A DNA stretch of 64,000 bases from Candidatus Woesearchaeota archaeon (lineage in GTDB: Archaea > Nanobdellota > Nanobdellia > Pacearchaeales > GW2011-AR1), in assembly GCA_964493885.1 (NCBI GenBank), contig CAZBPV010000002.1, positions 15,614-79,613 of the forward strand, written 5' to 3'. The notes under the pieces are model-generated. The model worked only from the letters and a program-made list of their open reading frames with translations. It did not search any database and was not told the DNA's origin. Positions within the stretch are counted from its first letter, which is position 1; the number at the start of each line of letters is the position of its first letter. The translations under genes were made by a program, and so were the position numbers. Of the stretch, positions 1-64,000 are shown piece by piece.

Positions 1-2
1 AG

Positions 3-122
3 CTTATTGAATTAGATGGTAGTAGGATCGGGCCTTTTGAGAAGGGACAGATTACAAATATTTCAAAGGAAATTGCCAGGATTCTTATTGATGATGGAAA
101 AGCTGAATTAGTTATTGAGTGA
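3..122 (+). CDS. 3' end of a gene truncated by the window edge (...LIELDGSRIGPFEKGQITNISKEIARILIDDGKAELVIE*); family not assignable, only a weak resemblance to GINS-type C-termini
   Basis: Frame 3 is open from the window edge to TGA at 120-122; only 39 codons are visible. Confidence 0.3.
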   Translation, partial: LIELDGSRIGPFEKGQITNISKEIARILIDDGKAELVIE

Positions 123-126
123 ACTG

Positions 127-375
127 TTATTTATATATAATCTTTTGAATCAAAAGCAAGAGCCACATAGTTGCATTAAATGTTCCAATTATTGTTGAAA
201 GCCAGAGATTTAGTGTAGAGTATGCAATAACTACTAAATACATTCCAATTGTATTAAATAATGCTGTCTGAAAATTAATATATCCTTTTTTATGTTTAAA
301 TCCCTGGATAACTTGAGGAATTAATGCATAAGCAAAAATTAAACTTACTACTGTTATTAAATAATCCTGCCACAT
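127..375 (-). CDS. small 3-TM PQ-loop / SemiSWEET-like membrane protein (82 aa from MWQDYL...)
   Basis: Three hydrophobic segments, with LIPQVIQGFKHKKG (PQ motif) after TM1. The longer ORF to 516 overlaps tRNA-Thr, so the start was trimmed to ATG at 375; ATGs at 438 and 429 remain possible. Confidence 0.5.
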   Translation of the reverse strand: MWQDYLITVVSLIFAYALIPQVIQGFKHKKGYINFQTALFNTIGMYLVVIAYSTLNLWLSTIIGTFNATMWLLLLIQKIIYK

Positions 376-456
376 TTTGAAAAAGTTTAGCTCAAAGCCT
401 AAAATCAAATGCAGTCTACCCTGAAGCATTTGATACATTCTTCTTGCAAAGCAAAA

Positions 457-530
457 AGCCTGTGGAGGGAGTCGAACCCCCGACCCTCTGCTTACAAGGC
501 AGATGCTCTGATCCACTGAGCTACACAGGC
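457..530 (-). tRNA. tRNA-Thr(UGU)
   Basis: Manual cloverleaf: acceptor GCCTGTG/CACAGGC, D arm GCTC-AGTGGATCA-GAGC, anticodon arm TCTGC-CTTGTAA-GCAGA, T arm GGGGG-TTCGACT-CCCTC; 74 nt, no intron. Confidence 0.9.
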
Positions 531-583
531 CTAAAAATTATAGAGAAAGTTAGTTTAAAAGACTTTTTGTCTTTTTTGATTAT

Positions 584-1168
584 TTACTCTTTTTCTGATG
601 TTTTAGTTTCTTCTTTTTCACTCTTTTCTTTGTCAAGCATTTTCTCAACTTTTATGGATTTTATCTCGCAAAGAGACAAGGGATAGATTTTTTTAAGCTT
701 TAGGCTTAAATATTTTTGCAGATTATTTTTTAAGATATCTTCAAATATTTCTTCAGATTCTTTTGTTTTTAAGTAGTCAATTATTTCTTCTCTTGCCTTA
801 TTTCTCAATGCTTTTCTAACTGCTCGTGAGACTTTTCTTCTAGTTATTAAAAAGGGTTTAATTCTTAATTGAGAATCTTTAGACATGGCAGAAAAAGAAT
901 CTTCTACATAATTAGTTCCTTTTCTCATCATTCTTCTTAAATAATAAGGCAGTACTTGGATTTGTTTTGGAATTGCAATTGCTTCTTTCCCATTAACTTT
1001 TATTTGCATCTGGAGAATTACACTTTTTCCTCTTAACATTCTTGTAAGATCATATTTTATGAATTTTCCATCAATGCTTTCTAATTCATATGCCTGAACT
1101 TGAGTTTCTTTTCTTATCAAGGGCATTTCAACATTAAAAAATTTCTTTCTTTTTTTTGATACTGCCAT
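584..1168 (-). CDS. rps3ae: 30S ribosomal protein S3Ae (eS1)
   Basis: 194 aa; MAVSKKRKKFFNVEMPLI...LRGKS...YLRRMMRKGTNYVEDSF matches the eS1 family pattern; sits directly downstream of L44e. Confidence 0.9.
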   Translation of the reverse strand: MAVSKKRKKFFNVEMPLIRKETQVQAYELESIDGKFIKYDLTRMLRGKSVILQMQIKVNGKEAIAIPKQIQVLPYYLRRMMRKGTNYVEDSFSAMSKDSQLRIKPFLITRRKVSRAVRKALRNKAREEIIDYLKTKESEEIFEDILKNNLQKYLSLKLKKIYPLSLCEIKSIKVEKMLDKEKSEKEETKTSEKE

Positions 1169-1169
1169 T

Positions 1170-1487
1170 TTATTCTTGTAGTAATTTACCTGTCCTTTTA
1201 TTTCTTCTTCCTTGCCTATATTTAGATTTTCCGCATTTAGAACAAGTATACATTATATTTGTTTTTTTAGTTGTTTTAGATTTTCTTTTAAATTTTGAAA
1301 CTGCTGGTTTACTTCCCCATTTTCCTTTATTTCCATAACCTCTTCCTCTTCCACGAGCTTTTGCTCTTGAGATGCTTCCTCTTGTTAGTGTACCTCTTTT
1401 AGCTCCTGTTGAAACTAATTTTATCTTTTGCTCTGTCTTTTTTTTGCAATACGGACAAAATCTCTTTGTCTTTTTTGGGAATTTCAT
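1170..1487 (-). CDS. rpl44e: 50S ribosomal protein L44e (eL42)
   Basis: 105 aa, very basic; zinc-ribbon cysteines CPYC...CSKC; MKFPKKTKRFCPYCKKKTEQKI is the typical eL42 N-terminus. Confidence 0.9.
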   Translation of the reverse strand: MKFPKKTKRFCPYCKKKTEQKIKLVSTGAKRGTLTRGSISRAKARGRGRGYGNKGKWGSKPAVSKFKRKSKTTKKTNIMYTCSKCGKSKYRQGRRNKRTGKLLQE

Positions 1488-1542
1488 TGTAAGAAAGAAA
1501 GATAATTTGGCTTTTTAAAGGTTATCAATTAATTATTAAAAA

Positions 1543-1657
1543 TGGTCCCACCAAGAATTGAACTTGGATCTTGTCCATATTGAGGTCAAACCTCAAAAAC
1601 GTTTTTGAGATTCAAAACCGCGTCAAGGACACGTCTTAGCCACTGGACTATGGGACC
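1543..1657 (-). tRNA. tRNA-Val(GAC) with 43-nt intron (about 1578-1620) at 37/38
   Basis: Acceptor GGTCCCA/TGGGACC, anticodon stem TGTCC/GGACA, loop TTGACG, T arm CCAAG-TTCAATT-CTTGG. Positions 32-35 pair with intron AATC... and an outer helix GGT/ACC gives a canonical BHB. Confidence 0.85.
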
Positions 1658-1712
1658 CTATAACATTCTGTTGAATAATAAGATTTATATATGTTTTTTG
1701 GTTGAGTATTTT

Positions 1713-1901
1713 ATGGATATAAAAAAGTGGTTTTGGATTGTATATGTTATATTTGCCTTATATTTAGTAAATAAAGCCCTCGCATATTTTACAATTCCAG
1801 AGAGTCTTTTAGTTTTTGAAAAGTGGATTTTAATTGGAGCAGCAGTTTTGTTGCTCTTAGGAGCGTATAATTCTTTTAAATCAGGCAAGACTCCATATTA
1901 A
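1713..1901 (+). CDS. small 2-TM membrane protein (62 aa, MDIKKWFWIVYV...)
   Basis: ORF trimmed to the first ATG that does not overlap tRNA-Val; two hydrophobic helices; no family recognised. Confidence 0.35.
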   Translation: MDIKKWFWIVYVIFALYLVNKALAYFTIPESLLVFEKWILIGAAVLLLLGAYNSFKSGKTPY

Positions 1902-1943
1902 TATACTAATAAACTTTATATACATAATTTCCATTTATTTTCT

Positions 1944-3812
1944 ATGGTGAAATCGGGGTGGAATAAACATGCACAAGTTACTATTTTTATTATTATTGCA
2001 ATAATAATTGTTGCTGCAGTTGCTGCTTATTTTATTTTAAGAAGTTCAATAAGTGTTCCAATAGTCCCTGCAAGTTTAGAACCAGTTTATGCTTCTTTTT
2101 TAAGCTGTATTAAGGAAGATACTAGTGTTGGAATTAGTGTGCTTGAAAGCCAAGGAGGATACATACAACTTCCTGAATTTGAATCTGGTTCTGGATACAT
2201 GCCTTTTTCTTCGCAATTAGGTTTTTTAGGAAATCCAATTCCGTATTGGTATTATGTTTCTGGGAATAATGTTCAGAAAGAACAAGTTCCTTCTATAAGT
2301 GATATGGAAGATGATTTAGCAAATTATATTGAAGGTAAGATTACTGGATGTTTGCTTGATTCTTATCTTGAAAATGGATATGGGGTGAGCATGGGAGAAC
2401 CTCGAGCAAGTGTTCAGATAAATCCTGAGAGTGTTGAAGTTAATCTTAACATGAATCTTGCTTTAGAGAGAGCAAATGATAGTGTTGTTGTAAGCAAGCA
2501 TAATGTTGTTGTTAATTCCAAGCTTGGAGAGTTGTATTCTGATGCAAGAGCTATTTATGATTATGAACAATCTAGTTTATTTTTAGAGAATTATGCAGTA
2601 GATACCTTAAGATTATATGCTCCTGTTGATGGAGTTGAAATGAGTTGCAGTCCTTTAGTTTGGAATGCTAATAATGTTTTTGATGAACTTGAATTAGCTA
2701 TTGAAGCAAACACTCTTGCATTAAAAGTTAAAAATGGAGATTTTTCTTTAACTGATTCAAGAAATAAGTATTTTATTTTAGATATACCTGGAATTAAGAA
2801 TAATGTATTATTTTTGAATTCAAGAAACTGGAGCCATAGTTTTGAAGTTAATCCAAGTGATTCAAGTGTTATGATGGCTAAACCTATTGGAAACCAGCCA
2901 GGAATGGGAATTATTGGATTCTGCTATGTTCCGTATCATTTTGTTTATAATGTTAATTATCCTGTTTTAGTTCAAGTTTATTCTGGAGAAGAGATATTTA
3001 ATTTCCCTTTTGCTGTTGTAATTCAAGGAAATAAACCAAGACAAGCATTAAATACAAGTGCAGTTGGAACTCCTGAAATTGATTTATGTGATTATAAAAA
3101 TACTTTATTTGAAGTAACTACTTATGATTTTATGCTTAATCCTGTTAGTGCAAATATTTCATACAAGTGTTTTGGTGAGATTTGTGATATTGGAACAACT
3201 TATAAATCAAATGGCTCTTTAATTGCATTATTTCCTCAGTGTGCAAATGGATTTATTCTTGCTAAATCTAATGGCTATGTTGATACAAAATATGAAGTGA
3301 GCACTGTTAATTCTGGATTTGCAGATATATTCATGGATAAATTGTATAAGAAAACAGTAAGTTTAAGTTTAGATGGGCAGGTGTATAATGGAGAAGCAAT
3401 AATTAATATTGTATCTGATGAGGTTTCAGAAACTTTAGTTTATCCTAGACAAAGAGATGTTAAATTAAGTGAAGGGCAGTATGAAGTTCAGGTTTATATT
3501 TATAGAAATGCAAGTATTCAACTTCAGGAGACAACACAAGAACAATGCATTGAGGTTCCAAAAGAAGGAATAGGAGCAATATTTGGAATTACTGAAGAAA
3601 AATGTTTTGATGTTGTTATTCCTAGCCAAATAATTTCAAATTCTCTTGTTGGAGGAGGAAAACAGAATTATTATATTGCTGAGAGTGAATTGCAAACTGG
3701 AACAATAATTGATATAAATTCAGATAGCTTAGCAACACCTAGGACAATAGAAGACTTGCAGAAAAATTATATTGAGTTTGAAGAAAAAGGTTTAGACATT
3801 TACTTTAAATGA
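1944..3812 (+). CDS. hypothetical exported/membrane-anchored protein, 622 aa, with a possible class III (pilin-like) signal
   Basis: N-terminus MVKSGWNKHAQVTIFIIIAIIIVAAVAAYF (charged, then A|Q, then a hydrophobic helix); the stop overlaps the next start (ATGA at 3809-3812). Confidence 0.6.
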   Translation: MVKSGWNKHAQVTIFIIIAIIIVAAVAAYFILRSSISVPIVPASLEPVYASFLSCIKEDTSVGISVLESQGGYIQLPEFESGSGYMPFSSQLGFLGNPIPYWYYVSGNNVQKEQVPSISDMEDDLANYIEGKITGCLLDSYLENGYGVSMGEPRASVQINPESVEVNLNMNLALERANDSVVVSKHNVVVNSKLGELYSDARAIYDYEQSSLFLENYAVDTLRLYAPVDGVEMSCSPLVWNANNVFDELELAIEANTLALKVKNGDFSLTDSRNKYFILDIPGIKNNVLFLNSRNWSHSFEVNPSDSSVMMAKPIGNQPGMGIIGFCYVPYHFVYNVNYPVLVQVYSGEEIFNFPFAVVIQGNKPRQALNTSAVGTPEIDLCDYKNTLFEVTTYDFMLNPVSANISYKCFGEICDIGTTYKSNGSLIALFPQCANGFILAKSNGYVDTKYEVSTVNSGFADIFMDKLYKKTVSLSLDGQVYNGEAIINIVSDEVSETLVYPRQRDVKLSEGQYEVQVYIYRNASIQLQETTQEQCIEVPKEGIGAIFGITEEKCFDVVIPSQIISNSLVGGGKQNYYIAESELQTGTIIDINSDSLATPRTIEDLQKNYIEFEEKGLDIYFK

Positions 3813-6800
3813 GAATTAAAAATACAATAAGAATTGCAATGATTTTTATAATGGTAATTTTAGTTTCTTCTTTAGCTGGAGCAGTTTACACAAGAAGCAC
3901 TCCGCAATTTACTCAATTTCAATCTGCAGATTTATTTGGATTTCAGAGTTCTCTTGAGTTTGACAAATCAATGTGTGAAGCAGGGCAGGATTTTGTAATT
4001 CAGATTGCTCCTTTTGGATGCACTCCTGCTGTTGTTAGAAGTGATTTATTAGAAGAGCAGAATGTTCCTATTTTTTGTCAGCTTGCAGCAACAAAAATAA
4101 ATCCTTTGATTGATGTTGAAGCAATAGAAAGTATTTCTTTTGAAGGAGAGTATCCTAATGAAGTTGCAGGAATTGGATTTCAGCCTGCAAGGGCTGCATT
4201 AGGAGTTACAGGAGATTTAAATTCACCTGTTCTTGAAAATATTGGGTATGTTGTTATTGTATTAAAAAAACAAGACAATGTTTCTAAGATGCCTGAGTAT
4301 GTAACAGGGACTTTAAATGCCAAGATAAAGTATGATATTAAAAATGCATTTGGAATAGGAGAGTCTAGTTATTATCTTCCTATGATGAGTGATGCAGATT
4401 GGGATGAATATAGAACTCAGTATAGTTTTTGGAATTCTAAGGGATATTTAAGAGCAGAAGAAATAGGACTTGATTCTGCTGCAATTTCAGTTTATGATGA
4501 TACTAATAAATTAAGAACAGTTACATTAGAAAAAGGAAAGACTTCTGATAAGATTCAGCTTCCTGGATTTGATTGCTTAGCAACACTTCAATTAAAATTA
4601 AATGATTTGAAAAATCCAGATACAACAGTAAAATTAGGTGTTGGAACTGATGTTATTGAGGTTATTAAAGGAGAAAAATTCCTTGAAGGCAAGTGTTATG
4701 TTACAAATATTGAAAATTTAGGAGTAAGGCAGACAGTAAAAATAGTATGTAAGGAAGATGAGTCTGCTGGAACATTTGGGCTTGGAAAATCTTTCACATT
4801 AGTTTCCAGTCCTAAAGTAAGATTTACTATTGAGGGTAGTGAGAAAATTGTTGGAGTTGGTGATAAATTATATGATTATGATGAAGGAGCAGAGCAAAGA
4901 AGTGTATTTGTAGCGTATGTTGGAAGTGTTAAGGGCTCAACAGATTTGAAGGTTTTATTATTGAGTGTTCCTATTTCTTCAGTAAAAGAAGGTAAGTTAA
5001 GTGATAGTGATTTGATTACTGCAGCTAATACAGTTAAGACTTATGATTGGGATGCACAAACAAGAAAGTTTAAGGTTGCAAATTTAGGACAAAAGGTATT
5101 AGGTGCTGTTACTAATATTTTTAATTTTATTTTTCAAGGACAAACAACTGAAATCTTGTCTGTTGATGGAAGTACAGTTAAATTTTCAAAAAATATAAAA
5201 CTTATAGGTTTTGCAGAGCCAGTTGATGAGGAATTTACTGGAAATAATGCAAATACTTTGTTAAATAATTATGAAAATGCAAAAAAAGATTATACTCTTA
5301 TTAAAGAGAGTTTTGCATCGGAAAAAACTGAAAGGGGAGTAACTTATGGAGAAGATGCAACTTTTAATTATATTACGTTAGCTATTTCTTTAGGACAAAA
5401 AGGAACTGCTGCACAACTTTGCAAAGAATTTATTGAAAAATATCCTAATTCAAAACAAATAGGTAAGATTAAAGGCGAATGCAGTGAATTAAAACTTTCA
5501 AGTTCAGAAACTGCAAGCACAATTGTTTTTGTTAATGGAAAAAGTAGACTTATTTCCTTAGAAGGTATTTCAGAACCAACTCAAGAACAATTTAGTGCAG
5601 ATGTTTTTATAAGAGCTGCAAGTGGAAAAACCGAGACAATTAATCTTCAAAAAGGCAGTGTTTATTATATTGATTATTTGAGATTTGGACAAGATGTTGA
5701 TATTAATTTAGGTTCAAATTGGGGGGCTGTGGGAGGTGTTGTAACAACTGCTACTGCTGGTATAATTACTCCAGAAGATGTTCACATGAAGTTTGATAGC
5801 AAAACAAGCCCTAATCAATGGTTATGGAATGCATATGATTCTGGATGGAAGCCAACAAATTCTGAAAATGTAAATCCCTATAAAAGAGCATTGACAAATT
5901 TAGCAGGATTAACTGAGGCTCAGGTTAATTTTATTAGTTCTTTTACTGACAAATCTTATGAAGAAGGAGTGCTATTAATCTCTCAGTATCGTGGAGCAGA
6001 GTCAATTGAACTTCTTGATTTGGATACAGATGCAGCTAAATTAAGAGTTTCAGTTTCTAAGGGAGCAATTAGAGATGTCAAAGATTTCTTGATTTCAGAT
6101 TCAGAGACATTAAAATTAAATGAAGCTAAAGTTTTAGGAGATTATTCATTTACTTTAAAGAAAGTTAATTTAATTAAAAAAGCAAGTGTTACAGTTATTC
6201 CTGGAATTGAAAATGCTGGAAGTAATACAACATTTCAGTTTAATGTTGGAATTGAAAAAAGAAGCATTGAATTATCTCCTCAAAAAACAGAAAAGATAAT
6301 AAAAAGTGTTAATGAATCAATCAAAGAGTTAGAAAGTATATCTGAGAATCTTGGAGATTTAGTTAAGGGATTAAAGGGGGCGTGTCTTGGAGTTGGTGCT
6401 GCTCTTACTGTTAAGAATTTCTTTGCAAATGTTGGGGGAAAAGGAATTGCAAGGCAAAATGTTATGAGACAACCTGGGGGATGGACAGAGAGATGCACTG
6501 CAATGTCTGGGCCTGGAAAAACATATACTTCTGTTAGTAAGTGTTATACTGAGAATGCTGATGCAATTGAACAAGAAGTTAATATTGCTTCAGATATAAT
6601 TAAACAGCAAAATGCTAGATATAAAAAAGAACAAGAGGGTGCAATGGAGAACGGAGGAAACTTTGCAAACAAAGTAGTTAATACTAATAAATTTATGCAG
6701 ACAGATATCCCAGTAGTTTCTGGAAGTTTAACTAAAGATTCTAAGTATTATTATGCTGCAGATGGAACAAAAGTTGACATGACTGATTTGCTTAAGTATG

Positions 6801-9800
6801 ATGCTTATTCTACTCAAGGATTATTTACTACAAATGAAATTAGAGAAATAGATTATAATTCACAGATTATGAATAATCCTCAAGCTACTCCTGCAATGAT
6901 AAATTCAGCAAATAGAAGCTTGCAGAGTATTTATGGGAAGATTCATGGAACTTCAAATTCTTATATTGAAAGACAAGCTGAAACAACTAGATTGGGAGGA
7001 ATCCAGCCAGATGTAGTTGCTTCTAAAGAATTAAAAGAAGTAAGATATGCAAATGATATCAGATTCAGCCAGGTAAGTTCAAAGTATTCTGGTGCAACAA
7101 TTGATGCTAATGCAAAAGTCCGTCCATTACTTGATCCTGCTACTGGAAATAATTATCTTCTTGTTTTAGATGATAGTGGAAGAGTGGTTCAGCAAACTTA
7201 TCTTGTTGGGACAAGTGGGGAATTGACACTGCAACAAGGCACTAATCTATTGGGAATAAGTTATACTAAAGTTGATTCTACATCATATAAAAATACTTAC
7301 AAGAGTCCTGAACTTAATTATTTTGAAACAGGGCCATATAAGGGCTTGCCTGCAATTGTTCCAGTAGATACTACAAATGGATGGTATGCTTCACTAAAAC
7401 AAACTCTTCCTGTATTTGGAGGAATAAGTGCTTATGATGCATCTGGAAGAGTTACTAGTTTTTATTTATGTAATGTAGGAATTAATGGTTTAGAAGAAAA
7501 TAGAGGAGGAGATGATATTTGCCAGCAGATAAATACTGGAACAGGACAGCCTTATAATCAGTTTGCAGGATTATCAGAGACAGAAGCCAAAACTATTATT
7601 AATAAAGCAGTTCAGGCAATTGCTGAAGCATCTAACAAATATAAAAGTGGAATTTCAGGACAGATGAGTATTTTAGGGCAGTTAGTAAATATTGGAAGTC
7701 CAGCAGCAGATATACCTGATATGCAGTGTGAGGATTTGATGTCTCCTAAGGATTGTAGATTATTATTTAATGTTTGTGACCCTGTTGTTTGCCCGTCAAG
7801 CAGGTGTAATTTAGGAGGAGCATATCCTGTTAAAGATGTTGTTCAGTCTGGAATTATTGGAAGCTTGGTTTTATGTCTGCCTAATTTCCCACAGGTTTTT
7901 ATTCCAGTTTGTTTGACTGGAGTTCAAGCAGGAATTGATGGATGGCTTTCTGTTCAGACAGCTTATAGAGATTGCATGCAGGAGAGTTTAGATACTGGAA
8001 AAATGACTGGAATTTGTGATGAGATTTATGGTTTGCATGCTTGTGAATTTTTCTGGAGACAGAGTGTTCCTATTGCAAAGCTTGCAATACCAAAATTAAT
8101 TGAAGTATTTACAGGAAATAATGCAGCTCGTGGTGGTGGAGAGTATTTAGGAGTTCAGAATGCATGGAATAATGCACAGAGTTCATTTAATTTCTTTACT
8201 CAGTATTATGCTGCAAATTCTTTCAAGGCTTTCCAGGCTCGTTCAACTGAGCAAGTTGGAGGAGAGATTTGTAATGCTTTTGTTTCAGGAGTTTATCCAA
8301 CTGGAGATTTCTTAGATACTTTTACAGACCCAGATTCACCTTCACAATTTTACGGAAGATTTGATGAGATTCCATTTACATCAACAACTAATCCTCCTAT
8401 TTCACAGTATAAGGTATATTATCATATTTATGCTGGAAAAGATGCAGGAGCATCTTATAAGGTATTTTTAATGGGAGATACATCTAGTTCATATTATATG
8501 GATACTTCAAGTTCAAGACTTGTTGCTTCTGGATTTGTTAAAAAAGGAGAGTATGCTACTGAGACTAAAGATTTTACTGCTAATTCAGGATATAAACAAT
8601 TATGCATTAATGTTAATGGGCAGGAAGAGTGTGGATTTAAGGAAACTTCTACTTCATTTGCAATTAATTATGTTGAAGATAAATATATACAAGAGCAGGC
8701 AAATCAAACTGATATAAAATCAGAGACTGAGTGTGTTTCTGGAAGTGTAAGTGCTTATAGTTTACTTTCTCCAAGTGTTGAAGGGGCTGCTCAAGAAATG
8801 CTTAATCCCTCAATTTATAACAGAGGATTAATCCGAGTCTGTGCTTCACTTAATCCAGGGCAAGGAACTGACCCGTATGCTGGAACACAGCAAGCAAGAT
8901 GGATAGAGGTTGGCAATTGCGGAAATAGCAATATTAAGTGCTGGCTTGATACTCAAAGTGTTAAAGATATTATTGAGAATAGAAATATAGAAAATGAAAC
9001 TATCCAGGACTTGAATACAAATGCTGAAAGTAATTTGGCTTTGTTAGTAGCAGAAGGACAGTATGTAAAGGACTTTAAGGCAGAGGTTACAAAGATAGAA
9101 GATCAAGGAGATAATACTAAGAAGATTGAGATGATTAATAGTATATATAATAAGGTATTTTACAATAATCAAAAAGCTAAATTATTGAGTTTAAGAGCTG
9201 GGGCTTACGGAGTCTTAGCTAAGGAGGCATTTGAGGTAACAGAACAAGGAAAGGCAAGGGCAAGAGAAGATGTAAGAATAGCAGACTTTAATATGGTTGA
9301 GGAAGCTTTGAAAAATATTTTTTTAGGAGATAATTTAGATGTTCAATTAAGCAAATTAACTATCTCTAAATATGAAAATGTTAATGATGAAAGAAAATAT
9401 ACTCTTTCTGATGGAACAATAGTTTCAACAGATACAAGAGTTACAGTTTCTCCTGGGGTTTATATTGATTTACAGGCAGCTAGAATATATGATAGTGGTA
9501 AAGATTATTATGTTATTTATCCAGATAGGAATATTGTTGCAACTTTTAAATTTTCAGAATCTTATACTGGAACTCCATCAACCCCGAGCGTTACACCAAT
9601 TCCCGAGGCAACTACTCCCACAACACCATCTCCCCAGGCAATTACTCTTGATGATGCTATTAATCAAATTAGTTCATTAAAAGGAAAAGCTTCTGATCCT
9701 GCTAATCTAGACTTTGTTGCAAAACTTGTGGAGGATATGATTTTGACTGCTGCAGAATCTGCTGACATAGTTAATAATGATAGGGATATTTCTTATATTA

Positions 9801-10582
9801 GAGAGTTGTTGCTTCGGAAAAAAACTCAACAGCAACGGGCTGTAGAATACTTGTATAGAGACAGACTTAAAGATTTATCTATATATGAAGTGGGAATAAA
9901 TTCTAATAAGGTACTTACTGGGAGTTATTATACTGTCGGAAGAATAAATGAGATAAATGGACAGTATATAATTACTTTTGGAACTCAGTTTAATGCAATT
10001 AACAGTCTTACTGGGACAAAAATTTTAACAGAAGAAGAGGCTAAGGAAATCCTTTGCAATTTTAGATACCCTTATATTGATAATGATGGCAAAAATTCTG
10101 AACTTAAACCAATAGTAGTTGAAAGAGCTGGAGTTTATCCGAAATCAGGAATTGTTTATACAAATTATGCTGCAAATTGTGTTCCAACATTACTTGGAAC
10201 TTCTTATGTAGCCCCAACACTTGTAAAAGGAGAACTTCCTACTTATCCAGCAATTATTACTTTAAGATTTTCTTTTGTTCTTACTTCTATGAGTTATAGA
10301 TATGATAGAACAACAAAACAGTGGATGGCTGATAAGAATTTAGATGGAGAACCTGAATTAACTTTGGAAAAGATGTATCCTAGAGAAAGTAATCCTAAAA
10401 CCTCTCAAGCAACTATAATTCAGGCACTTTATGATTTAAGAAATGATATTAACTGGGAGAAAAGAGGATATGAATGTTTTACATATCTACAACAAAATCC
10501 TCCTACTGGATTTTTTAGTGGTTTGGAGTCTATATCTGGAGTACCAACAAATTTTGAAGCTAAGAAATGTTTTAATCTTTGA
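3809..10582 (+). CDS. giant secreted protein, 2257 aa, unknown function; contains a Cys-rich block and a Pro/Thr linker
   Basis: Uninterrupted 6.8-kb ORF. Has a signal-like N-terminus MRIKNTIRIAMIFIMVILVSSLAGA, a Cys-rich hydrophobic segment (CEDLMSPKDCRLLFNVCDPVVCPSSRC...) and the linker TPSTPSVTPIPEATTPTTPSPQ. Confidence 0.75.
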   Translation: MRIKNTIRIAMIFIMVILVSSLAGAVYTRSTPQFTQFQSADLFGFQSSLEFDKSMCEAGQDFVIQIAPFGCTPAVVRSDLLEEQNVPIFCQLAATKINPLIDVEAIESISFEGEYPNEVAGIGFQPARAALGVTGDLNSPVLENIGYVVIVLKKQDNVSKMPEYVTGTLNAKIKYDIKNAFGIGESSYYLPMMSDADWDEYRTQYSFWNSKGYLRAEEIGLDSAAISVYDDTNKLRTVTLEKGKTSDKIQLPGFDCLATLQLKLNDLKNPDTTVKLGVGTDVIEVIKGEKFLEGKCYVTNIENLGVRQTVKIVCKEDESAGTFGLGKSFTLVSSPKVRFTIEGSEKIVGVGDKLYDYDEGAEQRSVFVAYVGSVKGSTDLKVLLLSVPISSVKEGKLSDSDLITAANTVKTYDWDAQTRKFKVANLGQKVLGAVTNIFNFIFQGQTTEILSVDGSTVKFSKNIKLIGFAEPVDEEFTGNNANTLLNNYENAKKDYTLIKESFASEKTERGVTYGEDATFNYITLAISLGQKGTAAQLCKEFIEKYPNSKQIGKIKGECSELKLSSSETASTIVFVNGKSRLISLEGISEPTQEQFSADVFIRAASGKTETINLQKGSVYYIDYLRFGQDVDINLGSNWGAVGGVVTTATAGIITPEDVHMKFDSKTSPNQWLWNAYDSGWKPTNSENVNPYKRALTNLAGLTEAQVNFISSFTDKSYEEGVLLISQYRGAESIELLDLDTDAAKLRVSVSKGAIRDVKDFLISDSETLKLNEAKVLGDYSFTLKKVNLIKKASVTVIPGIENAGSNTTFQFNVGIEKRSIELSPQKTEKIIKSVNESIKELESISENLGDLVKGLKGACLGVGAALTVKNFFANVGGKGIARQNVMRQPGGWTERCTAMSGPGKTYTSVSKCYTENADAIEQEVNIASDIIKQQNARYKKEQEGAMENGGNFANKVVNTNKFMQTDIPVVSGSLTKDSKYYYAADGTKVDMTDLLKYDAYSTQGLFTTNEIREIDYNSQIMNNPQATPAMINSANRSLQSIYGKIHGTSNSYIERQAETTRLGGIQPDVVASKELKEVRYANDIRFSQVSSKYSGATIDANAKVRPLLDPATGNNYLLVLDDSGRVVQQTYLVGTSGELTLQQGTNLLGISYTKVDSTSYKNTYKSPELNYFETGPYKGLPAIVPVDTTNGWYASLKQTLPVFGGISAYDASGRVTSFYLCNVGINGLEENRGGDDICQQINTGTGQPYNQFAGLSETEAKTIINKAVQAIAEASNKYKSGISGQMSILGQLVNIGSPAADIPDMQCEDLMSPKDCRLLFNVCDPVVCPSSRCNLGGAYPVKDVVQSGIIGSLVLCLPNFPQVFIPVCLTGVQAGIDGWLSVQTAYRDCMQESLDTGKMTGICDEIYGLHACEFFWRQSVPIAKLAIPKLIEVFTGNNAARGGGEYLGVQNAWNNAQSSFNFFTQYYAANSFKAFQARSTEQVGGEICNAFVSGVYPTGDFLDTFTDPDSPSQFYGRFDEIPFTSTTNPPISQYKVYYHIYAGKDAGASYKVFLMGDTSSSYYMDTSSSRLVASGFVKKGEYATETKDFTANSGYKQLCINVNGQEECGFKETSTSFAINYVEDKYIQEQANQTDIKSETECVSGSVSAYSLLSPSVEGAAQEMLNPSIYNRGLIRVCASLNPGQGTDPYAGTQQARWIEVGNCGNSNIKCWLDTQSVKDIIENRNIENETIQDLNTNAESNLALLVAEGQYVKDFKAEVTKIEDQGDNTKKIEMINSIYNKVFYNNQKAKLLSLRAGAYGVLAKEAFEVTEQGKARAREDVRIADFNMVEEALKNIFLGDNLDVQLSKLTISKYENVNDERKYTLSDGTIVSTDTRVTVSPGVYIDLQAARIYDSGKDYYVIYPDRNIVATFKFSESYTGTPSTPSVTPIPEATTPTTPSPQAITLDDAINQISSLKGKASDPANLDFVAKLVEDMILTAAESADIVNNDRDISYIRELLLRKKTQQQRAVEYLYRDRLKDLSIYEVGINSNKVLTGSYYTVGRINEINGQYIITFGTQFNAINSLTGTKILTEEEAKEILCNFRYPYIDNDGKNSELKPIVVERAGVYPKSGIVYTNYAANCVPTLLGTSYVAPTLVKGELPTYPAIITLRFSFVLTSMSYRYDRTTKQWMADKNLDGEPELTLEKMYPRESNPKTSQATIIQALYDLRNDINWEKRGYECFTYLQQNPPTGFFSGLESISGVPTNFEAKKCFNL

Positions 10583-10626
10583 TTCAACTCGTTGCTCACT
10601 TCAACAAAAAAACACTGAGTTCTATG

Positions 10627-10647
10627 AAGCGAGGGGCGGGACTCGAA
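10627..10647 (-). repeat. orphan 21-nt copy of the tRNA-Cys 3' end (T-loop to discriminator plus 1 nt)
   Basis: aagcgaggggcgggactcgaa is identical at 10627-10647 and 10757-10777. The upstream T-stem partner is absent, so it is not a tRNA. Confidence 0.8.
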
Positions 10648-10757
10648 GCGAGACAACGAAGTTTTCTTCGCTTAACTTTCCTGTTTGAATTAGTTTAAAC
10701 CTATTTACTGAGTCCCTTCCTTAAAGATATATTCTACAAGAAATAAATATCTTAAAA

Positions 10758-10830
10758 AGCGAGGGGCGGGACTCGAACCCGCGAAAAGCCGGGCTGCAAC
10801 CGACCGCAGTAGCCGCTGTGCCACCCCCGC
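10758..10830 (-). tRNA. tRNA-Cys(GCA)
   Basis: Acceptor GCGGGGG/CCCTCGC, anticodon arm GTCGG-TTGCAGC-CCGGC, T arm GCGGG-TTCGAGT-CCCGC; 73 nt; followed by a T-tract. Confidence 0.9.
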
Positions 10831-10866
10831 GTATTATTATAGAAAAAGCCTTGTATTTAAAATTAT

Positions 10867-11943
10867 TTATTCTTGGAGATTAAGAGCATGGACAGGGCAG
10901 ACTTCCATACAGCAAAAACATCTTATGCATTTCTTTTTATTAATTGTTGGATAAGGGTTTAATTTGATTGCTTTGACTGGACAGTGTTTTGCGCATGTTC
11001 CGCATTTGATGCATTTTTTCTTGTTGCATATAATTGGCTGTTCCTTGAAAAGAGCGTGAGCTCGTGACATCATTTTTTTAGTTTGAGCTTTTTTAAAGTG
11101 AATTTTAGGAAGTTTTTTCATTCCTAGTAATTGAAATTTATAATTTGGGTAGAGTCCTCTTTTGATTGCGAATTCTATTGCAGGAATTTCTCGTGGATTG
11201 AAGTCCATTATTGTCGACGCTGCTATATCCAATGCTATTGCATTTTTGCTTGCGATAATTAATCCTGCTTTTTTTGGAATTCCAGACGTTGGACCTTGCC
11301 CCTCCATTCCAATTATTCCGTCGAGAATTGTCAGCTGCGGAGGGAAATTTTGATAAATATCTACAAGGATTTCTGAGAATTTCTTACCTTTTGCTTTATT
11401 ATGCAATCTTTGTTTTAATCCTCCAGGTATTAATCCATAAAGATTTTTAATTCCGAGTGTAACTTCAGCAAGAGAGTGAGTTTTCATTTTTGGAAGATTT
11501 ATTATATAATCAACTTCCTTAAGTAATTTTGCAACTGGGAATTTTTTCAGAACCTTTGCTTTTTTGTCTTTAATTCTTATTAATTTCTGTTGCTCAAAAA
11601 TAATGAGTTTTCCGTATTTTTTTGCAACCTTTCCAAGCCCGGATTTAATAAAAGCATCATCAGTTCCTCTGAAACTGCTTTCTCCTACAAAGATTTTGCA
11701 TTCATTTTTCTTTAAGAATTTGCATACTGCCTCGACAATTGAAGGATGAGTTGTTATTGATTTTTGCTTGCTTTTAGAGTATGCACCAACAATATTTGGT
11801 TTTACAAGAACTTTTGTTCTATTTAATGGATCAAATTTAATTAAAGAGAGAGCTTTTGTAACTGCCTTATCCACTTGTTTTTGAGAGTAAGAATCACATT
11901 TAACAACAGCAACTTTTTCAGTTTGAATACCACCTTTTTTCAT
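10867..11943 (-). CDS. DUF362 domain protein with C-terminal 2x[4Fe-4S] ferredoxin domain
   Basis: VLVKPNIVG...TTHPSIVEAV...PKMKTHSLAEVT...MEGQGP, plus CIKCGTCAKHCP and CIRCFCCMEVCP. Confidence 0.8.
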   Translation of the reverse strand: MKKGGIQTEKVAVVKCDSYSQKQVDKAVTKALSLIKFDPLNRTKVLVKPNIVGAYSKSKQKSITTHPSIVEAVCKFLKKNECKIFVGESSFRGTDDAFIKSGLGKVAKKYGKLIIFEQQKLIRIKDKKAKVLKKFPVAKLLKEVDYIINLPKMKTHSLAEVTLGIKNLYGLIPGGLKQRLHNKAKGKKFSEILVDIYQNFPPQLTILDGIIGMEGQGPTSGIPKKAGLIIASKNAIALDIAASTIMDFNPREIPAIEFAIKRGLYPNYKFQLLGMKKLPKIHFKKAQTKKMMSRAHALFKEQPIICNKKKCIKCGTCAKHCPVKAIKLNPYPTINKKKCIRCFCCMEVCPVHALNLQE

Positions 11944-12004
11944 ATTATATAGATGCGCCCTTATTTGGCTTTAGATGAACGAGTAGTTTTTTGCAAAGCA
12001 AAAA

Positions 12005-12100
12005 CGCCCCGGACAGGATTTGAACCTGCGACCCTTAGCTTTCTTCTTTAGTTATCCATTTTAGAAGGCTAATGCTCTATCCAGGCTGAGCTACCAGGGC
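12005..12100 (-). tRNA. tRNA-Arg(UCU) with ~21-nt intron (about 12041-12061)
   Basis: Acceptor GCCCTGG/CCGGGGC, D arm GCTC-AGCCTGGATA-GAGC, anticodon stem TTAGC/GCTAA, loop CTTCTA, T arm GCAGG-TTCAAAT-CCTGT. The central 4-bp helix CTTC/GAAG is present; the outer helix is weak. Confidence 0.85.
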
Positions 12101-12148
12101 TTCTTATATTAAAAAAGAAGTATTTTCTATATTTAAAAGTGTTTGTTT

Positions 12149-13045
12149 TTACTCAACCTTTACTTGTTTTAAGTCCTCAGCAAGCATAGAATTCTTAAAT
12201 ATCTTCTTAGCTTCTTCAAGTATTTGATTTAAGTTTTTCTCGTATCTCTGGCTTATATGGATTAGGACAAGTTTCTTTGAGTTAGATTTTTTTGCTATCT
12301 GGGCAGCTTGTTCTGATGTTAAATGCATGTATTCTTTTGCTGTTTCTTCTAATTCTTTGCTAAAGGTAGCTTCGCAAACAATAACATCAGAATCTTTTGC
12401 AAAAGAAATTATTTTATCATTAAATTTAGTATCTATAATAAATGAGATTTTTGTGTCTTTTTCTTTGAATGTTAAATTTTTTGCAAGATATTTTTTTCCC
12501 TTGAAAATTATGTCTTTTCCATGCTTTAAATTTTTTAACAAAGGTAGATTTGGCAATTTAGCTTTTTTTAACTTATTTCTGTCTATTCTTATGTTTCCTT
12601 TTTTAACAAAAGAATAAGCATTGCATGGGATTCCATGTTGCATAGGTTTTGCTTCCAAGTAAAAATCTTTATTTTCAAGGAATTTTCCTGATACTTCTTG
12701 AACTTTTATTTCGTAATTTTTATGAAAAACAAATGTTTTTAGTAAATTTCCCATAAATGTTTTTGTTCCTTTTGGACCGTAGATATAGAGTGTTTTATTA
12801 TAGTTTCTTAAAGATAGAGATTGAAGTATTCCTGGAATCCCTAGGACATGATCCCCGTGCCAGTGGCTAATAAGAATTTTAGTTATCTTGTTCAAACTAA
12901 TGCCAACTTTTCTAAACTGTCTTTGAGTTCCTTCTCCGCAATCAAAAAGAATATTCTCCCTTTGATATGTCAATAACATTGAGGTATGGTTTCTTTTTGC
13001 TGTGGGAATTGCATCTGAAGTTCCTAGGAAAGTTAAGTTTATCAT
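12149..13045 (-). CDS. rnz: ribonuclease Z (tRNA 3' endonuclease)
   Basis: MINLTFLGTSDAIPT...LFDCGEGTQRQ...ISHWHGDHVLGIPG metallo-beta-lactamase motifs. The ATG at 13045 is preferred over the upstream TTG at 13060. Confidence 0.85.
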   Translation of the reverse strand: MINLTFLGTSDAIPTAKRNHTSMLLTYQRENILFDCGEGTQRQFRKVGISLNKITKILISHWHGDHVLGIPGILQSLSLRNYNKTLYIYGPKGTKTFMGNLLKTFVFHKNYEIKVQEVSGKFLENKDFYLEAKPMQHGIPCNAYSFVKKGNIRIDRNKLKKAKLPNLPLLKNLKHGKDIIFKGKKYLAKNLTFKEKDTKISFIIDTKFNDKIISFAKDSDVIVCEATFSKELEETAKEYMHLTSEQAAQIAKKSNSKKLVLIHISQRYEKNLNQILEEAKKIFKNSMLAEDLKQVKVE

Positions 13046-13151
13046 TTTAACAAATAGCAAAAATACTTTATATAAGTTGTGAAAAATATAGTTCTAACTA
13101 TCTTTAGTTACCTGAGAACTCAGCCCAGCGAAAACTATAAGGCAAAAACGC

Positions 13152-13403
13152 TTATTCTTTTTTCATTGCAGTAGAAGCAGGTGACACAAAGATTATTGTA
13201 TCTCCTCTAAGAAAAGTCAAACCTAGGTTTTTCTTTATCTCTCCATTCTGCATTTCTTTGGTGTTATCCAAAACAAGGTTGATGTGTATATCAAAAGCCA
13301 TAAGGGTTCCAACAAACTGTTTTTCTCCTTTTAGCTGTACTAACACTTCTTTTCCCTTAGAATTGTTTAACAGGTCCAAAGGTCTGTCAATTCCACTAAC
13401 CAT
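13152..13403 (-). CDS. Sm-like archaeal protein (LSm/SmAP)
   Basis: 83 aa; RPLDLLNNSKGKEVLVQLKGEKQFVGTLMAFDIHINLVLDNTKE...FLRGDTIIFV matches the Sm1/Sm2 motifs. Confidence 0.85.
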   Translation of the reverse strand: MVSGIDRPLDLLNNSKGKEVLVQLKGEKQFVGTLMAFDIHINLVLDNTKEMQNGEIKKNLGLTFLRGDTIIFVSPASTAMKKE

Positions 13404-13508
13404 AAATTAATTTTGTCTGACTTGTTTATAAACCTTTTTATTCTCGAATATAAAATAGGATTTTTACAAAATAGAAAGCTATTTAAAGAAAAAATTAAAC
13501 TTCATATT

Positions 13509-13877
13509 ATGACAACTAACAAAGGAAGGAAAAAAAGCGGAGGAAAATATATTCAAGATAGAAAGAAAAGACTATGTGAAATGACTGGACAATTAAAGAC
13601 AACCAGGCTTGGAGAAATAAGAAGAAAGAGTAAAAGAACTATTGGAGGGGGTAAAAGAGTCTTTTTACTTCAGGCAAATTCAGTAAATGTTTCTCTGGAA
13701 GACAAAAAAACTAAAAAAGCTACAATAAAAAATGTTCTTGAAACACCTTCAAATAGGTTCCTTGCAAGACAAAATATAATTACAAAGGGAAGTATACTGG
13801 ATACTGATTTAGGTAAGGTAAGGGTAACTAACCGGCCTACTCAGGTAGGAGTTGTTAACGGAGTTCTAGTAGAGTAA
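13509..13877 (+). CDS. rps8e: 30S ribosomal protein S8e
   Basis: MTTNKGRKKSGGKY...RKSKRTIGGGKRV...NRFLARQNIITKGSILDTDLGKVRVTNRPTQVGVVNGVLV. Start moved to the ATG at 13509. Confidence 0.85.
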   Translation: MTTNKGRKKSGGKYIQDRKKRLCEMTGQLKTTRLGEIRRKSKRTIGGGKRVFLLQANSVNVSLEDKKTKKATIKNVLETPSNRFLARQNIITKGSILDTDLGKVRVTNRPTQVGVVNGVLVE

Positions 13878-13948
13878 GAATTTAGCAAAATCTATACCAA
13901 AAGCTTTATAAATACAAACCTTTTTTAAATCTTACGTTATCTTTAAAA

Positions 13949-14872
13949 ATGGTTTCAGTAAAAAGATGCCCAGAGTGTGGAAGCATTAATTTAACACATG
14001 ACCCTCATTTAGGAGAAATTATTTGTAATGATTGTGGACTTGTTGTTGAAGAAAAAATGGTGGATACTGGGGTAGATTTACAAGGCAAATTTGACAAAAG
14101 TGAGAAAAAAGGACGTGGCGGTGCTCCAATGAGCATGCAGAAGTTTGACAAAGGATTAACTACTAATGTAGGGGAGATTTCTGATATATATAAATTAGAG
14201 CCAGGACAGACAAGAAAATTCCTTAGATTAAAGAAATGGCAGGAAAGAGTTTCCACAAGTATTGAAAGAAACTTAAGGCTTGCCATGGCAGAACTTAGAG
14301 TTATTGCTTCGTATCTTAATCTTCCAAATGTTGTAAGAGATGAGGCTTCAAGAATTTATAATTATGTTCTTCAAAGAGGACTTGTAAGAGGGAGAAGCAT
14401 GGAGTCAGTTATTGCTTCGTGCCTTTATGCTGCATGCCGTTCTTATAATATACCAAGAACTCTTGATGAAATGGCAACTGCTTCAGATGTTGAAAGAAAA
14501 GAGATAGGAAGAACTTATAGATTTATAATCAGGAAGCTTGGAATTAGGGTTAAGCAAAGTTCTCCTAAAGATTATATTTCAAGATTCTCATCTGTTCTTA
14601 AATTATCTCCAAAAACTCAGAATGATGCCTTGAAAGTTTTGAGAGATGCTGAGAAAGTTGAATTAACTTCAGGAAGAGGGCCAGCAGGAATTGCTGCTGC
14701 AGCACTTTATGTTGCTGCTTTAATGAATGACGAGAAAAAAACTCAAAGAGAAGTTGCAGACATTGCTGGAATCACTGAAGTCACAATAAGAAATAGGTAC
14801 AAAGAGCTTATTGAAAAGCTTAAGCTTGAGGATAAAATTAAGCAAAAAGAAGTTACTTTGAAGAAAAAGTAA
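13949..14872 (+). CDS. tfb: transcription initiation factor IIB (TFB)
   Basis: Zn-ribbon CPECGS...CNDCG, a B-linker and two cyclin-like repeats (LNLPNVVRDEASRIY..., QREVADIAGITEVTIRNRYKEL). Confidence 0.95.
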   Translation: MVSVKRCPECGSINLTHDPHLGEIICNDCGLVVEEKMVDTGVDLQGKFDKSEKKGRGGAPMSMQKFDKGLTTNVGEISDIYKLEPGQTRKFLRLKKWQERVSTSIERNLRLAMAELRVIASYLNLPNVVRDEASRIYNYVLQRGLVRGRSMESVIASCLYAACRSYNIPRTLDEMATASDVERKEIGRTYRFIIRKLGIRVKQSSPKDYISRFSSVLKLSPKTQNDALKVLRDAEKVELTSGRGPAGIAAAALYVAALMNDEKKTQREVADIAGITEVTIRNRYKELIEKLKLEDKIKQKEVTLKKK

Positions 14873-14989
14873 ACTTGCACTTATCTGAATGAGTCAAAAT
14901 TCTATTTGAAGTTATTTTGCCTAAATTTTTATTGTTCTTTTGTAATTAATAGAAACATTTATATAATAATTATACTAATTAATTATACT

Positions 14990-15217
14990 ATGAATATTGA
15001 AGTTAAAACAAGAAAATGGGGAAATTCTTTGGGATTAGTCATACCTAGTGAAGCAGTTGAGAGGTTAAACATCAAGCCAGAAGAGACTGTTGTAATTGAG
15101 ATAAGCAAAAAAGGAAATGTTCTAAAGGAGTTATTTGGTTCTATAAAATTTAAAAAAACAACAAAACAACTTATGGATGAATCTAAGATTGAGATGGAGA
15201 GTAAATGGTTGAGATAA
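14990..15217 (+). CDS. vapB: AbrB/SpoVT (MazE/VapB-like) antitoxin
   Basis: MNIEVKTRKWGNSLGLVIPSEAVERLNIKPEETVVIE swapped-hairpin motif; overlaps the PIN gene by 13 nt. Confidence 0.7.
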   Translation: MNIEVKTRKWGNSLGLVIPSEAVERLNIKPEETVVIEISKKGNVLKELFGSIKFKKTTKQLMDESKIEMESKWLR

Positions 15218-15579
15218 AAAGATGTCTTGATACTTATGCATTAATTGAAATCTCCAAGGGGAATCCTAAATTTGCAGAATATCTAAAATCTATTTTTATT
15301 CTTTCTGATTTAACTCTTGCTGAATTTTATGGAGTTTTGCTTAGAGAAGAAGGAGAGTCAGTTGCAGATTATTGGACAAAAAAATTAGAAAAATACTCTC
15401 TTCCTGCAAGTAAGGAAGTATTAATAGAGGCAATTAAGTTTAGATATGAAAACCGTAGATTAAATCTTTCTTTTTTTGATGCAGTTGGTTATATTTTTTC
15501 TTTAAAAAACGGGTGTCTTTTTGTTACAGGAGATAAAGAATTTGAAAAATTTACCAATGTAGAATTCATAAAAAAGTAG
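15205..15579 (+). CDS. vapC: PIN-domain ribonuclease toxin (VapC-like)
   Basis: 124 aa; N-terminal LDTYALIE, an acidic residue within LAEFYGVL, FFDAVGY and C-terminal VTGDKEF, which fit the PIN acidic quartet. Confidence 0.75.
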   Translation: MVEIKRCLDTYALIEISKGNPKFAEYLKSIFILSDLTLAEFYGVLLREEGESVADYWTKKLEKYSLPASKEVLIEAIKFRYENRRLNLSFFDAVGYIFSLKNGCLFVTGDKEFEKFTNVEFIKK

Positions 15580-15592
15580 AATTCTAAACCTT

Positions 15593-15600
15593 TTTATATA
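15593..15600 (+). promoter_or_regulatory. putative TATA box for tRNA-Leu
   Basis: tttatata lies 25-32 nt upstream of the tRNA 5' end at 15625. Confidence 0.4.
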
Positions 15601-15624
15601 GATAGTTTATTATAATTCTTATAT

Positions 15625-15708
15625 GCGGAGATGCCGGAGTGGTCAAACGGGTCAGGCTTAGGACCTGATAGCTTAGTGCTTACTAAGGTTCGAATCCTTA
15701 TCTCCGCA
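15625..15708 (+). tRNA. tRNA-Leu(UAG), long variable arm
   Basis: Acceptor GCGGAGA/TCTCCGC, anticodon arm TCAGG-CTTAGGA-CCTGA, variable arm TAGCTTAGTGCTTACTA, T arm AAGG-TTCGAAT-CCTT; 84 nt. Confidence 0.9.
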
Positions 15709-15894
15709 TAATTCATAGTCATATCATTGTAGATATGGCAGGATGGTGTTTTCACGGAAACATCATCCACATATTTATTACAAAATGGAAAAGTATATAC
15801 TTAGTTTATAGTTAGAGATGAATTGGAGAGTGGTTTGATTGGCTTAAACAAGAACATTTTAATGAAACTAATTCTATTTCAGAAATATTAAATT

Positions 15895-16677
15895 TTATTG
15901 CTTAGATTTTTCGTATCTTCGTGTTATTGCCAGTAAAATTCCAGCTCCAAAAATTACAAATATAAAAACATAAACGAATTTATGATTCTTAACATAAGTT
16001 AAAAATGCTAAATCTTCATCTTCATCTGGAGCAATTCCACCTGTAATAGGGCTTCTTTCAGAGGGTCTTTCATCTAATGCTCCAATAGCCTTTCCTGTTG
16101 TTCCAAATAAGATTACTTGGTCTTTTATAAGAGTGGTAGTTCCATCAGTTACTTTTATATTATAAGCTCCTTGAGGAGCCACTAATCTATATTCAATACT
16201 TTCTCCTATTTCTAAATTAGGATTTCTTATTCCTATTGTGTCTCCTATTATTATCTGAACTGTTTTTGTATATTTAGTATTTCCTAAGTTAGTTATTATT
16301 AATTTGTCTTCATTAATTTCAAATTTAGCTTGTTCTTGCATTTTAACCATAAAAATTCCAGAAGCAGTAACGCCTTCATAAGATGCAATAATGTTCCAAT
16401 AACCATGATTTGCCCCTTGCCCCATATCAATTTCTATTAAATCATTAGCAGGGATTGTTTTTTCAATTGTTCTTGTTTTTTCAGCATTTTCTATTTTAAT
16501 TTCAAGAATATCGCTAATAGGATTATTGCTGTCATCAAGTAAAGAAACTTTTAAAGTAATATTTTCTCCTGCTGAAAATTCTTCTTTGATAGTTGAAACT
16601 TCTATTTTAGCTGCCTGGGCTAGACTTAAAAGTAATAAAAATATTGCACAGAAAATTATCAGGTTTCCTCTTTTCAT
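15895..16677 (-). CDS. secreted, C-terminally membrane-anchored surface protein (260 aa)
   Basis: Signal peptide MKRGNLIIFCAIFLLLLSLAQA, a beta-rich body, and a C-terminal TM FVYVFIFVIFGAGILLAI followed by a basic tail. Confidence 0.6.
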   Translation of the reverse strand: MKRGNLIIFCAIFLLLLSLAQAAKIEVSTIKEEFSAGENITLKVSLLDDSNNPISDILEIKIENAEKTRTIEKTIPANDLIEIDMGQGANHGYWNIIASYEGVTASGIFMVKMQEQAKFEINEDKLIITNLGNTKYTKTVQIIIGDTIGIRNPNLEIGESIEYRLVAPQGAYNIKVTDGTTTLIKDQVILFGTTGKAIGALDERPSERSPITGGIAPDEDEDLAFLTYVKNHKFVYVFIFVIFGAGILLAITRRYEKSKQ

Positions 16678-16833
16678 ATAGGTAGTATTTTATTATAGTA
16701 TTTAAAGATTATGAAAAATTTCTTATTAGATGTAATTGTACTTATTTAGAAGTATATGGAAATATAAATACCTCTTTGGAAATATTTAAATAATCAATTA
16801 GATATATTCTCTAGTAAGGAAATACTTAATAAT

Positions 16834-17019
16834 ATGAAAAAAGAGGAATTAATAAGAAAGCAAAAAGCTACGCTTAGTTTGAATCCAGAGATTTATAAAA
16901 GATTTAAGGAATATTGCGAAGAAAATGCCTTTATGCTTTCTAAAAAAGTGGAAAATTTTATGAAGGGTGAATTAGATTGGAAAGAGAATGGCACTGAAAG
17001 AAGGAGGAAGAAAAAATGA
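16834..17019 (+). CDS. small ribbon-helix-helix-like protein (61 aa)
   Basis: KATLSLNPEIYKRFKEYCEENAFMLSKKVENFM resembles CopG/RHH; the stop overlaps the start of the next gene (ATGA at 17016-17019). Confidence 0.35.
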   Translation: MKKEELIRKQKATLSLNPEIYKRFKEYCEENAFMLSKKVENFMKGELDWKENGTERRRKKK

Positions 17020-20000
17020 AAAGAGGAATTTTATTGATATTAATCTTATTAATTTCTTTTGCTCTAGTTGCTGGATTAAGCTTTAGTGATTTGGGTGAAG
17101 AAGATTTTTCTGGAACATTTAATAATACTTTTTATAATTTATCTGGATTTGTTCAAGTTGGGAACTTGAGTATTAATGGCTCTGAAATAACGGAGATGAT
17201 TGGAAACGAAAATGGATTAATTGCTTATTGGAGATTAAATGAATCTTCATGGAATGGTACAAGTGGAGAAGTAAAGGATGTTCTTGGGAATCGTAATGGA
17301 ACCTCTATAAGCGGGGCAAATACTACTTCGGGATTGTTTGCAAGAGCTGGAAGTTTTGATGGAGTAAATGATTATGTAAATTTAGGAAATATTTTTTCTT
17401 CACCTCAAGATAATGGAACTATTAGTTTTTGGTTTAAGACTTCTGATACTAATGGAACAATCTTATCCCAAGATGCAACAGGATGGAATAATCTTGATAC
17501 CCTCTTTGGAATTGGACAACAAAATGTAATTGCTTGTACTGCGGGTTATTTATGTTTTGAAACTCATGGACCAAGCACTAGTTTGAGCAGAGGAGTGAAT
17601 TCAGGAGTAATTGTAAATGATAATGAATGGCATTTTGCTGTTTTATCTTTTAATAATACTGGTTATTATCTTTACTTGGATGGAGATTTAAAAAACACAG
17701 TGGCTTATGATGGAGGGATTTGGGGGAGTAATGGAAGCCAGGATATTTATATGGGACAGAGACAATTGATGAGTTATTATTCTGGGAATGTTGATGAAGT
17801 TGCATTTTGGAATAGGGATTTAAATTCAACTGAAATCCAAGAACTATATCAAAAGGGAAGCAATTCTTCTGGGGAACAGCCAACTACTGGAACTTACGAA
17901 TCTGAAGTTAAAGATGCTGGAGGAATTTCTAATTGGACAGATATTTCCTGGAATGGATTGTCTTCAGGAAATCCTCTTGGAAAGGCAAATATAATCTTTT
18001 TAAGAATGAATGGAAATGCATATGATGAAAATGGGATAAATAATGGAACAGTTAGTGGGGCTGTGAATGCCTCTGGGAAGTATGATTCTGCTTATTATTT
18101 TGATGGAGTCAATGATTATATAATTGTTGCAGACAGTTCTTCTTTGGACTTAACTTCTGATTTTTCTTTAGGAGCATGGGTTAATATGTCGAGTCTTCCT
18201 TCTGGTGTAAATGAATGGAGAGGGATAATAACTAAAGGAGGACAAGGAGATGGATTAGGAACAGATCATAATTATTTCCTTGCAATAGATAATGCTATTT
18301 GGGGAACAGGAGTTGGAATAACTTTTGGATATGAAAATTCAGCTGGAGCTAATTTTGATACACGATATCAAATAAACAGCACTTACTTGAATGCATGGCA
18401 TCATATCGTCGGAGTTTTTAATGATTCTGTAAATACAATGACTTTGTATATTAATGGAATCCAGGTTTCACAGGATTCAGATGTAACAGCAACTCCAACA
18501 ACACAATCAGAGCCATTATTTATTGGAAGAAACATGAATGGAAGCTCTAATATTTATTATTTCAATGGAACAATTGATGACGCATTTATCACAAATAAGT
18601 CACTTTCATTAACGCAAATCCAGGAAATCTATAGTAATAATGATTACAGTTCATCCTCAGAAGGAGGCAGTTCAAACTTGCAAATTCAAGTAAGAACAAG
18701 CAATGATAATTCCTCCTGGACAGATTACACCAGTTATTACAATTATCCGAGTTCCTTGAATATAAGCAACTCAAGATATATTCAATATAGGGCTTATTTT
18801 GCAGATGTTTTAGCTAAGCTGTATAACCTAACAATAAATTACTTATCACTTGGAGCAGTTAGTGTTTCTTTAGATTCTCCAGCTGATAATTATTTAACTA
18901 ATGAGTATAATATTAATGTTACTTGTTCTGCATCTGCATCTGCTGGATTAGTAAATATAACTCCTTATTACAGTAAGTTTGATTGGGGGCAATCTGAACC
19001 TGCGAGGAGTGTTTCTGGAACAAGCAATACAACCATATTTACTCTTAATGAAATTTCAAGCACAATAAATTGGAATTGTTATGCTTGTGATGTTGAAGGA
19101 AATTGTTCATTTGCTTCTCAGAATAGGACAATAATTGGAGATATTTTATCTCCTGAAATAACTTTAATTTCTCCTGCAAATAATAATCTAAGTACTGAAA
19201 GAAGCAATAATTTTGTATTTAATGTAACTGACAATCGAGCAGGCACATTGAATTGCACTCTTTATGTTGATAGTGAAGCAAAAGCAAGCAATTCTTCTGT
19301 TTTTTCTGGAGTTTCGACTATTTTAAGTGCTTCTTTGAGCAATGGAAATTATTCTTGGTGGATAAATTGTAGCGACGGAATTAATTATAATATAAGTGAG
19401 ACAAGGAATATTTCAGTTAATAATACTGGTAATATAATCTGGGCAAAGACACAGATACATACTCATACAACAAATTCAGATGGGAGCAGTTCTCCTGCAA
19501 CAGTTATAAGCACATATAAAAATGCAGATTATAATATCTTAGCAGTAACAGACCATAATGTTATAACTAATTGTTCTAATTATACTAATCTAAGTGAAAA
19601 TTTCATTTGCATACAATCAGAAGAATGGACTCCTGGCTCTGGAACTTATCTTAAACATGTATTAAGGATAAATATAAGCTCACATGTTGCAGTTGGAACA
19701 AGCACTGATGCAGAAGTGCAGAATGCAATGACTACTGCCAAGAATGAAGGAGGATTTGCAGTAGCAGCACATCCTAATTGGAGCTCAACATTATGGAATA
19801 CTAGTTCATTAATAAATTTCCAGAATTACAGCCACATGGAAATCTATAATGGGGTTATAGAAAGATTGTCTCCAAGTCCTTATGCTGTTCAAAAATGGGA
19901 TGTTGTTCTTCAGTCTGGAAAAAGAATGTTTGGAGTTGCAAGTGATGATATGCATGTAATTTCAAGTGATTTTGGAAAAGGATGGATTATGGTTTATATG

Positions 20001-22187
20001 GAGGATTTCACAAAAGAAGAATTTTTGAGTTCAATGAATAACGGGCATCTTTATTCAACACAAGGGCCAACAATGAATTCAGAGTTTACTCTTTATTGCG
20101 ATGATGGAGAAAGCTATTATATGGGAGAAATAGCTAATTGCACTGAAATCCTTGTTAATGCAACAATCTCTGCAACAAATTCTTCTTATAAACTTCAAAA
20201 TATTTCTTTAATAAAAGATGGGGTTTCTTTAAGTGTTAAAAATGACTGTCCTGCAAGCCAGAACTGCACTTTTAATTATTCTGAAAATGTTTCATCTTCT
20301 GGGTATTATAGATTAGAAGCATGGGATTCTAATAACAAACAAATTTGGAGCAATCCAATTTGGATTACAAAGTTTGTTCCAAAGATAAATATTACTATTA
20401 ATGTTCCTTTAAATGGTTCTACAACAACAGAGCATTTCCCTGAGTTTAATGTAACTTTAGATAGAGTTGCAGAAGCTTTATGGTTTAATCATAAGGGGGC
20501 TAATCAAACTTTATGTGTTAATTGTTCTAGTTATTATGGAAATGGAGGGAATCTTCAAGAAGGGGTTCATAATTTCAGAGTTTATGCAAATAACAGCAAT
20601 AACGAAGTTTCAACTGCACTTTCTACATTTACAATTGATTTTAATAAGACTTATTATGAGAATTTTTCAAATAATTTTTCAATTAGTAGTATTACAAATG
20701 CTTTTTGGAATTCAAATAAGATAAGTTTAGCTACAAATGAAACTTCTGGGAATATTACTATTAAAAACATGGTTGCTGTGAATAATCTTAGCAGTCTTAG
20801 AATTATTTGGACAGAAAATAATACTGAAAATGCAAGAGGAGAAGGGCAATTAAATCCAGTAAGATTTTTTTACAAGTTTAGAGACGACTCTTGGAGTGAA
20901 TTAATTAATGGCTCTGAAATTTCGGGATTAAATACAAATAATTTAAGCATGAAATTTGAGTTTGATAAAAATAATTATACTTCTATAGACTTACTGAATT
21001 TCAGATTAACCTGGACTGAATTTACAATACCTTTAATTTCAAATGTTAGTGAATCAACAACAACTTCTAGTGCAACAATTTCATGGGCTACTGATACTGC
21101 GTCTAATTCAAGCGTGGAATATGGAACATCTTTTTCACTAGGAAGCATACAAAGCAATTCTTCTGATACAACAAGTCATTTAGTTACTTTAACTGGATTG
21201 AGTCCAAATACTGTTTATTATTATAAGATAAAAAGTTGCACCATAGACAGCTGTTCAGATTATCCTCAGTATCCTTATCCATTGGATTCATTCACAACTC
21301 AGCAAATTCCTGGAGGAAATAATGGCGGTGGCGGAGGAGGAGGCAGTGGAGGTGGAAACACAACTACTACAATAATTAATACAACTAATATTACTGGAGT
21401 TCATGCAATGTCTTCTTCAACCATAGACAATATAGTTGCTAAAGATGGAGATATAAAGAGTATTTCATGGAAAGTGAAGAATACAGGAACTTTATTTTTG
21501 AATAATTGTGTTTTAAAGGCTGTTGGAGATAAATTTTCTTGGTTGAGTGTTGGAGAGATATTTAATTTAGCTGCAGGACAAGAGCATGATTTTGTATTTA
21601 AGATTAATGTTCCAAAAGGAACTAGTTCTGGAGTGTATTCTATGGGAGTTGAATTAGTCTGCAAAGAACTTAGTGAAAGAGCTGATTTTAATGTTGAAAT
21701 TACTAAATCAAAATTAAATTTTGATTTAATCAAAGTAGAGAGAGCAGGGGGCAATGAAATTATTATTAAATATAATTTAAAGGAAATTTCTGGAATTAAT
21801 CAGGAAGTTAATCTGCAGTTCATGATATTTGATGATAAGAATAATAAAATATTAGAAGCTATTGATATAAGAGAGCTTAAGGCATTTGAAGAAGGAGAAT
21901 TTACATTAAGAATCAAGGTTGATAAAAGATTAAAAGGAAATCTTAATCTTCTTGTTAATTTAAACTCAGAAACCTACTCTGGTTTTATTCAGGAGGATGT
22001 TTTCCTTGCTCCAATGAGCGGATTTTCAATATTTGGTGAAACTTTAGAGGGTTCAGATATAGTTCTTTGGGGAGCAATAGCTTTTGTTTCTGGCATTATC
22101 TTGTTTTTTATTGCAAAGCAAATAATTAATAGTAGAAAGGCAAAAAGAAGAATGAATAATATTATTTATTTAGGATATCATAGATAA
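17016..22187 (+). CDS. giant surface protein (1723 aa): 2x LamG/ConA-like lectin domains, Ig-like modules, PHP metallo-phosphoesterase domain, FN3, CARDB-like domain and a C-terminal TM anchor
   Basis: Signal MKRGILLILILLISFALVAG. LamG pattern twice (AYWRLNE...FDGVNDYVNLG and SAYYFDGVNDYIIVADS). PHP motifs IHTHTTNSDG...AVTDHN...AAHPNW...SDDMH. FN3 ATISWATDTASNSSVEYG...LTGLSPNTVYYYKI. Gly linker, terminal TM and KAKRR. A GAAGGAGGA SD-like element lies upstream. Confidence 0.8.
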   Translation: MKRGILLILILLISFALVAGLSFSDLGEEDFSGTFNNTFYNLSGFVQVGNLSINGSEITEMIGNENGLIAYWRLNESSWNGTSGEVKDVLGNRNGTSISGANTTSGLFARAGSFDGVNDYVNLGNIFSSPQDNGTISFWFKTSDTNGTILSQDATGWNNLDTLFGIGQQNVIACTAGYLCFETHGPSTSLSRGVNSGVIVNDNEWHFAVLSFNNTGYYLYLDGDLKNTVAYDGGIWGSNGSQDIYMGQRQLMSYYSGNVDEVAFWNRDLNSTEIQELYQKGSNSSGEQPTTGTYESEVKDAGGISNWTDISWNGLSSGNPLGKANIIFLRMNGNAYDENGINNGTVSGAVNASGKYDSAYYFDGVNDYIIVADSSSLDLTSDFSLGAWVNMSSLPSGVNEWRGIITKGGQGDGLGTDHNYFLAIDNAIWGTGVGITFGYENSAGANFDTRYQINSTYLNAWHHIVGVFNDSVNTMTLYINGIQVSQDSDVTATPTTQSEPLFIGRNMNGSSNIYYFNGTIDDAFITNKSLSLTQIQEIYSNNDYSSSSEGGSSNLQIQVRTSNDNSSWTDYTSYYNYPSSLNISNSRYIQYRAYFADVLAKLYNLTINYLSLGAVSVSLDSPADNYLTNEYNINVTCSASASAGLVNITPYYSKFDWGQSEPARSVSGTSNTTIFTLNEISSTINWNCYACDVEGNCSFASQNRTIIGDILSPEITLISPANNNLSTERSNNFVFNVTDNRAGTLNCTLYVDSEAKASNSSVFSGVSTILSASLSNGNYSWWINCSDGINYNISETRNISVNNTGNIIWAKTQIHTHTTNSDGSSSPATVISTYKNADYNILAVTDHNVITNCSNYTNLSENFICIQSEEWTPGSGTYLKHVLRINISSHVAVGTSTDAEVQNAMTTAKNEGGFAVAAHPNWSSTLWNTSSLINFQNYSHMEIYNGVIERLSPSPYAVQKWDVVLQSGKRMFGVASDDMHVISSDFGKGWIMVYMEDFTKEEFLSSMNNGHLYSTQGPTMNSEFTLYCDDGESYYMGEIANCTEILVNATISATNSSYKLQNISLIKDGVSLSVKNDCPASQNCTFNYSENVSSSGYYRLEAWDSNNKQIWSNPIWITKFVPKINITINVPLNGSTTTEHFPEFNVTLDRVAEALWFNHKGANQTLCVNCSSYYGNGGNLQEGVHNFRVYANNSNNEVSTALSTFTIDFNKTYYENFSNNFSISSITNAFWNSNKISLATNETSGNITIKNMVAVNNLSSLRIIWTENNTENARGEGQLNPVRFFYKFRDDSWSELINGSEISGLNTNNLSMKFEFDKNNYTSIDLLNFRLTWTEFTIPLISNVSESTTTSSATISWATDTASNSSVEYGTSFSLGSIQSNSSDTTSHLVTLTGLSPNTVYYYKIKSCTIDSCSDYPQYPYPLDSFTTQQIPGGNNGGGGGGGSGGGNTTTTIINTTNITGVHAMSSSTIDNIVAKDGDIKSISWKVKNTGTLFLNNCVLKAVGDKFSWLSVGEIFNLAAGQEHDFVFKINVPKGTSSGVYSMGVELVCKELSERADFNVEITKSKLNFDLIKVERAGGNEIIIKYNLKEISGINQEVNLQFMIFDDKNNKILEAIDIRELKAFEEGEFTLRIKVDKRLKGNLNLLVNLNSETYSGFIQEDVFLAPMSGFSIFGETLEGSDIVLWGAIAFVSGIILFFIAKQIINSRKAKRRMNNIIYLGYHR

Positions 22188-22210
22188 AACTAATAAGAAT
22201 TATTTCTTTT

Positions 22211-22414
22211 TTATCCTCGTAATCTCTTAGCACGATTTATTAAAGAAATTGCTTTTTTTTCTTTGCTGATGTTTTTTCTTAATTTTTTGTCTCTTTTTTT
22301 TATCCTGGAAATCTCTGTTTCAAGATATGCCTTGGATTTTTCAATTACTCTAAGCTTTTCTTCTAAATTCTTTAAACGTTCACTTTTTTCAATTCTTTTT
22401 TTACTCTTTTTCAT
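22211..22414 (-). CDS. small basic coiled-coil protein (67 aa), hypothetical
   Basis: Lys/Glu-rich heptad-like sequence; last gene of the minus-strand surface cluster; weak coding evidence. Confidence 0.35.
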   Translation of the reverse strand: MKKSKKRIEKSERLKNLEEKLRVIEKSKAYLETEISRIKKRDKKLRKNISKEKKAISLINRAKRLRG

Positions 22415-22448
22415 AATCCTTATTATTTATTTTCCTTTTTATTTCTTT

Positions 22449-23672
22449 CTATTTAATTCTCTTTTTTAATCTTCTTTTATATTCCTTAAAGATTCTTTTC
22501 TTTCTTATTAAATATCTTTTTGATTCTAGTAATGCAATAATATTTAGTGTAATGTAGCATCCAACAACAAATGCAATTAATTTTGCAATTATTTCTCCAT
22601 AGTTATCAATAAAATCTTGGATAATTTTTGGGGTTGCTGATTTTTCTTCAACTTTAAACCACTTGCTTGCACTAGCTGTTCTTGAGTCATAAGTTACTTT
22701 AATATAAAATAAATAATTTCCTTCCTCAATGCTATCTGGAAGTTTAAATGTTTTAGTCATGCTTAGTGATGTTCCAATTATTAGAATTTGTTTTTCTCCA
22801 AAAAGGATATTTCCATCTATATCTTTAATTACATATTCTATTTGAACATCTGTTTCTCCTGCTTTTCCAATGTTATAAAAAGTAACTTGTGAGATTAATT
22901 CATCGCCTGGTTGGTAAATTGTAGGTTCTTTTGGAATTTCAAGAGTAACATCAAATAAAAAATCTAAGGATTCTACCTCTATGTAGAATAATATTTCTTT
23001 TTGAGAATCATCTGTAATAATAATTACTCTTTCTAGATAAACTTCTGGGATTTTATTTTTATCAGCTGAAAAGGTGAATGTTACTTCCTTTGCTTCTCCT
23101 GGATTTAAGTAAAATTCTTTATCACTTATCCTTATTAATAAGTCAGTTAAATCCTTGTCTTCTATTCTAATATTTGTTCCTGTTGCTTGATTATTTTTTA
23201 TTAATAATCTTATTTCTTTTGTCTCTGTTTGTTTTAGTGTTACTGGAATTTTTTCTTCACTAATAGTTATATTTTCTTTTTCAACTATTACTTCTCTTCC
23301 TCTCCCACCTCCGCCCGTAGATACTTGCTGAACAGTAAAAGTAACATTATCAGACAATACTGTTCCATTGCTTATATTTCCATATAAATAAAGTGTATGC
23401 TGTCCTACACTTGCTTGAAAGTAAAGAGAGGTGTTTATTGTTATGTTTGCAGTATTATCTAAATTATACCATATTGTATTAATTAAATTTGAATTATAAT
23501 CTAAAAGAATATACTCATTTTCTTCATAAGTTGTATTTTGAGGGCTTACTAGGTTTAGATAGGGATTATTTGAGACTACACTTACTGAAACTCCTGTTTC
23601 TTGGCTTGTGCTTGCGTTTATTGCTGTTAATAATAGAATTAATAAAATTCCTATGAAATACTCTCTTTTCAT
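22449..23672 (-). CDS. secreted membrane-anchored surface protein (407 aa)
   Basis: Signal peptide MKREYFIGILLILLLTAINAS, a GGGGRGRE linker, CARDB/Ig-like beta-rich repeats, and a C-terminal TM plus basic tail. Confidence 0.6.
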   Translation of the reverse strand: MKREYFIGILLILLLTAINASTSQETGVSVSVVSNNPYLNLVSPQNTTYEENEYILLDYNSNLINTIWYNLDNTANITINTSLYFQASVGQHTLYLYGNISNGTVLSDNVTFTVQQVSTGGGGRGREVIVEKENITISEEKIPVTLKQTETKEIRLLIKNNQATGTNIRIEDKDLTDLLIRISDKEFYLNPGEAKEVTFTFSADKNKIPEVYLERVIIITDDSQKEILFYIEVESLDFLFDVTLEIPKEPTIYQPGDELISQVTFYNIGKAGETDVQIEYVIKDIDGNILFGEKQILIIGTSLSMTKTFKLPDSIEEGNYLFYIKVTYDSRTASASKWFKVEEKSATPKIIQDFIDNYGEIIAKLIAFVVGCYITLNIIALLESKRYLIRKKRIFKEYKRRLKKRIK

Positions 23673-23721
23673 AACACAAAAAGAAAAACAAAGTATTTAA
23701 ATTTATTTTTTAATTAGGAAT

Positions 23722-24237
23722 TTATCTTTTTTTCTTATTTTTAAGAAGAATCCATAACATTGCTACTAAGATTAGTATTGCAATTATTAGAGCAACAATC
23801 ATTCCTGTGCTTGTTTCTGCAACTGCTTCGCCTGCTATTACATCAAAAGCTATTGTCATCCCAGTTCCCATTGAAATTCCTTGAGTATCTTCTTGAACTG
23901 TTTTTAACTCAACTTTAACTGTCTTGGTTTCTCCAGGAATTGCATCTTTTGAAACTGAAATCTTTAATGGGACTGTAGTATTAGAAGTTCCGGATTTAAC
24001 TAAAAAAGTATCTTCAGAAAGAGAAGTTACATCATTTCCTTCAATAAGAAATGCTTTAACCTCTACATCTTCTTCTCCAATCATGTTTTGTAGATTTAGA
24101 TTAACTGTTTTTGTTTCCCCTCTATCCATAACAAGGGGATTTTCATCCCAGTAAGGAGAACTGACTCCAAAAGCACTTGTTAAAGAGATTAATAGAATTA
24201 TAGATACTATACTTAGTATAATATTCTTGATTTTCAT
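23722..24237 (-). CDS. small secreted membrane-anchored protein (171 aa)
   Basis: Signal MKIKNIILSIVSIILLISLTSA, a single beta-sandwich-like body, and a C-terminal TM MIVALIIAILILVAMLWILL followed by KNKKKR. Confidence 0.6.
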   Translation of the reverse strand: MKIKNIILSIVSIILLISLTSAFGVSSPYWDENPLVMDRGETKTVNLNLQNMIGEEDVEVKAFLIEGNDVTSLSEDTFLVKSGTSNTTVPLKISVSKDAIPGETKTVKVELKTVQEDTQGISMGTGMTIAFDVIAGEAVAETSTGMIVALIIAILILVAMLWILLKNKKKR

Positions 24238-24270
24238 ATCTTTAGATGATTCTATCTCTTTTAAATTTTC

Positions 24271-27200
24271 TTATTTCTTGGTTCTATTATATATTGTCCA
24301 GATATTACGCTGGTCTCTACTTAGTAAATCTGCAATTTCTGAGAACTTCATGTCTTTTTCTTTTAAATAAACAACAATCGCCTCAAAAATTGTTAATTCT
24401 CTGTTTTTGAAAATTGAAGTTGGTATATGAACAAGGGTTTTACTTATTTTTAATTTCTCAGGCATTTTTATTTTAGATTTATTATATGCTGTCCAGATTG
24501 TTCTATCATCTCTGTTTAATAATAATGCAATTTCATGATAAGTTAATTCAAGATTTTCTTTAAGATATTTAACAATAGCTTCTAATCCTCCAATTTTATC
24601 TGTGAAAATACTTACTGGAATAGATAAATCATCTACAATTATCTTTCTCTTTTTCTTTTTTGCAGTTGAAATCATTACAAGGCTTAATATTACTTTGATT
24701 AGCCAGCTTCCATATCCTTGTGTTGAATAAGTCTGAGATGAAACATCCCCTACTTCATTTATGCAATAGTATAATTGTTCTTGTCCGATTCCCCCTCCAA
24801 GGCTTAGGTTTCCTGCTTGGAGAATTACTCCTGTAATGTTTGTGTCAGTTGCATTCTGAAGCCGAGTTCCTGCACAATCATCTGCTGTTCCTATTGAGAA
24901 ATTCTCAGCAGCAAGATACTCACTTGCATTTGTTTCTCCGAGAAGATTTAGTGCATTTATTGCAATTTTATCTGTCATGTTGTAGTTTCCTGTATTATTA
25001 ATAATCACTGGGTCATTTGTTGCTGTTTGATTAGATGCGCTGGCATTTACATTAAAAGTAATATTGCCTGGAGATATTACTATTGCTTGCAATAAATTAT
25101 ATGTAAAATATGTTAAATCATTAATAGTCTCATTTTCATAAATATCTTTTCCAGAAACACTTACATTCCAGTTACCTGCTGAGTCAAAATACCACATATT
25201 TATTGTGCAGGAATAATTTGCACAAGTAGAGTTAATGTCTGAAACTAATATGCAGGAATTATTTTCACGTGTTGCTTGCCCTGCTCTTGTGAAATTGGCT
25301 TTAACACTTGTGTCATTTAAATCTGCAACACCATTTTCATCGCACATTGTTGTGTAGAATGTTATTGGAGTTGAACTTGCTTCTATTGGATTTGTATTTG
25401 CAATTGGAGAAATGTAAGTTATATTCGGAGCTATATTTACGGGAGCAGTGTAATTAATTTTCAAACTTCTATTTGTATCTGCCCAGTCAGTTTGGCTGGA
25501 ATTGTCATAAGCAAGGCAATTCCAGGTATAATTTCCATTAATTAATGATAAATTCCAGCTTGTTGAGTTGCTTGTTCCAGAAATTGCTGTTGTCTGATTT
25601 AATGCAAAGCTTGAGTTTGTTGAGTCTGTTATATATAAACTCATATTTACTAATTGGTAATCATCAGTTGCATTGCATTGGAATGTAATATTGACTGGAG
25701 AGGAGGAATCATTGTAATAGTTATCTAAAGGAAGACTAAGAGTTACATTTGGAGAGTTGTCAAGAATAGTATAGCTTATATTTAATTCAGGCCATCTTGT
25801 GCTGTTAATATTATCACTGCTTGCAAAGCTTGTTGTTCCGCTTCCTGCAGTTGTTGTTCTTAAAAGTATACCATAATTTACAAGAGTTCCATTTACCATA
25901 TTTTGAACTAAATCTGTTAAATTCCAGTCAAAGAAAGTATTGATTGCTGTGATAGTTGTGTTATTCCAGATATTTGAGTCAAAATCTCCTCCAGAAATAT
26001 CCCAGCTTGCAGTTCCACTTCTATTATTCCATGTTGCACCATTTCCTGTTATTGTTCCTGTGCCTGTTCCTTCTGTCCATGTACTATTAACTCTGTAAAC
26101 ATTTACTATTGCATCAGAGCTTCCTTTTGCAGTTGCATACAATGTTAAAATTGCTGAATCAATTATTGCATTTGCTGGAATACTTGAAACATTAAATTCT
26201 ATTAGAATCCTTCTTGCATCATCTCCTCTTATATCAAGTGTTGAATCTGCACCATAATTAGCATTTGGAGTGCCTTGAACAATATGAGTATCTTTTCCAA
26301 GAGTTGCATTTGGCTGCAGAACCTCAATAAATCCCGGGTCTGTTGAGTTTATAGTTATATTATATGTTTCTCCTGGAGTTAATAATTTCGCAGTTGTCCA
26401 ATTTAATTCATCGTTGCAAAGAAGAGTAGTCATATTCCAGTCAAGGCATTTGTATAAGTAATTTCCTTGAGTGGCATTCATGCTTAGAGTCATATTATCA
26501 AAAATCATGCATTCTGCAGATATTGCATAACTGTTATTTCCAATTGTTTCATTTGTATTGCTTTCAAAAGTAATATTACTGCATCCACTGATGTTAAATC
26601 CTGAAATAAATATATTCTCTACATCTTCATCAGAGATGGTGATATTCAAGTCATAAATTCCATTTCCGTAATCTGTTGCAATTGTCACGCTATAATTTAA
26701 TTCACTGCCTTCATTGGAAGTTAGGTTTATGTCTGGAGCTGCGTCAATAGTTATGTTTCTGATTTCGCTTCTGCCCCAATTTTCAATTTCATCCATTGCG
26801 TATATGCTGTAGGTATAAGAATTATCAGCCAAGCCAGTTTTGTTTAAATACAAGGAAATATTATTATCTGAGCCAATTACATTTAGGCTTTCATTTCCTC
26901 CATTCCATTGCAACAAGTAATCATCTATTGAATTAGCATCTGTGGCAGTTGCATTTATGTATATCCCATTTTGATTTAGTGTTGAATTGTTATCTGGTGT
27001 TGGGGATACAAACAAAATAATTGGAGCAGTATTGTCTATTGTGAAATTTCCTCCAAGAGTATATGATACATTATATAATTCAACAGTATTATTTTCAAAG
27101 ACAGTTATTCTTAAAGAATAATTTTCATCAGCATATTGACTTGTATTCCATGCATAACTTGTTGAGCTTGCATTTCCATAATTACTTATAATTGTTGCGT

Positions 27201-30200
27201 TATAACTCAAATCAGGATTAAGAAGAGTTATGTTGAACTGCAAGCTGTCTCCTTCTACATCATAAACATTGCTCCAGATTATATTATAAATCCCGGAAAT
27301 AACTTCATTAGGGGTTGGGGTGAGCAGGAATGGTGTTGTTGGAGCGTCGTTTATTTCTTCAATTGTAAAGTTAGTTTTTTCAGTATTATTTACTGCTCCA
27401 AGAGTATCATTTGCAATAATTGTAATATTATAATCTCCTTGTATTGAGGTATCTGTAAAGCTTCCAACATAAAGTAAAGGATTTATTCCTGTTTCTAAAT
27501 CATCCCACTCAACACTTATATTCCCCCAACCTGTTTCTGTTGATTCAGTCTCCAAAGTAATAAACAGTCCCGGATAAACATCTATTTCACTTTCTGTTTC
27601 CTCAAACCAAGAACTATCTGAGTTATTCCAAGTATAAAATGTGAAGGTATTATTGACTCTTTTTATTCTGAATTTTCCTTCTGTGTCATTGGTTTCTCTT
27701 TCTGAAATATAATCTGAGATATTTCCGTCATTTACAAACACATCATAGTTTCTTCCATAACCTGTCCAGTTTCCAATAGACATAAATATATTTTTAGAAG
27801 CATTTATTGAAGATGAAATCTCAGTTAATTTAAACAGCATGGCATAATCAATTCCTGATTCATTAGTGATATTAAATGAAACATTCATGTCAAAATCTCC
27901 AATTGTTTGCTGAATCATTACAAGACTGCAATAAGTATCTGTGTTTGGAGTCCCATTTCCACTTATTGAAGTATATGCTTTGTCTGTTATTGTTGTATCA
28001 ATGTTGGCTGTACAGATTTGATTGCTTTCAATAGACTCATTTTCAACTTTCCAGACAATCCCCATTGTATTAAAGTTAAAATTATCTTTTTGAGGGGGTT
28101 GATAAAGAGAAATATTCACTGCTGTGCTATTCGGGTAAGTTATCTCTGCCATTGCAGAGCTTATTCCATCACTGTCAGTTATATTTGCCATTATTGCAAT
28201 ATAACTATCTTCTTGTCTTACAGTGTTTGCTTTAGGGTAGAGGATTACCACGCTTGCGGGAGTTGGAGTGGTTAAATTGAATGTTACGCTTGTTGAGTTG
28301 AAATTTCCAAGAGTATCATTTGCATAGGCATAAATTGTATTGCTTCCTTCACTGAAGTTATAGTACAAAGATGAATTATAAGTCAGATTTGCAGTTCCAT
28401 TATTCCACCAAATATTAATTGCATCAGAATTATTTGTAATATTTATTAAAATTGGATTAGAAATATAATTTTGATTTAATGGAGAAATAAATACAATATA
28501 TGGGGGGGTTGCATCTAATGTTATTGTATAATTTCCTTCATTGCTATAATTTGAATTTCCATTTGCATCAGAACCAAGACAATTCCATTTGAATGAATTG
28601 TCATAAGGTAAATTATAAGTCCAGTTTGTTTGATTGAACACTCCTGTTAGGTTTGTTGTGTTAGAATGTATAAGATTATTGCTAGAATTCCATATTTTTA
28701 ATGTGAGGTTTGCAATTTCTATATTTGAGATATTGCATGAGAATGTCTGGCTTGATTGATTTGTTAAGGTATTATTTGCAGGAGAGATTAAATGGACTTC
28801 TGGAGAAGTTATGTCCTGAGCAGTTATTGTGTAGACTATTGTTCCACTTAAATCAGTCAGAGGCATTGTTATTGTTTTTTCTGTTGTGTTAATTATAACA
28901 TCATTAGTTATATCTGTCGTATTCCCATTTGTTGTTTTTGTTACATTAAATTCCCAATCATCAGGCACGCCGTAAGCAGAATAATTTGTCCATGTTGTTA
29001 CATTATATAACATAACCTGTGAAATGAAAATACTTGATAAAGTTATATTCCATCTTTTATCTGACGTTGTGTTATAGTAAATTGTTTCATTGTTTCTGAT
29101 TGCATCTTTAATACCTGCCTGTAAAGTTTCATTTATAGTTGTATTGCCTGGAATAACCTCGGTATTCCAGCTAATCTGATTGTTTGTATAGGTTGTGAGA
29201 TTATTCGGCGCACCTGCAGAAGTATTATCACTTGCCAATAACTGTCCTGTTGAATTCCAGACATAATTTGTTCCATTTATCCTACTATTTGGATAATCTG
29301 CAAGTATCTGCGGCTTGAAGAAATAATGAGTATATCTTTCTGAGGACTCTGTATTGTTGAATGTTATCCACCATTTTCTTGTAACATTTATATTTTGGTT
29401 AGAACCAATAGTATAATTATTTTCAATCTGTGCCCATGTTGCAATTGAACTTAGCATTTGTGTTGGTTCAGCATGCTTTATTTCTATGTTTGCTGGTTGT
29501 CCTGTGTAGTTGTAGTAAACTGTAACCTGCTCAGAAACAGCAGAAGAGCAATTTAAATGCAAGTGCATTACTAAATAATTATTTTGCGAGATTGTGTAAT
29601 TTTCAGTCATATTCTGCTCAATCAAAGTTGGAGTGTTTGCTGAAATTAATACAGGCGAGTCGCAGTGCTCTATAAGTGGATTGAGATTAAAGTTATAGAC
29701 CTGCATGCACAAATATGGCTGGCATGTATCATTGCTGACAGAAACATTCAATCGCAAAGTATGCAATCCAAGCATATTGTAATCTTTCATGAAAGAGCAG
29801 TTTGTTCCTGCTCCGCAAAAATAAAACATCTTGCTTAATTCATTTTCTCCAATGCTTGCGCTTATGGCTTCTGTGAAATTATAGACATTTCCTTGCGTAG
29901 ACTCTTTTCTCAGCCAGGTTGTCGTGTAATTATTAGCTGAGCCGTAACTTCTGTTTTCCCATTCCCATAAATACGCAAATAACCAGACATTTGTGGATGT
30001 GTTGTTGGATGAAGAGTTATAATTGGTTTTTGAGCATGTCACATTAAAATTAACAACATCATACATTAGATAATTACTCACATTCCCTGTGTAGTTTCCA
30101 GAACTTTCATTGTATGTTAAAGAGGTTATATCGCTTGTCTCGTCATTTGTAACATTACAGATTGCTCCGCTAATTGGCTGTCCTAGGCTATCTAGGTAAC

Positions 30201-33123
30201 GCGCTTGGAATGGAATATAAATATCATATCCAGCTCCGGGACTTCTTCCTTGAGGATACATTGTTTGATTTACTGAAAATGCAAGGCTTGTTGGTATGCT
30301 CTGCACTACAAAACTCTGAACATCTGTCTGATTGCTGTTTCCCGCAGTATCATTGCAATATAATGTCCATGTGTTGCTTCCTTCATTTGAAGTTATGTTG
30401 GTAAAGTTTATTCCAGCGACAACAGCAGAACTATTTATAGTTCCATTATTATACCAACAAAATCCTGGATTGTCATCGCTGTAAGTATAATTTAATGCAG
30501 AGACATTTACAGAATAGGTTGTATTTTGAGGATAGGTTATGTTGATTTGTGGGGAAGTTATATCTGCTGTATAATTTATTTTCAAACTCCTGTTTGCATC
30601 TGCCCAGTCAGACTGAGAGGCATTGTCATAAGTAAGACAATTCCAGGTATAATTTCCATTAATTAATGATAAATTCCAGCTTGTTGAGTTGCTTGTTCCA
30701 GAAATTGCTGTTGTCTGATTTAATGCAAAGCTTGAGTTTGTTGAGTCTGTTATATATAAACTCATATTTACTAATTGGTAATCATCTGTTGCATTGCATT
30801 GGAAGGTAACATTGACTGGGGAGGAGGAATCATTGTAATAATTATCTTCTGGCAGACTTAAGGTTACATTTGGAGAGTTATCTACTGCAGCTCCACAGCT
30901 TCCGTCCCATATTGTTCCATTAATGTAATACTGCTTTAATGTTGTTATATTTGAGGAATTTGAATAAGCAACTATAAATGTTCCTGGGCAGATTTGCTGT
31001 CCTGTTACAGATTCTTTGGCTACAACACTCATTAAATGGTAGTTTGCATTTTCTTCTGTGTCAATAGTAAATGTGGCTATGTTTGTTCCATTTCCATAAT
31101 AAGTTGCTCCAACAATATTTCCTGCAGTTGCATTATACCATATTAAAACAAAAGAATCATTTGCATAATTTTCTGATTTTATAGCAGCAACATCCAACCA
31201 TGTTCCTGTAGTTGGGCCTGCATTTGTTTCTATTATTGTATTTTCTATTAGTGAAGTTCCGTTTTTGTAGATTATAGTATATCCAATATCTTGGTCATTT
31301 GATAAGTAAAATGCATAAACAAACTTGTCATTATCTAGTCCAGCAATACTTAACCTTGAGTCTGTTGCTGCTGATGGGTTAACATTTACTCTAGCAACAG
31401 CTTCTCCTCCCGTTTCATTATAAATATTGAATGCCAAATCATTTACTCCCTGGTCAAACCAGCCATAAACAAAACTTGTAGAATTTATCGCAGATACACT
31501 AATAGTGTCTGTGAGAGCATCATTGGCTGCTGTTGTTGGATCTACAAGAATTGAGCCTGTCAGATTGTTTCCTGAATTGTCAAATATCTTTAATTGAGCA
31601 TCATCTGTTGAATCATCTCTCCATCCTATAACAAACCTATCCCCCATTTGAGTAATAGACAAATCAGTGAAATGATTATCTGCTGTTGCTTGCGCAATAT
31701 TGTCATCAACAATAATATCTCCAGTTAGTTTGTCTCCATTAATATCATAAATTGCAAGAGTAATATTTGCAATATTATTTGCGGTGTCATGGTCATTTAT
31801 CCATGCAACAACAAAATGAGTTTGATTTATTGCAGATATAGCAACTCTTGGGTAAAGGGGCTGGTTTGTTGAATCGATAGTGCTGTTTGATAAAATAGTT
31901 CCATTTGTGTTATAAACTCTGAAATAAACACTTTTATCTTCAGAGGCATAAATCATTGCAAAAGTAGTATTATCTAGAGGGGTTGTGTCTATGTCTAAGG
32001 AAGAGTTTTGAGAAACTGATTCCTGAAGCAACTCTCTTATAAGAGTTTCATTTTCTTCTTCAACAGGAGTTTCTGGCTCTTGTTCTGTCGGGATTTCTTC
32101 TGGTTCTTCAGGCGCTTCTTCGGGGTATTTTATGATGCTATACCTTATTTCATCTAGATTTATTGTTGCTGAATCAATTTCTATTCTTAATGTGTATGAA
32201 GATTCATTTAAATTAAGAGATTCAAGATTGCAGGATTCTTCGCAGATATCTGTGAAAGTTCTTGTTCTTATTTCAGTTTCAGGTTCTGAACTTGGTTCTT
32301 GTTCTGAATCAGGAACTTCTGTTTGATTTTCTTCTTCAACAGGAGTTTCATTGATTTCTTCTGCGGGGATTGTTGGAATTTCTGGTTCAAGTTCTTCTAT
32401 AGGTATGTCTCTTGTTCCGTCACTTTCTGTATCTTCTTGGGTTTCTTCAACTTCTCCTGTTACTTCATCATCTTTTACTTTTTCTTCTTTATCTTTTTCC
32501 TCTTTCTCGTCTTTTGTTTTATTTTCAGCTACTAATCCTGTGATTGTTCTTGTGCCTGTTTTTAATGTCGAGGTGTCAAGAATTAAGATATTATTTAAGT
32601 AGATTTTTGCTTCGCCGTCACCTTGTATTGCCCCTGATAATCTTACTGAATTTAATTGTCCTGGGTTTTCCAATTGCAATTCATATTCTGAATTCTCAGA
32701 GAAATTAATATTTAGACCTTGAGTATAAGGGGTTATAATTATTTGAGAAGCATTTTCATCTTGAGTAAAAAAACCAACAAAGTTGGAGTTGTTGAATATC
32801 AAGGAGATTAAGAATAATCCAACAATGCATGCAAGCAAAAATATTAGATGAGTTTTTTTCCCAACATGGCTATGATGTTGCTTTATTCTTTTGTGGCATT
32901 CAAGTGATTCAAAATGATAAAAATGAATCCATTCTTCTATTGTTCTCCCATCTCTTTTATGATGAATTATTTCTAGATATCTTGCATAAGAAATTTGTTT
33001 TTTTCTGTAAGCTTCTTTTAGCTTTTCCAGGTAATTAATTAAGTCTCTTTTTCTGGTTTCAGACTCATGTTTTCTTCCATGCAAATGATGCAATTCAGAC
33101 ATAGATAATTTCTTGCTAATCAT
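24271..33123 (-). CDS. giant bitopic protein (2950 aa): cytoplasmic His/Lys-rich N-terminus, TM1, acidic linker, beta-propeller-like repeats, many Ig-like modules, DNRLRE-like domain, TM2, and a cytoplasmic tandem HTH tail
   Basis: Uninterrupted 8.85-kb ORF. TM1 LIFLLACIVGLFLISLIF (about 32794-32850). Repeats of the FVVAW/FVIGW/FVYGW type. DNRLRE-like stretch GKDTHIVQGTPNANYGADSTLDIRGDDARRILIEFNVSSIP...AILTLY. TM2 WLIKVILSLVMIS (about 24667-24720). Two IP.SIF...EAIV.YLKE...EIA.LL.RD.R.IWT.Y repeats at 24274-24666. Confidence 0.8.
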   Translation of the reverse strand: MISKKLSMSELHHLHGRKHESETRKRDLINYLEKLKEAYRKKQISYARYLEIIHHKRDGRTIEEWIHFYHFESLECHKRIKQHHSHVGKKTHLIFLLACIVGLFLISLIFNNSNFVGFFTQDENASQIIITPYTQGLNINFSENSEYELQLENPGQLNSVRLSGAIQGDGEAKIYLNNILILDTSTLKTGTRTITGLVAENKTKDEKEEKDKEEKVKDDEVTGEVEETQEDTESDGTRDIPIEELEPEIPTIPAEEINETPVEEENQTEVPDSEQEPSSEPETEIRTRTFTDICEESCNLESLNLNESSYTLRIEIDSATINLDEIRYSIIKYPEEAPEEPEEIPTEQEPETPVEEENETLIRELLQESVSQNSSLDIDTTPLDNTTFAMIYASEDKSVYFRVYNTNGTILSNSTIDSTNQPLYPRVAISAINQTHFVVAWINDHDTANNIANITLAIYDINGDKLTGDIIVDDNIAQATADNHFTDLSITQMGDRFVIGWRDDSTDDAQLKIFDNSGNNLTGSILVDPTTAANDALTDTISVSAINSTSFVYGWFDQGVNDLAFNIYNETGGEAVARVNVNPSAATDSRLSIAGLDNDKFVYAFYLSNDQDIGYTIIYKNGTSLIENTIIETNAGPTTGTWLDVAAIKSENYANDSFVLIWYNATAGNIVGATYYGNGTNIATFTIDTEENANYHLMSVVAKESVTGQQICPGTFIVAYSNSSNITTLKQYYINGTIWDGSCGAAVDNSPNVTLSLPEDNYYNDSSSPVNVTFQCNATDDYQLVNMSLYITDSTNSSFALNQTTAISGTSNSTSWNLSLINGNYTWNCLTYDNASQSDWADANRSLKINYTADITSPQINITYPQNTTYSVNVSALNYTYSDDNPGFCWYNNGTINSSAVVAGINFTNITSNEGSNTWTLYCNDTAGNSNQTDVQSFVVQSIPTSLAFSVNQTMYPQGRSPGAGYDIYIPFQARYLDSLGQPISGAICNVTNDETSDITSLTYNESSGNYTGNVSNYLMYDVVNFNVTCSKTNYNSSSNNTSTNVWLFAYLWEWENRSYGSANNYTTTWLRKESTQGNVYNFTEAISASIGENELSKMFYFCGAGTNCSFMKDYNMLGLHTLRLNVSVSNDTCQPYLCMQVYNFNLNPLIEHCDSPVLISANTPTLIEQNMTENYTISQNNYLVMHLHLNCSSAVSEQVTVYYNYTGQPANIEIKHAEPTQMLSSIATWAQIENNYTIGSNQNINVTRKWWITFNNTESSERYTHYFFKPQILADYPNSRINGTNYVWNSTGQLLASDNTSAGAPNNLTTYTNNQISWNTEVIPGNTTINETLQAGIKDAIRNNETIYYNTTSDKRWNITLSSIFISQVMLYNVTTWTNYSAYGVPDDWEFNVTKTTNGNTTDITNDVIINTTEKTITMPLTDLSGTIVYTITAQDITSPEVHLISPANNTLTNQSSQTFSCNISNIEIANLTLKIWNSSNNLIHSNTTNLTGVFNQTNWTYNLPYDNSFKWNCLGSDANGNSNYSNEGNYTITLDATPPYIVFISPLNQNYISNPILINITNNSDAINIWWNNGTANLTYNSSLYYNFSEGSNTIYAYANDTLGNFNSTSVTFNLTTPTPASVVILYPKANTVRQEDSYIAIMANITDSDGISSAMAEITYPNSTAVNISLYQPPQKDNFNFNTMGIVWKVENESIESNQICTANIDTTITDKAYTSISGNGTPNTDTYCSLVMIQQTIGDFDMNVSFNITNESGIDYAMLFKLTEISSSINASKNIFMSIGNWTGYGRNYDVFVNDGNISDYISERETNDTEGKFRIKRVNNTFTFYTWNNSDSSWFEETESEIDVYPGLFITLETESTETGWGNISVEWDDLETGINPLLYVGSFTDTSIQGDYNITIIANDTLGAVNNTEKTNFTIEEINDAPTTPFLLTPTPNEVISGIYNIIWSNVYDVEGDSLQFNITLLNPDLSYNATIISNYGNASSTSYAWNTSQYADENYSLRITVFENNTVELYNVSYTLGGNFTIDNTAPIILFVSPTPDNNSTLNQNGIYINATATDANSIDDYLLQWNGGNESLNVIGSDNNISLYLNKTGLADNSYTYSIYAMDEIENWGRSEIRNITIDAAPDINLTSNEGSELNYSVTIATDYGNGIYDLNITISDEDVENIFISGFNISGCSNITFESNTNETIGNNSYAISAECMIFDNMTLSMNATQGNYLYKCLDWNMTTLLCNDELNWTTAKLLTPGETYNITINSTDPGFIEVLQPNATLGKDTHIVQGTPNANYGADSTLDIRGDDARRILIEFNVSSIPANAIIDSAILTLYATAKGSSDAIVNVYRVNSTWTEGTGTGTITGNGATWNNRSGTASWDISGGDFDSNIWNNTTITAINTFFDWNLTDLVQNMVNGTLVNYGILLRTTTAGSGTTSFASSDNINSTRWPELNISYTILDNSPNVTLSLPLDNYYNDSSSPVNITFQCNATDDYQLVNMSLYITDSTNSSFALNQTTAISGTSNSTSWNLSLINGNYTWNCLAYDNSSQTDWADTNRSLKINYTAPVNIAPNITYISPIANTNPIEASSTPITFYTTMCDENGVADLNDTSVKANFTRAGQATRENNSCILVSDINSTCANYSCTINMWYFDSAGNWNVSVSGKDIYENETINDLTYFTYNLLQAIVISPGNITFNVNASASNQTATNDPVIINNTGNYNMTDKIAINALNLLGETNASEYLAAENFSIGTADDCAGTRLQNATDTNITGVILQAGNLSLGGGIGQEQLYYCINEVGDVSSQTYSTQGYGSWLIKVILSLVMISTAKKKKRKIIVDDLSIPVSIFTDKIGGLEAIVKYLKENLELTYHEIALLLNRDDRTIWTAYNKSKIKMPEKLKISKTLVHIPTSIFKNRELTIFEAIVVYLKEKDMKFSEIADLLSRDQRNIWTIYNRTKK
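25449..25757 (-). repeat. intragenic repeat copy A (Ig-like module NSPNVTLSLP...KINYTA)
   Basis: About 309 bp similar to 30570-30878; 25517-25665 is identical to 30638-30786 (149 bp, compared base by base). Confidence 0.85.
30570..30878 (-). repeat. intragenic repeat copy B
   Basis: See copy A; the offset is 5121 bp (a multiple of 3, so the frame is preserved). Confidence 0.85.
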
Positions 33124-33457
33124 TACTTAATATGTGTGTAAAATTATTTATAAATCTACCTATTATATATGTATAGAGAGAAAAAGGTAAGTTTGATTAC
33201 CTATTATGTATGTAATTATTATTTAAATACTTTTCTATATTAAAAATGTTACCTATTATGTATGTATTAAACTAATAATTCTCTAGAGTTGTTGTATTAT
33301 TTACTTATTAAAAATGTATTAAACTTTTTTATTGTACTTATTATGTATGTTTTTATTAAATGATTATTTTTTATTTGTTATTTAATACTTACTATGTGTG
33401 TACAATAAATGATATCTAATTTTCTCTTCGCTGATTATTTTACTTATTATGTGTGTA
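33124..33457. repeat. array of eight direct copies of the 17-nt motif TACYTAYTATRTRTGTA in a divergent intergenic region
   Basis: Copies start at 33124, 33157, 33198, 33250, 33302 (degenerate), 33335, 33386 and 33441, all in the same orientation. Confidence 0.8.
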
Positions 33458-33507
33458 TTAAATTCTTATTTGCAAAGATTTATAAAATGTAGTGTCTAAA
33501 GGAATAT

Positions 33508-35193
33508 ATGGCTTTTATTGTTAAAAAAAAGGTTTATGGAAATTATTATTATTATCTTCGAGAAAGTAAGAGGCAAGGGAAAAAGGTAATTTCAAAATGT
33601 TTGGCGTATTTGGGAAAAAATAAAGAAGAAGCTGTAAAAAGAGCAAAAGAATTTTTAGAAAACAAAGAGATTAAAAACTCTGCAGAAAATAATATTAAAA
33701 TGGAAAAAGAAATTGTTGAAAATATTCCGGAAAAAAATGAAATTTCTATAGAAGATATAGCTGTTTTTTGCAAGAAAAAGGGATTTGTTTTTCCAAGCTC
33801 TGAAATTTATGGGGGATTTTCTGGATTCTGGGATTTCGGGCCATTAGGAGTTGAACTTTTTAATAATCTAAAATCAAACTGGTGGAAGTATTTTGTTCAG
33901 GATAATGAAAATATGGTTGGAATAGATGCAAGCATTATTTCTAATCCTCGAACCTGGAAAGCTTCAGGACATATAGAGAGTTTTAGTGATATTTCTATAC
34001 AATGCAAGAAGTGCAAAAAAATAAATAAGATTGATAAGGTTGAGATAGGAAAAGTGAAATGCGAATTTTGCGGAGGAGAATTAGATAAGACAACTGCAAA
34101 AGAATTAAAATTATTATTTTCAACAGAAGTCGGGGCTACTGATAACAGAATACTTTCTTATTTACGAGGGGAAACTGCGCAAGGAATGTTTCTTGATTTT
34201 AAATCTGTTTTTGATACATCAAGAGTAAAACTTCCTTTTGGAATTGCCCAAGTTGGAAAGTGTTTTAGAAATGAAATTGCTCCAAGAGATTTTTTATTCA
34301 GAAGCAGAGAGTTTACAATTGGAGAATTTGAATTTTTTATACATCCAGATGAATTTAAATGCAATTTATTGGATAAACAACATCTTGAAGTTGAATTAAG
34401 ATTGCTTGATGCTGAAACTCAGGAAAAAGGAGATTGCTCTTTGAAAAAAACAACTATTAAAAAAATGCTCGAAGAAAAAAGACTTGATGAATGGCATGCT
34501 TACTGGCTTGCTGAACAACTTCTTTGGTTTAAGTCAATTGGATTATTAAATAAAATTAAAGTGAGGGAGCATAAAAAATCTGAATTATCACATTACTCTT
34601 CTGCAACTTTTGACATGGATTATGAATATCCTTTTGGAAGTAAAGAAGTTGCAGGAAATGCAAATCGAGGGCAGTATGATTTAACTCAGCATATTCGAGA
34701 GAGTAAGCAAAAATTAGAGATTTTTGATGAAACAACAAAACAAAAAATAATCCCGAGGGTTATTGAACCAACTTTTGGAATGGAAAGAGTTTTTCTTGCA
34801 GTTTTAGCCAATGCTTATAATTATGATCATAAACGTGGAAATGTTGTTTTAAAGCTCCCAAATAAACTTGCACCAATTAATTTAGGAATTTTTTCATTAG
34901 TAAACAAGCTTAATGAACAAACTAAGGAGCAAATTTATAATTTATTGAGGAGAGAGTTTATCTGTCAGTTTGATTCTTCAGGGAGTGTTGGAAGAAGATA
35001 TGCAAGAGCAGATGAAATTGGAATTCCTTACTGCATTACTTTTGACTTTGAAAGTCTAAAAGACAAATCAGTCACAATAAGAGAAAGAAATACAACAAAA
35101 CAAGTAAGAGTAAAGATTTCAGATTTAAAAAATATCTTGAAAAAGCTTATCGACGGAGAAATTGAGTTCGAAAAATCAGGAAAAATCATCTAA
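33508..35193 (+). CDS. glyS: glycyl-tRNA synthetase (archaeal/eukaryotic alpha2 type) with a ~65-aa N-terminal extension
   Basis: KKKGFVFPSSEIYGGFSGFWDFGPLG, FRNEIAPRDFLFRSREF, and a C-terminal anticodon-binding domain. The canonical core begins near the internal M at 33700. Confidence 0.9.
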   Translation: MAFIVKKKVYGNYYYYLRESKRQGKKVISKCLAYLGKNKEEAVKRAKEFLENKEIKNSAENNIKMEKEIVENIPEKNEISIEDIAVFCKKKGFVFPSSEIYGGFSGFWDFGPLGVELFNNLKSNWWKYFVQDNENMVGIDASIISNPRTWKASGHIESFSDISIQCKKCKKINKIDKVEIGKVKCEFCGGELDKTTAKELKLLFSTEVGATDNRILSYLRGETAQGMFLDFKSVFDTSRVKLPFGIAQVGKCFRNEIAPRDFLFRSREFTIGEFEFFIHPDEFKCNLLDKQHLEVELRLLDAETQEKGDCSLKKTTIKKMLEEKRLDEWHAYWLAEQLLWFKSIGLLNKIKVREHKKSELSHYSSATFDMDYEYPFGSKEVAGNANRGQYDLTQHIRESKQKLEIFDETTKQKIIPRVIEPTFGMERVFLAVLANAYNYDHKRGNVVLKLPNKLAPINLGIFSLVNKLNEQTKEQIYNLLRREFICQFDSSGSVGRRYARADEIGIPYCITFDFESLKDKSVTIRERNTTKQVRVKISDLKNILKKLIDGEIEFEKSGKII

Positions 35194-35262
35194 TTTGTTT
35201 TTTACAAAAAATATTTAAAGAACTTTTTCTTTATTTAGATAATTAAAATGAGGTGTACATCA

Positions 35263-35340
35263 ATGGCTAAGAAAAAAGCTAAGAAAAAAGCTAAGAAGAA
35301 GGCTGGTAAGAAATCAGCTAAGAAGAAAAAGAGAAGATAA
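35263..35340 (+). CDS. possible micro-ORF encoding a 25-aa poly-Lys/Ala peptide (MAKKKAKKKAKKKAGKKSAKKKKRR)
   Basis: ATG is preceded by GAGGTG 8 nt upstream; sits in a 215-bp gap; could equally be a chance ORF in an A-rich tract. Confidence 0.3.
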   Translation: MAKKKAKKKAKKKAGKKSAKKKKRR

Positions 35341-35408
35341 TATCTCTCAATATTTTTTATTTTTATTTTTTTAATTAAATTTTTAAACTAATTCTTATTA
35401 TTCTTTTT

Positions 35409-35756
35409 ATGGATGAGTGTATTTTCTGCAAAATTGCAAAAGGGGGAGTTCCTAGAGAAAAAATTTATGAAAATGATAATTTTTTTTCAGTTCCAGATAT
35501 TAAGCCAATAGTTCCAGGGCATACGTTAGTTATTCCAAAAAAACATTTTGAAACTATTTTAGATTTGCCAAGCAGCTTAGGGCCAGAACTTTTAGATTGC
35601 ATTAAAAAAACATCTTTAAAATTAATTGAGGAATATAAGGCAGAAGGATTTAATTTAATTACTAATAATTTTGAGGCTGCAGGGCAGGTAGTTAAGCATG
35701 TTCACTTTCATATTATTCCTAGAAAAAAGGGTGATGGGTTAAAGGTTTGTACTTGA
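35409..35756 (+). CDS. HIT-family (histidine triad) nucleotide hydrolase
   Basis: CIFCKI...PGHTLVIPKKH...HVHFHIIPR. Confidence 0.85.
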   Translation: MDECIFCKIAKGGVPREKIYENDNFFSVPDIKPIVPGHTLVIPKKHFETILDLPSSLGPELLDCIKKTSLKLIEEYKAEGFNLITNNFEAAGQVVKHVHFHIIPRKKGDGLKVCT

Positions 35757-35808
35757 ATATGTCTCTAGGGATAAGTTTTTTATCTTATCGCAAGACATTA
35801 TAAAATAA

Positions 35809-35903
35809 TGACTCTGGGGGGATTTTAACCCCCGACCTCCGCCTTGCTCAATATTTTTTGATATTCATGAGAGCGGCGCTGCTGAACACTGAGCTACAGA
35901 GTC
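35809..35903 (-). tRNA. tRNA with CAU anticodon (elongator Met, or Ile2) with 21-nt intron (35845-35865)
   Basis: Acceptor GACTCTG/CAGAGTC, anticodon stem CCGCT/GGCGG, loop CTCATG, canonical BHB (CTCA/TGAG plus ATAT/ATAT), T arm GGGGG-TTAAAAT-CCCCC. Confidence 0.8.
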
Positions 35904-36018
35904 AAAACTACTAGAAATGAATGATTTAAAAGACTTTTTATCTCAGAAATCTTTGGATTATTTTTTTAATCTCCAAAGCTACAGAGTCAAAACTACTAGA
36001 AATGAATGATTTAAAAGA
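35892..36018 (-). repeat. 42-bp perfect direct repeat (35892-35933 and 35977-36018) covering the first 12 nt of tRNA(CAU) plus 30 nt of its upstream promoter region
   Basis: agctacagagtcaaaactactagaaatgaatgatttaaaaga occurs twice with a 43-bp spacer. Confidence 0.85.
35925..35930 (-). promoter_or_regulatory. putative TATA box of tRNA(CAU); a duplicate copy lies at 36010-36015
   Basis: TTTAAA is centred about 24 nt upstream of the tRNA 5' end (35903) on the minus strand. Confidence 0.45.
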
Positions 36019-36035
36019 GTTGTTATAATTAGGGT

Positions 36036-36269
36036 TTATTCTTTTTTAGAAATGGCTTTTATTGATTTTTCAGTCTCTTCTTGCTTTTTCTTTTCTCTTT
36101 TCTTTATTCTAGCAATATATCCTGCAATTTGATTTCTTACTTTCTTACCTGGCATTTCTCTTCCAAGTATCTTTTTGTTTCTTTCAAAATGTTCATTAAA
36201 CTCCAAGCCATCAATAGTCATTAGAGTTCCTGATGTTCTCTTAATAAGCCTTGTTTTTATCTTTCCCAT
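36036..36269 (-). CDS. rps17e: 30S ribosomal protein S17e
   Basis: MGKIKTRLIKRTSGTLM...FERNKKIL... is the typical eS17 N-terminus; 77 aa. Confidence 0.85.
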   Translation of the reverse strand: MGKIKTRLIKRTSGTLMTIDGLEFNEHFERNKKILGREMPGKKVRNQIAGYIARIKKREKKKQEETEKSIKAISKKE

Positions 36270-36303
36270 ATTAGAATGTCTTTTCAGAGGTTTTTAAAGA
36301 TTT

Positions 36304-37173
36304 TTATTCAATTTTTTTGATGCTGGAGAGGTTTTTTATAGCATCTATTAACCCTAACAATTTTTTAGAGGGTTCGCCCAAGCTTAAAACCATATATTTT
36401 AAACCAGATTCAGAAGATTTTTTGAAGGCATTTGCAATGTCTGATTCAGATATTTTTTTCTTATTATATGCAATTAGCATTTTTTCTTCTTCACCAACTC
36501 TTATTTTTAATGCCAAATCCAATTTACTTACTCCTTCAACCCCAATTATCTCAATATTTTTCTTAGATAAGAATTCTTTTACTACATCAAAAAATCTTTC
36601 ATTTTTCTTTTTAGAAGAGGGAGATTTCTTTTTGCTTGTTTTTTTCTTTGGCTTTTCATTTTTCTCTTCTTTTTTAGGGGTATCAAATATGTCAATTTTA
36701 TTTTCTTCTTTGACACTAGGGACTTCTTTTTTTTCCTCTGCTTTTGTTTCAATAATTAATTCTGATTCAGGAACAGTAAAGTATCTCCAGAAAATTTCAT
36801 CATTTTTTTTAAATGGAATAGCAAAATCTTTTATTGCCCTCAATGCAACTCGTATTGCTGGCTCTTGTTCTGAGTCTTTTAGAATTCTTTTTTCTTTTAT
36901 AATTTCAAAAGCATCTTTTTCTCTGCTTTTCAAATGCTGAGCAAATGCTTCTAATCTATGTTCTTGCCCTTCGATAAAATTAAGAGACGAGCTCCCAATT
37001 TTCATATAGCTTATTTTTATTCTTCTTTCAGAAATTAGTTCAGATAAAAATGCTGAAGTAAATAGCATGCTCATGTTAATCTCTTTTGCAATATGAACTG
37101 GTAGGCTAGGGCCACGAATTTTTAGAAAAGTGACTATCCTTTCTTTAATATCTGAAGTATCTTGTTGTGGCAT
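36304..37173 (-). CDS. hypothetical protein with N-terminal winged-helix-like region, Lys/Glu-rich linker and a C-terminal domain
   Basis: IKERIVTFLKIRGPSLPVHIAKEINMSMLFTSAFLSELISERRIKIS looks like a wHTH. Preferred over the low-complexity antisense ORF 36317-36940. Confidence 0.5.
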   Translation of the reverse strand: MPQQDTSDIKERIVTFLKIRGPSLPVHIAKEINMSMLFTSAFLSELISERRIKISYMKIGSSSLNFIEGQEHRLEAFAQHLKSREKDAFEIIKEKRILKDSEQEPAIRVALRAIKDFAIPFKKNDEIFWRYFTVPESELIIETKAEEKKEVPSVKEENKIDIFDTPKKEEKNEKPKKKTSKKKSPSSKKKNERFFDVVKEFLSKKNIEIIGVEGVSKLDLALKIRVGEEEKMLIAYNKKKISESDIANAFKKSSESGLKYMVLSLGEPSKKLLGLIDAIKNLSSIKKIE

Positions 37174-37209
37174 ATATTCTCTTTAAAGCTAGAAGTATTA
37201 TAAAGATTG

Positions 37210-37725
37210 TTATGGTTTCATCCACTTAACTTCATAATAAGTCACATCCCCTTCATCATCTATTACTGCAAGCAGAAGATGTTTCTTAGTTGAGTGAGCT
37301 ACTCTATTTTTAGCTGAAAACTCATGCCATGATATTCTTTTTGATTCATAGTCTATAAAAACCAACCATTTAGCATGTGCAATTCCTGGTTTAGTTCCTT
37401 TTTCATAAACTCTAAAATCTGCTCCAAATTTTAATGCTGTTTTTGGAATGTACCCCTTATTTCTTAAGTCCTTGAATACAATGTATTTTAATTCAATTCT
37501 TTTGTCAATCTTTTGAAGTTTTTTAAGAGCATTTTTTTTAGAAATTTCTTTATTATTTGAGAATAATCTTAATTTTTTTAAATTCATTAAATAAAGAGCT
37601 TCACTTAAAGAGTATTGAATTTTATCTTCTATTCTTTCTCCAAAATGGCTTTTTTCAAATAAAGAGTATGCTTCTTGGGAGTTGCTTGAGATTGTTCTTT
37701 TTGAAAGATTTGCCTGTATGCTCAT
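37210..37725 (-). CDS. endA: tRNA-splicing endonuclease
   Basis: 171 aa; LRNKGYIPKTALKFGADFRVYEKG...AHAKWLVFI catalytic-domain pattern. Consistent with the five intron-bearing tRNAs in this window. Confidence 0.85.
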   Translation of the reverse strand: MSIQANLSKRTISSNSQEAYSLFEKSHFGERIEDKIQYSLSEALYLMNLKKLRLFSNNKEISKKNALKKLQKIDKRIELKYIVFKDLRNKGYIPKTALKFGADFRVYEKGTKPGIAHAKWLVFIDYESKRISWHEFSAKNRVAHSTKKHLLLAVIDDEGDVTYYEVKWMKP

Positions 37726-37862
37726 AAATATGTTAATTTAGGATAATATTTAAAAATATGTATTTATTGCTTAATTCATGAGACTAACATTATTGTTGCT
37801 TATTGTAATTTTAGTATTAGTCGTGGCTCTCATTTAATAGAGCCAAAACAACTTTTCTTAAA

Positions 37863-38174
37863 ATGGCTTTAAATGTTATAAAACAAACAGATACTGGAAA
37901 CTTTTTTGTAGATGTATATAGAGTTAAAAATGGAAAACCAGAAAGCATAGGAACTGCTTATAATATTGTTGGATTGCATACTTTTTTGAATTCTTGTGAT
38001 TTTTTAAGGATAGATATATCTCAGCCTATTTTAGAAGATTTAGGGCAGTATAGAAGATATTGCGAAGAGAGGAAAAAAATATGGATTGGAAGAGGAAATA
38101 GAGATTCTAAGCTGGAAAAGATAGATACTCTAAGAGGAGATATTGTAGAATCCAGGCTTTCTAGAAACTTATAA
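37863..38174 (+). CDS. hypothetical protein (103 aa)
   Basis: ORF only; no recognisable motif. Confidence 0.4.
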   Translation: MALNVIKQTDTGNFFVDVYRVKNGKPESIGTAYNIVGLHTFLNSCDFLRIDISQPILEDLGQYRRYCEERKKIWIGRGNRDSKLEKIDTLRGDIVESRLSRNL

Positions 38175-38264
38175 GAAAGGTTATAAATGTAGAAAGATAA
38201 TATTGATTATGGTGTATAACTTTAAACAAATAAAGAAAAGGGGCTTTTCATCAGTCCTTTAAAG

Positions 38265-40772
38265 ATGGCAGAATATAACTTTAAACAACTAGAGAAAAAG
38301 TGGCATAAAAAATGGCAAAAGGAAAAGATTTTTGATGTTAAGGAGGATTCTAAGAAACCAAAATATTATGTTCTTGAGATGTTTCCGTATCCTTCAGGAG
38401 AAGGTTTGCATATTGGGCACGGGTTAAATTATACTATTGGAGATATTTATGCAAGATTCAAAAGAATGAATAATTTTAATGTTCTTTATCCAATGGGGTA
38501 TGACTCTCTTGGCTTGCCTGCAGAAAATGCAGCAATTAAGGCAGGAACTCATCCAAGGCAGTATACTCAGAATTCAATAAAGAATTTTATGAAACAACAG
38601 CGTGCTCTTGGATTAAGTTATGATTGGAGCAGGATGATTAATACTAGTGATTCTTCTTATTACATGTGGGATCAGTGGATTTTCCTTAAAATGCTGGAAA
38701 AAGGAATTGCTTATAGAAAAAAAGCTGCAGTTAATTGGTGTGATAAATGTGAGGGAGTTTTAGCTAATGAACAGGTTCATGATGGAAAATGCTGGATTCA
38801 TAAAACTGATGTTAAAATTAAGCATCTTGAACAGTGGTTTTTTAAGATTACAGATTATGCAGATGAACTTTTAGATAAAGTAGATGATTTGGATTGGCCT
38901 ATAAGAATAAAATCAATGCAAAAAAATTGGATTGGAAAAAGCCAGGGAACAGAAATTTTATTTGATATTGATGGCGAGAAGTGGCCAATTTTTACAACAC
39001 GTCCAGATACAATTTTTGGAGTTACATTTATGGTTGTTTCTGCTCAGCATCCAAAGCTTGCAGAGCTTGTAACAAAAACTCAGCAAAAAGAAGTTGATAA
39101 GTTTCTTAAAAAATTAAAATCTGTTAGTGAAAAAATCTTGCATGGAAAGTCAGAAGATAAATCTTCTAACTCATCGAAACAATCTGAAGATTTTTCAATG
39201 AAAGAAGGAGTATTTACAGGAAGTTATGCAATTAATCCATTAACAAAAGAAAAAGTCCCTGTTTATGCTGGAAATTTTGTTGTTGCTGATTACGGAAGTG
39301 GGATGGTTATGGCTGTTCCTAGCCATGACCAAAGAGATTTTTTGTTTGCTAAAAAATACAGTATTCCTATGAAAGTTGTTATTCAACCCGAAGAGTATGA
39401 GCTTGAAGAAAAAAAGCTTGCAGAAGCTTATACTGGAGATGGGAAGTTAGTTAATTCTGGAGAGTTTGAAGGATTAAATAACAAAGAAGCAATTGAAAAA
39501 ATTACTAAGTATTTGACAAGAAAGAAACTTGGGAAAAAAGTTGTTCAGTATAAATTACGAGACTGGCTTGTTTCAAGGCAAAGATACTGGGGAACTCCAA
39601 TACCTATAATTTATTGTGATAAATGTGGAATAGTTCCTGTTGATGAAAAAGATTTGCCAATTGAGCTTCCAGAAAAAGTTAAGTTTGGAAAAGGAAATCC
39701 ACTTTTGACAAATGAGAAGTGGATTAGTGTTAAGTGTCCAAAATGTGGAAAAATTGGAAGAAGAGAGACAGATACAATGGATACTTTTGTTAATTCTTCT
39801 TGGTATTGCTTAAGATATTGTGATTCAAAAAATAATAAGGAAATTTTTGATAAGAAAAAAGTAAAGTATTGGATGCCAGTAGATAAATACATTGGAGGGG
39901 CAGAACATGCTTGCATGCATCTTATTTATTTTAGATTTTATACTAAATTTTTAAGAGATTTAGGATTGTTAGACTTTGATGAGCCAGCTAAGAGTTTGTT
40001 TAATCAAGGAATGCTGCACGGAGCTGACGGGCAGAAAATGTCAAAATCACTAGGCAATGTAATTAATCCCATCAATATTATTGATAAGTATGGAGCAGAT
40101 TCTTTGAGATTAGCTTTAATGAGTTTTGCTTCCCCAGATAGTGATACTAATTGGGATGAAGGAGTTTTAATAGGGAGTTTGAAATTTTTAAATAAGATTT
40201 ATGAGTATTTTAATAGTGTTAAGATAGGAAAGTCTGACGCTAAAATAGAAAGCAAATTAAATAAAATAATTAAAGAAGTGACTAACCAAGTTGATAATTT
40301 TAAATATAACTTAGCAATAATTAAGGTTAGGGATTTGTTTAATTCTCTTCCTCAGGAAACAAGCAAAGAAATTCTTGAAAAATCCTTGAAATTGCTCCAT
40401 GTCTTTTGCCCTCATATAACAGAAGAACTTTGGGAAAAAATAGGAAACAAGAGTTTTATTTCACTAGCTGATTGGCCAAAACCAGATGAGAAAAAGATTG
40501 ATGATAAATTTGATAAGCAAGAGCAAGCAAAAGATAAGATTGTAGGTGATATTATAAATATTTTAAAAATAATTGAAGCACGAGGCGAAAAAAAAGACAA
40601 AGTTTTTGTTTATGTTATTCCAAATGAAAAGGAATTTTACAATGAAGCTGAGATAAGCAAGAAAGTTGGCAAGGAAGTTAGGATTTTTGCAGTAAATGAT
40701 AAGAACAAGTATGATCCTACTAACAGGGCTAAGAATGCAAAGCTAGGTAAACCTGGAATTTATTTGGAATAG
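38265..40772 (+). CDS. leuS: leucyl-tRNA synthetase, bacterial-type architecture
   Basis: KYYVLEMFPYPSGEGLHIGH, GYDSLGLPAENAAIK, CP1 editing region, QKMSKSLGNVI; 835 aa. Confidence 0.9.
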   Translation: MAEYNFKQLEKKWHKKWQKEKIFDVKEDSKKPKYYVLEMFPYPSGEGLHIGHGLNYTIGDIYARFKRMNNFNVLYPMGYDSLGLPAENAAIKAGTHPRQYTQNSIKNFMKQQRALGLSYDWSRMINTSDSSYYMWDQWIFLKMLEKGIAYRKKAAVNWCDKCEGVLANEQVHDGKCWIHKTDVKIKHLEQWFFKITDYADELLDKVDDLDWPIRIKSMQKNWIGKSQGTEILFDIDGEKWPIFTTRPDTIFGVTFMVVSAQHPKLAELVTKTQQKEVDKFLKKLKSVSEKILHGKSEDKSSNSSKQSEDFSMKEGVFTGSYAINPLTKEKVPVYAGNFVVADYGSGMVMAVPSHDQRDFLFAKKYSIPMKVVIQPEEYELEEKKLAEAYTGDGKLVNSGEFEGLNNKEAIEKITKYLTRKKLGKKVVQYKLRDWLVSRQRYWGTPIPIIYCDKCGIVPVDEKDLPIELPEKVKFGKGNPLLTNEKWISVKCPKCGKIGRRETDTMDTFVNSSWYCLRYCDSKNNKEIFDKKKVKYWMPVDKYIGGAEHACMHLIYFRFYTKFLRDLGLLDFDEPAKSLFNQGMLHGADGQKMSKSLGNVINPINIIDKYGADSLRLALMSFASPDSDTNWDEGVLIGSLKFLNKIYEYFNSVKIGKSDAKIESKLNKIIKEVTNQVDNFKYNLAIIKVRDLFNSLPQETSKEILEKSLKLLHVFCPHITEELWEKIGNKSFISLADWPKPDEKKIDDKFDKQEQAKDKIVGDIINILKIIEARGEKKDKVFVYVIPNEKEFYNEAEISKKVGKEVRIFAVNDKNKYDPTNRAKNAKLGKPGIYLE

Positions 40773-40834
40773 TTATAGTGAAATAAGTTTTCTAAGAGAA
40801 TAATGCTTTTAAGCTGACACAGAGTAGGATTTTT

Positions 40835-41824
40835 ATGGGAAAGAAGAGGATTTATTTTAAACCAGTTCTTGAAAAACAAATTGATAGAGATGCTGAGATA
40901 AGAAAGGCCATTAGGGAGCATACAGGATGGGATTATGAAGTTGCTTATAAAAAAAATCCTGGATGGTGCACTAGGATTTCTAGGCTAGTCGGAATCGAAA
41001 GAACCAAGAGAATGGCTGATAATGTTGGAAGTTTTTTTGCTTATATGTTTGCTGAAATTTTCGGAGGAGAGGTGAAAAGAGCGAGATATGGATATTCTGG
41101 TTTTCATGCTGATGTTGTTGAGGATCATGATGCTATTATTATTGAAACAGAAGTAAAGGCAACTGCAAAAAGAAATGGTGCTCCTAAGTTAGGTCTTTGC
41201 CAATTTGCAAATGCATTAGGAGAATTTTATAGATTGACTCAGTTAAGTATTGGAGAAACAAATATACAATATGCAATTTTTCAATATGGTCCATCTGAAC
41301 AATCTTTGGGGTTAGCTAAATATGATAATAATGGATTAGTCAAGATACTCAGCAGGAATGTTAGGAGTTTATTAGTTATTCCATTGAATTTTTTAATTCC
41401 CATGATTCTAACACATCATTTCGCACCATTAAATCATGGAAGTTCCACTAGTTCCAGATACGAAGAACATTATTCTGAGCCTCATGCAAGATTAATTACT
41501 GCCATAAACAAAAGTCATGATGCTACAAAAGAATTATTTGAATTTGCAAAAAAACAAGGATTTTCTCAAGAAGACTTATGCTTGGAGAATTTAGTAAGAG
41601 AAGAAACAATGTCTCCTGATAATCTTTATTGTAGGAGTTATAGAGTCCAGCCCTTTAAAATAGTGCATTATCTTAATAGAGATTCCAGAAAATGGGCAAA
41701 CGCTTTTGTTGGAAAAAACAATGATGGAGTCTGCCACAGGATTTTTGATTATTTTTATTTAAGTCCAGAGTTTTTTCTTGCTAAACCAGAGGATCCTAAA
41801 GATGCAGGCGAGGTTCCGTTTTAA
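40835..41824 (+). CDS. hypothetical protein with a possible PD-(D/E)XK nuclease core
   Basis: GFHADVVEDHDAIIIETEVKA fits D-x12-E-x-K; no other family signal. Confidence 0.45.
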   Translation: MGKKRIYFKPVLEKQIDRDAEIRKAIREHTGWDYEVAYKKNPGWCTRISRLVGIERTKRMADNVGSFFAYMFAEIFGGEVKRARYGYSGFHADVVEDHDAIIIETEVKATAKRNGAPKLGLCQFANALGEFYRLTQLSIGETNIQYAIFQYGPSEQSLGLAKYDNNGLVKILSRNVRSLLVIPLNFLIPMILTHHFAPLNHGSSTSSRYEEHYSEPHARLITAINKSHDATKELFEFAKKQGFSQEDLCLENLVREETMSPDNLYCRSYRVQPFKIVHYLNRDSRKWANAFVGKNNDGVCHRIFDYFYLSPEFFLAKPEDPKDAGEVPF

Positions 41825-42228
41825 GGTTTTATTAAAATATCAGAATAGTGAACCCATTGATTAAATAATTTCATTAAAACATAAGCTTCTTTATAATTAT
41901 CCATATTGTGAGAATGGAATTTTATAGGTTCTGATTGTTGCTCTTTCCCTAAAAGATTTTCTATTGTTCTATAATCCGTGCTTAACCATTTTCCATTTTC
42001 TCCAATATAAACCTGGCTTAAAAAACAGGTATCTTCATGAAATAGATAAGGATTTTTCCAGAATACTTTAAATCTTTTGAGCTCTTCATTGCCTAATCCA
42101 TTTATTTTATCTCTTTTAGCTGGACTAAACTTAGAGATTATCATTTCTCTTGCAAAACTATAATCCAGGCTTATTCCAAAATCAAAACCACTAAAAAATT
42201 CTGGCTGCCAAATTACTTTTTCTAACAT
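41821..42228 (-). CDS. hypothetical protein (135 aa)
   Basis: ORF converges on 40835-41824 with a 4-nt overlap of the 3' ends; no motif recognised. Confidence 0.45.
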   Translation of the reverse strand: MLEKVIWQPEFFSGFDFGISLDYSFAREMIISKFSPAKRDKINGLGNEELKRFKVFWKNPYLFHEDTCFLSQVYIGENGKWLSTDYRTIENLLGKEQQSEPIKFHSHNMDNYKEAYVLMKLFNQWVHYSDILIKP

Positions 42229-42276
42229 GAAAAATCTATTTAAGATTTCTTTATAAGAATTGTTATAGCAGGAAGA

Positions 42277-44025
42277 TTATTCTAAAATAGCTTTGATTCG
42301 TCTCACACCAGCTGAAGAAGATTCCTCTTTCTGGATTTTGAAGTGCCCGAGCTCGCAGGTGTTTTTTGCATGAGGGCCTGCGCAGATTTCCTTTGAGAAA
42401 CTTCCTATTGTATAAACTGAGACTTTTTCTCCATACTTTTTATCAAAGATACCGCAAGCTCCTTGTTCTTTTGCTTGGGCAGGAGTCATTTCTTGCCGAA
42501 CTATCTCGCAGGAATCTTCTATTTGAGCATTAACTAAATCTTCAACATCTTTTACTTCTTGTTCTGTTAATTTTCTTGGGAAATTAAAATCTAATCTTAA
42601 TCTTTCTGGAGTTATGTTGGAACCTCTTTGTTCTATATTTTCATCTTTCAGAATTATTTGAAGAGCTTTTAATAATAAGTGAGTTGCTGTGTGAAGTTTT
42701 GTTGTTTTCTCAGAGCTGTCAGCAAGGCCAGATTTAAATCTTCCTGCTGTTGCTGTTCTTGAAAGCTCCTGATGTTTTTCAAGTTCTTCTTTAAATCCTG
42801 ATTCTTCAACTTTTATTCCTTTTTCTTTTGCCATTTCCAGTGTCATTTCAATAGGAAACCCGTAACTTTGCAATAATAAAAAAGAATCTTTTCCAGAAAG
42901 AACTTTTTTACCTTGAGTTACTTTATTAAAAAATCTTAATCCTGAAGCAAGAGTCTGCCTAAATCTTTTTTCTTCATTTTCAAGCTCCTTAAGAATCTTT
43001 TCTTTATTATTTTTAAGTTGAGAGTAATCTTCATAAATTTTTATTATTACTTCTCCAATTTTTCTTGTGAAATCATTTTGAATCATTAATTTTTTTCCTT
43101 GAATGATTGCTCTTCTTATTAGCCTTCTTAAAACATATCCCTGCTCTGTATTGCTAGGGGTTATTCCATCACCTATTATAAAAATAGAAGCCTTGAGATG
43201 GTCAGCAATAATTCTCATTGGAGTTTGATGCTCTGAATATTTCTTTTTTGAGATTTTTTCTATTTCTTTTATTATTGGAAGCCACATATCTGCCAAATAA
43301 TTATCTTCTAATCCATTTAAGACAGCAACTGTTCTTTCTACACCCATCCCAGTATCCACATTCTTTTGTTTTGCAAGATTATATTTTCCTTCTTTATCTT
43401 TATTATACTGCATTAAAACATCATTCCAGATTTCTACCCAATTTGAATCACTTGGATTAAATTTTTTTGGAGCTGGCTTTGAATTGTTTTTCCAGTAAAA
43501 TATTTCAGTATCTGGTCCACATGGCCCTGTAGCCCCTGCTGGGCCCCACCAATTATCTTTTTTTGGAAGAAAGGCAATTCTTTCCTTGCTTACTTTTAGA
43601 GATTCCCAAATTTTACCTGCTTCTATGTCTTTTGGAGCATCTTTATCTCCTGCAAAGCAAGTTACCCCTAATTTTTCAATTGGGATTTTTAATATTTTAG
43701 TTAAAAATTCAAAACTCCATTCTATTGCTTCTTTTTTAAAATAATCTCCAATACTCCAATTACCGAGCATCTCAAAAAAAGTGTGATGATAAGTATCCCC
43801 AACTTCTTCTATATCTCCTGTTCTTATACATCTTTGAACATTCACTAATCTCTTTCCTAGAGCATGCGGTTGTCCAAGAAGATACGGAACCAGGGGGTGC
43901 ATACCTGCAGTTGTAAATAATATAGTAGGGTCATTTTCAGGGATTAGGCTAGCATTAGTAATTTCCTTATGTTTCTTTGATTTAAAGAATTCAATATATG
44001 CTTTGATTAGTTTTTTTCTATTCAT
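42277..44025 (-). CDS. alaS: alanyl-tRNA synthetase, short form (582 aa) lacking the C-terminal C-Ala region
   Basis: LFTTAGMHPLVPY, QRCIRTGDIEEVGDTYHHTFFEMLGNWS, editing-domain HTATHLL and CAGPH motifs. Confidence 0.85.
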   Translation of the reverse strand: MNRKKLIKAYIEFFKSKKHKEITNASLIPENDPTILFTTAGMHPLVPYLLGQPHALGKRLVNVQRCIRTGDIEEVGDTYHHTFFEMLGNWSIGDYFKKEAIEWSFEFLTKILKIPIEKLGVTCFAGDKDAPKDIEAGKIWESLKVSKERIAFLPKKDNWWGPAGATGPCGPDTEIFYWKNNSKPAPKKFNPSDSNWVEIWNDVLMQYNKDKEGKYNLAKQKNVDTGMGVERTVAVLNGLEDNYLADMWLPIIKEIEKISKKKYSEHQTPMRIIADHLKASIFIIGDGITPSNTEQGYVLRRLIRRAIIQGKKLMIQNDFTRKIGEVIIKIYEDYSQLKNNKEKILKELENEEKRFRQTLASGLRFFNKVTQGKKVLSGKDSFLLLQSYGFPIEMTLEMAKEKGIKVEESGFKEELEKHQELSRTATAGRFKSGLADSSEKTTKLHTATHLLLKALQIILKDENIEQRGSNITPERLRLDFNFPRKLTEQEVKDVEDLVNAQIEDSCEIVRQEMTPAQAKEQGACGIFDKKYGEKVSVYTIGSFSKEICAGPHAKNTCELGHFKIQKEESSSAGVRRIKAILE

Positions 44026-44100
44026 AATTGTGATTAGTAAGTGTATTTTAAAAAGATTTGTTTAAGGAATTATCTTACTAAAATAAGCAGTTTAAATGGC

Positions 44101-44505
44101 TTATCCTGCTAAAGAATTAAGTTTTCTTTGAATTTCCTGCAGTTGAGATTCAATATCATCTTTTGCAGGCTGTGGTTGAATTATCTTTTCAAATATCCTC
44201 TCTTTTTCAACAACTGCCCCACCAGCTTTTCTTTCTTTTTGAGCTTTTTTGTGAGCTTCTCCAAGAATTTCAGGGATTTGAAGGACTGGCATTAAGTTTT
44301 GAACTTTTCCCAAATCCAATTTCATTGCACGCAATTTTCTTTCTAATCTATCTTTTATTTCTAATTCTTTCATTCTGTATTCAATATATCTTTTAAGTTT
44401 TTGATTAATCTTCAATAAATCCACTTCAGTAGAAAGAATATCTTTTTTAGATTGAACTGCTGCGCTATAATCAAACATTATATGGATTAATTTTTCATTT
44501 TTCAT
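44101..44505 (-). CDS. coiled-coil protein (134 aa), hypothetical
   Basis: Heptad-rich sequence; its start overlaps the stop of the upstream gene by 4 nt. Confidence 0.5.
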   Translation of the reverse strand: MKNEKLIHIMFDYSAAVQSKKDILSTEVDLLKINQKLKRYIEYRMKELEIKDRLERKLRAMKLDLGKVQNLMPVLQIPEILGEAHKKAQKERKAGGAVVEKERIFEKIIQPQPAKDDIESQLQEIQRKLNSLAG

Positions 44506-45035
44506 TCTATTTTAGAAAAAAGTTCTTTATCAACACGTTCAATTTGTTCTTTTGTTGCCTGAATATCTCTTTGCCAACCATTTAGTTCCTCTTCTTCTTT
44601 TTCTTTTAATCTTCTAATTTCCTTGAGCATCTTTTCAATTTCCATAATTTTTTCTTTTGTTTTTTCAAAAGTTTCAAGTGCCTTTTCAAATTTATCAATT
44701 CTTACAAATACTGGCTCTGCTTTTTTAACCATTTTAGCAGCTTCCTTGAAACCATAAGGGACTTCCATTTCTCTGCTCATTGGTATGTCTCTTAGAGGTT
44801 TTTGCATCATTCCACTATCGAATTCATCTGCGTCTGCCTCTGTATTCACCTCTTTTCCCCCAGCAATAGCTTCTTTAATAGCACTCTGAGAGAATTTATC
44901 TCCGAAAGAATTTGATGGAAAACTTGGAAGTTGAGGGAGAGGCTCTTTTTCCCAATCAGGCAAGCTTGGAAGTTCTGGCAATTCAGGAATAACTATATTT
45001 CTTTTATCCTCTTCTTTTTTATTAAACCAACCCAT
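44502..45035 (-). CDS. hypothetical protein with a Pro-rich N-terminus and C-terminal coiled coil (177 aa)
   Basis: IPELPELPSLPDWEKEPLPQLPSFP, then EPVFVRIDKFEKALETFEKTKEKIMEIEKMLKEIRRLKEKEEEEL. Confidence 0.5.
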   Translation of the reverse strand: MGWFNKKEEDKRNIVIPELPELPSLPDWEKEPLPQLPSFPSNSFGDKFSQSAIKEAIAGGKEVNTEADADEFDSGMMQKPLRDIPMSREMEVPYGFKEAAKMVKKAEPVFVRIDKFEKALETFEKTKEKIMEIEKMLKEIRRLKEKEEEELNGWQRDIQATKEQIERVDKELFSKIE

Positions 45036-45208
45036 TTTTATATTGCAAAATACTCTTTTTAATATATATAAGATACAACATAGGTTTAAAAACTTTTATT
45101 TTTTTAATATCCTATAAAAATAATCAAAACTGGAAAAATATCTTTACGCAAGCTTTTTTGTTAGAACAAAACCGAAAGGTATTTATTTAACCAATTTTTA
45201 ATATTCAA

Positions 45209-45949
45209 ATGCTCGAAAATTTTCTTAAGGAGGTAGTTTCAATTATTGTAGGAAAAAATTCAGAGTTAATTGCAGATTTGTTAAACAGCAAAAAACATGT
45301 GAATGAATTCTTAATTGCAAAGAAACTTAGCATTACAATAAATCAAACAAGAAATTTATTATACAAACTGTCTGATTTTGGGCTTGTATCTTCTATAAGA
45401 AAAAAAGATAAGAAAAAAGGATGGTATACTTATTTTTGGAAGATTGAGATTTTGAAAGCTCTTGAATTTCTTAAAGATGAAAAAAGAAAGAAGCTTACTT
45501 ACATTTATAATCAGATTAGGAGCAGAGAGACAAAAGAATTTTATATATGCGAGAGATGCCATATAGAAGTTAGTGAAGAACATGCTCTTCTTAATAATTT
45601 TACATGCAATGAATGTGGGGATATCTTTGCAAGAAAAGACAACACAAAAATTCTAAAAGAAATGAAGAGGCAGGCTGAGAAAATAGAGAATGAAATTAAA
45701 TTAATCGACGAAGAAATCACAAAGGAAAAAGAGAAGCTTGGTAAAATAAGGGTTAGTGAGACTCAGAAAGAAGAGAAGATTAAAAAAGAAACAAGAAGAA
45801 AAAAAGCTCTTGAAAGAAAAAAAGCTAAAAAAACTTTAAAAAAATCAAAACCAAAGAAGTCAAAAAAGAAAATCAAAAAAATCAGGAAAATAATCCGTAC
45901 AATTAAAAAAGCAATTAGGAAGAAATCAAAATCTCGGAAGAAAAGGTAA
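45209..45949 (+). CDS. tfe: transcription factor E (TFE alpha) with a Lys-rich C-terminal tail
   Basis: Winged helix (FLIAKKLSITINQTRNLLYKLSDFGLVSSIRKKDKKKGWYTYFW) plus Zn ribbon CERC...CNECG. Confidence 0.8.
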   Translation: MLENFLKEVVSIIVGKNSELIADLLNSKKHVNEFLIAKKLSITINQTRNLLYKLSDFGLVSSIRKKDKKKGWYTYFWKIEILKALEFLKDEKRKKLTYIYNQIRSRETKEFYICERCHIEVSEEHALLNNFTCNECGDIFARKDNTKILKEMKRQAEKIENEIKLIDEEITKEKEKLGKIRVSETQKEEKIKKETRRKKALERKKAKKTLKKSKPKKSKKKIKKIRKIIRTIKKAIRKKSKSRKKR

Positions 45950-46768
45950 ATGGCGGAATTTAATCTTTCTGCAAAAAGAAAAAGTTTTTTCTCTGGATTG
46001 AGCTTATCAACTCAATTAATAATTATAAATTTATTTTTTTATTTTGTAGCATTTATAATTCTTCAGGTTTATGGAGAAAAATTTATCTTAGATTACATAG
46101 CAATAACCCCCGGACTTATTATTGCTGGAAAGTCTTTGTGGACATTTATTACAAGCATGTTTATGCACGGAAGTTTTTTCCATATTTTTGCTAATATGTT
46201 TTCATTATTCTTTATTGGAACTTTTTTGGAGAGAATAATTGGAAGAAAGAGATTTTTTTGGGTTTATATTATATCAGGTATTATCGGGGGTTTATTTTTT
46301 GTTTTAGCTGGCTTGCTTTTAGGGGACTTAAATACACCTGCAGTTGGAGCAAGTGGAGCAATATTCGGGCTTTTAGGGGTATTGGCAGTATTAGTTCCCT
46401 TTTCTAGGGTTTATCTTATTGCAGGGCCTTTGATATTGCTTGTTTTAAATTTTGCACTCTCTCCTATACTGCCTCCTTCTTTGGCTGATGCTTTTAGCTT
46501 GGTTGTAAGCATCCTAATTTTTGTAATGATATTTTCTCTTTTGTCTTTTAATAGAACCCTTAGAAAGATAGCCATTCCAATTGAACTTCCTATGTGGCTT
46601 CTTCCCATAATTGCAATTGTGCCTTTGACTGTTATAGGATATTTTGTTCAACTGCCAATTGGAAATAGTGCACATATTGGGGGGCTTATAGCAGGATTAG
46701 CTTATGGTTTTTATCTTAGAAAGAAATTCCCAAAAAAAACTAAAAATCTAAGAAATCTTTTTAGATGA
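45950..46768 (+). CDS. rhomboid-family intramembrane serine protease
   Basis: FMHGSFFHIFANM, GASGAIFGLLG, AHIGGLIAG; multi-TM. Confidence 0.85.
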   Translation: MAEFNLSAKRKSFFSGLSLSTQLIIINLFFYFVAFIILQVYGEKFILDYIAITPGLIIAGKSLWTFITSMFMHGSFFHIFANMFSLFFIGTFLERIIGRKRFFWVYIISGIIGGLFFVLAGLLLGDLNTPAVGASGAIFGLLGVLAVLVPFSRVYLIAGPLILLVLNFALSPILPPSLADAFSLVVSILIFVMIFSLLSFNRTLRKIAIPIELPMWLLPIIAIVPLTVIGYFVQLPIGNSAHIGGLIAGLAYGFYLRKKFPKKTKNLRNLFR

Positions 46769-47346
46769 TGAAAAAATTTCTTAAACAAAATTTAAAGAAA
46801 AGCTGGGAATTTTTAATAGATTCAAAAAAATATATTTATTTTATAATTGGGATTTTTTTCTTGTTTGCAATTATTGGACTTTTTGTGCCTGCTCCATTAA
46901 TTATAGAAGAAAAAATTATGCAATTCATACAAGAATTAATTGAACTTACTAAAGGAATGAATTTCTTTCAGCTTGCATGGTTTATCTTTTCAAATAATAT
47001 TAAGATAAGCATTCTTTCTATTTTATTAGGAATTATTTTTGGAGTAATCCCTGTATTATTTGCACTATCTAATGGGTATATGCTTGGATTTGTTTTATTG
47101 CTTTCTATTAAAAGCGAGGGTATTCTTTCATTGTGGAGAATTTTTCCTCATGGAATTTTTGAACTTCCTGCAGTCTTTATTTCTTTAGGATTGGGTTTGA
47201 GATTAGGCACTCATTTGTTTTTTGCTAAAAAAAAGACTAATTTTAAAGAAATTTTTTATAATTCCATCAAAGTTTTCTTTTTTGTTATTCTTCCATTGAT
47301 GATTATTGCAGCAATAATTGAGTCTCTTTTGATATTTGTTTCTTAG
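46765..47346 (+). CDS. SpoIIM-like (DUF95) membrane protein
   Basis: IFSNNIKISIL...ALSNGYMLGF...IFPHGIFELPAVFIS; ATGA overlap with the rhomboid gene. Confidence 0.7.
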   Translation: MMKKFLKQNLKKSWEFLIDSKKYIYFIIGIFFLFAIIGLFVPAPLIIEEKIMQFIQELIELTKGMNFFQLAWFIFSNNIKISILSILLGIIFGVIPVLFALSNGYMLGFVLLLSIKSEGILSLWRIFPHGIFELPAVFISLGLGLRLGTHLFFAKKKTNFKEIFYNSIKVFFFVILPLMIIAAIIESLLIFVS

Positions 47347-47421
47347 TAAGAGAGTTAATTTTATATACTCTTATTCCCTTATTAAAAAATAGGATAAGTC
47401 TAAATAAAAAGGAGGTTGAAA

Positions 47422-47610
47422 ATGGAAACTTTAACAAAAGTTGCTTTAGTTTTGGCAAACATCGGTGCTATTAACTGGGGATTGAATGCTCTAGGATGGA
47501 ATGCAGTTGATAGTTTGATTGTAAGTTGGGCTGGAAGCACTATTGGAATGATTGTTTACTTGTTAGTTGGTGTTTGCGGTCTTGTTGGACTATACAAGGT
47601 ATTTAATTAA
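47422..47610 (+). CDS. DUF378 small membrane protein
   Basis: LANIGAINWGLNALGWNAV...YLLVGVCGLVGLY. GGAGG lies 7 nt upstream of the ATG at 47422. Confidence 0.7.
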   Translation: METLTKVALVLANIGAINWGLNALGWNAVDSLIVSWAGSTIGMIVYLLVGVCGLVGLYKVFN

Positions 47611-47648
47611 ATTTTAATTTTTTAGCTTCTATTTCTTTATCTTTTTTA

Positions 47649-47834
47649 TTATTCTTTTAAATCAGTTATACTTAGAAATAAAAGTAGCAAACCTAACATT
47701 ATCACAAACCATACTACCCCGCCTTTTAATAGACTCAGTGCTGCTTCTCCAAAACCTAAGAAATTCATTCCCCAGGCATAGACAGCTGTAAGTACAAGGA
47801 TTAAACCAATTAATAATTTTAACCATTTGTTCAT
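47649..47834 (-). CDS. small 2-TM membrane protein, hypothetical
   Basis: MNKWLKLLIGLILVLTAVYAW...VVWFVIMLGLLLLFL. The start is uncertain; the ORF extends to 47885. Confidence 0.4.
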   Translation of the reverse strand: MNKWLKLLIGLILVLTAVYAWGMNFLGFGEAALSLLKGGVVWFVIMLGLLLLFLSITDLKE

Positions 47835-47917
47835 TGTAGTATTACTTAATCTGGCTTGTTTAAAAGGATTTTTATGATAAAGCATATATTTTTAAAATTA
47901 GATTTAAAGGTATATTT

Positions 47918-48901
47918 ATGGATAAACAGGAAATAGCAAGGAAAAATGTCTTAAGAAAAAGTGATGAAATTAAAGGGATTTCTATTAAAGGATATGATTT
48001 TAATAATGGAGTAGATTTTGAAAAGCTTTTAGATAGTTTTTCTTCTACAGGATTTCAGGCAAGCAATCTTGCAAGAGCAAGAACAATAATAGACAAAATG
48101 ATTTCTGATAAAGCATTTATTTATCTGGGATATACTTCAAACATGATTAGTTCTGGTGCGAGGGAGATAATTAGATATCTTGTTGAGCATAAAAAGGTTA
48201 ATGTCTGCGTTACAACTTGCGGTGGGATAGAAGAAGACATAATAAAATGCCTTGGAGATTTTATCCTTGGAGATTTTAGAGCATCTGGAAAAGAACTTAG
48301 AGAAAAGGGGATAAATAGGATAGGTAATATTTTTGTTCCTAATAATAGATATGTGGAGTTTGAAGAATTTTTGCAACCTATTTTAAATGAATTATTTGAA
48401 GAACAGAAAAAAACTGGAAAAAGAATTTGTGCCAGTAATTTAATTTGGAAACTTGGAGAAAAAATTAATGATGAGAGAAGTATTTGTTACTGGGCATGGA
48501 AAAATAAGATAAGAATCTTTTGTCCAGCTATTTCTGATGGAGCAATCGGTGATAATATTTATTTTTTTAAGTTGAATAATCCTGAATTTGAGATAGATTT
48601 GACAGAAGACATAAGATTGCTGGATGATTCTGCCTTTGAATCAAAGAAAACAGGGGTAATTATTTTAGGAGCTGGGTTAGTTAAGCATGCAATTTTAAAT
48701 GCAAATATGCTTAGAAATGGAACAGATTATTCAGTTTATATTAATACTGCTCAAGAATTTGACGGCAGTGATTCTGGAGCTCTTCCTGAAGAAGCAATTT
48801 CTTGGGGAAAAATACTACCTAATGCTGAATATGTAAAAGTTTTTGGAGATGCCACAATAATTTTTCCACTATTAGTGGCTCAGACTTTCGCAAAAAAATA
48901 A
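47918..48901 (+). CDS. dys: deoxyhypusine synthase
   Basis: LGYTSNMISSGAREIIRYLVEHKKVNVCVTTCGGIEEDIIKCLG...EAISWGKI. Confidence 0.9.
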   Translation: MDKQEIARKNVLRKSDEIKGISIKGYDFNNGVDFEKLLDSFSSTGFQASNLARARTIIDKMISDKAFIYLGYTSNMISSGAREIIRYLVEHKKVNVCVTTCGGIEEDIIKCLGDFILGDFRASGKELREKGINRIGNIFVPNNRYVEFEEFLQPILNELFEEQKKTGKRICASNLIWKLGEKINDERSICYWAWKNKIRIFCPAISDGAIGDNIYFFKLNNPEFEIDLTEDIRLLDDSAFESKKTGVIILGAGLVKHAILNANMLRNGTDYSVYINTAQEFDGSDSGALPEEAISWGKILPNAEYVKVFGDATIIFPLLVAQTFAKK

Positions 48902-48902
48902 A

Positions 48903-49946
48903 ATGTTAACACCTTCCCAAGTCAATGAAATCAAAGAACATTTAGAGAAAGCTCAAAATCCTATTTTTTTCTTTGACAATGATCCTGATGGATTATGCAG
49001 TTTTCTTTTGCTTCAAAAATATATACAAAGGGGCAAGGGAGTTCCAGTAAAATCATTTCCAGATTTGACTGTAGAGTATTTTAGAAAAGTTACTGAACTT
49101 AATTCAGATTATATTTTCATATTAGATAAGCCAGTAGTTTCAGAAGAATTTTGGAAAAAGGTAGAAGAAGTAAATATGCCTGTTGTTTGGATTGATCATC
49201 ATGATATTAATTTAAATTCTATTCCTGAATTTGTAAATTATTATAATCCACTGCATAATGAAAAACCAAATAATGAACCAGTAACTTATCTTTGTTATCA
49301 GATAAGCCACAAAAAAGAAGATTTGTGGCTTGCAGTTGCAGGATGCATTTCTGATAGATTCTTACCTGATTTTTATGAAGATTTTAAAAAACAATTTTCT
49401 GAACTTGTAATTAATTCTGATGATGCTTTTGAGATATTATATAAATCTGAAATAGGAAAAATAGCCAGAATCTTTGGATTTGCATTAAAGGATAGAATCA
49501 CTAATGTAATTAATATGCAGAAATTTCTTATGCAGGCTAAATCTCCTTATGATGCTCTTAATGAAATAGGAAAGAATAGGACAATGCATGAAAGGTATAA
49601 AGAGGTTAATAAAAAGTATATTAAATTCATTGAAAAAGCAAAGGATTCAGTAAAAGATTACAAAAAACTTTTATATTTTCAGTATGGAGGGGATATGAGT
49701 ATTAGTGCTGACTTATCTAATCAGCTTAGTTATGATTTTCCTGATAAAATTATTGTGGTGGTTTATGTTTCTGGGATAAAAGCAAATATTTCTGCAAGAG
49801 GGAAAAACGTGAGAAATCTTATTTTAAAAAGCATAGAGGGAATTGAAGGCGCAACAGGAGGGGGGCATGAGGAAGCTGTAGGAGCACAGATGAAATCAGG
49901 TGATTTAGATAGGTTCAAGGAAAGATTGGTAAATTTTGTTGAATAA
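48903..49946 (+). CDS. DHH/DHHA1-family phosphoesterase (RecJ-like)
   Basis: FFDNDPDGLCS, WIDHHD, GGGHEEAVGAQ. Confidence 0.75.
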   Translation: MLTPSQVNEIKEHLEKAQNPIFFFDNDPDGLCSFLLLQKYIQRGKGVPVKSFPDLTVEYFRKVTELNSDYIFILDKPVVSEEFWKKVEEVNMPVVWIDHHDINLNSIPEFVNYYNPLHNEKPNNEPVTYLCYQISHKKEDLWLAVAGCISDRFLPDFYEDFKKQFSELVINSDDAFEILYKSEIGKIARIFGFALKDRITNVINMQKFLMQAKSPYDALNEIGKNRTMHERYKEVNKKYIKFIEKAKDSVKDYKKLLYFQYGGDMSISADLSNQLSYDFPDKIIVVVYVSGIKANISARGKNVRNLILKSIEGIEGATGGGHEEAVGAQMKSGDLDRFKERLVNFVE

Positions 49947-50341
49947 TGGTAAGAAAGCAAAAAATATAGAAAAGTATAAAAATATCCTTTTTCTAATTAT
50001 ATTATGAACGAAGCACGTAGATTGCTAAATTGTTGGAATGTCATGTGCAGTCTGGGCTTTGCTATTAAATATCCTACCTCACATTAATTCAGAGATTACT
50101 TACTGGTTCTGAATTGAGTGGGATTATTTCTATAAGATTTAGAACTTGAAGGGTTTTTGAATGGTGTGCTGTGGACTTCAAAAAAAAATGGATGAAGATT
50201 TGAAACAGCAAATGAAAGAAAAAGAATATGTGGAGAATGAGTTAAGCAAGTTGTTAGAAACAACTTTGCGATTAGAGAATGAATTATACTCAATATCTCA
50301 ATAATAAAAGTTGAAATAGAATTTCTTGTACTGAATAGTAT

Positions 50342-51787
50342 TTAATATGTCTTGCCTACATACACCCAGTATTTTGCTGGTTTGTTGCAGATGATACATT
50401 TTTTGTTTTTAATTGAGGGATTATCTGGACTGATGAAAAGTGTTTTAGCCCCATTGGTATCTGTTTTGAGAATATCTTCACATTTTTCAGAATTACAAAG
50501 AGGAATCATAACCATATTTTTTTCTTTAATATATTTTATTAGTTCTTTTTTATCTTCAGTCTTTTTTTGAGAGGAATCCAGAAGATTTTTTGCATTTTTG
50601 AATAATTCTATTTGTATTTCTTCCAATAGAATTGGAATTTGTTTTTTCAAATCTTTTATTTTTATCACCTGCTTTTTAGAGTTAGTTCTTTTTACAACTA
50701 TCACTGATTTTTTCTCTAAATCCCTAGGACCAATTTCTATTCTTAAGGGAATTCCTTTTAATTCCCATTCATTATATTTCCATCCCGGAGAAATTTCTTC
50801 TCTAGAGTCTAAGATAGGATTAAATTCTGATAATTCTTTTCCTATTTTGTCTGATTCTTTTAAGATTTTTTCTTTTGTTTTATTAAATAAAATTGGGATT
50901 ATAACAATCTTATTTTCTACAAGTTTTGGGGGAAGAATTAATCCTTTGTCATCAGAGTGGATTGCAAACATTGTTCCTAACATTCTTGTGCTGATTGCAT
51001 AAGTATTTTGCCAAACATAATCTTCTTTCCCATTTTTATCTAAGAATTTTATTTGATAGGCTTTTGCAAAATTCTGTCCATTATGATGGAAGCAAGGACC
51101 TTCAATAACCTTGCCATTTGGAAGCATATAATGCAATTTTTCTGAAAAGACTGCTCCTGCGAATTTTTCTTTTTCTGTTTTTTTCCCATAAATTCCTGGA
51201 AGTGCCATAAACTCTTCAACAACTGTTTCATAAGCTTCTTTTATTTTTATTCCTTCATCAAGAGCTTCTTTTTCAGTTGCAAATGCACTATGCCCCTCAT
51301 TCCATAAAAATTCACGTGTCCTAAAAAATGGAACTGGATTGTTAAATTCCCATCTTACTACATTATTCCACTGGTTTAATTGCAATGGCAAATCTCTATG
51401 GCTTCTTATCCATTTAGAGTAAGATTCATACATTATTGCTTCTGATGTTGGACGAATTGCCAGTCTTTCATTAAGTTTTGTGTTTCCTGCTTGAGTCACC
51501 CAAGCAACTTCAGGAGCAAATCCTTTTACATGTTCTTTTTCCTTTGCAAAAGCTTTTTCTGGGATAAATAGAGGGAAGTAACAATTTTTTATACTAATTT
51601 TTTTGAATTCTTCATCACAAAGTTCTTTTATTTTTTCCCAAATACCATAACTTAATGGACGAAAGATTATGCATCCTGATACAGAAGAGTAATCTGCTAG
51701 TTCTGATTTAAGTATTAATTGTTGATACCACCCTGAAAAATCTACACTCTTTTTTACGCTTAAACCTTCTTGATTATCTTTAGCCAT
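50342..51787 (-). CDS. proS: prolyl-tRNA synthetase (archaeal type)
   Basis: LAIRPTSEAIMY...RDLPLQLNQWNNVVRWEF..., class II motifs, and a C-terminal Zn-binding-type domain ending YWVYVGKTY. Confidence 0.9.
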   Translation of the reverse strand: MAKDNQEGLSVKKSVDFSGWYQQLILKSELADYSSVSGCIIFRPLSYGIWEKIKELCDEEFKKISIKNCYFPLFIPEKAFAKEKEHVKGFAPEVAWVTQAGNTKLNERLAIRPTSEAIMYESYSKWIRSHRDLPLQLNQWNNVVRWEFNNPVPFFRTREFLWNEGHSAFATEKEALDEGIKIKEAYETVVEEFMALPGIYGKKTEKEKFAGAVFSEKLHYMLPNGKVIEGPCFHHNGQNFAKAYQIKFLDKNGKEDYVWQNTYAISTRMLGTMFAIHSDDKGLILPPKLVENKIVIIPILFNKTKEKILKESDKIGKELSEFNPILDSREEISPGWKYNEWELKGIPLRIEIGPRDLEKKSVIVVKRTNSKKQVIKIKDLKKQIPILLEEIQIELFKNAKNLLDSSQKKTEDKKELIKYIKEKNMVMIPLCNSEKCEDILKTDTNGAKTLFISPDNPSIKNKKCIICNKPAKYWVYVGKTY

Positions 51788-51837
51788 AGGATTTTAAAAG
51801 AAAGAATGTATTTAAAATTAACCAAAACAAGAACTAT

Positions 51838-51963
51838 GGGCTCATAGTTTAATGGATAGAATAGCTGGCTACGGCGATGATGTTTGCGAGGCTTTAAGCC
51901 TATTGATATGCGAGCAGGCATCGGAGAAACCGGCTGATGAAGGTTCGATTCCTTCTGGGCTCA
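51838..51963 (+). tRNA. tRNA-Arg with apparent ACG anticodon and 54-nt intron (51875-51928)
   Basis: Acceptor GGGCTCA/TGGGCTC, anticodon stem GCTGG/CCGGC, loop CTACGG, T arm GAAGG-TTCGATT-CCTTC. The BHB has outer helix GATG/CATC and central helix CTAC/GGAG with one A.G mismatch at position 34. Confidence 0.7.
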
Positions 51964-52010
51964 TATAAATGCATTCGAACCCTTTAGGGTTTGGTTTGGC
52001 TTTCAGACGA

Positions 52011-52051
52011 ACCAGACCGAGCTTGCGAGAGTCCGATTCCTTCTGGGCTCA
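52011..52051 (+). pseudogene. degenerate copy of the tRNA-Arg 3' half
   Basis: ACCAGA...GAGAG-TCCGATT-CCTTC-TGGGCTCA parallels ACCGGC-TGAT-GAAGG-TTCGATT-CCTTC-TGGGCTCA. 21 nt are identical (52034-52054 = 51946-51966). There is no 5' half. Confidence 0.6.
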
Positions 52052-52106
52052 TATTTACTTTGAAGTGATAGTTGAAGATTATATATTTAATTCTCTTTGA
52101 AACTTA

Positions 52107-52856
52107 ATGATTCAATTAACTCCTGAACTGTCTGAAATTTGCGGTATCCATGCGGGCGATGGTTATATGAGGACAAGAGGAAGAAATAAGGGGGAGATAG
52201 ATATAAGTGGAAATCTTGAAGAACAGGAATATTATGATAAACATGTTATCCCTTTATTTAACAAAGTTTTTGATTTACATTTAAAAGGAAGAACTTTCTC
52301 TAGAGGTACTTATGGGTTTGTTTGCTATAAAAGAGAAGTAAGAGAATTGTTTTTTAGATTAGGTTTTCCTTTTGGGAGTAAATCTTTAACTGTAAAGGTT
52401 CCTAAACAAATATTGGATTCAGAGAACTCTGTTTTGTATTCAGGCTTCTTAAGAGGTCTTTTAGATACAGATGGACATATTGGATTTAAAAAAAGAACAT
52501 CTGGCAAGTATTGCAAATTTAAATTGAATAATCATTATTATCCTACTATTGTTTTGACTACAATCTCTAAAAAACTATCTGAAGAAATTAGTTTTATCTT
52601 GAATAAACTTGAGATAAAACATTTTGTGTATTCTTCTCAACCGAAAAATCTTAGGGATAATTATTATTTTAGGATAATTATTAATGGGGTTGATAGATTA
52701 GAGAGATGGATGAAATTAATTGGAAGCAAAAATCCGGTTAAATTTTCTAGATATTTGGTTTGGAAAAAATTTGGCTTTTGTCCAACACACACTACCTTAC
52801 AACAAAGGAAAGATATTTTAAGTGGAAAGTTAGATCTATTGAGTATAGGCTCATAG
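52107..52856 (+). CDS. LAGLIDADG homing endonuclease (double-motif, monomeric type)
   Basis: LSEICGIHAGDGYM and FLRGLLDTDGHIGF motifs about 100 aa apart. The last 10 nt overlap the 5' end of the next tRNA. Confidence 0.8.
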   Translation: MIQLTPELSEICGIHAGDGYMRTRGRNKGEIDISGNLEEQEYYDKHVIPLFNKVFDLHLKGRTFSRGTYGFVCYKREVRELFFRLGFPFGSKSLTVKVPKQILDSENSVLYSGFLRGLLDTDGHIGFKKRTSGKYCKFKLNNHYYPTIVLTTISKKLSEEISFILNKLEIKHFVYSSQPKNLRDNYYFRIIINGVDRLERWMKLIGSKNPVKFSRYLVWKKFGFCPTHTTLQQRKDILSGKLDLLSIGS

Positions 52857-52958
52857 TTTAATGGATAAAATTTCAGGTTTCGGAAATTTTGCTTATTTAA
52901 AAATTATAATCAATATTGGAAAACCCTGACGATGGGGGTTCGAATCCCTCTGGGCCTA
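52847..52958 (+). tRNA. tRNA-Arg(UCG) with 40-nt intron (52884-52923)
   Basis: Acceptor AGGCTCA/TGGGCCT, anticodon stem TCAGG/CCTGA, loop TTTCGG, BHB central helix TTTC/GGAA, T arm GGGGG-TTCGAAT-CCCTC. Confidence 0.8.
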
Positions 52959-52962
52959 TTTT

Positions 52963-54324
52963 TTATTTTAGTTTCTTCTCTAGAATCTGCTTTGCTGTCT
53001 TGAAATCTGCACGCTTGTCTGACAATCTCATTATTTGTCCAATAAGGAAGTTGAGGGCGTTTTTTTCTCCAGACTTAAAGTCTTGAACTGCCTTTGAATT
53101 ATCTTTTATTACTTTTTCAATAATCTTGTCAATTTCTCCTTTGTCTGAAATCTGGCTGAATTTTTCAGACTCTTTTTTAGGAGATGAGCTTCCTTTAATC
53201 CAGCTTCTTAAAATGTCTTTTGCTTTAAGATCTGTTATTTTCTTTTTTTCTATTAAATCAAGCAGTTCAATAAAGTGCAGAGGATTAATGTCAATTTCTT
53301 CAAGTTCTTTTTTATTATAATTTAATACAGAAAGAAGCTCCTCTGTTATCCATCTTACTGCTAGAGATGGATTAGTTTTCTCAATTATCTTTTCAAAGAA
53401 TTCAACTATCTCTAGTTTTTTTGTGAGTATTTCTGCAGATTCCTTGTTTATCTTGTATTTTTTTATTAATTTTTCAAGCTTTGCTCTTGGAGTTTCTGGC
53501 AAAGAAGCTTTTAATTTTTCTACTCTTTCTTTCTTGATTATTATTGCTGGCAAGTCTGGCTCTGAAATAAATCTGTAATCTTCTGCTTGCTCTTTTGTTC
53601 TCATTAATTTAGTTATATTTTTTTCAGAATCAAACATTCTTGTTTCTTGGATTTTTGGAATATCTTTAGTTTGTCTTTGAATTTCTGATTCAATTGCTTT
53701 TTTTATGTTGCTTAATGAATTTATGTTTTTCATTTCAATTCGTGCTCCCTTTAATTCTGGAAGAGAGATATTAACATCTGCTTTTATTCCAGCTGTTTTG
53801 TCAATTGCTTTTATGTAGCTAAGAGTTGCAAGCAATTGCTTGAGCCATTCCACAACTTGCTCTGAAGTTTTGAAATCTGGTTCTGTAACAATTTCAATTA
53901 GTGGTGAGCCACTTCTATTGTAATCTATTTCCCCTGTTTCAGGGTTCCATGCTGCAGGATCTTCTTCAAGATGACACTCTGTTATTCTTACCCCAAGAAA
54001 ATTCCCTTTTTCTGCATTTGGAGTTGAATGGGGGCCAGAAATTGTATTTTGGAATCCTTTTGGTAAGTCAGGCCAGGAATAATGCTTTCTTTGCCAGACA
54101 AGCTTTGGATTGATTTTGCAATTAAGAATAAGAGCTATTTGAATTGCCTTGCTTATTGCTTCTGAATTTGGAAGAAGAGGCTTGCTTCCTGGAGCACCGA
54201 CACATATTGGGCAGATATTTGTATTTGGCTTTGCATTTTTAGCTCCATGCTCTGCTTTGCAAGTGCAGAATAGTTTCTCTTTTGTATTAATATATCCATG
54301 AATTTCAAGTCCTATCTTTGGCAT
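52963..54324 (-). CDS. gatB: Asp/Glu-tRNA amidotransferase subunit B
   Basis: IGLEIHGYINTKEKLFCTC...PNTNICPICVGAPGSKPLLP...RKHYSWPDLPKGFQ, with a C-terminal YqeY-like tail. Confidence 0.9.
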   Translation of the reverse strand: MPKIGLEIHGYINTKEKLFCTCKAEHGAKNAKPNTNICPICVGAPGSKPLLPNSEAISKAIQIALILNCKINPKLVWQRKHYSWPDLPKGFQNTISGPHSTPNAEKGNFLGVRITECHLEEDPAAWNPETGEIDYNRSGSPLIEIVTEPDFKTSEQVVEWLKQLLATLSYIKAIDKTAGIKADVNISLPELKGARIEMKNINSLSNIKKAIESEIQRQTKDIPKIQETRMFDSEKNITKLMRTKEQAEDYRFISEPDLPAIIIKKERVEKLKASLPETPRAKLEKLIKKYKINKESAEILTKKLEIVEFFEKIIEKTNPSLAVRWITEELLSVLNYNKKELEEIDINPLHFIELLDLIEKKKITDLKAKDILRSWIKGSSSPKKESEKFSQISDKGEIDKIIEKVIKDNSKAVQDFKSGEKNALNFLIGQIMRLSDKRADFKTAKQILEKKLK

Positions 54325-54329
54325 TTTAA

Positions 54330-54752
54330 TTAAAGATTGTTTTCTTTTATCAATTTATCTATTTTAGATTTTATTTGTGAGTAGAATTCTTTTATATTTT
54401 TTGCATCTTCTGATGAGATAATTCTTCCATAATATTTGGAACCATTTCTCATGTATCTGAAATTATCCATTTTTTGAATTAATGCAATATCAAATCCCTT
54501 ATTCATGAGATAAACTATCGATGCTTCATGGGAATAAGACTTTAAGCCTTCAAGAGCGAGCAATGAATTGCAAAAGTCCTGAATAGAATCATACATGCTT
54601 TCAAAAATTGTTTTGGGCTTCTTTTTTTCGTCTTCGTTCCAGTTTTCACTTAGCCTTATTTTCATATCTTTTATAAGGGATTTGGCTAAAACTGGATTTT
54701 TAGAGCATTTCTTAACTTCATGATTGCTTAAAAAATATTCAAAAGGTTTCAT
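54330..54752 (-). CDS. HEPN-domain protein (toxin partner of the adjacent nucleotidyltransferase)
   Basis: 140 aa helical protein with NFRYMRNGSKYYG (an R-x4-type HEPN motif region); 4-nt overlap with the MNT gene. Confidence 0.6.
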   Translation of the reverse strand: MKPFEYFLSNHEVKKCSKNPVLAKSLIKDMKIRLSENWNEDEKKKPKTIFESMYDSIQDFCNSLLALEGLKSYSHEASIVYLMNKGFDIALIQKMDNFRYMRNGSKYYGRIISSEDAKNIKEFYSQIKSKIDKLIKENNL

Positions 54753-55279
54753 TTTTTATTAATGTATCCATAGAGGATTAGCCCATTTATTAAATTAGTA
54801 TAAAATTCATCAGACATTTTCTTATAATGAGTAATAATGAGGTGTATCTTTCTATTAATGGATTTTTCATACCTGCTTAAATCAGGATATTCTTCTTTAT
54901 CTGCTATAATTACTATGTCTATATCACTTTTCTCAATGTCTTCGCCTTTAGAATAGCTTCCTATAGCTGAGATTAATTCTGGATTAAGCTTACTTGTCAG
55001 ATGCTCAATCAATCCTGAGGAGTATAGTTGCTCAATATTTGACAGCCTTTTTCTTATAACTGCTTTTGGATTATCAAAATTAAAAGATATCTCTGTAATA
55101 TGTTTCTTTTTTTCCTGAATTAAAATATCCTCTTTGACAAGACTTTCTGTAATGTTTATTATTGTATTTGGGTTTAGGTTGGTAATTTTTGCAAGCTCTC
55201 TTATATGAAATTTGTAGGTTGGTTTTGAAAATATCTCTTTCAATATCCTGCTTTTATTATTGTTCATTTTATTATACAA
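54749..55279 (-). CDS. minimal nucleotidyltransferase (MNT) with an N-terminal wHTH
   Basis: AIGSYSKGEDIEKSDIDIVIIA (GS-x9-DxD), with the N-terminal stretch FHIRELAKITNLNPNTIINITESL. Confidence 0.75.
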   Translation of the reverse strand: MYNKMNNNKSRILKEIFSKPTYKFHIRELAKITNLNPNTIINITESLVKEDILIQEKKKHITEISFNFDNPKAVIRKRLSNIEQLYSSGLIEHLTSKLNPELISAIGSYSKGEDIEKSDIDIVIIADKEEYPDLSRYEKSINRKIHLIITHYKKMSDEFYTNLINGLILYGYINKK

Positions 55280-55403
55280 TTATCCTTTTAATTATACAAC
55301 TGTATAATATTTTATATATTTAAATGTTATGATGAGGGAGTATACCCCTTTTAAGTAAGAACATAAGGGAAAGATTTAAATAATCTATCTTTCTCCAAAA
55401 GTC

Positions 55404-56048
55404 ATGGCACCCATAATCAACGTTGCTGAAGAAGACTTTGAAAGAGCAAGTAAGCTTTTGGAACTTGCAAATGTAGATTATACTCTTCTAAATACTTCTA
55501 AATCTAATTCAACTGAATATTTTGAAGTTCCTAGTCTTAAGGGCATTAAAATTGCAAAGCAAAGAACACTATTAGGAAAGAGTTGGTATGAATCTCATGA
55601 AGCATTACAATCTCAAGGACAGAGAATGATTACTCTTCCTGAATTTGCTGAAGTTCTTAAATACACTCAAAAAGAGCTTCCAGAGGTTTACGAAGATATA
55701 ACTGCAGTAAGAAATCCTTGGAGAGTAGAATGGATTGATGCTTTCTTTGAAGAAAGAGAAGATGGAATGTATATTCTTACAGGAAATAAAACTAGAGCAG
55801 AAAAACTTAAGCCCTGTTTAATGGAAGACAGAACTCCTGGAATTTCATTAGATTCATGGATTGAAAATCCAACAAATCAAGGACTTCCTAAAAGAAATGC
55901 TAAAGAAGGAGATTTATACTTTTGGGCTCCAAAAAGTGGAGCAGTCGCGGGGTTCGTTGCCATCGGTGTTAGGGCTGACCTTGACTGCGTCGGGGATCCT
56001 ACTATCAGGAATTCCATTCTCGGGGTAAGAGCTGTTAAAACCGCTTGA
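55404..56048 (+). CDS. DGR variable (target) protein, 214 aa, with the C-terminal VR probably in a C-type-lectin/FGE-like fold
   Basis: The VR occupies codons 181-208 (AVAGFVAIGVRADLDCVGDPTIRNSILGV) just before the stop. The upstream stretch ...WRVEWIDAFF...GDLYFWAPKSG is consistent with a CLec-type scaffold (inference). Confidence 0.85.
   Translation: MAPIINVAEEDFERASKLLELANVDYTLLNTSKSNSTEYFEVPSLKGIKIAKQRTLLGKSWYESHEALQSQGQRMITLPEFAEVLKYTQKELPEVYEDITAVRNPWRVEWIDAFFEEREDGMYILTGNKTRAEKLKPCLMEDRTPGISLDSWIENPTNQGLPKRNAKEGDLYFWAPKSGAVAGFVAIGVRADLDCVGDPTIRNSILGVRAVKTA
55943..56027 (+). other. DGR variable region (VR)
   Basis: 85 nt aligned without gaps to 56300-56384: 69 identities and 16 mismatches, all opposite TR adenines. 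Confidence 0.9.
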
Positions 56049-56299
56049 TGTTTGGCTCGCTAACAGGAAACTTAAATTTTTAAATAATCTTTTACTTTGT
56101 TTATTGTCCTGAAACATTGTTTTTTGAGCCTTTTTCAGCATGAGCAATTGAAAAAGACTAGAGCAAGAAAAACAAAGGAGGACTACATGCCAGTTTATTA
56201 GCACATCATTTAGATTTATTTTAAGTCATAAAATTCAAAAGTTTCTTGTGAGGAACTTTGGTGGCAGGTTTACCTGATAATTGATAATCTGGCTACACT

Positions 56300-56384
56300 A
56301 GTCGCGAGGTTCAATGCCAACGATGATAGGGCTAACCTTAACTGCAACAGGAATCCTACTAACAGGAATTCCAATCTCGGAATA
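56300..56384 (+). other. DGR template region (TR)
   Basis: 29 adenines, 16 of which differ in the VR (10 read G, 6 read T). In the target frame it encodes VARFNANDDRANLNCNRNPTNRNSNLGI with nine AAY codons. It ends 24 nt before the RT start. Confidence 0.9.
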
Positions 56385-56408
56385 GTTCTCTTTCAGGATA
56401 TTTTACTT

Positions 56409-57413
56409 ATGAAAAATGAATCTCTTTATGATAAAATTATTTCTCTGAAAAACCTTACTCTGGCTTGGAAAAAAGCCAGAAAAGGCAAGACAAGGAAGGA
56501 CGATGTCATTGAATTTGAAGAGAATATTGTCTATAATCTGAAAGTTCTTCATGATGAATTAAAAAGGGGAAATTACCAACCTAAACCCCTAAAAACCTTT
56601 ATCCTTAGAGACCCTAAAACAAGAAAGATTTCAAAATCAGCATTTAGAGATAGAATAGTTCATCATGCTCTGGTTAGAATTATAGAGCCAATTTTTGATA
56701 AATCTTTTATTTATGATAACTGCGCCAATAGAAAAGGCAAGGGAACTTTGTTTGCTTTAAAGAGATTTGATAAATTCAAGAGAAAAGTTACTTCTAATCT
56801 TTCCAAGCAGGCATTTTGTCTTAAAGCAGACATAAAACATTATTTTCAAGAAGTGGATAGGGGAATATTATTAAAAATTATTCAAAGAAGAGTAGATTGC
56901 AGTGGAACTTGCAATTTAATTCAGATAATATTAAGTAACTTTGAGGGACATAAAGGTATGCCTTTGGGTAATTTAACCTCACAATTTTTTGCGAATGTTT
57001 ATCTGAATGAGTTAGATTGGTTTGTGAAGTATAAGTTAAGAGTTAGATATTACATCCGATATGTTGACGACTTTGTGATTTTGCATAAATTTGAATGGCA
57101 ACTTATAAACTGGAAAATAGAGATTAATCAGTTCTTAAGATTCAATTTAAAGATAGAACTTCATAAAGACAAGTCGAGCATAATTTTAATATCTAGAGGT
57201 GTGGATTTTGTGGGGTTTAGAAATTTTTATTATCACCGATTATTGAGGAAGAGAAATATTAGAAAGATGAAAGTAAAGATAGACTTATTTAATCACCCGG
57301 AGATGGAGCAAAATCAATTCATTGAAGTATTTTTAGGATGGACTGCCTATTCAAATTTGGCTAATAGTTATAGTTTAGTTAAAAGTTTAATAAAAATGAT
57401 AAATCTTAGATAG
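56409..57413 (+). CDS. DGR reverse transcriptase
   Basis: 334 aa; RDRIVHHAL, ADIKHYFQEVD, GMPLGNLTSQFFANVYLNELD (DGR-typical SQ motif), YIRYVDDFVIL (YxDD), VDFVGF. Confidence 0.9.
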   Translation: MKNESLYDKIISLKNLTLAWKKARKGKTRKDDVIEFEENIVYNLKVLHDELKRGNYQPKPLKTFILRDPKTRKISKSAFRDRIVHHALVRIIEPIFDKSFIYDNCANRKGKGTLFALKRFDKFKRKVTSNLSKQAFCLKADIKHYFQEVDRGILLKIIQRRVDCSGTCNLIQIILSNFEGHKGMPLGNLTSQFFANVYLNELDWFVKYKLRVRYYIRYVDDFVILHKFEWQLINWKIEINQFLRFNLKIELHKDKSSIILISRGVDFVGFRNFYYHRLLRKRNIRKMKVKIDLFNHPEMEQNQFIEVFLGWTAYSNLANSYSLVKSLIKMINLR

Positions 57414-57443
57414 TTTTTTATATCTTGCTAAGTTATTTTTCAT

Positions 57444-58727
57444 ATGAATATCCAAGCTAAACCTGGAGATTATGTTGAGATACATTTAACTCGATTAATC
57501 TATGAAGGAATCCTTTTAGAAGCTCCTGAATCTGAGACAGGAGTTGTTTTGCTTAAGCTAGATTCTGGGTATAATATTGGATTTAAGAAAAAAGACATAC
57601 TTGAGATAAAAAAGTTAAAAGAAGCAGATAAAAAAATAGAGAAAGTTGAAGTTGAACAAAAGCAAGGAAAACCAAACATTGCTATGATTATTACAGGAGG
57701 AACAATAGCTTCAAGATATGATTCTAAAACTGGAGGAGTTTCGTGGCTTGATTCCCCTGAGAATTTATTTAAATTTTATCCTAAACTTTTTGATAGAGTT
57801 AATGTGATTAAGGTAGAGGTTCCATTTATGAAAGGAAGTGAGAATATGAATCCTGGTGATTGGAAGAAGATTGCAAGAATTGCTGAGAAATTATTAAATG
57901 ATTCAAATATCAGGGGAGTAATTATAACTCACGGAACAGATACTTTGCATTATACTGCTGCTGCACTGAGTTTCTTCTTAAGAAATTTAAATAAACCTGT
58001 TGCTTTAACTTATTCACAGAGAAGTATTGATAGAGCTTCGAGTGATGCTGATTTAAATCTGCAGTGTTCAGCTCTTGCTGCAATTTCAGATATAGCTGAA
58101 GTAATTCTTATAGGGCATGCTTCAACAAATGATGATTTTTGCTATGCACTGCCTGGAACAAAAGTAAGAAAAATGCATAGTTCAAGAAGAGATGCATTTA
58201 GGGTTGTAAACTCCAAGGCATTTGCAGAAGTTTATCCAGATAAATTTGTAAAATTATCTGATTATAATCTAAGGCATACTGGAAAGTGCAAGGCAGATGC
58301 CAAGTTTGAAGATAAAGTTGCATTAGTTAAATTTTATCCTGGACAGACTCCAGATATACTTGATTTTTATATTAAGAATAAGTACAAGGGAATAGTTATT
58401 GAGATGCTTGGATTAGGGCAGATTGCCACAAATACTGAATCTAAGATTGGCTGGACAAAAAAAATCAAAGAGATTATTGATAAAGGAATTATTGTTTGTG
58501 CTACTGCTCAGACAATTTATGGAAGGCTTGATCCTTTAGTTTATTCAACTGGGAGAGAACTTATGGACACTGGAGTTATTTATTTGGAAGACATGCTTTC
58601 TGAAACTGCATATGTTAAACTTGGATGGGTTTTAGGGCATGAGGAATGGGCAAAAAATAAGGAATTGGTTAAGGAGAAAATGCTTGAAAATTTTTCTCAC
58701 GAACTAAATAATAGGCTGGAAAAATAA
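57444..58727 (+). CDS. gatD: Glu-tRNA(Gln) amidotransferase subunit D
   Basis: Asparaginase-like IAMIITGGTIASRYD...ITHGTDTLHYTAAALSF, with an N-terminal GatD-specific domain. Confidence 0.9.
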   Translation: MNIQAKPGDYVEIHLTRLIYEGILLEAPESETGVVLLKLDSGYNIGFKKKDILEIKKLKEADKKIEKVEVEQKQGKPNIAMIITGGTIASRYDSKTGGVSWLDSPENLFKFYPKLFDRVNVIKVEVPFMKGSENMNPGDWKKIARIAEKLLNDSNIRGVIITHGTDTLHYTAAALSFFLRNLNKPVALTYSQRSIDRASSDADLNLQCSALAAISDIAEVILIGHASTNDDFCYALPGTKVRKMHSSRRDAFRVVNSKAFAEVYPDKFVKLSDYNLRHTGKCKADAKFEDKVALVKFYPGQTPDILDFYIKNKYKGIVIEMLGLGQIATNTESKIGWTKKIKEIIDKGIIVCATAQTIYGRLDPLVYSTGRELMDTGVIYLEDMLSETAYVKLGWVLGHEEWAKNKELVKEKMLENFSHELNNRLEK

Positions 58728-59114
58728 TTACTTAATTTTTTTCTCTATTCTGTTTAACTGCTTTTTTAAATCTAAAATCTCTCTTTCTGCTTTTCTATTT
58801 GTAGCATAATCATACTCTGCTCTTTTCCTGTCTCTTTCTGCTGATCTGTTTTGGGACATAAGAATTATCGGAGCTTGCACTGCTGCTAAACAAGATAATA
58901 TTAGGTTTAATAGAATAAATGGATAAGGATCCCAGATTCTTCCAAAGATAATCCATACTGCATTAATGCTCATCCAGATTACAAGGAATACAAAAAAGAG
59001 TATTATAAAATACCAGCTTCCTGCCCATTTTGTTATCCAGTCTGCTGATTTTTGCCCAACAGTAAGTTGGTTTAGTTGAGGATTATTATGATTTTTTGCC
59101 TCTTTTTTAGTCAT
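58728..59114 (-). CDS. DUF1003 membrane protein
   Basis: GSWYFIILFFVFLVIWM...DPYPFILLNLILSCLAAVQAPIILMSQNRSAERDR. Confidence 0.7.
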   Translation of the reverse strand: MTKKEAKNHNNPQLNQLTVGQKSADWITKWAGSWYFIILFFVFLVIWMSINAVWIIFGRIWDPYPFILLNLILSCLAAVQAPIILMSQNRSAERDRKRAEYDYATNRKAEREILDLKKQLNRIEKKIK

Positions 59115-59355
59115 ATCTATAATAAAATTTAAAATATTATAAAATTTATGTTTAGTTAAAGGTTACTTCTTAGTTGTAACTAGGTAGGGGTTACAAAGAG
59201 AAAGGTTTTTAAATAGAGATTACGACTTTTTAATATGTTAAAAGAATTCAAACCAGTGCCTCATACAATTGGAGACCCTATTGTAATTAATGCAGTAAGG
59301 GCAATTAATTTAGTGAAACAGGCAAAGACAAGTTGATGGGCATGTTGGAGGCGGA

Positions 59356-60015
59356 ATGGCTGTTGGAGCATATATTCCTCCGGAAGAACAAAGACCAACA
59401 ATTGACTTAGATTTTACTCTTTTATGGGGTGGAACAACTGAAGAATTTAGAAGTCTTATGAAACCAATGATTCAGGATTTACGATTAAGTGGTTATGATT
59501 TAGATGTTCAAAAGGGAGATAAAACATATGATATTTCTGTTCAATCTCCTGCTAAAAATGATGCTCTTTTAATACAGCATCATAGAAGAAATAAAGGTAA
59601 TTTTGAAAAAAATCGAAAAAGCCTTGAAAGAGAAGTTGCAAATCAGAGAGTAATTGCTAAAGATGGAGTATCTTTTGCAGTTATGAGTCCAGAAGATTTA
59701 ATCCTGCATAAGTTAAGCAGATTATTTACTTTTTCAAATGTATACAATCTTACAATCCCCACAAGGATGAAAACAGAAAATATGATGAGGACAATTAGAT
59801 TATTTAGAAAATCTTATCATTTAGATAATATTAAAGAATCTGATAATGCTTTAATCAGAATGTATCATGATGCTCATGATATTAAGCATCTTTCAATGCA
59901 TGCTGGTTTAAATAAGAGATATTTTGAAGAAGCAGCAAAAGACTGGAACAAGAAATATATGAATGAAGAATCTGCTAAAGCTTTGTTAGAGAAAATGGGA
60001 GTAGAATTAAAATAA
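59356..60015 (+). CDS. nucleotidyltransferase-like protein (AbiEii-like), possibly frameshifted at its 5' end
   Basis: GGGMAVGAYIPPEEQRPTIDLDF resembles the GG-x-A...R-x-T-x-DxD NTase motif. A 33-codon ORF (59235-59336) in another frame looks like the displaced N-terminus. Confidence 0.4.
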   Translation: MAVGAYIPPEEQRPTIDLDFTLLWGGTTEEFRSLMKPMIQDLRLSGYDLDVQKGDKTYDISVQSPAKNDALLIQHHRRNKGNFEKNRKSLEREVANQRVIAKDGVSFAVMSPEDLILHKLSRLFTFSNVYNLTIPTRMKTENMMRTIRLFRKSYHLDNIKESDNALIRMYHDAHDIKHLSMHAGLNKRYFEEAAKDWNKKYMNEESAKALLEKMGVELK

Positions 60016-60059
60016 ACTTTTATCAATAATTTTAATAACCCTTTCTTATTCTTTTAGTT

Positions 60060-61505
60060 ATGAGTGATTTGGATTATGCAAAATTAGGTATGAAATCTGG
60101 ATTAGAGATTCATCAGCAATTAGATACTCATAAATTATTCTGCAGCTGCCCTTCTGTTTTAAGGCAGGATGAGCCAGAGTATGTTATTAAAAGAAAGCTT
60201 CATGCTGTAGCAGGAGAAAAAGGAGCTGTTGATGTTGCTGCAGAGTACCAGGCATCTTTAGACAAGGAATTTATTTATCAAGCATATGATACTACTTGTT
60301 TAGTTGAATTAGATGAAGAACCTCCCCATCAAATAAATCAAGAGGCACTGAAAATTGCAGTGCAGATTGCTGTTTTGTTAAATGCCAAGATTTTTCCTAT
60401 TACACAGATAATGAGAAAGACTGTTATTGATGGAAGTAATACAAGTGGATTTCAGAGAACTATTTTAATTGCGCGAGATGGTTATCTTGAAACTTCTAAT
60501 GGAAGAGTTGGAATCGATAGTATTTGTTTAGAAGAAGATGCTGCGAGAATTGTTTCTAAAGATGAAAATTCAGCAATATATAGATTAGATAGATTAGGAA
60601 TTCCTTTGATTGAGATTGCAACTGCTCCTGATATGAAAACTCCTGAGCAAGTTAAGGAAGTTGCATTGCAAATCGGAAATATATTAAGAAGCTTAAAAGT
60701 TAAAAGAGGACTTGGAACTATTAGACAAGACTTGAATGTTTCTATTAAAGGAGGAGCAAGAACTGAAATAAAAGGGTTTCAGGATCCTTCAATGATGATT
60801 AAAACAATTGAAAATGAACTTAAAAGACAACAGGAAATTATTTCAAAAGGAGAGAGAGTTGTTGAAGGTGTAAGAAATGCATTGAAAGATGGAAGCACAG
60901 AATTCTTAAGGCCAATGCCTGGAGCTGAGAGGATGTATCCTGAAACAGATTTGCCTTTGTTAAAAATACCTTTAGATTTAATTAATGAAGCAAAGAAAAC
61001 ACTTCCTAAATTAAGAAGTGAAGAAGAAAAAGAATTAGTCAAAAAAGGATTAAATAAAGATATGATTACTTTATTGTTCAAGCAAAACAAGCTTGCAGAA
61101 TTCAAGGAGTTGTTAAAAGAGTTTGATAATCCTTCTTTGGTTGCCAAGATATTGCTGATGTATCCTAAGGAAATTGCATCAAGAGAAAATGTTTCATTAG
61201 AAAGAGCAGAGGAATTATTGTCTAGGGAAGTACTAGCATTTATTCTTGAATCAGTTAAAAAGAAAAAAATCTTAGAGAATGATATTAAATTAGTGCTAGA
61301 GAAAGTTGTTAGAGGAGAAGATGTCAAGGAAGCAATTGAAATTGAAAAAGCAGATGTTACTGAAATTGAAGACGAAATTAGGAAGCTTATAGGTAATAAA
61401 CCAGGATTATCTCCTAATGCCTATATGGGATTAGTTATGAAAGAATTTAAGGGAAGAGTTGATGGAAAAACAGCAATAGAAATTATTAAAAGATATGTCA
61501 AATGA
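60060..61505 (+). CDS. gatE: Glu-tRNA(Gln) amidotransferase subunit E, short form (481 aa)
   Basis: GLEIHQQLDTHKLFCSCPS...TCLVELDEEPPH...FLRPMPGAERMYPETDLP. The segment between ELKRQQ and FLRPMPG is only about 30 aa. Confidence 0.85.
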   Translation: MSDLDYAKLGMKSGLEIHQQLDTHKLFCSCPSVLRQDEPEYVIKRKLHAVAGEKGAVDVAAEYQASLDKEFIYQAYDTTCLVELDEEPPHQINQEALKIAVQIAVLLNAKIFPITQIMRKTVIDGSNTSGFQRTILIARDGYLETSNGRVGIDSICLEEDAARIVSKDENSAIYRLDRLGIPLIEIATAPDMKTPEQVKEVALQIGNILRSLKVKRGLGTIRQDLNVSIKGGARTEIKGFQDPSMMIKTIENELKRQQEIISKGERVVEGVRNALKDGSTEFLRPMPGAERMYPETDLPLLKIPLDLINEAKKTLPKLRSEEEKELVKKGLNKDMITLLFKQNKLAEFKELLKEFDNPSLVAKILLMYPKEIASRENVSLERAEELLSREVLAFILESVKKKKILENDIKLVLEKVVRGEDVKEAIEIEKADVTEIEDEIRKLIGNKPGLSPNAYMGLVMKEFKGRVDGKTAIEIIKRYVK

Positions 61506-61545
61506 GTATAATCGAATTTAAAAATTAATTTTTGTAAAAATATCT

Positions 61546-63048
61546 ATGAAAAAAGGATTTGATACTGAAAAATATTTAGAACTTCAGTCTAAGGAAATAC
61601 TATTAAGAGCTGAAAAAGAGAAAAAACTCTATTTAGAATTTGGTGGAAAGATTTGCGATGATTTTCATGCTGCAAGGGTTCTTCCTGGATATGAACCCAA
61701 TACAAAAATAAAAATGTTAAATTTAATCAAAAATGATTCTGAGATTGTTTTTTGTATTTCAGCAAAGGATATAGTAAATAAAAAAATGAGAGCTGATTTT
61801 GGATTGACTTATGAATCAATGACTTTAAAATCAATAAATGATTTAAGAAATTTCGGGCTTAATTTTTCTGCGGTGATTATAAATAGATTTTCTGGAGAAA
61901 GAGAGGCTTTGAAATTTAAAACTTACCTGGAAAATATTGGAATAAAAGTTTATCTTCAAAAAGAAATACAAGGATATCCTGCAGATGTTTCAAAGATTGT
62001 GAGTTTTGAGGGATACGGGCAAAACCCTTATATTGAAACCTCAAAAAAAATTGTAGTTGTTACCGGGGCAGGTCCTGGAAGTGGTAAAATGTCTTTTTGC
62101 CTTTCACAGCTTTATTTTGATTCTTTAAATAATATTAAATCTGGATTTGCAAAATTTGAGACTTTCCCAATTTGGAATCTTCCAATAGAGCATCCTATAA
62201 ATATTGCTTATGAAGCAGCTACAGTAGATTTAGGAGATATAAACATGGTAGATCCTTTTCATTTAGAAGCTTATTCTCAGATAGCTATAAATTATAACAG
62301 AGATATAGAAAATTTTCCAATATTAAGAGAAATTCTTAAGAGAATTGGGAAAAATTCTTATAAATCTCCAACAGATATGGGAGTAAGCAAAGCAAAAGAA
62401 GGAATAATTAATGACAACATTGTTAAAGATGCTGCTAAAAATGAGATAATCCGTAGGTATTTCAGGCATAAAAAAGATGTTCTTTTTGGAATTCATGAAA
62501 AAATTATTTTGGAGAGAATAGAAAAATTAATGCAAAAATTAGGAATCAATGAAGATTACAGAAAAACTGTAAATTATGCAAGAAATGCTGCTAAAGAAGC
62601 GCAATTACAACAAAATAAGGGCAACAAAGGATTTTATTGCGGAGCTGCTTTGGAGATTGATGAGAAAATAATAACTGGGAAAAATTCTCCATTGCTTCAT
62701 GCTGAATCTGCTTGTATAATCAACACTCTAAAATCTCTTGCAGGAATTCCTGCGGATATTGATTTAATTCCTGAACATATTTTTCAGAGCATTAGAGAGA
62801 TGAAAAAAAATCTCTGTAATTCAAATAATCCAAGTTTAGATGTAAATGAAATTTTAATTGCTTTGTCTATTTCTGCTCAAAATAATCCTTCGGCAAAGAG
62901 ATGTGTAGAAAAACTCTGTCTGCTAAAAAATTGCGAGATGCATACAACCCATCTTCCGAGCAAAGGAGATGAAGAAGGAATAAGAAACATTGGGATTAAC
63001 CTAACTAGTGATATAGAGCTGGGGCCTAAGATATATTTAAAAGATTAG
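61546..63048 (+). CDS. UPF0371/DUF1846 family protein
   Basis: MKKGFDTEKYLELQSKEIL...LYLEFGGKICDDFHAARVLPGYEPN; 500 aa, typical length for the family. Confidence 0.8.
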   Translation: MKKGFDTEKYLELQSKEILLRAEKEKKLYLEFGGKICDDFHAARVLPGYEPNTKIKMLNLIKNDSEIVFCISAKDIVNKKMRADFGLTYESMTLKSINDLRNFGLNFSAVIINRFSGEREALKFKTYLENIGIKVYLQKEIQGYPADVSKIVSFEGYGQNPYIETSKKIVVVTGAGPGSGKMSFCLSQLYFDSLNNIKSGFAKFETFPIWNLPIEHPINIAYEAATVDLGDINMVDPFHLEAYSQIAINYNRDIENFPILREILKRIGKNSYKSPTDMGVSKAKEGIINDNIVKDAAKNEIIRRYFRHKKDVLFGIHEKIILERIEKLMQKLGINEDYRKTVNYARNAAKEAQLQQNKGNKGFYCGAALEIDEKIITGKNSPLLHAESACIINTLKSLAGIPADIDLIPEHIFQSIREMKKNLCNSNNPSLDVNEILIALSISAQNNPSAKRCVEKLCLLKNCEMHTTHLPSKGDEEGIRNIGINLTSDIELGPKIYLKD

Positions 63049-63092
63049 CATTAATAGAAATTATTAAAAACCTATTAAGATGATATAAAATA

Positions 63093-64000
63093 ATGAAGCA
63101 AATAGATTTATCAAACTTTCAGAAAAATAGAACTTATATAGAGGATGTTTTTAAGAGTAAAAAGGATAAAGTTGAAATAGCTGGATGGGTTTATGATTCA
63201 AGGGCATTGGGGAAAATAAAATTTATCTTAATCAAAGATATTTCTGGAGTGATTCAAGTAACTGCAGTAAAATCTAAAGTAAGTGAAGATATTTTTAATG
63301 AGATAGATAAGATTTCAAGAGAGAGTGTTATATATGTAAAAGGGAAGGTAGTTGATTCTAAGCAAGCTCCTGGAGGGAAAGAAATTATCCCCGAAGAGTT
63401 AATTGTATTAGCTAAAGCAGAAGAACTTCCTATTGATGTTACTGATTTTTCAAAGACAGAACTTCCTAAAAGGCTGGATTATAGGTTTTTGGATTTGCAT
63501 CGAACTAAGACTCAGGCTATTTTTAAAATTCAAAATGAAATTGCTAATGGATTTAGAGAGCATTTTTACAAAAAAGGATTTATTGAAATGCAGTCTCCAT
63601 GCATTATTTCTGCTGCATCTGAAGGAGGAACTGACTTGTTTGAAGTTAAATATTTTGAAAAAAAGGGATTTTTAGCTCAGAGCCCTCAGTTATACAAGCA
63701 AATGCTGGCTTGTTCTGTTGGAAAGACCGTCACAATTACTCCGGTATGGAGAGCAGAGAAACATAATACTACAAGACATATCAATGAAATAAGACAAATG
63801 GATATTGAGATGGCTTTTGCAAATCAGGAAGTTGTTATGAAGCAGCTTGAAGAAGTTATTAAAGAAATTGTTGAGAGAGTAATTAAAAATTGCAAAAAAG
63901 AATTAGATATTCTTGGTATGAAATTAAAGATTCCTAAGGGAGTTTATTTGAGTTATGAAGAAGCAATTAAAAAAGTTAAAGGAAAGATTGGAGAGGATTT
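63093..64000 (+). CDS. aspS: aspartyl-tRNA synthetase (archaeal type), 3'-truncated by the window edge
   Basis: OB-fold N-terminus VEIAGWVYDSRALGKIKFILIKD, FLAQSPQLYKQ, PVWRAEKHNTTRHINEIRQMDIEMAF. The frame is open to the window end. Confidence 0.85.
   Translation, partial: MKQIDLSNFQKNRTYIEDVFKSKKDKVEIAGWVYDSRALGKIKFILIKDISGVIQVTAVKSKVSEDIFNEIDKISRESVIYVKGKVVDSKQAPGGKEIIPEELIVLAKAEELPIDVTDFSKTELPKRLDYRFLDLHRTKTQAIFKIQNEIANGFREHFYKKGFIEMQSPCIISAASEGGTDLFEVKYFEKKGFLAQSPQLYKQMLACSVGKTVTITPVWRAEKHNTTRHINEIRQMDIEMAFANQEVVMKQLEEVIKEIVERVIKNCKKELDILGMKLKIPKGVYLSYEEAIKKVKGKIGED

What the first reader, a model, noticed from the sequence alone, without database searches (positions are those of the whole stretch)
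24271..33123. 2950-aa protein with two TM segments and a cytoplasmic tandem helix-turn-helix tail: candidate membrane-tethered transcription factor fused to a giant ectodomain
The ORF is uninterrupted. Reading the translation gives about 90 aa of His/Lys-rich N-terminus, then TM1, then about 2700 aa of ectodomain. The ectodomain holds an acidic linker, six or more beta-propeller-like blades, Ig-like modules and a DNRLRE-like carbohydrate-binding domain. After TM2 comes a 131-aa tail made of two ~50-aa repeats: SIPVSIFTDKIGGLEAIVKYLKENLELTYHEIALLLNRDDRTIWTAYNKSK and HIPTSIFKNRELTIFEAIVVYLKEKDMKFSEIADLLSRDQRNIWTIYNRTKK. Their pattern resembles sigma-70 region 4 / LuxR-type HTH units. With both termini cytoplasmic, the protein could couple an extracellular binding event to DNA binding, perhaps after proteolytic release. 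I do not know of a described archaeal example of this architecture at this scale.
Basis: partly seen in the sequence, partly recalled or inferred. Interest (0 to 1): 0.7.

Follow-up and report, generated by a model that had tools for sequence, protein, structure and literature searches.

The report
Giant surface protein with DNA-binding tail
A 2,950-residue cell-surface protein of a tiny symbiotic (DPANN) archaeon carries two DNA-binding modules on the inner side of the membrane; these most likely control its own gene through eight copies of a conserved 17-base site, and it belongs to a large family that I could not find described.

Summary
ORF 24271-33123(-) is uninterrupted and encodes a cytoplasmic N-domain, a strong TM1, a ~2,700-aa sequon-rich ectodomain (seven blade-like repeats, DNRLRE domain), a short hydrophobic segment plus KKKKRK, and a tail of two sigma-70-region-4-like HTH repeats (AF2 pLDDT >90).

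The fusion is not an artefact. At least 59 other loci from Woese-/Pace-/Nanoarchaeota MAGs have the same C-terminal junction (C-module, short TM, basic cluster, HTH tail), in ORFs of up to >3,600 aa (4,280 aa in the protein database). Complete examples also share the N-domain. Soluble 165-195-aa stand-alone paralogues also exist.

The new result concerns the "repeat array" at 33124-33457. It is eight same-strand, helically phased copies of a 17-bp asymmetric motif, TACAYAYATARTARGTA. One copy abuts the ATG and the next lies just upstream of the TATA box. The same arrangement precedes nearly every family gene, fused or stand-alone. In a reverse test, 50 metagenome loci were picked by the motif pair alone, and 44 had a family gene immediately downstream.

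Best reading: a membrane-tethered autoregulator. DNA binding, its sign, and the membrane span of the atypically short TM2 are inferred, not shown. I rate it a new variant of transmembrane transcription regulators; the literature search found no description.

The parts
24271..33123 (-). Giant ORF, 2950 aa: N-domain, TM1, ectodomain, C-module, TM2, tandem HTH tail
   Evidence: the same C-terminal junction is found in 59 other loci, and the complete examples also share the N-domain
32848..33123 (-). Conserved N-terminal cytoplasmic helical domain (aa 1-92), His/Lys-rich in this subclade
   Evidence: AF2 pLDDT ~95, helices 8-40, 46-54 and 62 onward running into TM1. 153 clusters at 50% identity carry it, always at the N-terminus of proteins up to 4,280 aa. 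It is coupled to the HTH tail in complete proteins.
32791..32847 (-). TM1 (aa 93-111, HLIFLLACIVGLFLISLIF)
   Evidence: Kyte-Doolittle 19-residue window 2.81; part of the long AF2 helix
31984..32538 (-). Acidic Glu/Asp/Pro-rich linker (aa 196-380)
   Evidence: 62 D+E in 185 residues
30883..31962 (-). Seven ~50-aa blade-like repeats (aa 388-747), pattern F-[VI]-x-[AG]-[WY]...[IF]-[YF]-[DN]-x-x-G
   Evidence: read from the sequence and found by regex; no Pfam match; propeller fold not tested
25777..26295 (-). DNRLRE / disaggregatase-related domain (aa 2277-2449)
   Evidence: NF033679 E 3.5e-24; PF06848 E 2.9e-13
24706..25443 (-). Conserved C-terminal ecto module (aa 2561-2806), ending ...SQTYSTQGYGS
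   Evidence: Hit in 73 of 85 loci, 66% identical to L006. Also occurs as ~300-aa secreted stand-alone paralogues that end at GSWTIAY*.
24661..24705 (-). TM2 candidate (aa 2807-2821, WLIKVILSLVMISTA); short, with an internal Lys
   Evidence: Kyte-Doolittle 15-residue window 1.99 only. Family pattern W-x-I-[RK]-I plus 8-12 apolar residues in 60 proteins. Low-confidence AF2 helix.
24643..24660 (-). Poly-basic cluster KKKKRK (aa 2822-2827), a positive-inside stop-transfer signal
   Evidence: Conserved as RRKKKK-like in nearly all 60 fusion proteins
24472..24624 (-). HTH repeat 1 (aa 2834-2884); recognition helix NRDDRTIWTAY
   Evidence: AF2 short strand plus three helices, pLDDT >90; sigma region 4 superposition; Sigma70_r4_2
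24274..24429 (-). HTH repeat 2 (aa 2899-2950); recognition helix SRDQRNIWTIY
33124..33140 (-). Operator copy 1 (gene strand TACACACATATTAAGTA); abuts the ATG, lies between TATA and start
   Evidence: In 33 of 46 clusters the proximal copy ends 0 or 1 nt before the ATG.
33147..33154 (-). TATA-box candidate TTTATAAA, 31 nt upstream of the A of the ATG (implies a leaderless mRNA)
   Evidence: A TATA-like box lies between the last two copies in 36 of 41 clusters, and starts 14-15 nt before the proximal copy in 26 of them.
33157..33173 (-). Operator copy 2; ends 2 nt upstream of the TATA box (BRE position)
33198..33214 (-). Operator copy 3
33250..33266 (-). Operator copy 4
33302..33318 (-). Operator copy 5 (degenerate, 3 mismatches to the window consensus)
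33335..33351 (-). Operator copy 6
33386..33402 (-). Operator copy 7
33441..33457 (-). Operator copy 8; ~20 nt from the TATA-like box of the divergent class-II aaRS gene (ATG 33508)
23722..24237 (-). Conserved downstream gene p171 (signal peptide, Ig-like body, C-terminal TM plus KNKKKR)
   Evidence: Homologue 1-3 kb downstream of the tail in 62 of 85 loci
22449..23672 (-). Conserved downstream gene p407 (signal peptide, C-terminal TM, basic tail)
   Evidence: Homologue downstream in 63 of 85 loci; shares a module with the giant's aa 1541-1617

Best explanation
The ORF encodes a member of a large DPANN family (Woesearchaeota / Pacearchaeota / 'Nanoarchaeota' MAGs) of two-pass giant surface proteins. 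I found no description of this family.

The variable, heavily N-glycosylatable ectodomain sits outside the cell. Two conserved pieces sit inside: an N-terminal ~90-aa helical domain, and a C-terminal pair of sigma-70-region-4-like helix-turn-helix repeats held 5-60 residues from the membrane.

One tandem-HTH unit most likely binds one asymmetric 17-bp operator, TACAYAYATARTARGTA. The half-sites TACA and TAAGTA lie about one helical turn apart. The two recognition helices differ (R-x-x-R-T-I-W and R-D-Q-R-N-I-W), which fits an asymmetric site.

Operators sit on one face of the DNA, with start-to-start spacings of ~32, 42 or 52 nt. They bracket the TATA box of the gene's own promoter, which is probably leaderless. 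One copy lies between TATA and ATG, and one lies over the BRE position. The window carries eight copies.

The protein would therefore be a membrane-tethered autoregulator. From operator position it is most likely a repressor, so that the amount or state of giant protein in the membrane feeds back on its own transcription. Soluble stand-alone paralogues, and the tails of paralogous giants, would share the same operators.

Shown: the architecture, its conservation, the HTH fold, and the exclusive motif-to-gene association with its geometry. Inferred: DNA binding by the tail, its specificity for this motif, the sign of regulation, the cytoplasmic location of the tail, and any extracellular signal.
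For: Architecture is real and conserved.
- 487 relatives of the tail occur in GTDB species representatives.
- 59 other loci carry the same junction. 28 are complete ORFs of 1,194-3,401 aa, and four run beyond 3,450 aa.
- N-domain proteins reach 4,280 aa. About 33 of the 52 that are 1,000 aa or longer visibly end in the tail; the rest break off mid-ectodomain, which I read as fragments.
- A complete 589-aa mini-version (P0149) has the same topology.

The tail is the most conserved part. Against the nearest relative L006 it is 87% identical, compared with 66% for the C-module and 61% for the N-domain. The ectodomain is not collinear.

Fold.
- AF2 gives mean pLDDT 85.5 and pTM 0.72. Each repeat is a short strand plus three helices.
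- Single repeats superpose on SigR, SigC, SigE and Taq sigma region 4 at 0.7-3.7 A.
- 108 of 126 family members hit Sigma70_r4_2, best E 5.8e-19.
- R72 is invariant, and R75 and W78 are over 90% conserved, in the recognition helix.

Operator.
- 8 copies lie in the window against ~1 expected.
- At up to 1 mismatch there are 86 hits in 1.2 Mb, all on the gene strand. Column-permuted controls average 0.9.
- The pattern derived from the window alone gives 97 hits in 83 other loci, against 3.6 in controls.
- The motif precedes giant genes and stand-alone tandem-HTH genes alike.
- Reverse test: 50 metagenome loci were chosen only by the motif pair. 43 had an N-domain gene and 1 had a stand-alone HTH gene immediately downstream.
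- The geometry relative to TATA and ATG is fixed, and the spacings are helically phased.
- Motif blocks are invariant while spacers diverge among the window, L128 and L123.

Topology.
- Sequons per 100 aa: 7.5 in the ectodomain, 0.8 in the N-domain, 1.4 in the tail.
- A poly-basic cluster follows TM2 in nearly all members.
- The stand-alone paralogues inspected show no N-terminal hydrophobic segment or signal peptide.
Against: - No experiment or DNA-protein model links the tail to the motif. The link is by co-occurrence only.
- TM2 is atypically short, ~12-16 residues from the Trp, with a conserved Arg/Lys. Its first residues may be the last beta-strand of the C-module, because secreted paralogues end at GSWTIAY*.
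- A tail-less member (L100, ends GAWAVAIIT*) keeps the operator pair. The motif therefore tracks the gene family, not strictly a tail encoded in cis.
- I found no covariation between motif variants and recognition-helix residues; both are nearly invariant.
- The window tail itself scores just under Pfam's gathering threshold (24.6 against 25.7 bits).
- Foldseek finds no whole-tail match at E <= 1e-3.
- The leaderless start and the sign of regulation rest only on spacing rules for archaeal promoters.
Confidence: 0.6

Rival explanations
1. Regulated intramembrane proteolysis. The tail is inactive while tethered. A membrane protease cuts within or near TM2, perhaps after an ectodomain event, and the released tail acts as a soluble regulator on the same operators, as in Notch, SREBP or RseA-type pathways.
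For: - Soluble stand-alone paralogues show that the domain works untethered.
- TM2 is short and rich in Ser/Thr/Pro/Gly.
- In the window protein the linker from the basic cluster to HTH1 is only ~5 residues, which would force DNA very close to the membrane.
- A rhomboid protease gene lies in the window (45950-46768), immediately after TFE-alpha. The same pair lies near the mini-version in L004.
Against: - No cleavage motif was identified.
- The rhomboid gene is 12 kb away and its linkage is to TFE-alpha, not to the giant gene.
- Many bacterial and archaeal transmembrane regulators bind DNA without release (PMC10269533).
Confidence: 0.2
2. The operators are read by the soluble stand-alone paralogue or by another factor. 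The tethered tail, or the N-domain, acts as a membrane decoy or anti-factor that sequesters the soluble regulator. This would be analogous to an anti-sigma factor holding sigma region 4 at the membrane.
For: - The layout N-terminal helical cytoplasmic domain, TM, extracytoplasmic domain copies that of membrane anti-sigma factors.
- The N-domain and the tail are strictly coupled.
- The tail-less L100 keeps its operators.
- Castelle et al. noted 'sigma-70' genes in Woesearchaeota with no anti-sigma partner (PMC8204110).
Against: - The N-domain model matches only generic helical hairpins and no anti-sigma domain.
- No protein-protein prediction could be run.
- The recognition helices of tethered tails are as conserved as those of soluble forms, which argues that the tails still read DNA.
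Confidence: 0.15
3. The phased operator arrays plus tethered tails serve mainly to anchor the gene locus to the membrane. The purpose would be coupled transcription, translation and insertion of a 3,000-aa protein, or DNA positioning, rather than setting the transcription rate.
For: - Arrays have 8 copies at ~52-53 nt (window, L093, L123, L128) and 17 copies at 45 nt (L114). They resemble centromere or iteron arrays more than a simple operator.
- All copies are on one DNA face.
Against: - Most family members have only two copies, placed exactly around the TATA box. That is the classic position for archaeal repressors and activators.
- Stand-alone soluble paralogues, which cannot anchor anything, have the same promoter.
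Confidence: 0.1
4. TM2 does not span the membrane, so the tail is extracellular. There it would bind environmental or host DNA, or serve some other external role.
For: The hydrophobic stretch is only ~12-16 residues and partly overlaps the last strand of the C-module.
Against: - A poly-basic cluster follows directly in almost all members.
- Sequon density in the tail is 1.4 per 100 aa, against 7.5 in the ectodomain.
- The paralogues inspected are soluble proteins without signal peptides.
- The conserved motif sits at the family's own promoters.
Confidence: 0.05
5. The fusion is an assembly or sequencing artefact, and the tail is really an independent gene.
For: - Many database entries for the tail are short 120-225-aa proteins.
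- A Met lies inside TM2.
Against: - The short entries closest to the window start at contig ends or at internal Met codons.
- 59 independent loci carry the identical junction in one frame.
- The Met is not conserved outside the nearest subclade.
Confidence: 0.01

Closest known systems
Transmembrane transcription regulators (TTRs) of the ToxR / CadC / TcpP type; census in Demey et al. 2023 (PMC10269533)
   Same: One polypeptide joins an extracytoplasmic domain to a cytoplasmic DNA-binding domain across the membrane. These regulators act on promoters while membrane-bound.
   Different: - Known TTRs usually have an N-terminal winged-helix or other DNA-binding domain, one TM, and a sensor of 100-300 aa.
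- Here the DNA-binding unit is C-terminal, after a second TM. It is a tandem sigma-region-4-type HTH.
- A second conserved cytoplasmic domain sits at the N-terminus.
- The ectodomain is 1,000 to over 4,000 aa.
- The main text of that census does not mention DPANN. This tail sits at or below Pfam thresholds.
ECF sigma factor with membrane anti-sigma factor (e.g. SigE-RseA, SigW-RsiW, SigL-RslA)
   Same: - A sigma-region-4-type HTH is held at the membrane.
- The layout N-terminal cytoplasmic helical domain, TM, extracytoplasmic domain matches an anti-sigma factor.
- 108 of 126 family members hit Sigma70_r4_2.
   Different: - No region 2 occurs in any member, so this is not a sigma factor.
- The host is an archaeon with TBP/TFB/TFE; TFB and TFE-alpha genes are in the window.
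- The HTH is duplicated and covalently fused.
- No anti-sigma-domain fold was detected.
ArnR / ArnR1 of Sulfolobus, membrane-bound archaeal regulators of the archaellum (own knowledge; archaeal TTRs regulating motility are cited in PMC10269533)
   Same: An archaeal transcription regulator anchored in the membrane that controls a surface structure.
   Different: ArnR has an N-terminal HTH, C-terminal TMs and no ectodomain. The HTH family is unrelated, and no operator pair brackets its own TATA box.
Notch, SREBP, ATF6 and bacterial regulated intramembrane proteolysis
   Same: A large extracellular or lumenal part is coupled to a cytoplasmic transcription module on one chain.
   Different: Those systems need proteolytic release and a nucleus or a soluble factor. 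Cleavage is untested here, and prokaryotic DNA can reach the membrane.
Sulfolobus Cbp1 (CRISPR-repeat-binding protein, PDB 2LVS) and the bipartite HTH of Tc3 transposase (1U78)
   Same: These are the best whole-model Foldseek matches (E 0.046 and 0.13). Both are tandem small HTH units on one chain that read an extended or repeated DNA site.
   Different: Soluble proteins with no detectable sequence relationship. The matches are not significant.
'Sigma-70' family fam00359 reported as prevalent in Woesearchaeota (Castelle et al. 2021, PMC8204110)
   Same: Probably the stand-alone form of this HTH family: sigma-70 annotation, Woesearchaeota, no anti-sigma partner.
   Different: - Identity with fam00359 could not be verified; the supplement search found nothing.
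- The text passages on sigma factors that I searched in that paper do not mention the tandem region-4-only nature, the fusion to giant membrane proteins, or the operator.
SPEARE giant surface proteins of Nanohaloarchaeota (own knowledge)
   Same: Giant multi-domain surface proteins of DPANN episymbionts, thought to mediate host interaction.
   Different: A different lineage and domain set. No cytoplasmic HTH tail or autoregulatory operator is known for them. Not compared here with tools.

Membership tests
Sigma-70 region 4 HTH superfamily (Pfam PF08281 Sigma70_r4_2) | Profile match at or above the gathering score | tested here: inconclusive
   The window tail scores 24.6 bits against a cutoff of 25.7, E 1.9e-5, with two stretches. 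However, 108 of 126 family members match at E <= 1e-3, best 5.8e-19.
Sigma-70 region 4 HTH superfamily (Pfam PF08281 Sigma70_r4_2) | Three-helix HTH fold that superposes on solved region 4 structures | tested here: met
   AF2 pLDDT >90. Superpositions: 5fgm rmsd 0.7 A over 45 columns, 1rio 1.3 A over 50, 2o8x 1.6 A over 42, 2h27 3.2-3.7 A.
Functional sigma factor | Region 2 (core-RNAP binding and -10 recognition) present | tested here: not met
   Sigma70_r2 is not among the 25 Pfam families listed for the 126 members (30 families matched and only the top 25 are shown). NCBIfam sigma models match only their region-4 end, far below their cutoffs.
Transmembrane transcription regulator (TTR, as defined in PMC10269533) | At least one predicted TM segment | tested here: met
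   TM1 is strong. TM2 is marginal.
Transmembrane transcription regulator (TTR, as defined in PMC10269533) | A predicted DNA-binding domain on the cytoplasmic side | tested here: inconclusive
   The HTH fold is met. The cytoplasmic side is inferred from the poly-basic cluster, the sequon distribution and the soluble paralogues. No topology predictor or experiment was available.
Transmembrane transcription regulator (TTR, as defined in PMC10269533) | Sequence-specific binding to target promoters | not testable with these tools
   There is only comparative evidence: the family-specific 17-bp motif around the TATA box.
Membrane anti-sigma factor (ASD / ZAS) | N-terminal anti-sigma-domain fold or H-x3-C-x2-C zinc motif | tested here: not met
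   No Pfam hit. Foldseek returns only generic helical hairpins such as HlyD and CdvA, all with E >1. The ZAS motif is absent from the sequence.
DNRLRE domain (NCBIfam NF033679) / disaggregatase-related repeat (PF06848) | Profile match above the curated cutoff | tested here: met
   85.7 bits against a cutoff of 34; 50.3 bits against 33.9.
Beta-propeller | Repeated four-stranded blades closing a ring | not tested
   Seven ~50-aa sequence repeats at aa 388-747. No Pfam repeat family matches, and no structure model was made of this region.

The most novel reading that the evidence does not exclude
The family is a self-contained contact-to-transcription switch of episymbiotic archaea. Engagement of the giant ectodomain with a host surface, or with its partner proteins p171, p407 and the C-module paralogue, would change how TM1 with the N-domain and TM2 with the tail sit together. 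The N-domain would act as an in-cis, anti-sigma-like gate on the sigma-region-4-like tail. The tail would then occupy or leave phased operator arrays of 2 to 17 copies. These arrays would both set transcription of every giant-protein gene in the cell and hold those loci at the membrane where the proteins are inserted.
Probability: 0.15. Interest if true: 0.9.

Novelty: new variant of a known kind. Interest (0 to 1): 0.8.

Why it matters
- DPANN archaea cannot yet be studied genetically, and almost nothing is known about how they regulate the giant surface proteins thought to mediate host contact. This finding gives a concrete regulator-operator pair, a ~125-aa tail and a 17-bp site, that can be tested in vitro without cultivation.
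- It offers an explanation for the orphan 'sigma-70' genes reported in Woesearchaeota. They would be tandem region-4 HTH regulators, often tethered to the membrane, rather than sigma factors.
- It extends the transmembrane-regulator concept to a C-terminal DNA-binding domain behind an ectodomain of up to ~4,000 aa.
- It identifies a DNA motif conserved across genomes whose tail proteins are only ~45-55% identical. That motif can be used to find these genes and their true start codons in fragmented metagenomes.

Tried and rejected
- PDB sequence search with the family profile returned only one hit, at E 0.33.
- Whole-tail Foldseek gave no match at E <= 1e-3. Only single-repeat superpositions are informative.
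- The word-indexed search with the N-terminal 187 aa gave just 2 hits. The exhaustive phmmer scan was needed.
- The Foldseek search with the N-domain model was non-specific.
- Pfam on five ectodomain pieces gave nothing beyond weak Ig-like hits.
- A search of the Castelle 2021 supplements for fam00359 found nothing, so identity with that family is unverified.
- I looked for covariation between motif variants and recognition-helix residues and saw none, because both are nearly invariant.
- Internal-start idea: the Met in TM2 is conserved only in the nearest subclade, and no operator copy lies inside the gene. It is not supported but not excluded.
- CRISPR-like array: rejected. Spacings are irregular in the window (33-55 nt), and the unit is a promoter-linked 17-mer.
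- Motif as a general promoter element: rejected. The other 63.7 kb of the window holds only two hits at 3 mismatches. In the other loci, strong matches (0-1 mismatch, or paired copies) lie almost only upstream of family genes, and the few other hits are 2-mismatch singletons inside coding regions.
- Literature searches found no description of this architecture.
Full report
**1. The observation**

The ORF 24271-33123 on the minus strand is uninterrupted and encodes 2,950 aa. The window is ~31% GC. It carries several tRNAs that Rfam finds but ARAGORN does not, probably because they contain introns. It also encodes a tRNA-splicing endonuclease, TFB and TFE-alpha, so the organism is an archaeon.

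The closest relatives of the protein all come from Woesearchaeota, Pacearchaeota or 'Nanoarchaeota' MAGs.

- A His/Lys-rich N-terminus: 13 His, 13 Lys and 8 Arg in 92 residues.
- A strong TM1 at aa 93-111.
- An acidic linker.
- Seven ~50-aa blade-like repeats.
- A DNRLRE domain at aa 2277-2449 (E 3.5e-24).
- A hydrophobic stretch followed by KKKKRK.
- Two ~51-aa repeats at the C-terminus.

The weak point is TM2. It has 15 residues with an internal Lys, and it passes only a 15-residue hydrophobicity window.

**2. The tail is a tandem sigma-region-4-like HTH**

On its own the tail hits Sigma70_r4_2 at E 1.9e-5. That is 24.6 bits, just under the 25.7 cutoff. The family as a whole is clearly related, since 108 of 126 aligned members match, with a best E of 5.8e-19. 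Region 2 is not among the Pfam families listed for these members.

AlphaFold2 with a 126-sequence alignment gives mean pLDDT 85.5 and pTM 0.72, with values above 90 from aa ~2830 to the end. Each repeat is a short strand (IPxSIF) plus three helices.

Foldseek against the PDB finds no significant whole-model match. Single repeats do superpose on solved sigma region 4 domains:
- SigR, 0.7 A over 45 columns.
- Taq sigma-A, 1.3 A over 50 columns.
- SigC, 1.6 A over 42 columns.
- SigE bound to -35 DNA, 3.2-3.7 A.

The best whole-chain matches are other tandem-HTH DNA binders, Cbp1 and the Tc3 transposase domain. In the recognition helices, R72 is invariant and R75 and W78 are over 90% conserved. 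The two helices differ consistently across the family: R-x-x-R-T-[IV]-W in repeat 1 and R-D-[QE]-R-N-[IV]-W in repeat 2.

**3. The fusion is a conserved architecture**

A search with the tail alone returns 618 proteins. Most are 120-225 aa. Some are true stand-alone soluble proteins, made of a ~50-70-aa helical N-terminal region plus two HTH repeats. Examples are P0053, P0089 and P0111, which sit on contigs of 50-70 kb.

The hits closest to the window are different. They begin with the end of a TM and a poly-basic run, and their genes start at base 1 or 2 of their contigs. They are the cut ends of larger genes.

A search with the last 408 aa finds many proteins that cover the C-terminal ecto module, the short TM, the basic cluster and the tail. 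One is a complete 589-aa miniature (P0149) with its own cytoplasmic N-terminus and TM1.

In GTDB species representatives the tail has 487 relatives. Among the 80 loci I fetched:
- 28 are complete ORFs of 1,194-3,401 aa that end in the tail.
- Four run past 3,450 aa without reaching their start.
- About ten are stand-alone genes.
- Some proteins carry four HTH repeats instead of two.

The junction ...SQxYST..G[SA]W-x-I-[RK]-I-(8-12 apolar)-RRKKKK is shared by 60 proteins, counting the window.

The N-terminal cytoplasmic domain is conserved too. An exhaustive phmmer scan finds 153 clusters at 50% identity. The domain is always at residues ~1-125, in proteins of up to 4,280 aa. Of the 52 hits of 1,000 aa or more, about 33 visibly end in the HTH tail. 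The others stop mid-ectodomain, which I read as fragments.

Against the nearest relative (L006, 2,113 aa) the tail is 87% identical, the C-module 66% and the N-domain 61%. The ectodomain is not collinear. So the two cytoplasmic ends are the constant parts and the outside is variable.

**4. Topology**

The evidence that the termini are inside and the middle is outside is indirect but consistent:
- Sequon density is 7.5 per 100 aa in the ectodomain and 7.3 in the C-module. It is 0.8 in the N-domain and 1.4 in the tail.
- An intensely basic cluster follows TM2 in almost every member.
- The stand-alone paralogues I inspected have no N-terminal hydrophobic segment or signal peptide.

Against this, TM2 is short throughout the family. 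Secreted ~300-aa paralogues of the C-module end at GSWTIAY*. The first residues of 'TM2' may therefore belong to the last strand of the ecto module. I treat the membrane span as probable, not shown.

**5. The upstream array is a family-specific operator**

The 334-nt intergenic region holds eight copies of TACYTATTATGTRTGTA on the plus strand, which reads TACAYACATAATARGTA on the gene strand. The copies lie at 33124, 33157, 33198, 33250, 33302, 33335, 33386 and 33441. The whole window gave 10 matches at up to 3 mismatches, against 0.96 expected.

Copy 1 abuts the ATG. A TTTATAAA box (33147-33154) lies 31 nt upstream of the ATG. Copy 2 ends 2 nt beyond it.

The same arrangement appears upstream of almost every complete family gene in the other loci: motif, ~10 nt, TTTATAAG, ~7 nt, motif, ATG.

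Across 46 motif clusters:
- The proximal copy ends 0 or 1 nt before the ATG in 33.
- A TATA-like box lies between the last two copies in 36 of the 41 clusters that have at least two copies.
- That box starts 14-15 nt before the proximal copy in 26 of them.
- Copy spacings cluster at 32-34, 41-43 and 51-53 nt. These correspond to 3, 4 and 5 helical turns.

Statistics:
- At up to 1 mismatch there are 86 hits in 1.2 Mb, all on the gene strand and none opposite. Column-permuted motifs average 0.9 hits.
- The pattern derived only from the window finds 97 hits in 83 other loci, against 3.6 for controls.

The motif also precedes the stand-alone tandem-HTH genes, which lack the N-domain. Examples are L048, L064, L069, L072, L075, L081, L082 and L085.

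As a reverse test I scanned metagenome contigs for the motif pair alone. Of the 50 loci returned:
- 43 have an N-domain gene starting right after the proximal copy.
- One has a stand-alone HTH gene there.
- Two more start MGRTRIERA... or MGRASL... but are cut too short to score.
- Eight ORFs are complete and match both the N-domain and the tail HMM. Three complete ORFs match only the N-domain: the tail-less L100 and two very short, probably interrupted ones (L094, L106).

An alignment of the window array with those of L128 and L123 shows invariant motif blocks in diverging spacers. L128 is a near-orthologue with the same series of spacings.

The motif is asymmetric. Its information-rich ends, TACA and TAAGTA, lie about one turn apart. 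That suits two non-identical recognition helices on one chain.

**6. Mechanism**

I commit to the following. The tail is a cytoplasmic, sequence-specific DNA-binding unit that recognises this operator. The protein is therefore a membrane-tethered autoregulator.

Position suggests repression. One site lies between TATA and the start, where archaeal repressors block RNAP recruitment. The other lies over the BRE position. This is inference from established rules for archaeal promoters.

Soluble paralogues and the tails of paralogous giants share the operators. L016, L018, and the pair L021/L052 show two giants per contig. The genes would thus form one small regulon.

What the ectodomain senses is unknown. 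The conserved downstream genes p171 and p407 occur in 62-63 of 85 loci. Together with the secreted C-module paralogue they suggest a shared surface assembly.

Rivals:
- Release by intramembrane proteolysis. A rhomboid gene next to TFE-alpha is in the window and in L004.
- A decoy or anti-factor role for the tethered parts.
- Locus anchoring by the arrays. There are 8 copies in this subclade and 17 in L114.
- An extracellular tail.

The artefact hypothesis is excluded.

**7. Comparison and novelty**

Functionally the protein works like a transmembrane transcription regulator of the ToxR/CadC or ArnR kind (PMC10269533). It differs in four ways:
- The DNA-binding domain is C-terminal.
- That domain is a tandem sigma-region-4-type HTH.
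- There is a second cytoplasmic domain at the N-terminus.
- The ectodomain is 10-30 times larger.

It is not a sigma factor, because it has no region 2. No anti-sigma fold was found in the N-domain.

Castelle et al. (PMC8204110) reported 'sigma-70' genes in Woesearchaeota without anti-sigma partners. These are probably the stand-alone form, but I could not verify this.

Five literature searches found no description of the fusion or the operator. I rate it a new variant of a known kind, with high interest, because the regulator-operator pair is directly testable.

Noticed in passing
window 55404-57413: A complete diversity-generating retroelement. The variable repeat (55943-56023) is at the 3' end of a 214-aa ORF (55404-56048). 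The template repeat is at 56300-56380. The two are 83% identical over 81 nt, and all 14 mismatches fall at template adenines (A>G x8, A>T x6). An Rfam RT-16 RNA lies at 56129-56301 and a reverse transcriptase gene at 56409-57413.
   Followed up: yes
window 45209-46768; L004 14078-15489: A TFE-alpha gene is immediately followed by a rhomboid intramembrane protease gene, both in the window and in a distant relative's locus. This is a conserved pair linking a basal transcription factor with a membrane protease, and it offers a candidate protease for releasing the tail.
   Followed up: partly
window 30508-30882 and 25387-25761: An internal duplication inside the giant gene. The ~125-aa module DNSPNVTLSLP...SLKINYTA occurs at aa 748 and aa 2455, with 100 of 125 aa and 83% of nucleotides identical. 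This suggests recent module shuffling in the ectodomain.
   Followed up: partly
window 22449-24237; 62-63 of 85 related loci: The downstream genes p171 and p407 are conserved next to the tail-bearing gene. Both have a signal peptide and a C-terminal TM with a basic tail. They also lie near some stand-alone HTH genes. Most loci additionally have a ~300-aa secreted paralogue of the C-module between the giant gene and p171; the window lacks it.
   Followed up: partly
L114 (Ga0224511_10256329), 1-820 of the reverse strand: Seventeen operator copies at a 45-nt period on a 1.5-kb contig, with no family gene within 160 nt downstream. This could be a decoy or centromere-like array, or an assembly artefact.
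   Followed up: no
L093 2041-2510; L123; L128 10422-10756: The window's subclade typically has 8 or more operator copies at ~52-53 nt. L093 has 8 perfect copies plus 2 degenerate ones around the TATA box. L128 is a near-orthologue with the same series of spacings as the window.
   Followed up: yes
L100 772-4809: A tail-less family member of 1,328 aa, with the N-domain, that ends ...GAWAVAIIT* inside the TM2 position. It keeps the operator pair and the p171- and p407-like downstream genes.
   Followed up: partly
window 32848-33123 (aa 1-92): The His richness of the N-domain is specific to the window's subclade. H13, H54, H55, H70, C76, H77 and H83 are invariant among the three closest sequences. 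The wider family has Asp/Tyr at these positions instead. This may be a metal site.
   Followed up: no
window 1944-10582 and 17016-22187: Other very large ORFs lie nearby. A 622-aa and a 2,257-aa ORF have no Pfam match and overlap by 4 nt. A 1,723-aa LamG/PHP/fn3 protein has a C-terminal TM. None of them has the operator or an HTH tail.
   Followed up: partly
window 1543-1657, 12005-12100, 35809-35903, 51838-51963, 52847-52958: Five tRNA genes are found by Rfam but not by ARAGORN, probably because they contain introns. A tRNA-splicing endonuclease gene lies at 37210-37725.
   Followed up: no
P0242 (protein database): A 1,125-aa database entry is 100% identical to the first 125 aa of the window protein. 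The same or a near-identical organism has been assembled before, but with this gene truncated.
   Followed up: no

What the first reader, a model, noticed from the sequence alone, without database searches (positions are those of the whole stretch)
33124..33457. Eight phased direct copies of a 17-nt motif fill the divergent promoter region between the giant gene and glyS
TACYTAYTATRTRTGTA occurs at 33124, 33157, 33198, 33250, 33302 (degenerate centre), 33335, 33386 and 33441, all in one orientation. The first copy abuts the giant gene's start codon (33121-33123). Spacings are 33, 41, 52, 52, 33, 51 and 55 bp, close to 3, 4, 5, 5, 3, 5 and 5 helical turns, so the sites would lie on one DNA face. 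That is typical of cooperative binding by a regulator or a chromatin-type protein. An obvious candidate is the tandem-HTH tail encoded at the other end of the same gene (autoregulation), but this is pure inference.
Basis: partly seen in the sequence, partly recalled or inferred. Interest (0 to 1): 0.65.

Follow-up and report, generated by a model that had tools for sequence, protein, structure and literature searches.

The report
Autoregulatory operator array, giant archaeal gene
The eight repeats are real and are best read as binding sites for the DNA-binding tail that the neighbouring giant surface-protein gene itself encodes, part of a widespread and apparently undescribed self-regulating module in tiny DPANN archaea.

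Summary
Eight copies of one 17-mer lie at 33124-33457, all on one strand, nowhere else in the 64 kb, and phased at 10.5 bp (R=0.87, P about 0.002-0.013).

The organism is a Pacearchaeota/Woesearchaeota-type archaeon. TATA boxes sit about 30 nt before start codons, so mRNAs are leaderless.

Read in the sense of the giant gene, the motif is TACAYAMATRRTAAGTA. In distant relatives the same motif abuts the ATG of homologous giant genes, between TATA and start. A second copy usually lies 52 or 33/34 bp upstream. Two copies is the norm; eight is an expansion.

Every complete homologue ends in the same tandem sigma-70-region-4-like HTH. That HTH also occurs as a stand-alone gene of about 170 aa, usually just upstream of a giant gene. 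All 11 stand-alone genes fetched by protein alone have motif-like sites upstream.

A residue in each HTH recognition helix (T versus N/V) covaries with position 4 of the matching half-site: 53/53, 4/4 and 8/10 sites.

Best explanation: an autoregulatory operator array, probably repressive, bound by the gene's own tail. Binding is untested. This is a new variant of a known kind. No description turned up in the literature library searched.

The parts
33124..33140 (-). Operator site 1 (proximal), sense TACACACATATTAAGTA. It occupies -17 to -1 of the giant gene's ATG, between the TATA box and the leaderless start.
   Evidence: 21.3 bits. The same position is conserved in 50 of 59 family genes.
33147..33155 (-). 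TATA box of the giant gene (sense ATTTATAAA). TTTATAAA starts at -31 of the ATG.
   Evidence: Inverted pair I12. TATA-like elements start at -30 to -26 in most of the 40 crude genes of the window (27 occurrences). ATTTATAAG-N7-site-ATG is conserved in relatives.
33157..33173 (-). Operator site 2, sense TACATATATAATAGGTA. It abuts the upstream (BRE) side of the TATA box, 33 bp from site 1.
   Evidence: The same 33/34-bp layout occurs in L099, L120, L123, L134, L141, L149 and L178.
33198..33214 (-). Operator site 3 (-74 class), sense TACATACATAATAGGTA
   Evidence: A -74 site is also present in L132 and L179.
33250..33266 (-). Operator site 4, sense TACATACATAATAGGTA
   Evidence: 23.7 bits
33302..33318 (-). 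Operator site 5, with a degenerate centre, sense TACATTTTTAATAAGTA
   Evidence: 13.7 bits, the weakest site
33335..33351 (-). Operator site 6, sense AACATACATAATAAGTA
   Evidence: 19.2 bits
33386..33402 (-). Operator site 7, sense TACACACATAGTAAGTA
   Evidence: 25.1 bits
33441..33457 (-). Operator site 8 (most distal, -317), sense TACACACATAATAAGTA. It lies 21 nt upstream of the glyS TATA box.
   Evidence: 26.2 bits
24271..33123 (-). Giant gene (2950 aa). Order of parts: cytoplasmic alpha-hairpin N-domain, TM helix, very large ectodomain (Disaggregatase-repeat hit), C-terminal hydrophobic anchor, tandem HTH.
32851..33123 (-). N-terminal cytoplasmic domain (residues 1-91). It is a long alpha-hairpin that runs into the TM helix (residues 92-110, 32794-32850). 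This is the family signature.
   Evidence: Alignment A3. AF2 pLDDT 87. The fold search returned only helical hairpins. TM score 2.81.
24661..24705 (-). C-terminal hydrophobic segment WLIKVILSLVMISTA (residues 2807-2821), followed by KKKKRK. It is the presumed second membrane span that places the HTH tail in the cytoplasm.
   Evidence: The sequence is shown, but the segment falls below the 19-residue hydropathy threshold, so the topology is inferred.
24274..24660 (-). Tandem HTH tail (129 aa). It has two sigma-70-region-4-like three-helix HTH repeats. The recognition helices begin RDDR-T-IW (repeat 1) and RDQR-N-IW (repeat 2). This is the proposed binder of the 17-mer.
   Evidence: Pfam Sigma70_r4_2 E=1.9e-5. 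AF2 pLDDT 90.5, pTM 0.82. Foldseek to sigma region 4, prob about 1.0, rmsd 0.7-1.4 A. Covariation.
33479..33487 (+). TATA box of glyS (TTTATAAAA, starting at -29 of the ATG). It is not part of the operator array.
33489..33499 (+). GTAGTGTCTAA box between the glyS TATA and ATG. It is a separate, glyS-specific conserved element and is not the 17-mer.
33508..35193 (+). Glycyl-tRNA synthetase gene with a 64-aa N-terminal add-on. It is the divergent neighbour of the giant gene.
   Evidence: It is the divergent neighbour in 18 of 39 metagenome family loci.

Best explanation
The eight 17-mers are operator sites for the tandem sigma-70-region-4-like HTH domain encoded at the 3' end of the same giant gene. 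The array is therefore an autoregulatory operator.

Each 17-mer consists of two 6-bp half-sites, TACAYA and (reverse complement) TACTTA, whose centres are 11 bp apart, so they fall in successive major grooves. HTH repeat 2 (the 'N-type' recognition helix) is proposed to read the 5' half-site, and repeat 1 ('T-type') the 3' half-site. This would explain why the site is asymmetric and always oriented with the gene.

The basic module in relatives has two sites. One sits at -17 to -1, between the TATA box and the leaderless start. The other lies five (or about three) helical turns upstream, on the other side of the TATA box.

Occupancy of sites that flank the TATA box and cover the region where RNA polymerase and TFB must sit most likely represses transcription. 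This would be negative feedback by the gene's own product. In this genome the module has expanded to eight same-face sites, which should make binding more cooperative or of higher avidity.

Shown here: the sites, their phasing, their conservation, their promoter position, the co-occurrence with the HTH, the covariation, and the HTH fold.

Inferred: physical binding, the sign of regulation, and how a tail that starts about 10 residues after a membrane anchor reaches DNA (DNA at the membrane, or proteolytic release).
For: Sites and phasing.

Promoter geometry: in the window's 40 crude genes, 27 TATA-like occurrences start at -30 to -26 of the ATG. The giant gene's TATA is at -31 to -24, with site 1 at -17 to -1 and site 2 abutting the TATA.

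Conservation: all 10 glyS-anchored genome loci that encode the giant-gene N-domain have the motif at its ATG. Of the roughly 70 loci without the N-domain, one (L027) has a strong sense pair next to glyS, two (L017, L047) have a single hit above 15 bits, and the rest have nothing above that level. Of 59 family genes with readable upstream DNA, 50 have a site abutting the ATG and 56 have at least 2 sense sites. None has an antisense site. The modal spacing is 52 bp.

Link to the HTH: all 18 complete giant genes end in the tandem HTH. Eleven stand-alone HTH genes were fetched by protein identity alone (L202, L205, L208, L210-L217). All eleven carry motif-like sites within about 30-350 nt upstream, mostly between TATA and ATG, with almost no hits elsewhere in those loci. 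In L145, L171, L195 and L100 the HTH is a separate gene upstream of the giant gene, and the sites precede the HTH gene.

Covariation: with (r1,r2)=(T,N), 53 of 53 sites have a purine at position 4 of the 5' half and a pyrimidine at position 4 of the 3' half. With (T,T), 4 of 4 sites are symmetric pyrimidine/pyrimidine. With (N,T), 8 of 10 sites are swapped. L215, L216 and L217 were predicted before they were fetched.

Fold: AF2 pLDDT 90.5. T54 and N119 sit at the N-terminal end of the third (recognition) helix of each repeat. Each repeat superposes on ECF sigma region 4 bound to -35 DNA. The only other cytoplasmic domain of the protein is a helical hairpin, not a DNA-binding fold.
Against: There is no binding or expression data of any kind.

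Most metagenome family loci were retrieved with the motif itself, so only the 10 genome loci and the 11 protein-fetched loci are unbiased.

The covariation rests on few independent evolutionary events, perhaps three subfamilies. Variant sites were called with a relaxed pattern, and two (N,T) sites and the (V,T) and (T,I) cases fit imperfectly.

Two more divergent HTH paralogues in L202 show no recognisable site.

In the fused protein the HTH begins about 10 residues after the hydrophobic anchor, so reaching chromosomal DNA needs an extra assumption.

The sign of regulation is inferred only from site position.

The motif resembles the TATA-bearing segment itself (TACATAMAT-TTATAAGT), so some contribution as a basal-factor element cannot be excluded.
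Confidence: 0.7

Rival explanations
1. The sites are an operator array for a different, unlinked transcription factor or a nucleoid protein. On this reading the HTH tail has another function, and the co-occurrence only reflects co-inheritance of the promoter with the gene family.
For: No binding data exist. Within the giant-gene family the promoter and the HTH are inherited together, so co-occurrence there is not independent evidence. Phased arrays are also typical of Lrp-like or chromatin proteins (established knowledge).
Against: The sites follow the HTH when it is a separate gene. This includes L205, where no giant gene is present, only a 116-aa N-domain protein. Half-site identity and orientation change together with the recognition-helix residues of the two HTH repeats. 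The motif occurs nowhere else in the 64 kb, which is unlike a global nucleoid protein.
Confidence: 0.12
2. The repeats are duplicated core-promoter modules (BRE/TATA-like plus initiator) or alternative promoters. They would be read by TBP/TFB rather than by a specific regulator.
For: The motif contains ATAATAAG, which resembles the real TATA box TTTATAAG. The TATA-bearing segment in relatives is itself motif-like and sits midway between the two sites, giving a period of about 26 bp. Several window copies are preceded by TTTAA or TATTTAAATA. Arrays grow by tandem duplication (L145).
Against: In the window's 40 crude genes, 27 TATA-like occurrences start at -30 to -26, yet no other gene has the 17-mer. 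The distal sites in relatives lack their own TATA box at the right distance. Basal-factor elements would not covary with residues of an HTH encoded in the same gene. The invariant blocks TACA and AAGTA are not TATA/BRE consensus.
Confidence: 0.08
3. The array is a replication origin (ORB or iteron-like repeats) or another structural DNA element such as a CRISPR-like array or a mobile-element end.
For: Direct repeats lie in an AT-rich intergenic region. Archaeal origins carry repeated ORB elements (established knowledge).
Against: The motif clusters always abut HTH or giant genes and can occur twice on one contig (L134, L211). The usual copy number is two. There is no turn in cumulative GC skew at 33 kb. 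The spacing is irregular and the repeat is too short for CRISPR. No Rfam hit falls in the region.
Confidence: 0.03
4. The motif acts at the RNA level, as a 5' leader, a small RNA or a translational operator.
For: Copy 1 touches the start codon. If transcription began further upstream, the motif would lie in a 5' UTR.
Against: The genome is leaderless by TATA position, which places copy 1 upstream of the start site. The intergenic RNA folds no better than shuffles (z = 0.16). No Rfam family matches. The upstream copies lie beyond the TATA box.
Confidence: 0.03

Closest known systems
ToxR / TcpP / CadC-type membrane-bound one-component transcription regulators (bacteria)
   Same: One polypeptide combines an extracytoplasmic domain, a membrane anchor and a cytoplasmic DNA-binding domain. 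ToxR binds tandem direct repeats upstream of ctxAB whose number varies between strains. These points come from general knowledge and were not tested here.
   Different: ToxR-type proteins carry an N-terminal OmpR/PhoB winged HTH and are small bitopic proteins. Here the DNA-binding part is a C-terminal tandem sigma-region-4-like HTH behind a second anchor. The ectodomain is thousands of residues long, the host is an archaeon with TBP/TFB promoters, and the target is the gene's own promoter. There is no sequence or fold relationship to OmpR-type domains.
ECF sigma factor / anti-sigma factor pairs
   Same: The HTH repeat has the sigma-70 region-4 fold. The stand-alone HTH gene is followed by a gene for a membrane protein with a cytoplasmic N-terminal helical domain, one TM helix and an outside domain. 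The operon carries its own recognition sites, implying autoregulation.
   Different: There is no sigma region 2, and archaeal RNA polymerase uses no sigma factor. Two region-4-like repeats sit in tandem. The sites overlap the TATA-to-start interval rather than a -35 position. The N-domain is a plain alpha-hairpin with no anti-sigma-domain signature. An interaction between the N-domain and the HTH is untested.
Archaeal autoregulators with several phased operator boxes (for example Ss-LrpB of Saccharolobus, with three regularly spaced boxes in its own promoter) and repressors that bind between TATA and start (MDR1, Phr, LrpA, TrmB)
   Same: The mechanism proposed here is the same: sequence-specific sites around or downstream of the TATA box, cooperative same-face spacing, and control of the regulator's own gene. 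This rests on general knowledge of these systems.
   Different: The protein fold differs (sigma-r4-like tandem HTH rather than Lrp/AsnC, ArsR or TrmB). The site is asymmetric and read by two different repeats of one chain rather than by a homodimer. The regulator is fused to, or encoded next to, a giant surface protein.
Bipartite or two-HTH DNA-binding domains: Tc3 transposase, CENP-B, paired domain; MarA/Rob of the AraC family
   Same: Two HTH units in one chain read two adjacent major grooves of an asymmetric site of about 17-20 bp whose orientation matters. Tc3 (1u78) is the top whole-domain Foldseek hit.
   Different: The whole-domain match is weak (TM 0.26-0.33, E=0.075). The relative arrangement of the two repeats has no close structural precedent in the PDB. 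The half-sites here are in inverted (pseudo-palindromic) rather than direct orientation.

Membership tests
Sigma-70 region 4 / HTH superfamily (fold level) | Three-helix HTH that superposes on sigma region 4 | tested here: met
   The AF2 model has pLDDT 90.5. Foldseek gives prob 0.97-1.0 and rmsd 0.7-1.4 A over 42-50 residues to SigR, SigE, SigA, SigC and SigD region 4.
Sigma-70 region 4 / HTH superfamily (fold level) | Pfam Sigma70_r4_2 match above the gathering score | tested here: inconclusive
   E=1.9e-5, 24.6 bits against a cut-off of 25.7. The precomputed hit PF08281 is listed for many homologues.
ECF sigma factors | Sigma region 2 (core-binding, -10 recognition) N-terminal to region 4 | tested here: not met
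   No region-2 hit in the tail or in the stand-alone homologues. The architecture is r4-like plus r4-like.
ECF sigma / anti-sigma pair | Partner membrane protein with an anti-sigma domain that binds the sigma | not testable with these tools
   A co-encoded N-domain-TM protein exists. Its fold is a simple hairpin. No complex prediction or binding assay was available.
ToxR/CadC-like membrane-bound regulators | OmpR/PhoB-type winged-HTH DNA-binding domain | tested here: not met
   No Trans_reg_C or wHTH hit. The fold is sigma-r4-like.
ToxR/CadC-like membrane-bound regulators | DNA-binding domain tethered to the membrane in the same chain as an extracytoplasmic domain | tested here: inconclusive
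   The N-terminal TM helix (92-110) is strong. The C-terminal hydrophobic stretch 2807-2821 plus KKKKRK precedes the HTH, but it falls below the hydropathy threshold used. The topology is inferred.
Autoregulatory operator (cis element bound by the product of the adjacent gene) | Site conserved at the promoter of the regulator's own gene across relatives | tested here: met
   Found in 10 of 10 genome loci and 11 of 11 protein-fetched stand-alone HTH loci. 50 of 59 family genes have a site abutting the ATG.
Autoregulatory operator (cis element bound by the product of the adjacent gene) | Covariation between DNA-reading residues and site sequence | tested here: met
   The T/N/V residue of each recognition helix tracks purine versus pyrimidine at half-site position 4: 53/53, 4/4 and 8/10 sites. 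Three loci were predicted in advance. The number of independent events is small.
Autoregulatory operator (cis element bound by the product of the adjacent gene) | Physical binding of the protein to the site and an effect on transcription | not testable with these tools
   This requires EMSA or footprinting, in vitro transcription, or reporter assays.
Archaeal replication origin (ORB repeats) | Single or few loci per genome, next to orc1/cdc6, with inverted ORBs around an unwinding element | tested here: not met
   All copies are direct. Clusters occur twice per contig (L134, L211) and always at HTH or giant genes. There is no skew turn.
CRISPR array | Regular repeats of 23-50 nt with unique spacers of similar length | tested here: not met
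   The core is 17 nt, the spacers are 16-38 nt and irregular, and the usual copy number in relatives is 2.

The most novel reading that the evidence does not exclude
The giant surface protein is itself a transmembrane signalling device. Its sigma-r4-like HTH tail, held at the inner face of the membrane, binds the same-face operator array of its own gene, in effect laying the promoter against the membrane. The cytoplasmic alpha-hairpin N-domain, which is always co-encoded either in the same chain or in the next gene, acts like an anti-sigma partner that holds or releases the HTH. Events at the cell surface, such as contact with a host cell, would then be converted directly into expression of the adhesin. 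This would be an archaeal functional analogue of ECF sigma/anti-sigma or ToxR signalling, built from different parts. Same-face phasing would be a geometric requirement for multi-site binding by proteins anchored in a plane.
Probability: 0.2. Interest if true: 0.85.

Novelty: new variant of a known kind. Interest (0 to 1): 0.66.

Why it matters
DPANN archaea are mostly uncultivated episymbionts, and their giant surface proteins are thought to mediate contact with hosts. Almost nothing is known about how these genes are controlled.

This analysis yields three concrete things. The first is a 17-bp operator. The second is a candidate regulator family: 2057 cluster representatives at 50% identity at E<=0.001, and 1670 at E<=1e-10. 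The third is a simple recognition code, in which one residue per HTH repeat tracks one base per half-site. All three can be tested in vitro with synthetic DNA and a 130-residue protein, with no need to culture the organism.

If the tail really acts while tethered to the membrane, it would be an example of a membrane-anchored transcription regulator in archaea, coupled to the very protein it controls.

The eight-site, helically phased array in this genome is the largest example seen here. The usual number is two. It is therefore a natural substrate for studying cooperativity.

Tried and rejected
1. glyS as the owner of the motif. The first relatives were fetched through GlyRS, and the motif at first looked glyS-linked. 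It was rejected because the motif abuts the ATG of the divergent giant gene. It also stays with that gene when glyS is 1.2-2.5 kb away (L070, L072, L076).

2. The GlyRS N-terminal add-on as binder. Rejected because L061, L075 and L076 have the motif although their GlyRS lacks the add-on. The add-on instead correlates with a different box.

3. The N-terminal domain of the giant protein as binder. It is a plain alpha-hairpin. A word-index search with the window's copy found nothing, and a search with the profile found only 4 proteins, so the model rests on a shallow alignment.

4. Sequence search of the tail against the PDB. No hit was found below E=0.2.

5. Rfam at gathering threshold. Nothing was found in the region.

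6. The sigma-70 promoter/terminator scan. It is uninformative for an archaeon.

7. Literature searches for the motif strings and for DPANN giant proteins with HTH tails. No description was found.

8. A strict generic site pattern missed the variant sites in L215-L217. They were first found by eye and then by a relaxed pattern.

9. The RHH protein at 16834-17019. It gave only a weak DUF6364 hit, and there is no motif near it.

Full report
**The observation**

The 384-bp gap between the giant gene (24271-33123, minus strand) and the glycyl-tRNA synthetase gene (33508-35193, plus strand) holds eight copies of TACYTAYTATRTRTGTA. They lie at exactly the stated positions, all on the plus strand, with 0-2 mismatches. 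The rest of the 64-kb window has only three 3-mismatch matches, which is what shuffles predict. A weight matrix built from the proximal sites of 51 gene-family loci, which includes the window's own proximal site, scores nothing else in the window above 8.7 bits. The eight copies score 13.7-26.2 bits.

The start-to-start distances are 33, 41, 52, 52, 33, 51 and 55 bp. They place all copies within about 2.5 bp of one helical phase. The Rayleigh vector length is 0.87 at 10.5 bp, the best period between 5 and 60 bp. P is 0.0015 for a fixed 10.5 bp and 0.013 if 10.0-11.2 bp is scanned.

**Organism and promoters**

Intron-containing tRNAs point to an archaeon. An identical contig from GCA_035256385.1 and GlyRS relatives labelled Pacearchaeota, Woesearchaeota or Nanoarchaeota place the window in a DPANN archaeon.

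Among 40 crude genes of the window, TATA-like elements pile up at -30 to -26 of the ATG: 27 occurrences against 1-5 in other 5-nt bins. Transcripts are therefore essentially leaderless.

The intergenic region carries a perfect inverted pair AGATTTATAAA at 33147-33157 and 33476-33486. These are the two TATA boxes, 31 and 29 nt before the two start codons. Copy 1 therefore occupies -17 to -1 of the giant gene. Copy 2 abuts the upstream (BRE) side of its TATA box. Copy 8 lies 21 nt upstream of the glyS TATA box.

**Whose element is it?**

Eighty glyS loci from species-representative genomes were fetched with GlyRS as the query (GlyRS identity about 55-70%). The motif reappears in a subset of these loci, always on the glyS strand and usually as a pair 52-53 bp apart.

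Reading the flanks showed that the first copy always abuts the start codon of a divergent gene. That gene is the homologue of the window's giant gene. It has a conserved cytoplasmic N-domain (MGRT..AR..I.EL...EISY..Y...R.G.T..EWI.YYD), then a TM helix, then a huge ectodomain.

All ten loci that encode this N-domain have the motif. Of the roughly 70 loci without it, one (L027) has a strong sense pair next to glyS, two (L017, L047) have a single hit above 15 bits, and the rest have nothing above that level. Where glyS is 1.2-2.5 kb away, the motif stays with the giant gene (L070, L072, L076). The element therefore belongs to the giant gene. In that gene's sense it reads TACA[T/C]A[C/A/T]AT[A/G][A/G]TAAGTA.

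**Conserved architecture**

A metagenome scan for TATA-N6-9-motif returned 121 matches. Forty are followed at offset 0 or -1 by an ATG that opens a family member recognised by the N-domain HMM, and two more open truncated ORFs with the same MGRT start.

The family layout is: distal site, about 18 nt, ATTTATAAG, 7 nt, proximal site, ATG. Of 59 family genes with readable upstream DNA, 50 have a site abutting the ATG and 56 have at least two sense sites. None has an antisense site. Fifty-one have exactly two sites, and the window is the only one with eight.

The preferred spacings are 51-53 bp (38 of 84), 34, 32, 44, 55, 64 and 74 bp. These are near 5, 3, 3, 4, 5, 6 and 7 turns.

Expanded arrays occur elsewhere too. 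L145 has six sites, built by tandem copies of a 64-bp two-site unit. L212 has six sites (one weak), four of them in a run spaced about 53 bp apart.

**Link to the HTH tail**

All 18 complete giant genes in the fetched loci end in the same tandem HTH. The tail has 618 word-index homologues, mostly stand-alone proteins of 140-225 aa. An exhaustive search gives 2057 cluster representatives at E<=0.001. Many are proteins of 800-5900 aa with the domain at the extreme C-terminus.

Eleven stand-alone genes were fetched purely by protein identity. Every one has motif-like sites upstream, mostly between TATA and ATG, and almost none elsewhere in the 5-12 kb fetched.

Most stand-alone HTH genes are followed directly by a gene that encodes the N-domain plus a large ectodomain. 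In L205 the next gene encodes a 116-aa N-domain protein alone. The HTH, the N-domain protein and the operator therefore form one module, which exists in fused and split forms. In the split form the operator sits in front of the HTH gene.

**Covariation**

Each HTH repeat has the motif R-x-x-R-[T/N/V]-I-W at the start of its third helix: T54 and N119 in the window's tail.

- **(T,N).** In every locus with repeat 1 = T and repeat 2 = N, including the window, all 53 sites have a purine at position 4 of the 5' half-site (TACAYA). They have a pyrimidine at position 4 of the 3' half-site (reverse complement TACTTA or TACCTA).
- **(T,T).** These proteins have symmetric sites, TACYTA..TARGTA (4 of 4).
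- **(N,T).** These proteins have the swapped arrangement, TACYTA..ACGTA or ATGTA (8 of 10).

The rule was derived from L202, L210, L211, L213 and L214. It then predicted the site type correctly for L215, L216 and L217 before those loci were fetched.

The number of independent evolutionary events is small, so this is supportive rather than conclusive. It is, however, hard to explain if another protein reads the sites.

**Folds**

The tail folds with high confidence (pLDDT 90.5, pTM 0.82) into two three-helix HTH units, each preceded by a short strand. Each unit superposes on ECF sigma region 4, including structures bound to -35 DNA (prob about 1.0, rmsd 0.7-1.4 A). The best whole-domain match is the bipartite HTH of Tc3 transposase, and it is weak.

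The N-domain is a long alpha-hairpin that continues into the TM helix (pLDDT 87, from a 5-sequence alignment). It matches only generic hairpins. The HTH is therefore the only recognisable DNA-binding part of the module.

**Mechanism proposed**

The conserved blocks TACAYA and TAAGTA are centred 11 bp apart, one helical turn. This suits two HTH units of one chain in successive major grooves. Different repeats reading different half-sites would explain the fixed orientation.

In archaea, sites between TATA and start, and on the BRE side of the TATA box, are positions from which regulators block TFB and RNA polymerase recruitment. This is established for MDR1, Phr, LrpA and others. Negative autoregulation is therefore the most likely sign. 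That step is inferred.

Eight same-face sites should raise cooperativity or avidity. In the fused protein the HTH follows a hydrophobic segment plus KKKKRK by about 10 residues. Either the promoter is bound at the membrane or the tail is released. This cannot be decided here.

**Rivals**

- **A different regulator.** Disfavoured by the split-gene loci and the covariation.
- **Duplicated core-promoter modules.** The motif does resemble the TATA-bearing segment, but it occurs at no other promoter in the window.
- **A replication origin or CRISPR-like array.** Neither fits. The copies are direct, the usual number is two, clusters occur twice per contig, and there is no skew turn.
- **An RNA-level role.** Unsupported. 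The starts are leaderless, the fold z-score is 0.16, and there is no Rfam hit.

**Comparison and novelty**

In function the module resembles three known systems:
- membrane-bound one-component regulators (ToxR, CadC);
- autoregulated ECF sigma/anti-sigma operons;
- archaeal autoregulators with phased boxes (Ss-LrpB).

It is not a member of any of them. It has no OmpR-type domain, no sigma region 2, and a different fold from Lrp.

No paper in the searchable library mentions the motif or this architecture.

I rate it a new variant of a known kind: an autoregulatory operator array served by an undescribed archaeal tandem-HTH family tied to giant surface proteins. Interest is moderate to high, because it gives a directly testable operator, regulator and recognition code in organisms that cannot be cultured.

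Noticed in passing
window 33489-33499 (GTAGTGTCTAA) and glyS codons 1-64 (33508-33699); L002-L081: A second, unrelated conserved box, GTAGTGCCTAA, sits 2-4 nt after the glyS TATA box and a few nt before the ATG. With up to 2 mismatches it is present in 35 of 55 relatives whose GlyRS carries a conserved N-terminal add-on of about 60 aa (MAFIVKKxINGKxYYYL..AYLGK..EAE). It is present in only 1 of 23 relatives whose GlyRS lacks the add-on (Fisher P = 7e-7). The add-on has no Pfam match. This suggests a nucleic-acid-binding appendage that autoregulates an aminoacyl-tRNA synthetase gene.
   Followed up: partly
window 33124-35193 and metagenome family loci (for example L082, L088, L095, L130, L143, L166, L178): The divergent pairing of the giant gene with glyS is widely conserved. 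GlyRS is the divergent upstream neighbour in 18 of 39 metagenome family loci with enough sequence, down to 32% GlyRS identity. The reason is unknown: co-regulation or ancient synteny.
   Followed up: partly
window 56129-56301 (+): Rfam RT-16 RNA (RF03019, 65.5 bits, above the gathering score). This RNA family's name (RT) suggests a link to reverse transcriptases, so a retroelement or diversity-generating system may lie nearby. This reading comes from memory and was not examined.
   Followed up: no
L089, L102, L114 (about 200-260 nt upstream of N-domain family genes): In these loci the two operator sites lie 200-260 nt before the ATG. The intervening stretch is GC-richer with long complementary runs (for example GGGGCAAGGCTAGGC...GCCTGCCTTGCTCC). 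It may be a structured leader or a small RNA.
   Followed up: no
window 1543-1657, 12005-12100, 35809-35903, 51838-51963, 52847-52958: Five tRNA genes were found by Rfam but missed by ARAGORN. They are 95-126 nt long, which implies archaeal introns.
   Followed up: no
window 16834-22187 (+): A second large surface-protein gene (1723 aa; Laminin_G_3, fn3-like) overlaps the end of a 61-aa ORF that precedes it (weak DUF6364 hit). It has no 17-mer and no tandem-HTH tail. Not all big surface genes in this genome belong to the module.
   Followed up: partly
L202 1717-2727 (-) and 10299-10790 (+); search results: More divergent paralogues of the tandem HTH exist, including proteins of about 300-370 aa with two tandem-HTH modules (four HTH units). 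No recognisable 17-mer precedes the two examined in L202. They may read different sites.
   Followed up: no
L027 5894-5944: Two perfect motif copies 34 bp apart flank a TATA box next to glyS. The adjacent gene starts MGRV but has no recognisable N-domain, and a 190-aa surface-protein-like ORF lies in another frame. This may be a decayed or rearranged family member.
   Followed up: no

Follow-up and report, generated by a model that had tools for sequence, protein, structure and literature searches.

In the textbook view, homing endonucleases travel as passengers within introns or inteins. The archaeal enzymes I-DmoI, I-Tsp061I, PI-PfuI and TliVMA, for example, are encoded within bulge-helix-bulge (BHB) introns of rRNA genes or within inteins, and home into alleles that lack the intron or intein. 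Fungal and algal organelle genomes have LAGLIDADG "mobile ORFs" that are free-standing or gene-fused and vary in presence and absence among close relatives. To our knowledge, free-standing homing endonucleases come mainly from phages, and among those only SegB of phage T4 has been tied to tRNA genes. SegB is a free-standing GIY-YIG homing endonuclease of demonstrated activity, encoded in the T4 tRNA gene cluster, which drives its own inheritance along with that of the flanking tRNA genes by intronless homing (PMC2330249).

The locus described here, from a Candidatus Woesearchaeota archaeon, appears to be a cellular, archaeal counterpart of such a tRNA-linked free-standing endonuclease gene, with a clade faithful to one tRNA across several DPANN phyla. 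We found no description of tRNA-abutting LAGLIDADG genes in the searchable literature. As with SegB, from which our working model is taken, a free-standing endonuclease gene lies between tRNA genes. However, the enzyme is of the LAGLIDADG rather than the GIY-YIG type and the setting is a cellular chromosome rather than a phage; SegB has no tRNA overlap and no clade-to-tRNA specificity across phyla, and its activity has been shown, whereas that of the archaeal protein is predicted. The organelle mobile ORFs also encode LAGLIDADG proteins outside introns, sometimes fused to or overlapping the end of a host gene, but they are organellar, usually located at protein-coding genes and not at tRNA 5' ends, and supply no promoter. 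I-DmoI, I-Tsp061I, PI-PfuI and TliVMA are the best sequence and structure matches, sharing the fold, two LAGLIDADG motifs, catalytic acidic residues and an archaeal host. Unlike them, the gene is free-standing, sits flush on a tRNA 5' end, terminates on tRNA nucleotides and encodes a C-terminal extension of ~45 aa.

Locus layout and the endonuclease

All positions are those of the window, the whole 64,000-nt stretch of DNA that was analyzed. The genome under study is designated G000, G with another number denotes a genome compared with it, and L with a number denotes a fetched homologue locus. A sequence-only reading of the window had listed tRNA-Arg(ACG), a copy of its 3' end, a LAGLIDADG ORF and tRNA-Arg(UCG), in that order, and every one of these features is real:

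51808–51818, + strand: TATA-like box GTATTTAAAAT, the ancestral promoter, now expected to drive tRNA-Arg(ACG)
51838–51963, + strand: tRNA-Arg(ACG), exons 51838–51874 and 51929–51963, 54-nt BHB intron 51875–51928 (Rfam, 43.6 bits)
51964–52054, + strand: tRNA-trailer module, with an inverted T-loop copy (51973–51982), a hairpin core (51991–52033) and a 3'-end copy (52031–52054)
52055–52106, + strand: region upstream of the homing endonuclease gene (HEG), with TATA-like TATATATTTA at 52080–52089; no counterpart in G005
52107–52856, + strand: LAGLIDADG HEG, 249 aa, double-motif (Pfam LAGLIDADG_3, PF14528, E 2.4e-10)
52812–52822, + strand: TATA-like box GATATTTTAAG, inside the last ORF codons (K-D-I-L-S), 25–35 nt upstream of tRNA-Arg(UCG)
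52847–52958, + strand: tRNA-Arg(UCG), exons 52847–52883 and 52924–52958, 40-nt BHB intron 52884–52923 (Rfam, 52.2 bits)

That both tRNA-Arg genes carry introns was borne out by the Rfam matches and by hand reading, which identified canonical 37/38 BHB introns and the anticodons ACG and UCG. Neither gene was detected by ARAGORN without intron mode; with the -i option the second was called as Arg(tcg) and the first was miscalled as Ser(aga). The likeness of the two tRNAs over their first ~20 nt was also correctly noted, their 5' ends being identical over GGCTCATAGTTTAATGGATA (20/20). The exons of tRNA-Arg(ACG) are identical to those of G005 at 71/72 positions vs. ~84% identity in the flanks, which argues for purifying selection on this gene. 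Its A34 is found in G005 too, and a search for a TadA-type deaminase that would act on A34 found none, the sole deaminase-fold match being a dCMP-deaminase-type fusion. The GTATTTAAAAT box matches the genome's other tRNA promoters in position and form, and the region around it is identical in G005 and similar in G002 and G004. tRNA-Arg(UCG) is the orthologue of the single tRNA-Arg(UCG) that relatives carry between ProRS and GatB.

The ORF lies between the tRNA genes and outside both BHB introns, and an Rfam scan revealed no group I/II intron; nor is there an intein context. A giant intron around the ORF, and a split or a permuted tRNA, were considered as settings and rejected because both tRNAs are complete and have their own canonical BHB introns. 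The gene is therefore free-standing, as the sequence-only reading had it.

Motif 1 of the product is GIHAGDGY, with D18 encoded at 52158–52160, and motif 2 is LRGLLDTDG, with D122 encoded at 52470–52472. Loss of the catalytic acidic residues had been named in advance as evidence against a homing endonuclease; on the contrary, both catalytic Asp are retained, and D18, D120, D122 and G123 are invariant across 46 homologues. A profile search of the PDB matched the TliVMA intein endonuclease (1.5e-17), PI-PfuI, I-Tsp061I (7e-11) and I-DmoI (2e-5). The AF2 model of the protein (pLDDT 95.9, pTM 0.92) and Foldseek matches to I-Tsp061I (E 5e-10, TMt 0.78) and I-DmoI (TMt ~0.74) revealed the pseudo-dimeric alpha-beta-beta-alpha-beta-beta-alpha fold. 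Sequence and model together identify the product as an intact, monomeric LAGLIDADG enzyme with two motifs, of the archaeal I-DmoI/I-Tsp061I/intein type. Its C-terminal helical extension is specific to the family and has the conserved pattern W-K-K-F-G-F-C-P...R-x-x-I-L.

This conserved extension, the tight linkage to one tRNA and the presence of WhiA among the fold matches (rank 47, TMq 0.60) would each suit a LAGLIDADG protein domesticated for a host role at the tRNA-Arg locus, either as a WhiA-like DNA-binding regulator or as a pre-tRNA RNA chaperone or maturase. We consider domestication highly improbable. WhiA-like regulators have lost the catalytic acidic residues, possess a C-terminal HTH and show conserved vertical inheritance, whereas this protein keeps both catalytic Asp, has a patchy distribution (nine of the ten genomes in the genus lack it, as do 34 of 61 relatives) and matches WhiA only distantly in fold. 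Also contrary to a host role is the fact that 24 of the tRNAs linked to homologues are intron-less. Splicing of BHB introns is carried out by the host endonuclease and requires no maturase.

Empty sites in relatives and the tRNA-trailer module

Comparison of the locus among relatives, which the sequence-only reading had proposed, revealed that empty sites exist within the genus and beyond. G001, G002, G007 and G009 have one 72-nt tRNA at the locus, which in G002, the only one of these four whose sequence was read, is an intron-less tRNA-Arg(UCG). G004 has a lone tRNA-Arg(UCG) with an intron of the same family and no HEG. In G005 the order is tRNA-Arg(ACG), trailer module, 52-nt spacer and tRNA-Arg(UCG), again with no HEG. 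In other genera ProRS adjoins tRNA-Arg(UCG) with nothing HEG-like between them. Among all of these the site is occupied only in the genome under study, and a single genus provides a natural series of one tRNA, of two tRNAs with the trailer module, and of the same with the endonuclease. A search of the genus's nine other genomes yielded no HEG orthologue; the best hits there are ≤36% identical and at other loci. As these genomes are MAGs of 61–91% completeness, absences elsewhere in them are soft, but absences at the sequenced locus are firm.

By this comparison the HEG is a gain in the lineage leading to this genome, inserted between a pre-existing trailer module and the resident tRNA-Arg(UCG), and its insertion replaced the 52-nt promoter spacer of that tRNA. 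The 52 nt upstream of the HEG (52055–52106) are unrelated to the G005 spacer (25/52 identity) and are also unlike the conserved upstream region of HEG orthologues.

A second copy of tRNA-Arg(UCG), on contig C17 (tRNA-Arg(UCG)-GatD-GatE), looks foreign. We considered this contig as an empty-site variant from the same population and rejected it; since it is only ~71% identical to C2, it is probably a foreign contig in the bin.

The supposed scar proved to be something different from what was first thought. A decayed 3' half of tRNA-Arg(ACG) had been read at 52011–52051. While the last ~24 nt, and only these, copy the tRNA (52031–52054 is a direct copy of its T-loop-to-3' end, 51943–51966, at 23/24 positions), 51991–52033 is a conserved 43-nt hairpin core. 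The last 21 nt of the copy match perfectly, which confirms the repeat reported between 52034–52054 and 51946–51966. The core is 100% identical at G000 C7:31542–31584, and units of the module are also found twice in tandem after tRNA-Ile(GAU) and once after tRNA-Lys(UUU). The trailer module is thus a separate repeat, with five copies in the genome under study and restricted almost wholly to this genus. Each unit has inverted and direct T-loop copies that are specific to its tRNA, and tandem units are possible. The HEG-less G005 has both the module and tRNA-Arg(ACG), with a 3'-end copy that is 20/20 identical, and both features are therefore older than the endonuclease gene. Accordingly, the claims that the 3' fragment is an endonuclease scar and that the endonuclease drove the tRNA duplication do not hold; on this comparison the tRNA-Arg(ACG) gene and the 3'-end copy are older neighbours of the HEG and not its products. 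More generally, tRNA-end fragments in such genomes are not automatically scars of the nearest mobile gene.

Integrative elements at tRNA genes duplicate the tRNA 3' end as attL and attR. The 24-nt copy of the tRNA-Arg(ACG) 3' end, 88 nt downstream, resembles an attR, but here only 64 nt (the hairpin module) separate the copies, and there is neither an integrase nor cargo. We rejected an att-site duplication for this reason, and a single att specificity is inadequate because the core follows three different tRNAs, the T-loop copies are tRNA-specific and units occur in tandem.

The junction with tRNA-Arg(UCG)

The ORF has no stop codon of its own. Instead, its reading frame is closed by the conserved U8-A9-G10 of tRNA-Arg(UCG), which form the TAG at 52854–52856, and the overlap is therefore exactly 10 nt; the earlier observation that the last 10 nt of the ORF are the first 10 nt of the tRNA is exact. 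The spacing of the GATATTTTAAG box agrees with that of this genome's tRNA promoters, and most of 35 overlapping orthologous loci have an equivalent AT-rich box ~20–45 nt before the tRNA start. We infer that GATATTTTAAG is the promoter of tRNA-Arg(UCG), and that the ORF's final codons (R-K-D-I-L-S-G) also serve as its TATA box. Because this box lies in those codons, a clean deletion of the HEG would silence what is apparently the only resident tRNA-Arg(UCG).

Three of the six free-standing LAGLIDADG frames in this genome run into a same-strand tRNA, the other two into tRNA-Gln(CUG) and tRNA-Arg(CCU). The chance expectation of abutment is estimated at ~0.3% per ORF (41 tRNA genes, a 100-nt interval, 0.70 Mb and two strands), and the abutment of ORF and tRNA is not due to chance.

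The homologue clade and the proposed homing mechanism

The protein has 201 relatives in GTDB genomes, 80 of which were fetched for locus analysis. About 57 of these 80 adjoin a tRNA-Arg(UCG) on the same strand, whose 5' end lies between −49 and +72 nt relative to the ORF stop; most of them overlap the tRNA, by 10–25 nt. The endonuclease phylogeny, which had been suggested as a check, has clades that track tRNA identity: homologues that abut tRNA-Arg(UCG) form one clade (59 rows, SH-aLRT 95) that spans several DPANN phyla, and its sister clades are found at other tRNA genes. The tRNA labels require 18 changes on the tree vs. 34.4 when shuffled, and none of 200 shuffles was as low. Together, the empty site within the genus and the clade of ~57 homologues at tRNA-Arg(UCG) are consistent with the earlier suggestion of an element for which tRNA-Arg genes serve as the homing site. 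We consider it quite probable that the ORF is a free-standing HEG of a lineage specific for the tRNA-Arg(UCG) gene, seated in the promoter slot of that gene.

The repeats at the edges of the inserted segment could instead point to a passenger cassette, moved at tRNA 3'-end repeats either through a recombinase that targets tRNA genes or through homologous exchange between T-arm/acceptor sequences, its own nuclease being uninvolved. The left edge of the segment directly follows the 3'-end copy at 52054 and its right end is the 3' end of tRNA-Arg(UCG), which is 79% like the 52031–52054 copy; the corresponding segment of G005, the one replaced in the genome under study, is flanked by identical ~25-nt repeats, and this genome has other arrays of tRNA-end repeats. 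We nevertheless expect this to be very unlikely, since the constant partner across the clade is the tRNA 5' end. Among the 80 loci, ARAGORN placed a tRNA immediately before the ORF in only a few (L091, L102, L122, and L123), in all cases on the opposite strand, and the 3'-end fragment was not seen in the upstream regions read. Moreover, the trailer module is nearly confined to one genus, while the pairing of HEG and tRNA spans several phyla, and the segment has no recombinase gene.

A further alternative has the linkage to tRNA-Arg(UCG) arising early in DPANN evolution, the gene being an old, vertically inherited relic that has been lost often and no longer moves or cuts. The tree has phylum-level subclades (among them one of 13 members from Iainarchaeota and one from Aenigmatarchaeota), and such clustering indicates much vertical descent. 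No recent donor is known, the nearest relative sampled being just 63% identical, and several homologues are degraded by truncation or frameshift (L071, L125, L127, L128, and L132). Even so, a relic is unlikely, as related genera and most genomes of the same genus have the tRNA without the gene at the exact locus. Vertical descent would need many independent precise losses, each restoring the promoter. In 46/46 aligned homologues the catalytic residues and the complete fold persist, and G013 has an orthologue (57% identical) that lies flush against tRNA-Arg(UCG) where the surrounding genes are different. The patchy presence of the family, in 27 of 61 relatives, and the degenerate copies fit the life cycle of an HEG.

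If the lineage does home to tRNA-Arg(UCG), the enzyme would cut HEG-less tRNA-Arg(UCG) loci in the tRNA gene or at its 5' edge, and repair from an occupied locus would then copy the HEG, by analogy with intronless homing. The 5' half of tRNA-Arg(UCG), beside the HEG, would have been converted, as it is now identical to that of tRNA-Arg(ACG) and unlike the resident alleles of relatives. The converted half may make the occupied allele resistant.

The tRNA alleles bear on this conversion. The exons of tRNA-Arg(UCG) are identical to those of G005 at 57/72 positions vs. 71/72 for tRNA-Arg(ACG); 7/37 positions of its 5' half differ from the G005 allele, and ~7 differences from the G004 allele, counted by eye, fall in the first 27 nt. 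The exon differences from G005 could also be explained by gene conversion with tRNA-Arg(ACG). Of the gene-conversion history proposed earlier, the shared 20 nt at the 5' ends do fit conversion between tandem tRNAs, but a link to the endonuclease is only possible. We also considered whether the tRNA-Arg(UCG) allele and its intron arrived together with the HEG. This was largely rejected, because the HEG-less G004 has a homologous intron, which must then be resident, and because the 3' half of tRNA-Arg(UCG) is closer to the G002 tRNA, of resident type, than to the G005 3' half, itself a copy of that of the ACG tRNA. At a few sites (anticodon stem U27-A43, and C44) the tRNA matches the HEG-linked tRNA of L070 and not the alleles of the genus.

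The core of the tRNA-Arg(ACG) intron is similar to the tRNA-Arg(UCG) introns of L063 and G023. Against L063 it scores 31 vs. 13.9 ± 2.9 for shuffled sequences, a score reached by 1/2000 shuffles, and the combined intron motif is found once in the genome and once among the 80 loci. Co-conversion of a 33-nt expansion of this intron from an L063-like donor was rejected as evidence for the HEG because the HEG-less G023 has the same intron family.

Among the ~57 HEG-linked tRNA-Arg(UCG) genes, ~32 carry one to three introns (in the D-loop, anticodon loop or T-loop), and the 24 that are intron-less are not obviously unlike HEG-free alleles in sequence. The intron-bearing share is ~56% vs. 41% of ARAGORN-called tRNAs in this genome only, a comparison of sets that are not phylogenetically controlled. 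We tentatively raise, as a rather doubtful extension, that DPANN may harbor a guild of "gene-drive" cassettes of the LAGLIDADG type, every one dedicated to a particular tRNA gene and capturing the promoter slot of a single-copy essential tRNA, with the TATA box in its last codons and its stop from U8-A9-G10, so that the host could not delete it cleanly. Pressure from such nucleases might be a major driver of the unusual tRNA intron load in these genomes and of the varied intron positions, and also a cause of rapid tRNA allele turnover via gene conversion. If the nuclease does cut tRNA-Arg(UCG) genes, the family would offer natural meganucleases whose targets are predictable and conserved, a selfish gene that is hard to delete because it carries the promoter of an essential gene, and a testable explanation of why DPANN tRNA introns are scattered. 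The short tRNA-Arg(ACG) intron of G005, for its part, looks like a deletion derivative.

The window locus and its endonuclease gene

All of the features described in the sequence-only reading are present at the locus, which consists of two intron-bearing tRNA-Arg genes on either side of a LAGLIDADG open reading frame (ORF):

51838-51963: tRNA-Arg(ACG), exons 51838-51874 and 51929-51963, intron of 54 nt (Rfam match, 43.6 bits)
51964-52054: tRNA-trailer module
52107-52856: LAGLIDADG ORF, 249 aa (Pfam LAGLIDADG_3, E 2.4e-10)
52847-52958: tRNA-Arg(UCG), exons 52847-52883 and 52924-52958, intron of 40 nt (Rfam match, 52.2 bits)

Exons and introns were read by hand. Both introns form a canonical bulge-helix-bulge (BHB) between positions 37 and 38, and the anticodon loops are C-U-A-C-G-G-A (ACG) and U-U-U-C-G-G-C (UCG). 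ARAGORN called neither gene in its default mode; with introns allowed it named the second gene Arg(tcg) and the first Ser(aga), a miscall that the short variable arm does not fit. The ORF borrows its stop codon from the tRNA: the TAG at 52854-52856 is nucleotides 8-10 of tRNA-Arg(UCG), and the overlap is therefore exactly 10 nt, as had been claimed. The direct repeat and the common tRNA 5' ends also stand, with 23/24 identical positions between 51943-51966 and 52031-52054 and 20 identical nucleotides near the 5' ends. The assembly is 0.70 Mb in size, 31% GC and 84% complete. Homologues of the endonuclease belong to records labelled Woese-, Pace- and Nanoarchaeota, which marks the organism as a DPANN archaeon.

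A profile of 18 homologues matched archaeal intein endonuclease domains (TliVMA, 1.5e-17; PI-PfuI, 3.7e-14) and the rRNA-intron enzymes I-Tsp061I (7e-11) and I-DmoI (2e-5). The AlphaFold model built from 46 homologues was very confident (pLDDT 95.9, pTM 0.92) and superposed on I-Tsp061I (TMt 0.78) and I-DmoI (about 0.74), whereas the resemblance in fold to WhiA, a domesticated LAGLIDADG regulator, was only distant (rank 47). The catalytic residues, on whose presence the sequence-only reading depended, are all retained, as D18 and D120/D122, the acidic ends of both motifs, are invariant across the 46 sequences. Conservation and the predicted structure together show what appears to be an intact nuclease gene. 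The family also has a conserved C-terminal extension, W-K-K-F-G-F-C-P ... R-x-x-I-L-x-G-x-L-D.

Allelic states of the ProRS-GatB locus

The locus is flanked by a divergent ProRS gene and a convergent GatB gene, and several states of it are known (G000 is the window genome; G001-G005, G007 and G009 are of the same genus):

States of the ProRS-GatB locus
G000: the G005 arrangement, with the LAGLIDADG ORF added and tRNA-Arg(UCG) interrupted by a 40-nt intron
G005: tRNA-Arg(ACG) with a 21-nt intron, spacer with 3'-end copy, 52-nt spacer with TATA box, intron-less tRNA-Arg(UCG); endonuclease gene absent
G004: one tRNA-Arg(UCG), whose 36-nt intron is clearly a homologue of that in the window tRNA-Arg(UCG)
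G002: one intron-less tRNA-Arg(UCG)
G001, G007, G009: one 72-nt tRNA adjoining GatB, identified at the level of tRNA only
G003: unrelated 339-aa ORF (L153:2151-3170) between GatB and the tRNA
Several other genera: tRNA-Arg(UCG) without intron, adjoining ProRS

The site is an insertion hot spot, and HEG-less loci within the genus (e.g., G002, G004 and G005) provide the comparison of empty and occupied sites that the sequence-only reading had proposed. In a three-way alignment, the flanks of the window locus and G005 were 83-85% identical, the tRNA-Arg(ACG) exons matched at 71/72 positions and the 3'-end copy at 20/20, while the 52 nt preceding the ORF were unrelated to their G005 counterpart (25/52). 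No orthologue of the ORF was found in the nine other genomes of the genus, in which the best matches were at most 36% identical and at other loci; the endonuclease gene was thus gained in the window lineage. By the same comparison, the tRNA-Arg(ACG) gene and the tRNA fragment are older than that gain, and since both are already present in HEG-less G005, the proposal that the fragment is a scar left by the endonuclease was not upheld. Taken together, the alleles show an insertion at the 5' edge of a resident tRNA-Arg(UCG) gene.

We considered whether the endonuclease gene brought its own tRNA and introns and largely rejected this, as the G004 allele shows that the tRNA-Arg(UCG) intron is resident in the genus. 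A 33-nt core of the tRNA-Arg(ACG) intron is significantly similar to the intron of the tRNA adjoining the closest HEG relative (L063; L-numbers are fetched loci of relatives); this intron family also occurs in HEG-less G023, however, and the likeness is therefore no evidence for such an origin. Nor were introns clearly in excess among HEG-linked tRNAs (about 56%, against a G000 background of 41%). Contig C17 (3474 bp), on which GatD and GatE follow a tRNA-Arg(UCG) gene without intron, was rejected as an empty-site variant: it is foreign-looking, only about 71% identical to the copies on contig C2, and probably belongs to a different organism that was binned with this one. The second tRNA-Arg(UCG) of the assembly should therefore not be counted.

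The insertion removed the old spacer and its TATA box, and tRNA-Arg(UCG) probably depends on sequence within the ORF. In the tRNA promoters of G000, a CTTTTAAA / TTTATAAA box precedes the gene by about 23-38 nt, and the corresponding box of this tRNA, GATATTTTAAG, lies at -35 to -25, within ORF codons K-D-I-L-S. Most of the 35 orthologous loci in which ORF and tRNA overlap have an equivalent box about 20-45 nt before the tRNA begins, also in hosts with 45-56% GC.

The 5' half of tRNA-Arg(UCG) is identical to that of tRNA-Arg(ACG) and differs from the G005 allele at 7/37 positions, while in G005 the UCG tRNA agrees with the ACG tRNA in its 3' half, not in its 5' half. Frequent conversion between the tandem tRNAs is therefore likely, and one possible cause would be nuclease cuts repaired with the paralogue as template. 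G005 also has an insert of about 77 nt (L052:1424-1500) between the conserved promoter and tRNA-Arg(ACG). The insert starts with GGCTCTCAT, which is similar to the 5' end of that tRNA, contains new TATA-like boxes, and may have been left by something that happened earlier at the 5' edge of the gene.

The endonuclease clade and its tRNA

Free-standing homing endonucleases are a known kind of element. Neither full-text literature searches nor the paper on archaeal group I introns gave a description of LAGLIDADG genes abutting archaeal tRNA genes. The locus adds an allelic series inside one genus and a well-defined clade specific for tRNA-Arg(UCG), and it corrects the reading of the tRNA fragment, which has no connection with the endonuclease.

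Homologues of the HEG are patchily distributed (27/61 relatives), and most of the loci fetched from the 61 relatives have a same-strand tRNA directly downstream. The closest of these homologues (57% identity; G013, another genus) lies flush against a tRNA-Arg(UCG) gene without intron, among different neighbouring genes, with its stop within the D-loop. With one genome taken per GTDB species, a scan identified 201 relatives; the best 80 were fetched and their tRNA partners assigned by ARAGORN, by a check of acceptor-stem/T-arm geometry and, for the remainder, by reading. About 57 of these best 80 of 201 have a tRNA-Arg(UCG) on the same strand, with its start -49 to +72 nt relative to the ORF stop, the usual overlap of 10, 15 or 22 nt being set by the first in-frame stop in the tRNA.

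A phylogeny of the endonuclease had been suggested as a check, and in a quick maximum-likelihood tree all ~57 tRNA-Arg(UCG)-linked copies fell in one clade (59 rows, SH-aLRT 95). Other supported clades were those of Arg(CCU), Ser(GCU), Leu, convergent Arg(UCU) and convergent Ile(GAU). On this tree, 18 changes were needed to place the tRNA labels versus 34.4 with shuffled labels (0/200 as low), and truncated or frameshifted copies occur (L071, L125, L127, L128, and L132). Homing endonucleases that are each directed at a single conserved gene would be expected to leave such a pattern, and the tree also contains much vertical descent within phyla. It shows a HEG clade that, judged by linkage, is specific for tRNA-Arg(UCG).

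The probable target is the tRNA-Arg(UCG) gene in its HEG-less form, or the junction at the 5' end of that gene. The recognition site may straddle the point of insertion, in which case occupied loci would be immune automatically, much as they are in intron homing. Repair would copy the HEG into the cut locus by analogy with T4 SegB, for which such copying has been shown experimentally and whose site takes in the T-psi-C motif of the tRNA (PMC2330249).

Opposite-strand tRNAs were found in sister clades, with the ORF ending 3-8 nt from the tRNA 3' end, and the family's tRNA link thus has two orientations:

Opposite-strand tRNA loci
Arg UCU: L116, L124, L126, L138, L139
Ile GAU: L137, L140, L141
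Arg UCG: L128

HEG-linked tRNA-Arg(UCG) genes of other DPANN lineages have one to three introns at non-canonical positions (D-loop, within the anticodon, T-loop; L080, L087, L088, L095, L096, L113, and others), and ARAGORN wrongly named them SeC, Leu, Trp, Val, Asp or Ser. Most close orthologues (L063, L064, L065, L067, L069, L070, L072-L074, and L076) have a conserved region about 130 nt upstream of the HEG start, in which a ~27-nt motif, TATAAACATwTyTGTAwTACwAATATA, occurs twice beside a small divergent ORF of about 40 aa (MTGKxKK..NYP..., possibly ribbon-helix-helix); the ORF could encode a regulator and the motifs could be its operators. The whole of this region is absent from the window copy.

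Two further free-standing LAGLIDADG ORFs of G000 read into same-strand tRNAs, tRNA-Gln(CUG) on C9 and tRNA-Arg(CCU) on C3, and a fourth ends 196 nt short of tRNA-Leu(AAG). A 257-aa ORF outside the window, at C2:91224-92149 (-), has an N-terminal HTH and an N-W-x-x-K-x-G-G motif as in the C9 and C3 paralogues and a PD-(D/E)XK-like C-terminus (FPDF...LECTAWKG); the ORF has no Pfam match. It reads into a downstream tRNA with D-loop and anticodon-loop introns, and ARAGORN reported the stretch as one tRNA-Leu with an 847-nt intron.

The tRNA-trailer module and the ACG anticodon

A DNA search with 51838-52106 revealed that the spacer after tRNA-Arg(ACG) contains a 43-nt core, TTGGTTTGGCTTTCAGACGAACCAGACCGAGCTTGCGAGAGTC, with a 100% identical copy at C7:31542-31584. 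Slightly changed, the core occurs twice in tandem after tRNA-Ile(GAU) (C2:101703-101885) and once after tRNA-Lys(UUU) (C4:45418-45442, -). The tRNA-linked copies have a common plan of about 90 nt. The 3' end of the tRNA is followed by a short trailer, which is TATAAATGC in the case of tRNA-Arg and a run of T in those of tRNA-Ile and tRNA-Lys. Next come the T-loop of that tRNA in inverted copy, the hairpin core and GAGCTT(TA)GCGAGAGTCC, and then a direct copy of the last ~20 nt of the same tRNA, from T-loop to 3' end. An att-type duplication explains neither the match of each inverted arm to its own tRNA, nor the involvement of three different tRNAs, nor the tandem arrangement of units. The core is almost confined to the window genus, a pattern search having found it in only 2/100 other genera of the family. 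The 3'-end copy had been read as decayed; it is conserved between G000 and G005 as well as the tRNA itself, which argues that it is maintained or homogenised, not decaying. The module is a phenomenon separate from the endonuclease. The C7 core copy, outside the window, sits within a 274-aa ORF (C7:31229-32050, -) with Cys-rich Cas4/PD-(D/E)XK-like motifs, in which it would encode ...RLSQARSGSSESQTKG....

An A34 (ACG) anticodon is unusual in archaea. It is kept in a second species, G005 (L052:1501-1593), where position 34 is in an A-U pair of the BHB central helix, and the near-identity of the exons (71/72) against flanks of ~84% points to a working gene. The search for a TadA-type deaminase found none, its sole match being a dCMP-deaminase-type fusion (C1:158401-158787). 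Among the CGN codons, CGT is the most frequent (1.6 per 1000), whereas CGC is hardly used (0.16 per 1000).
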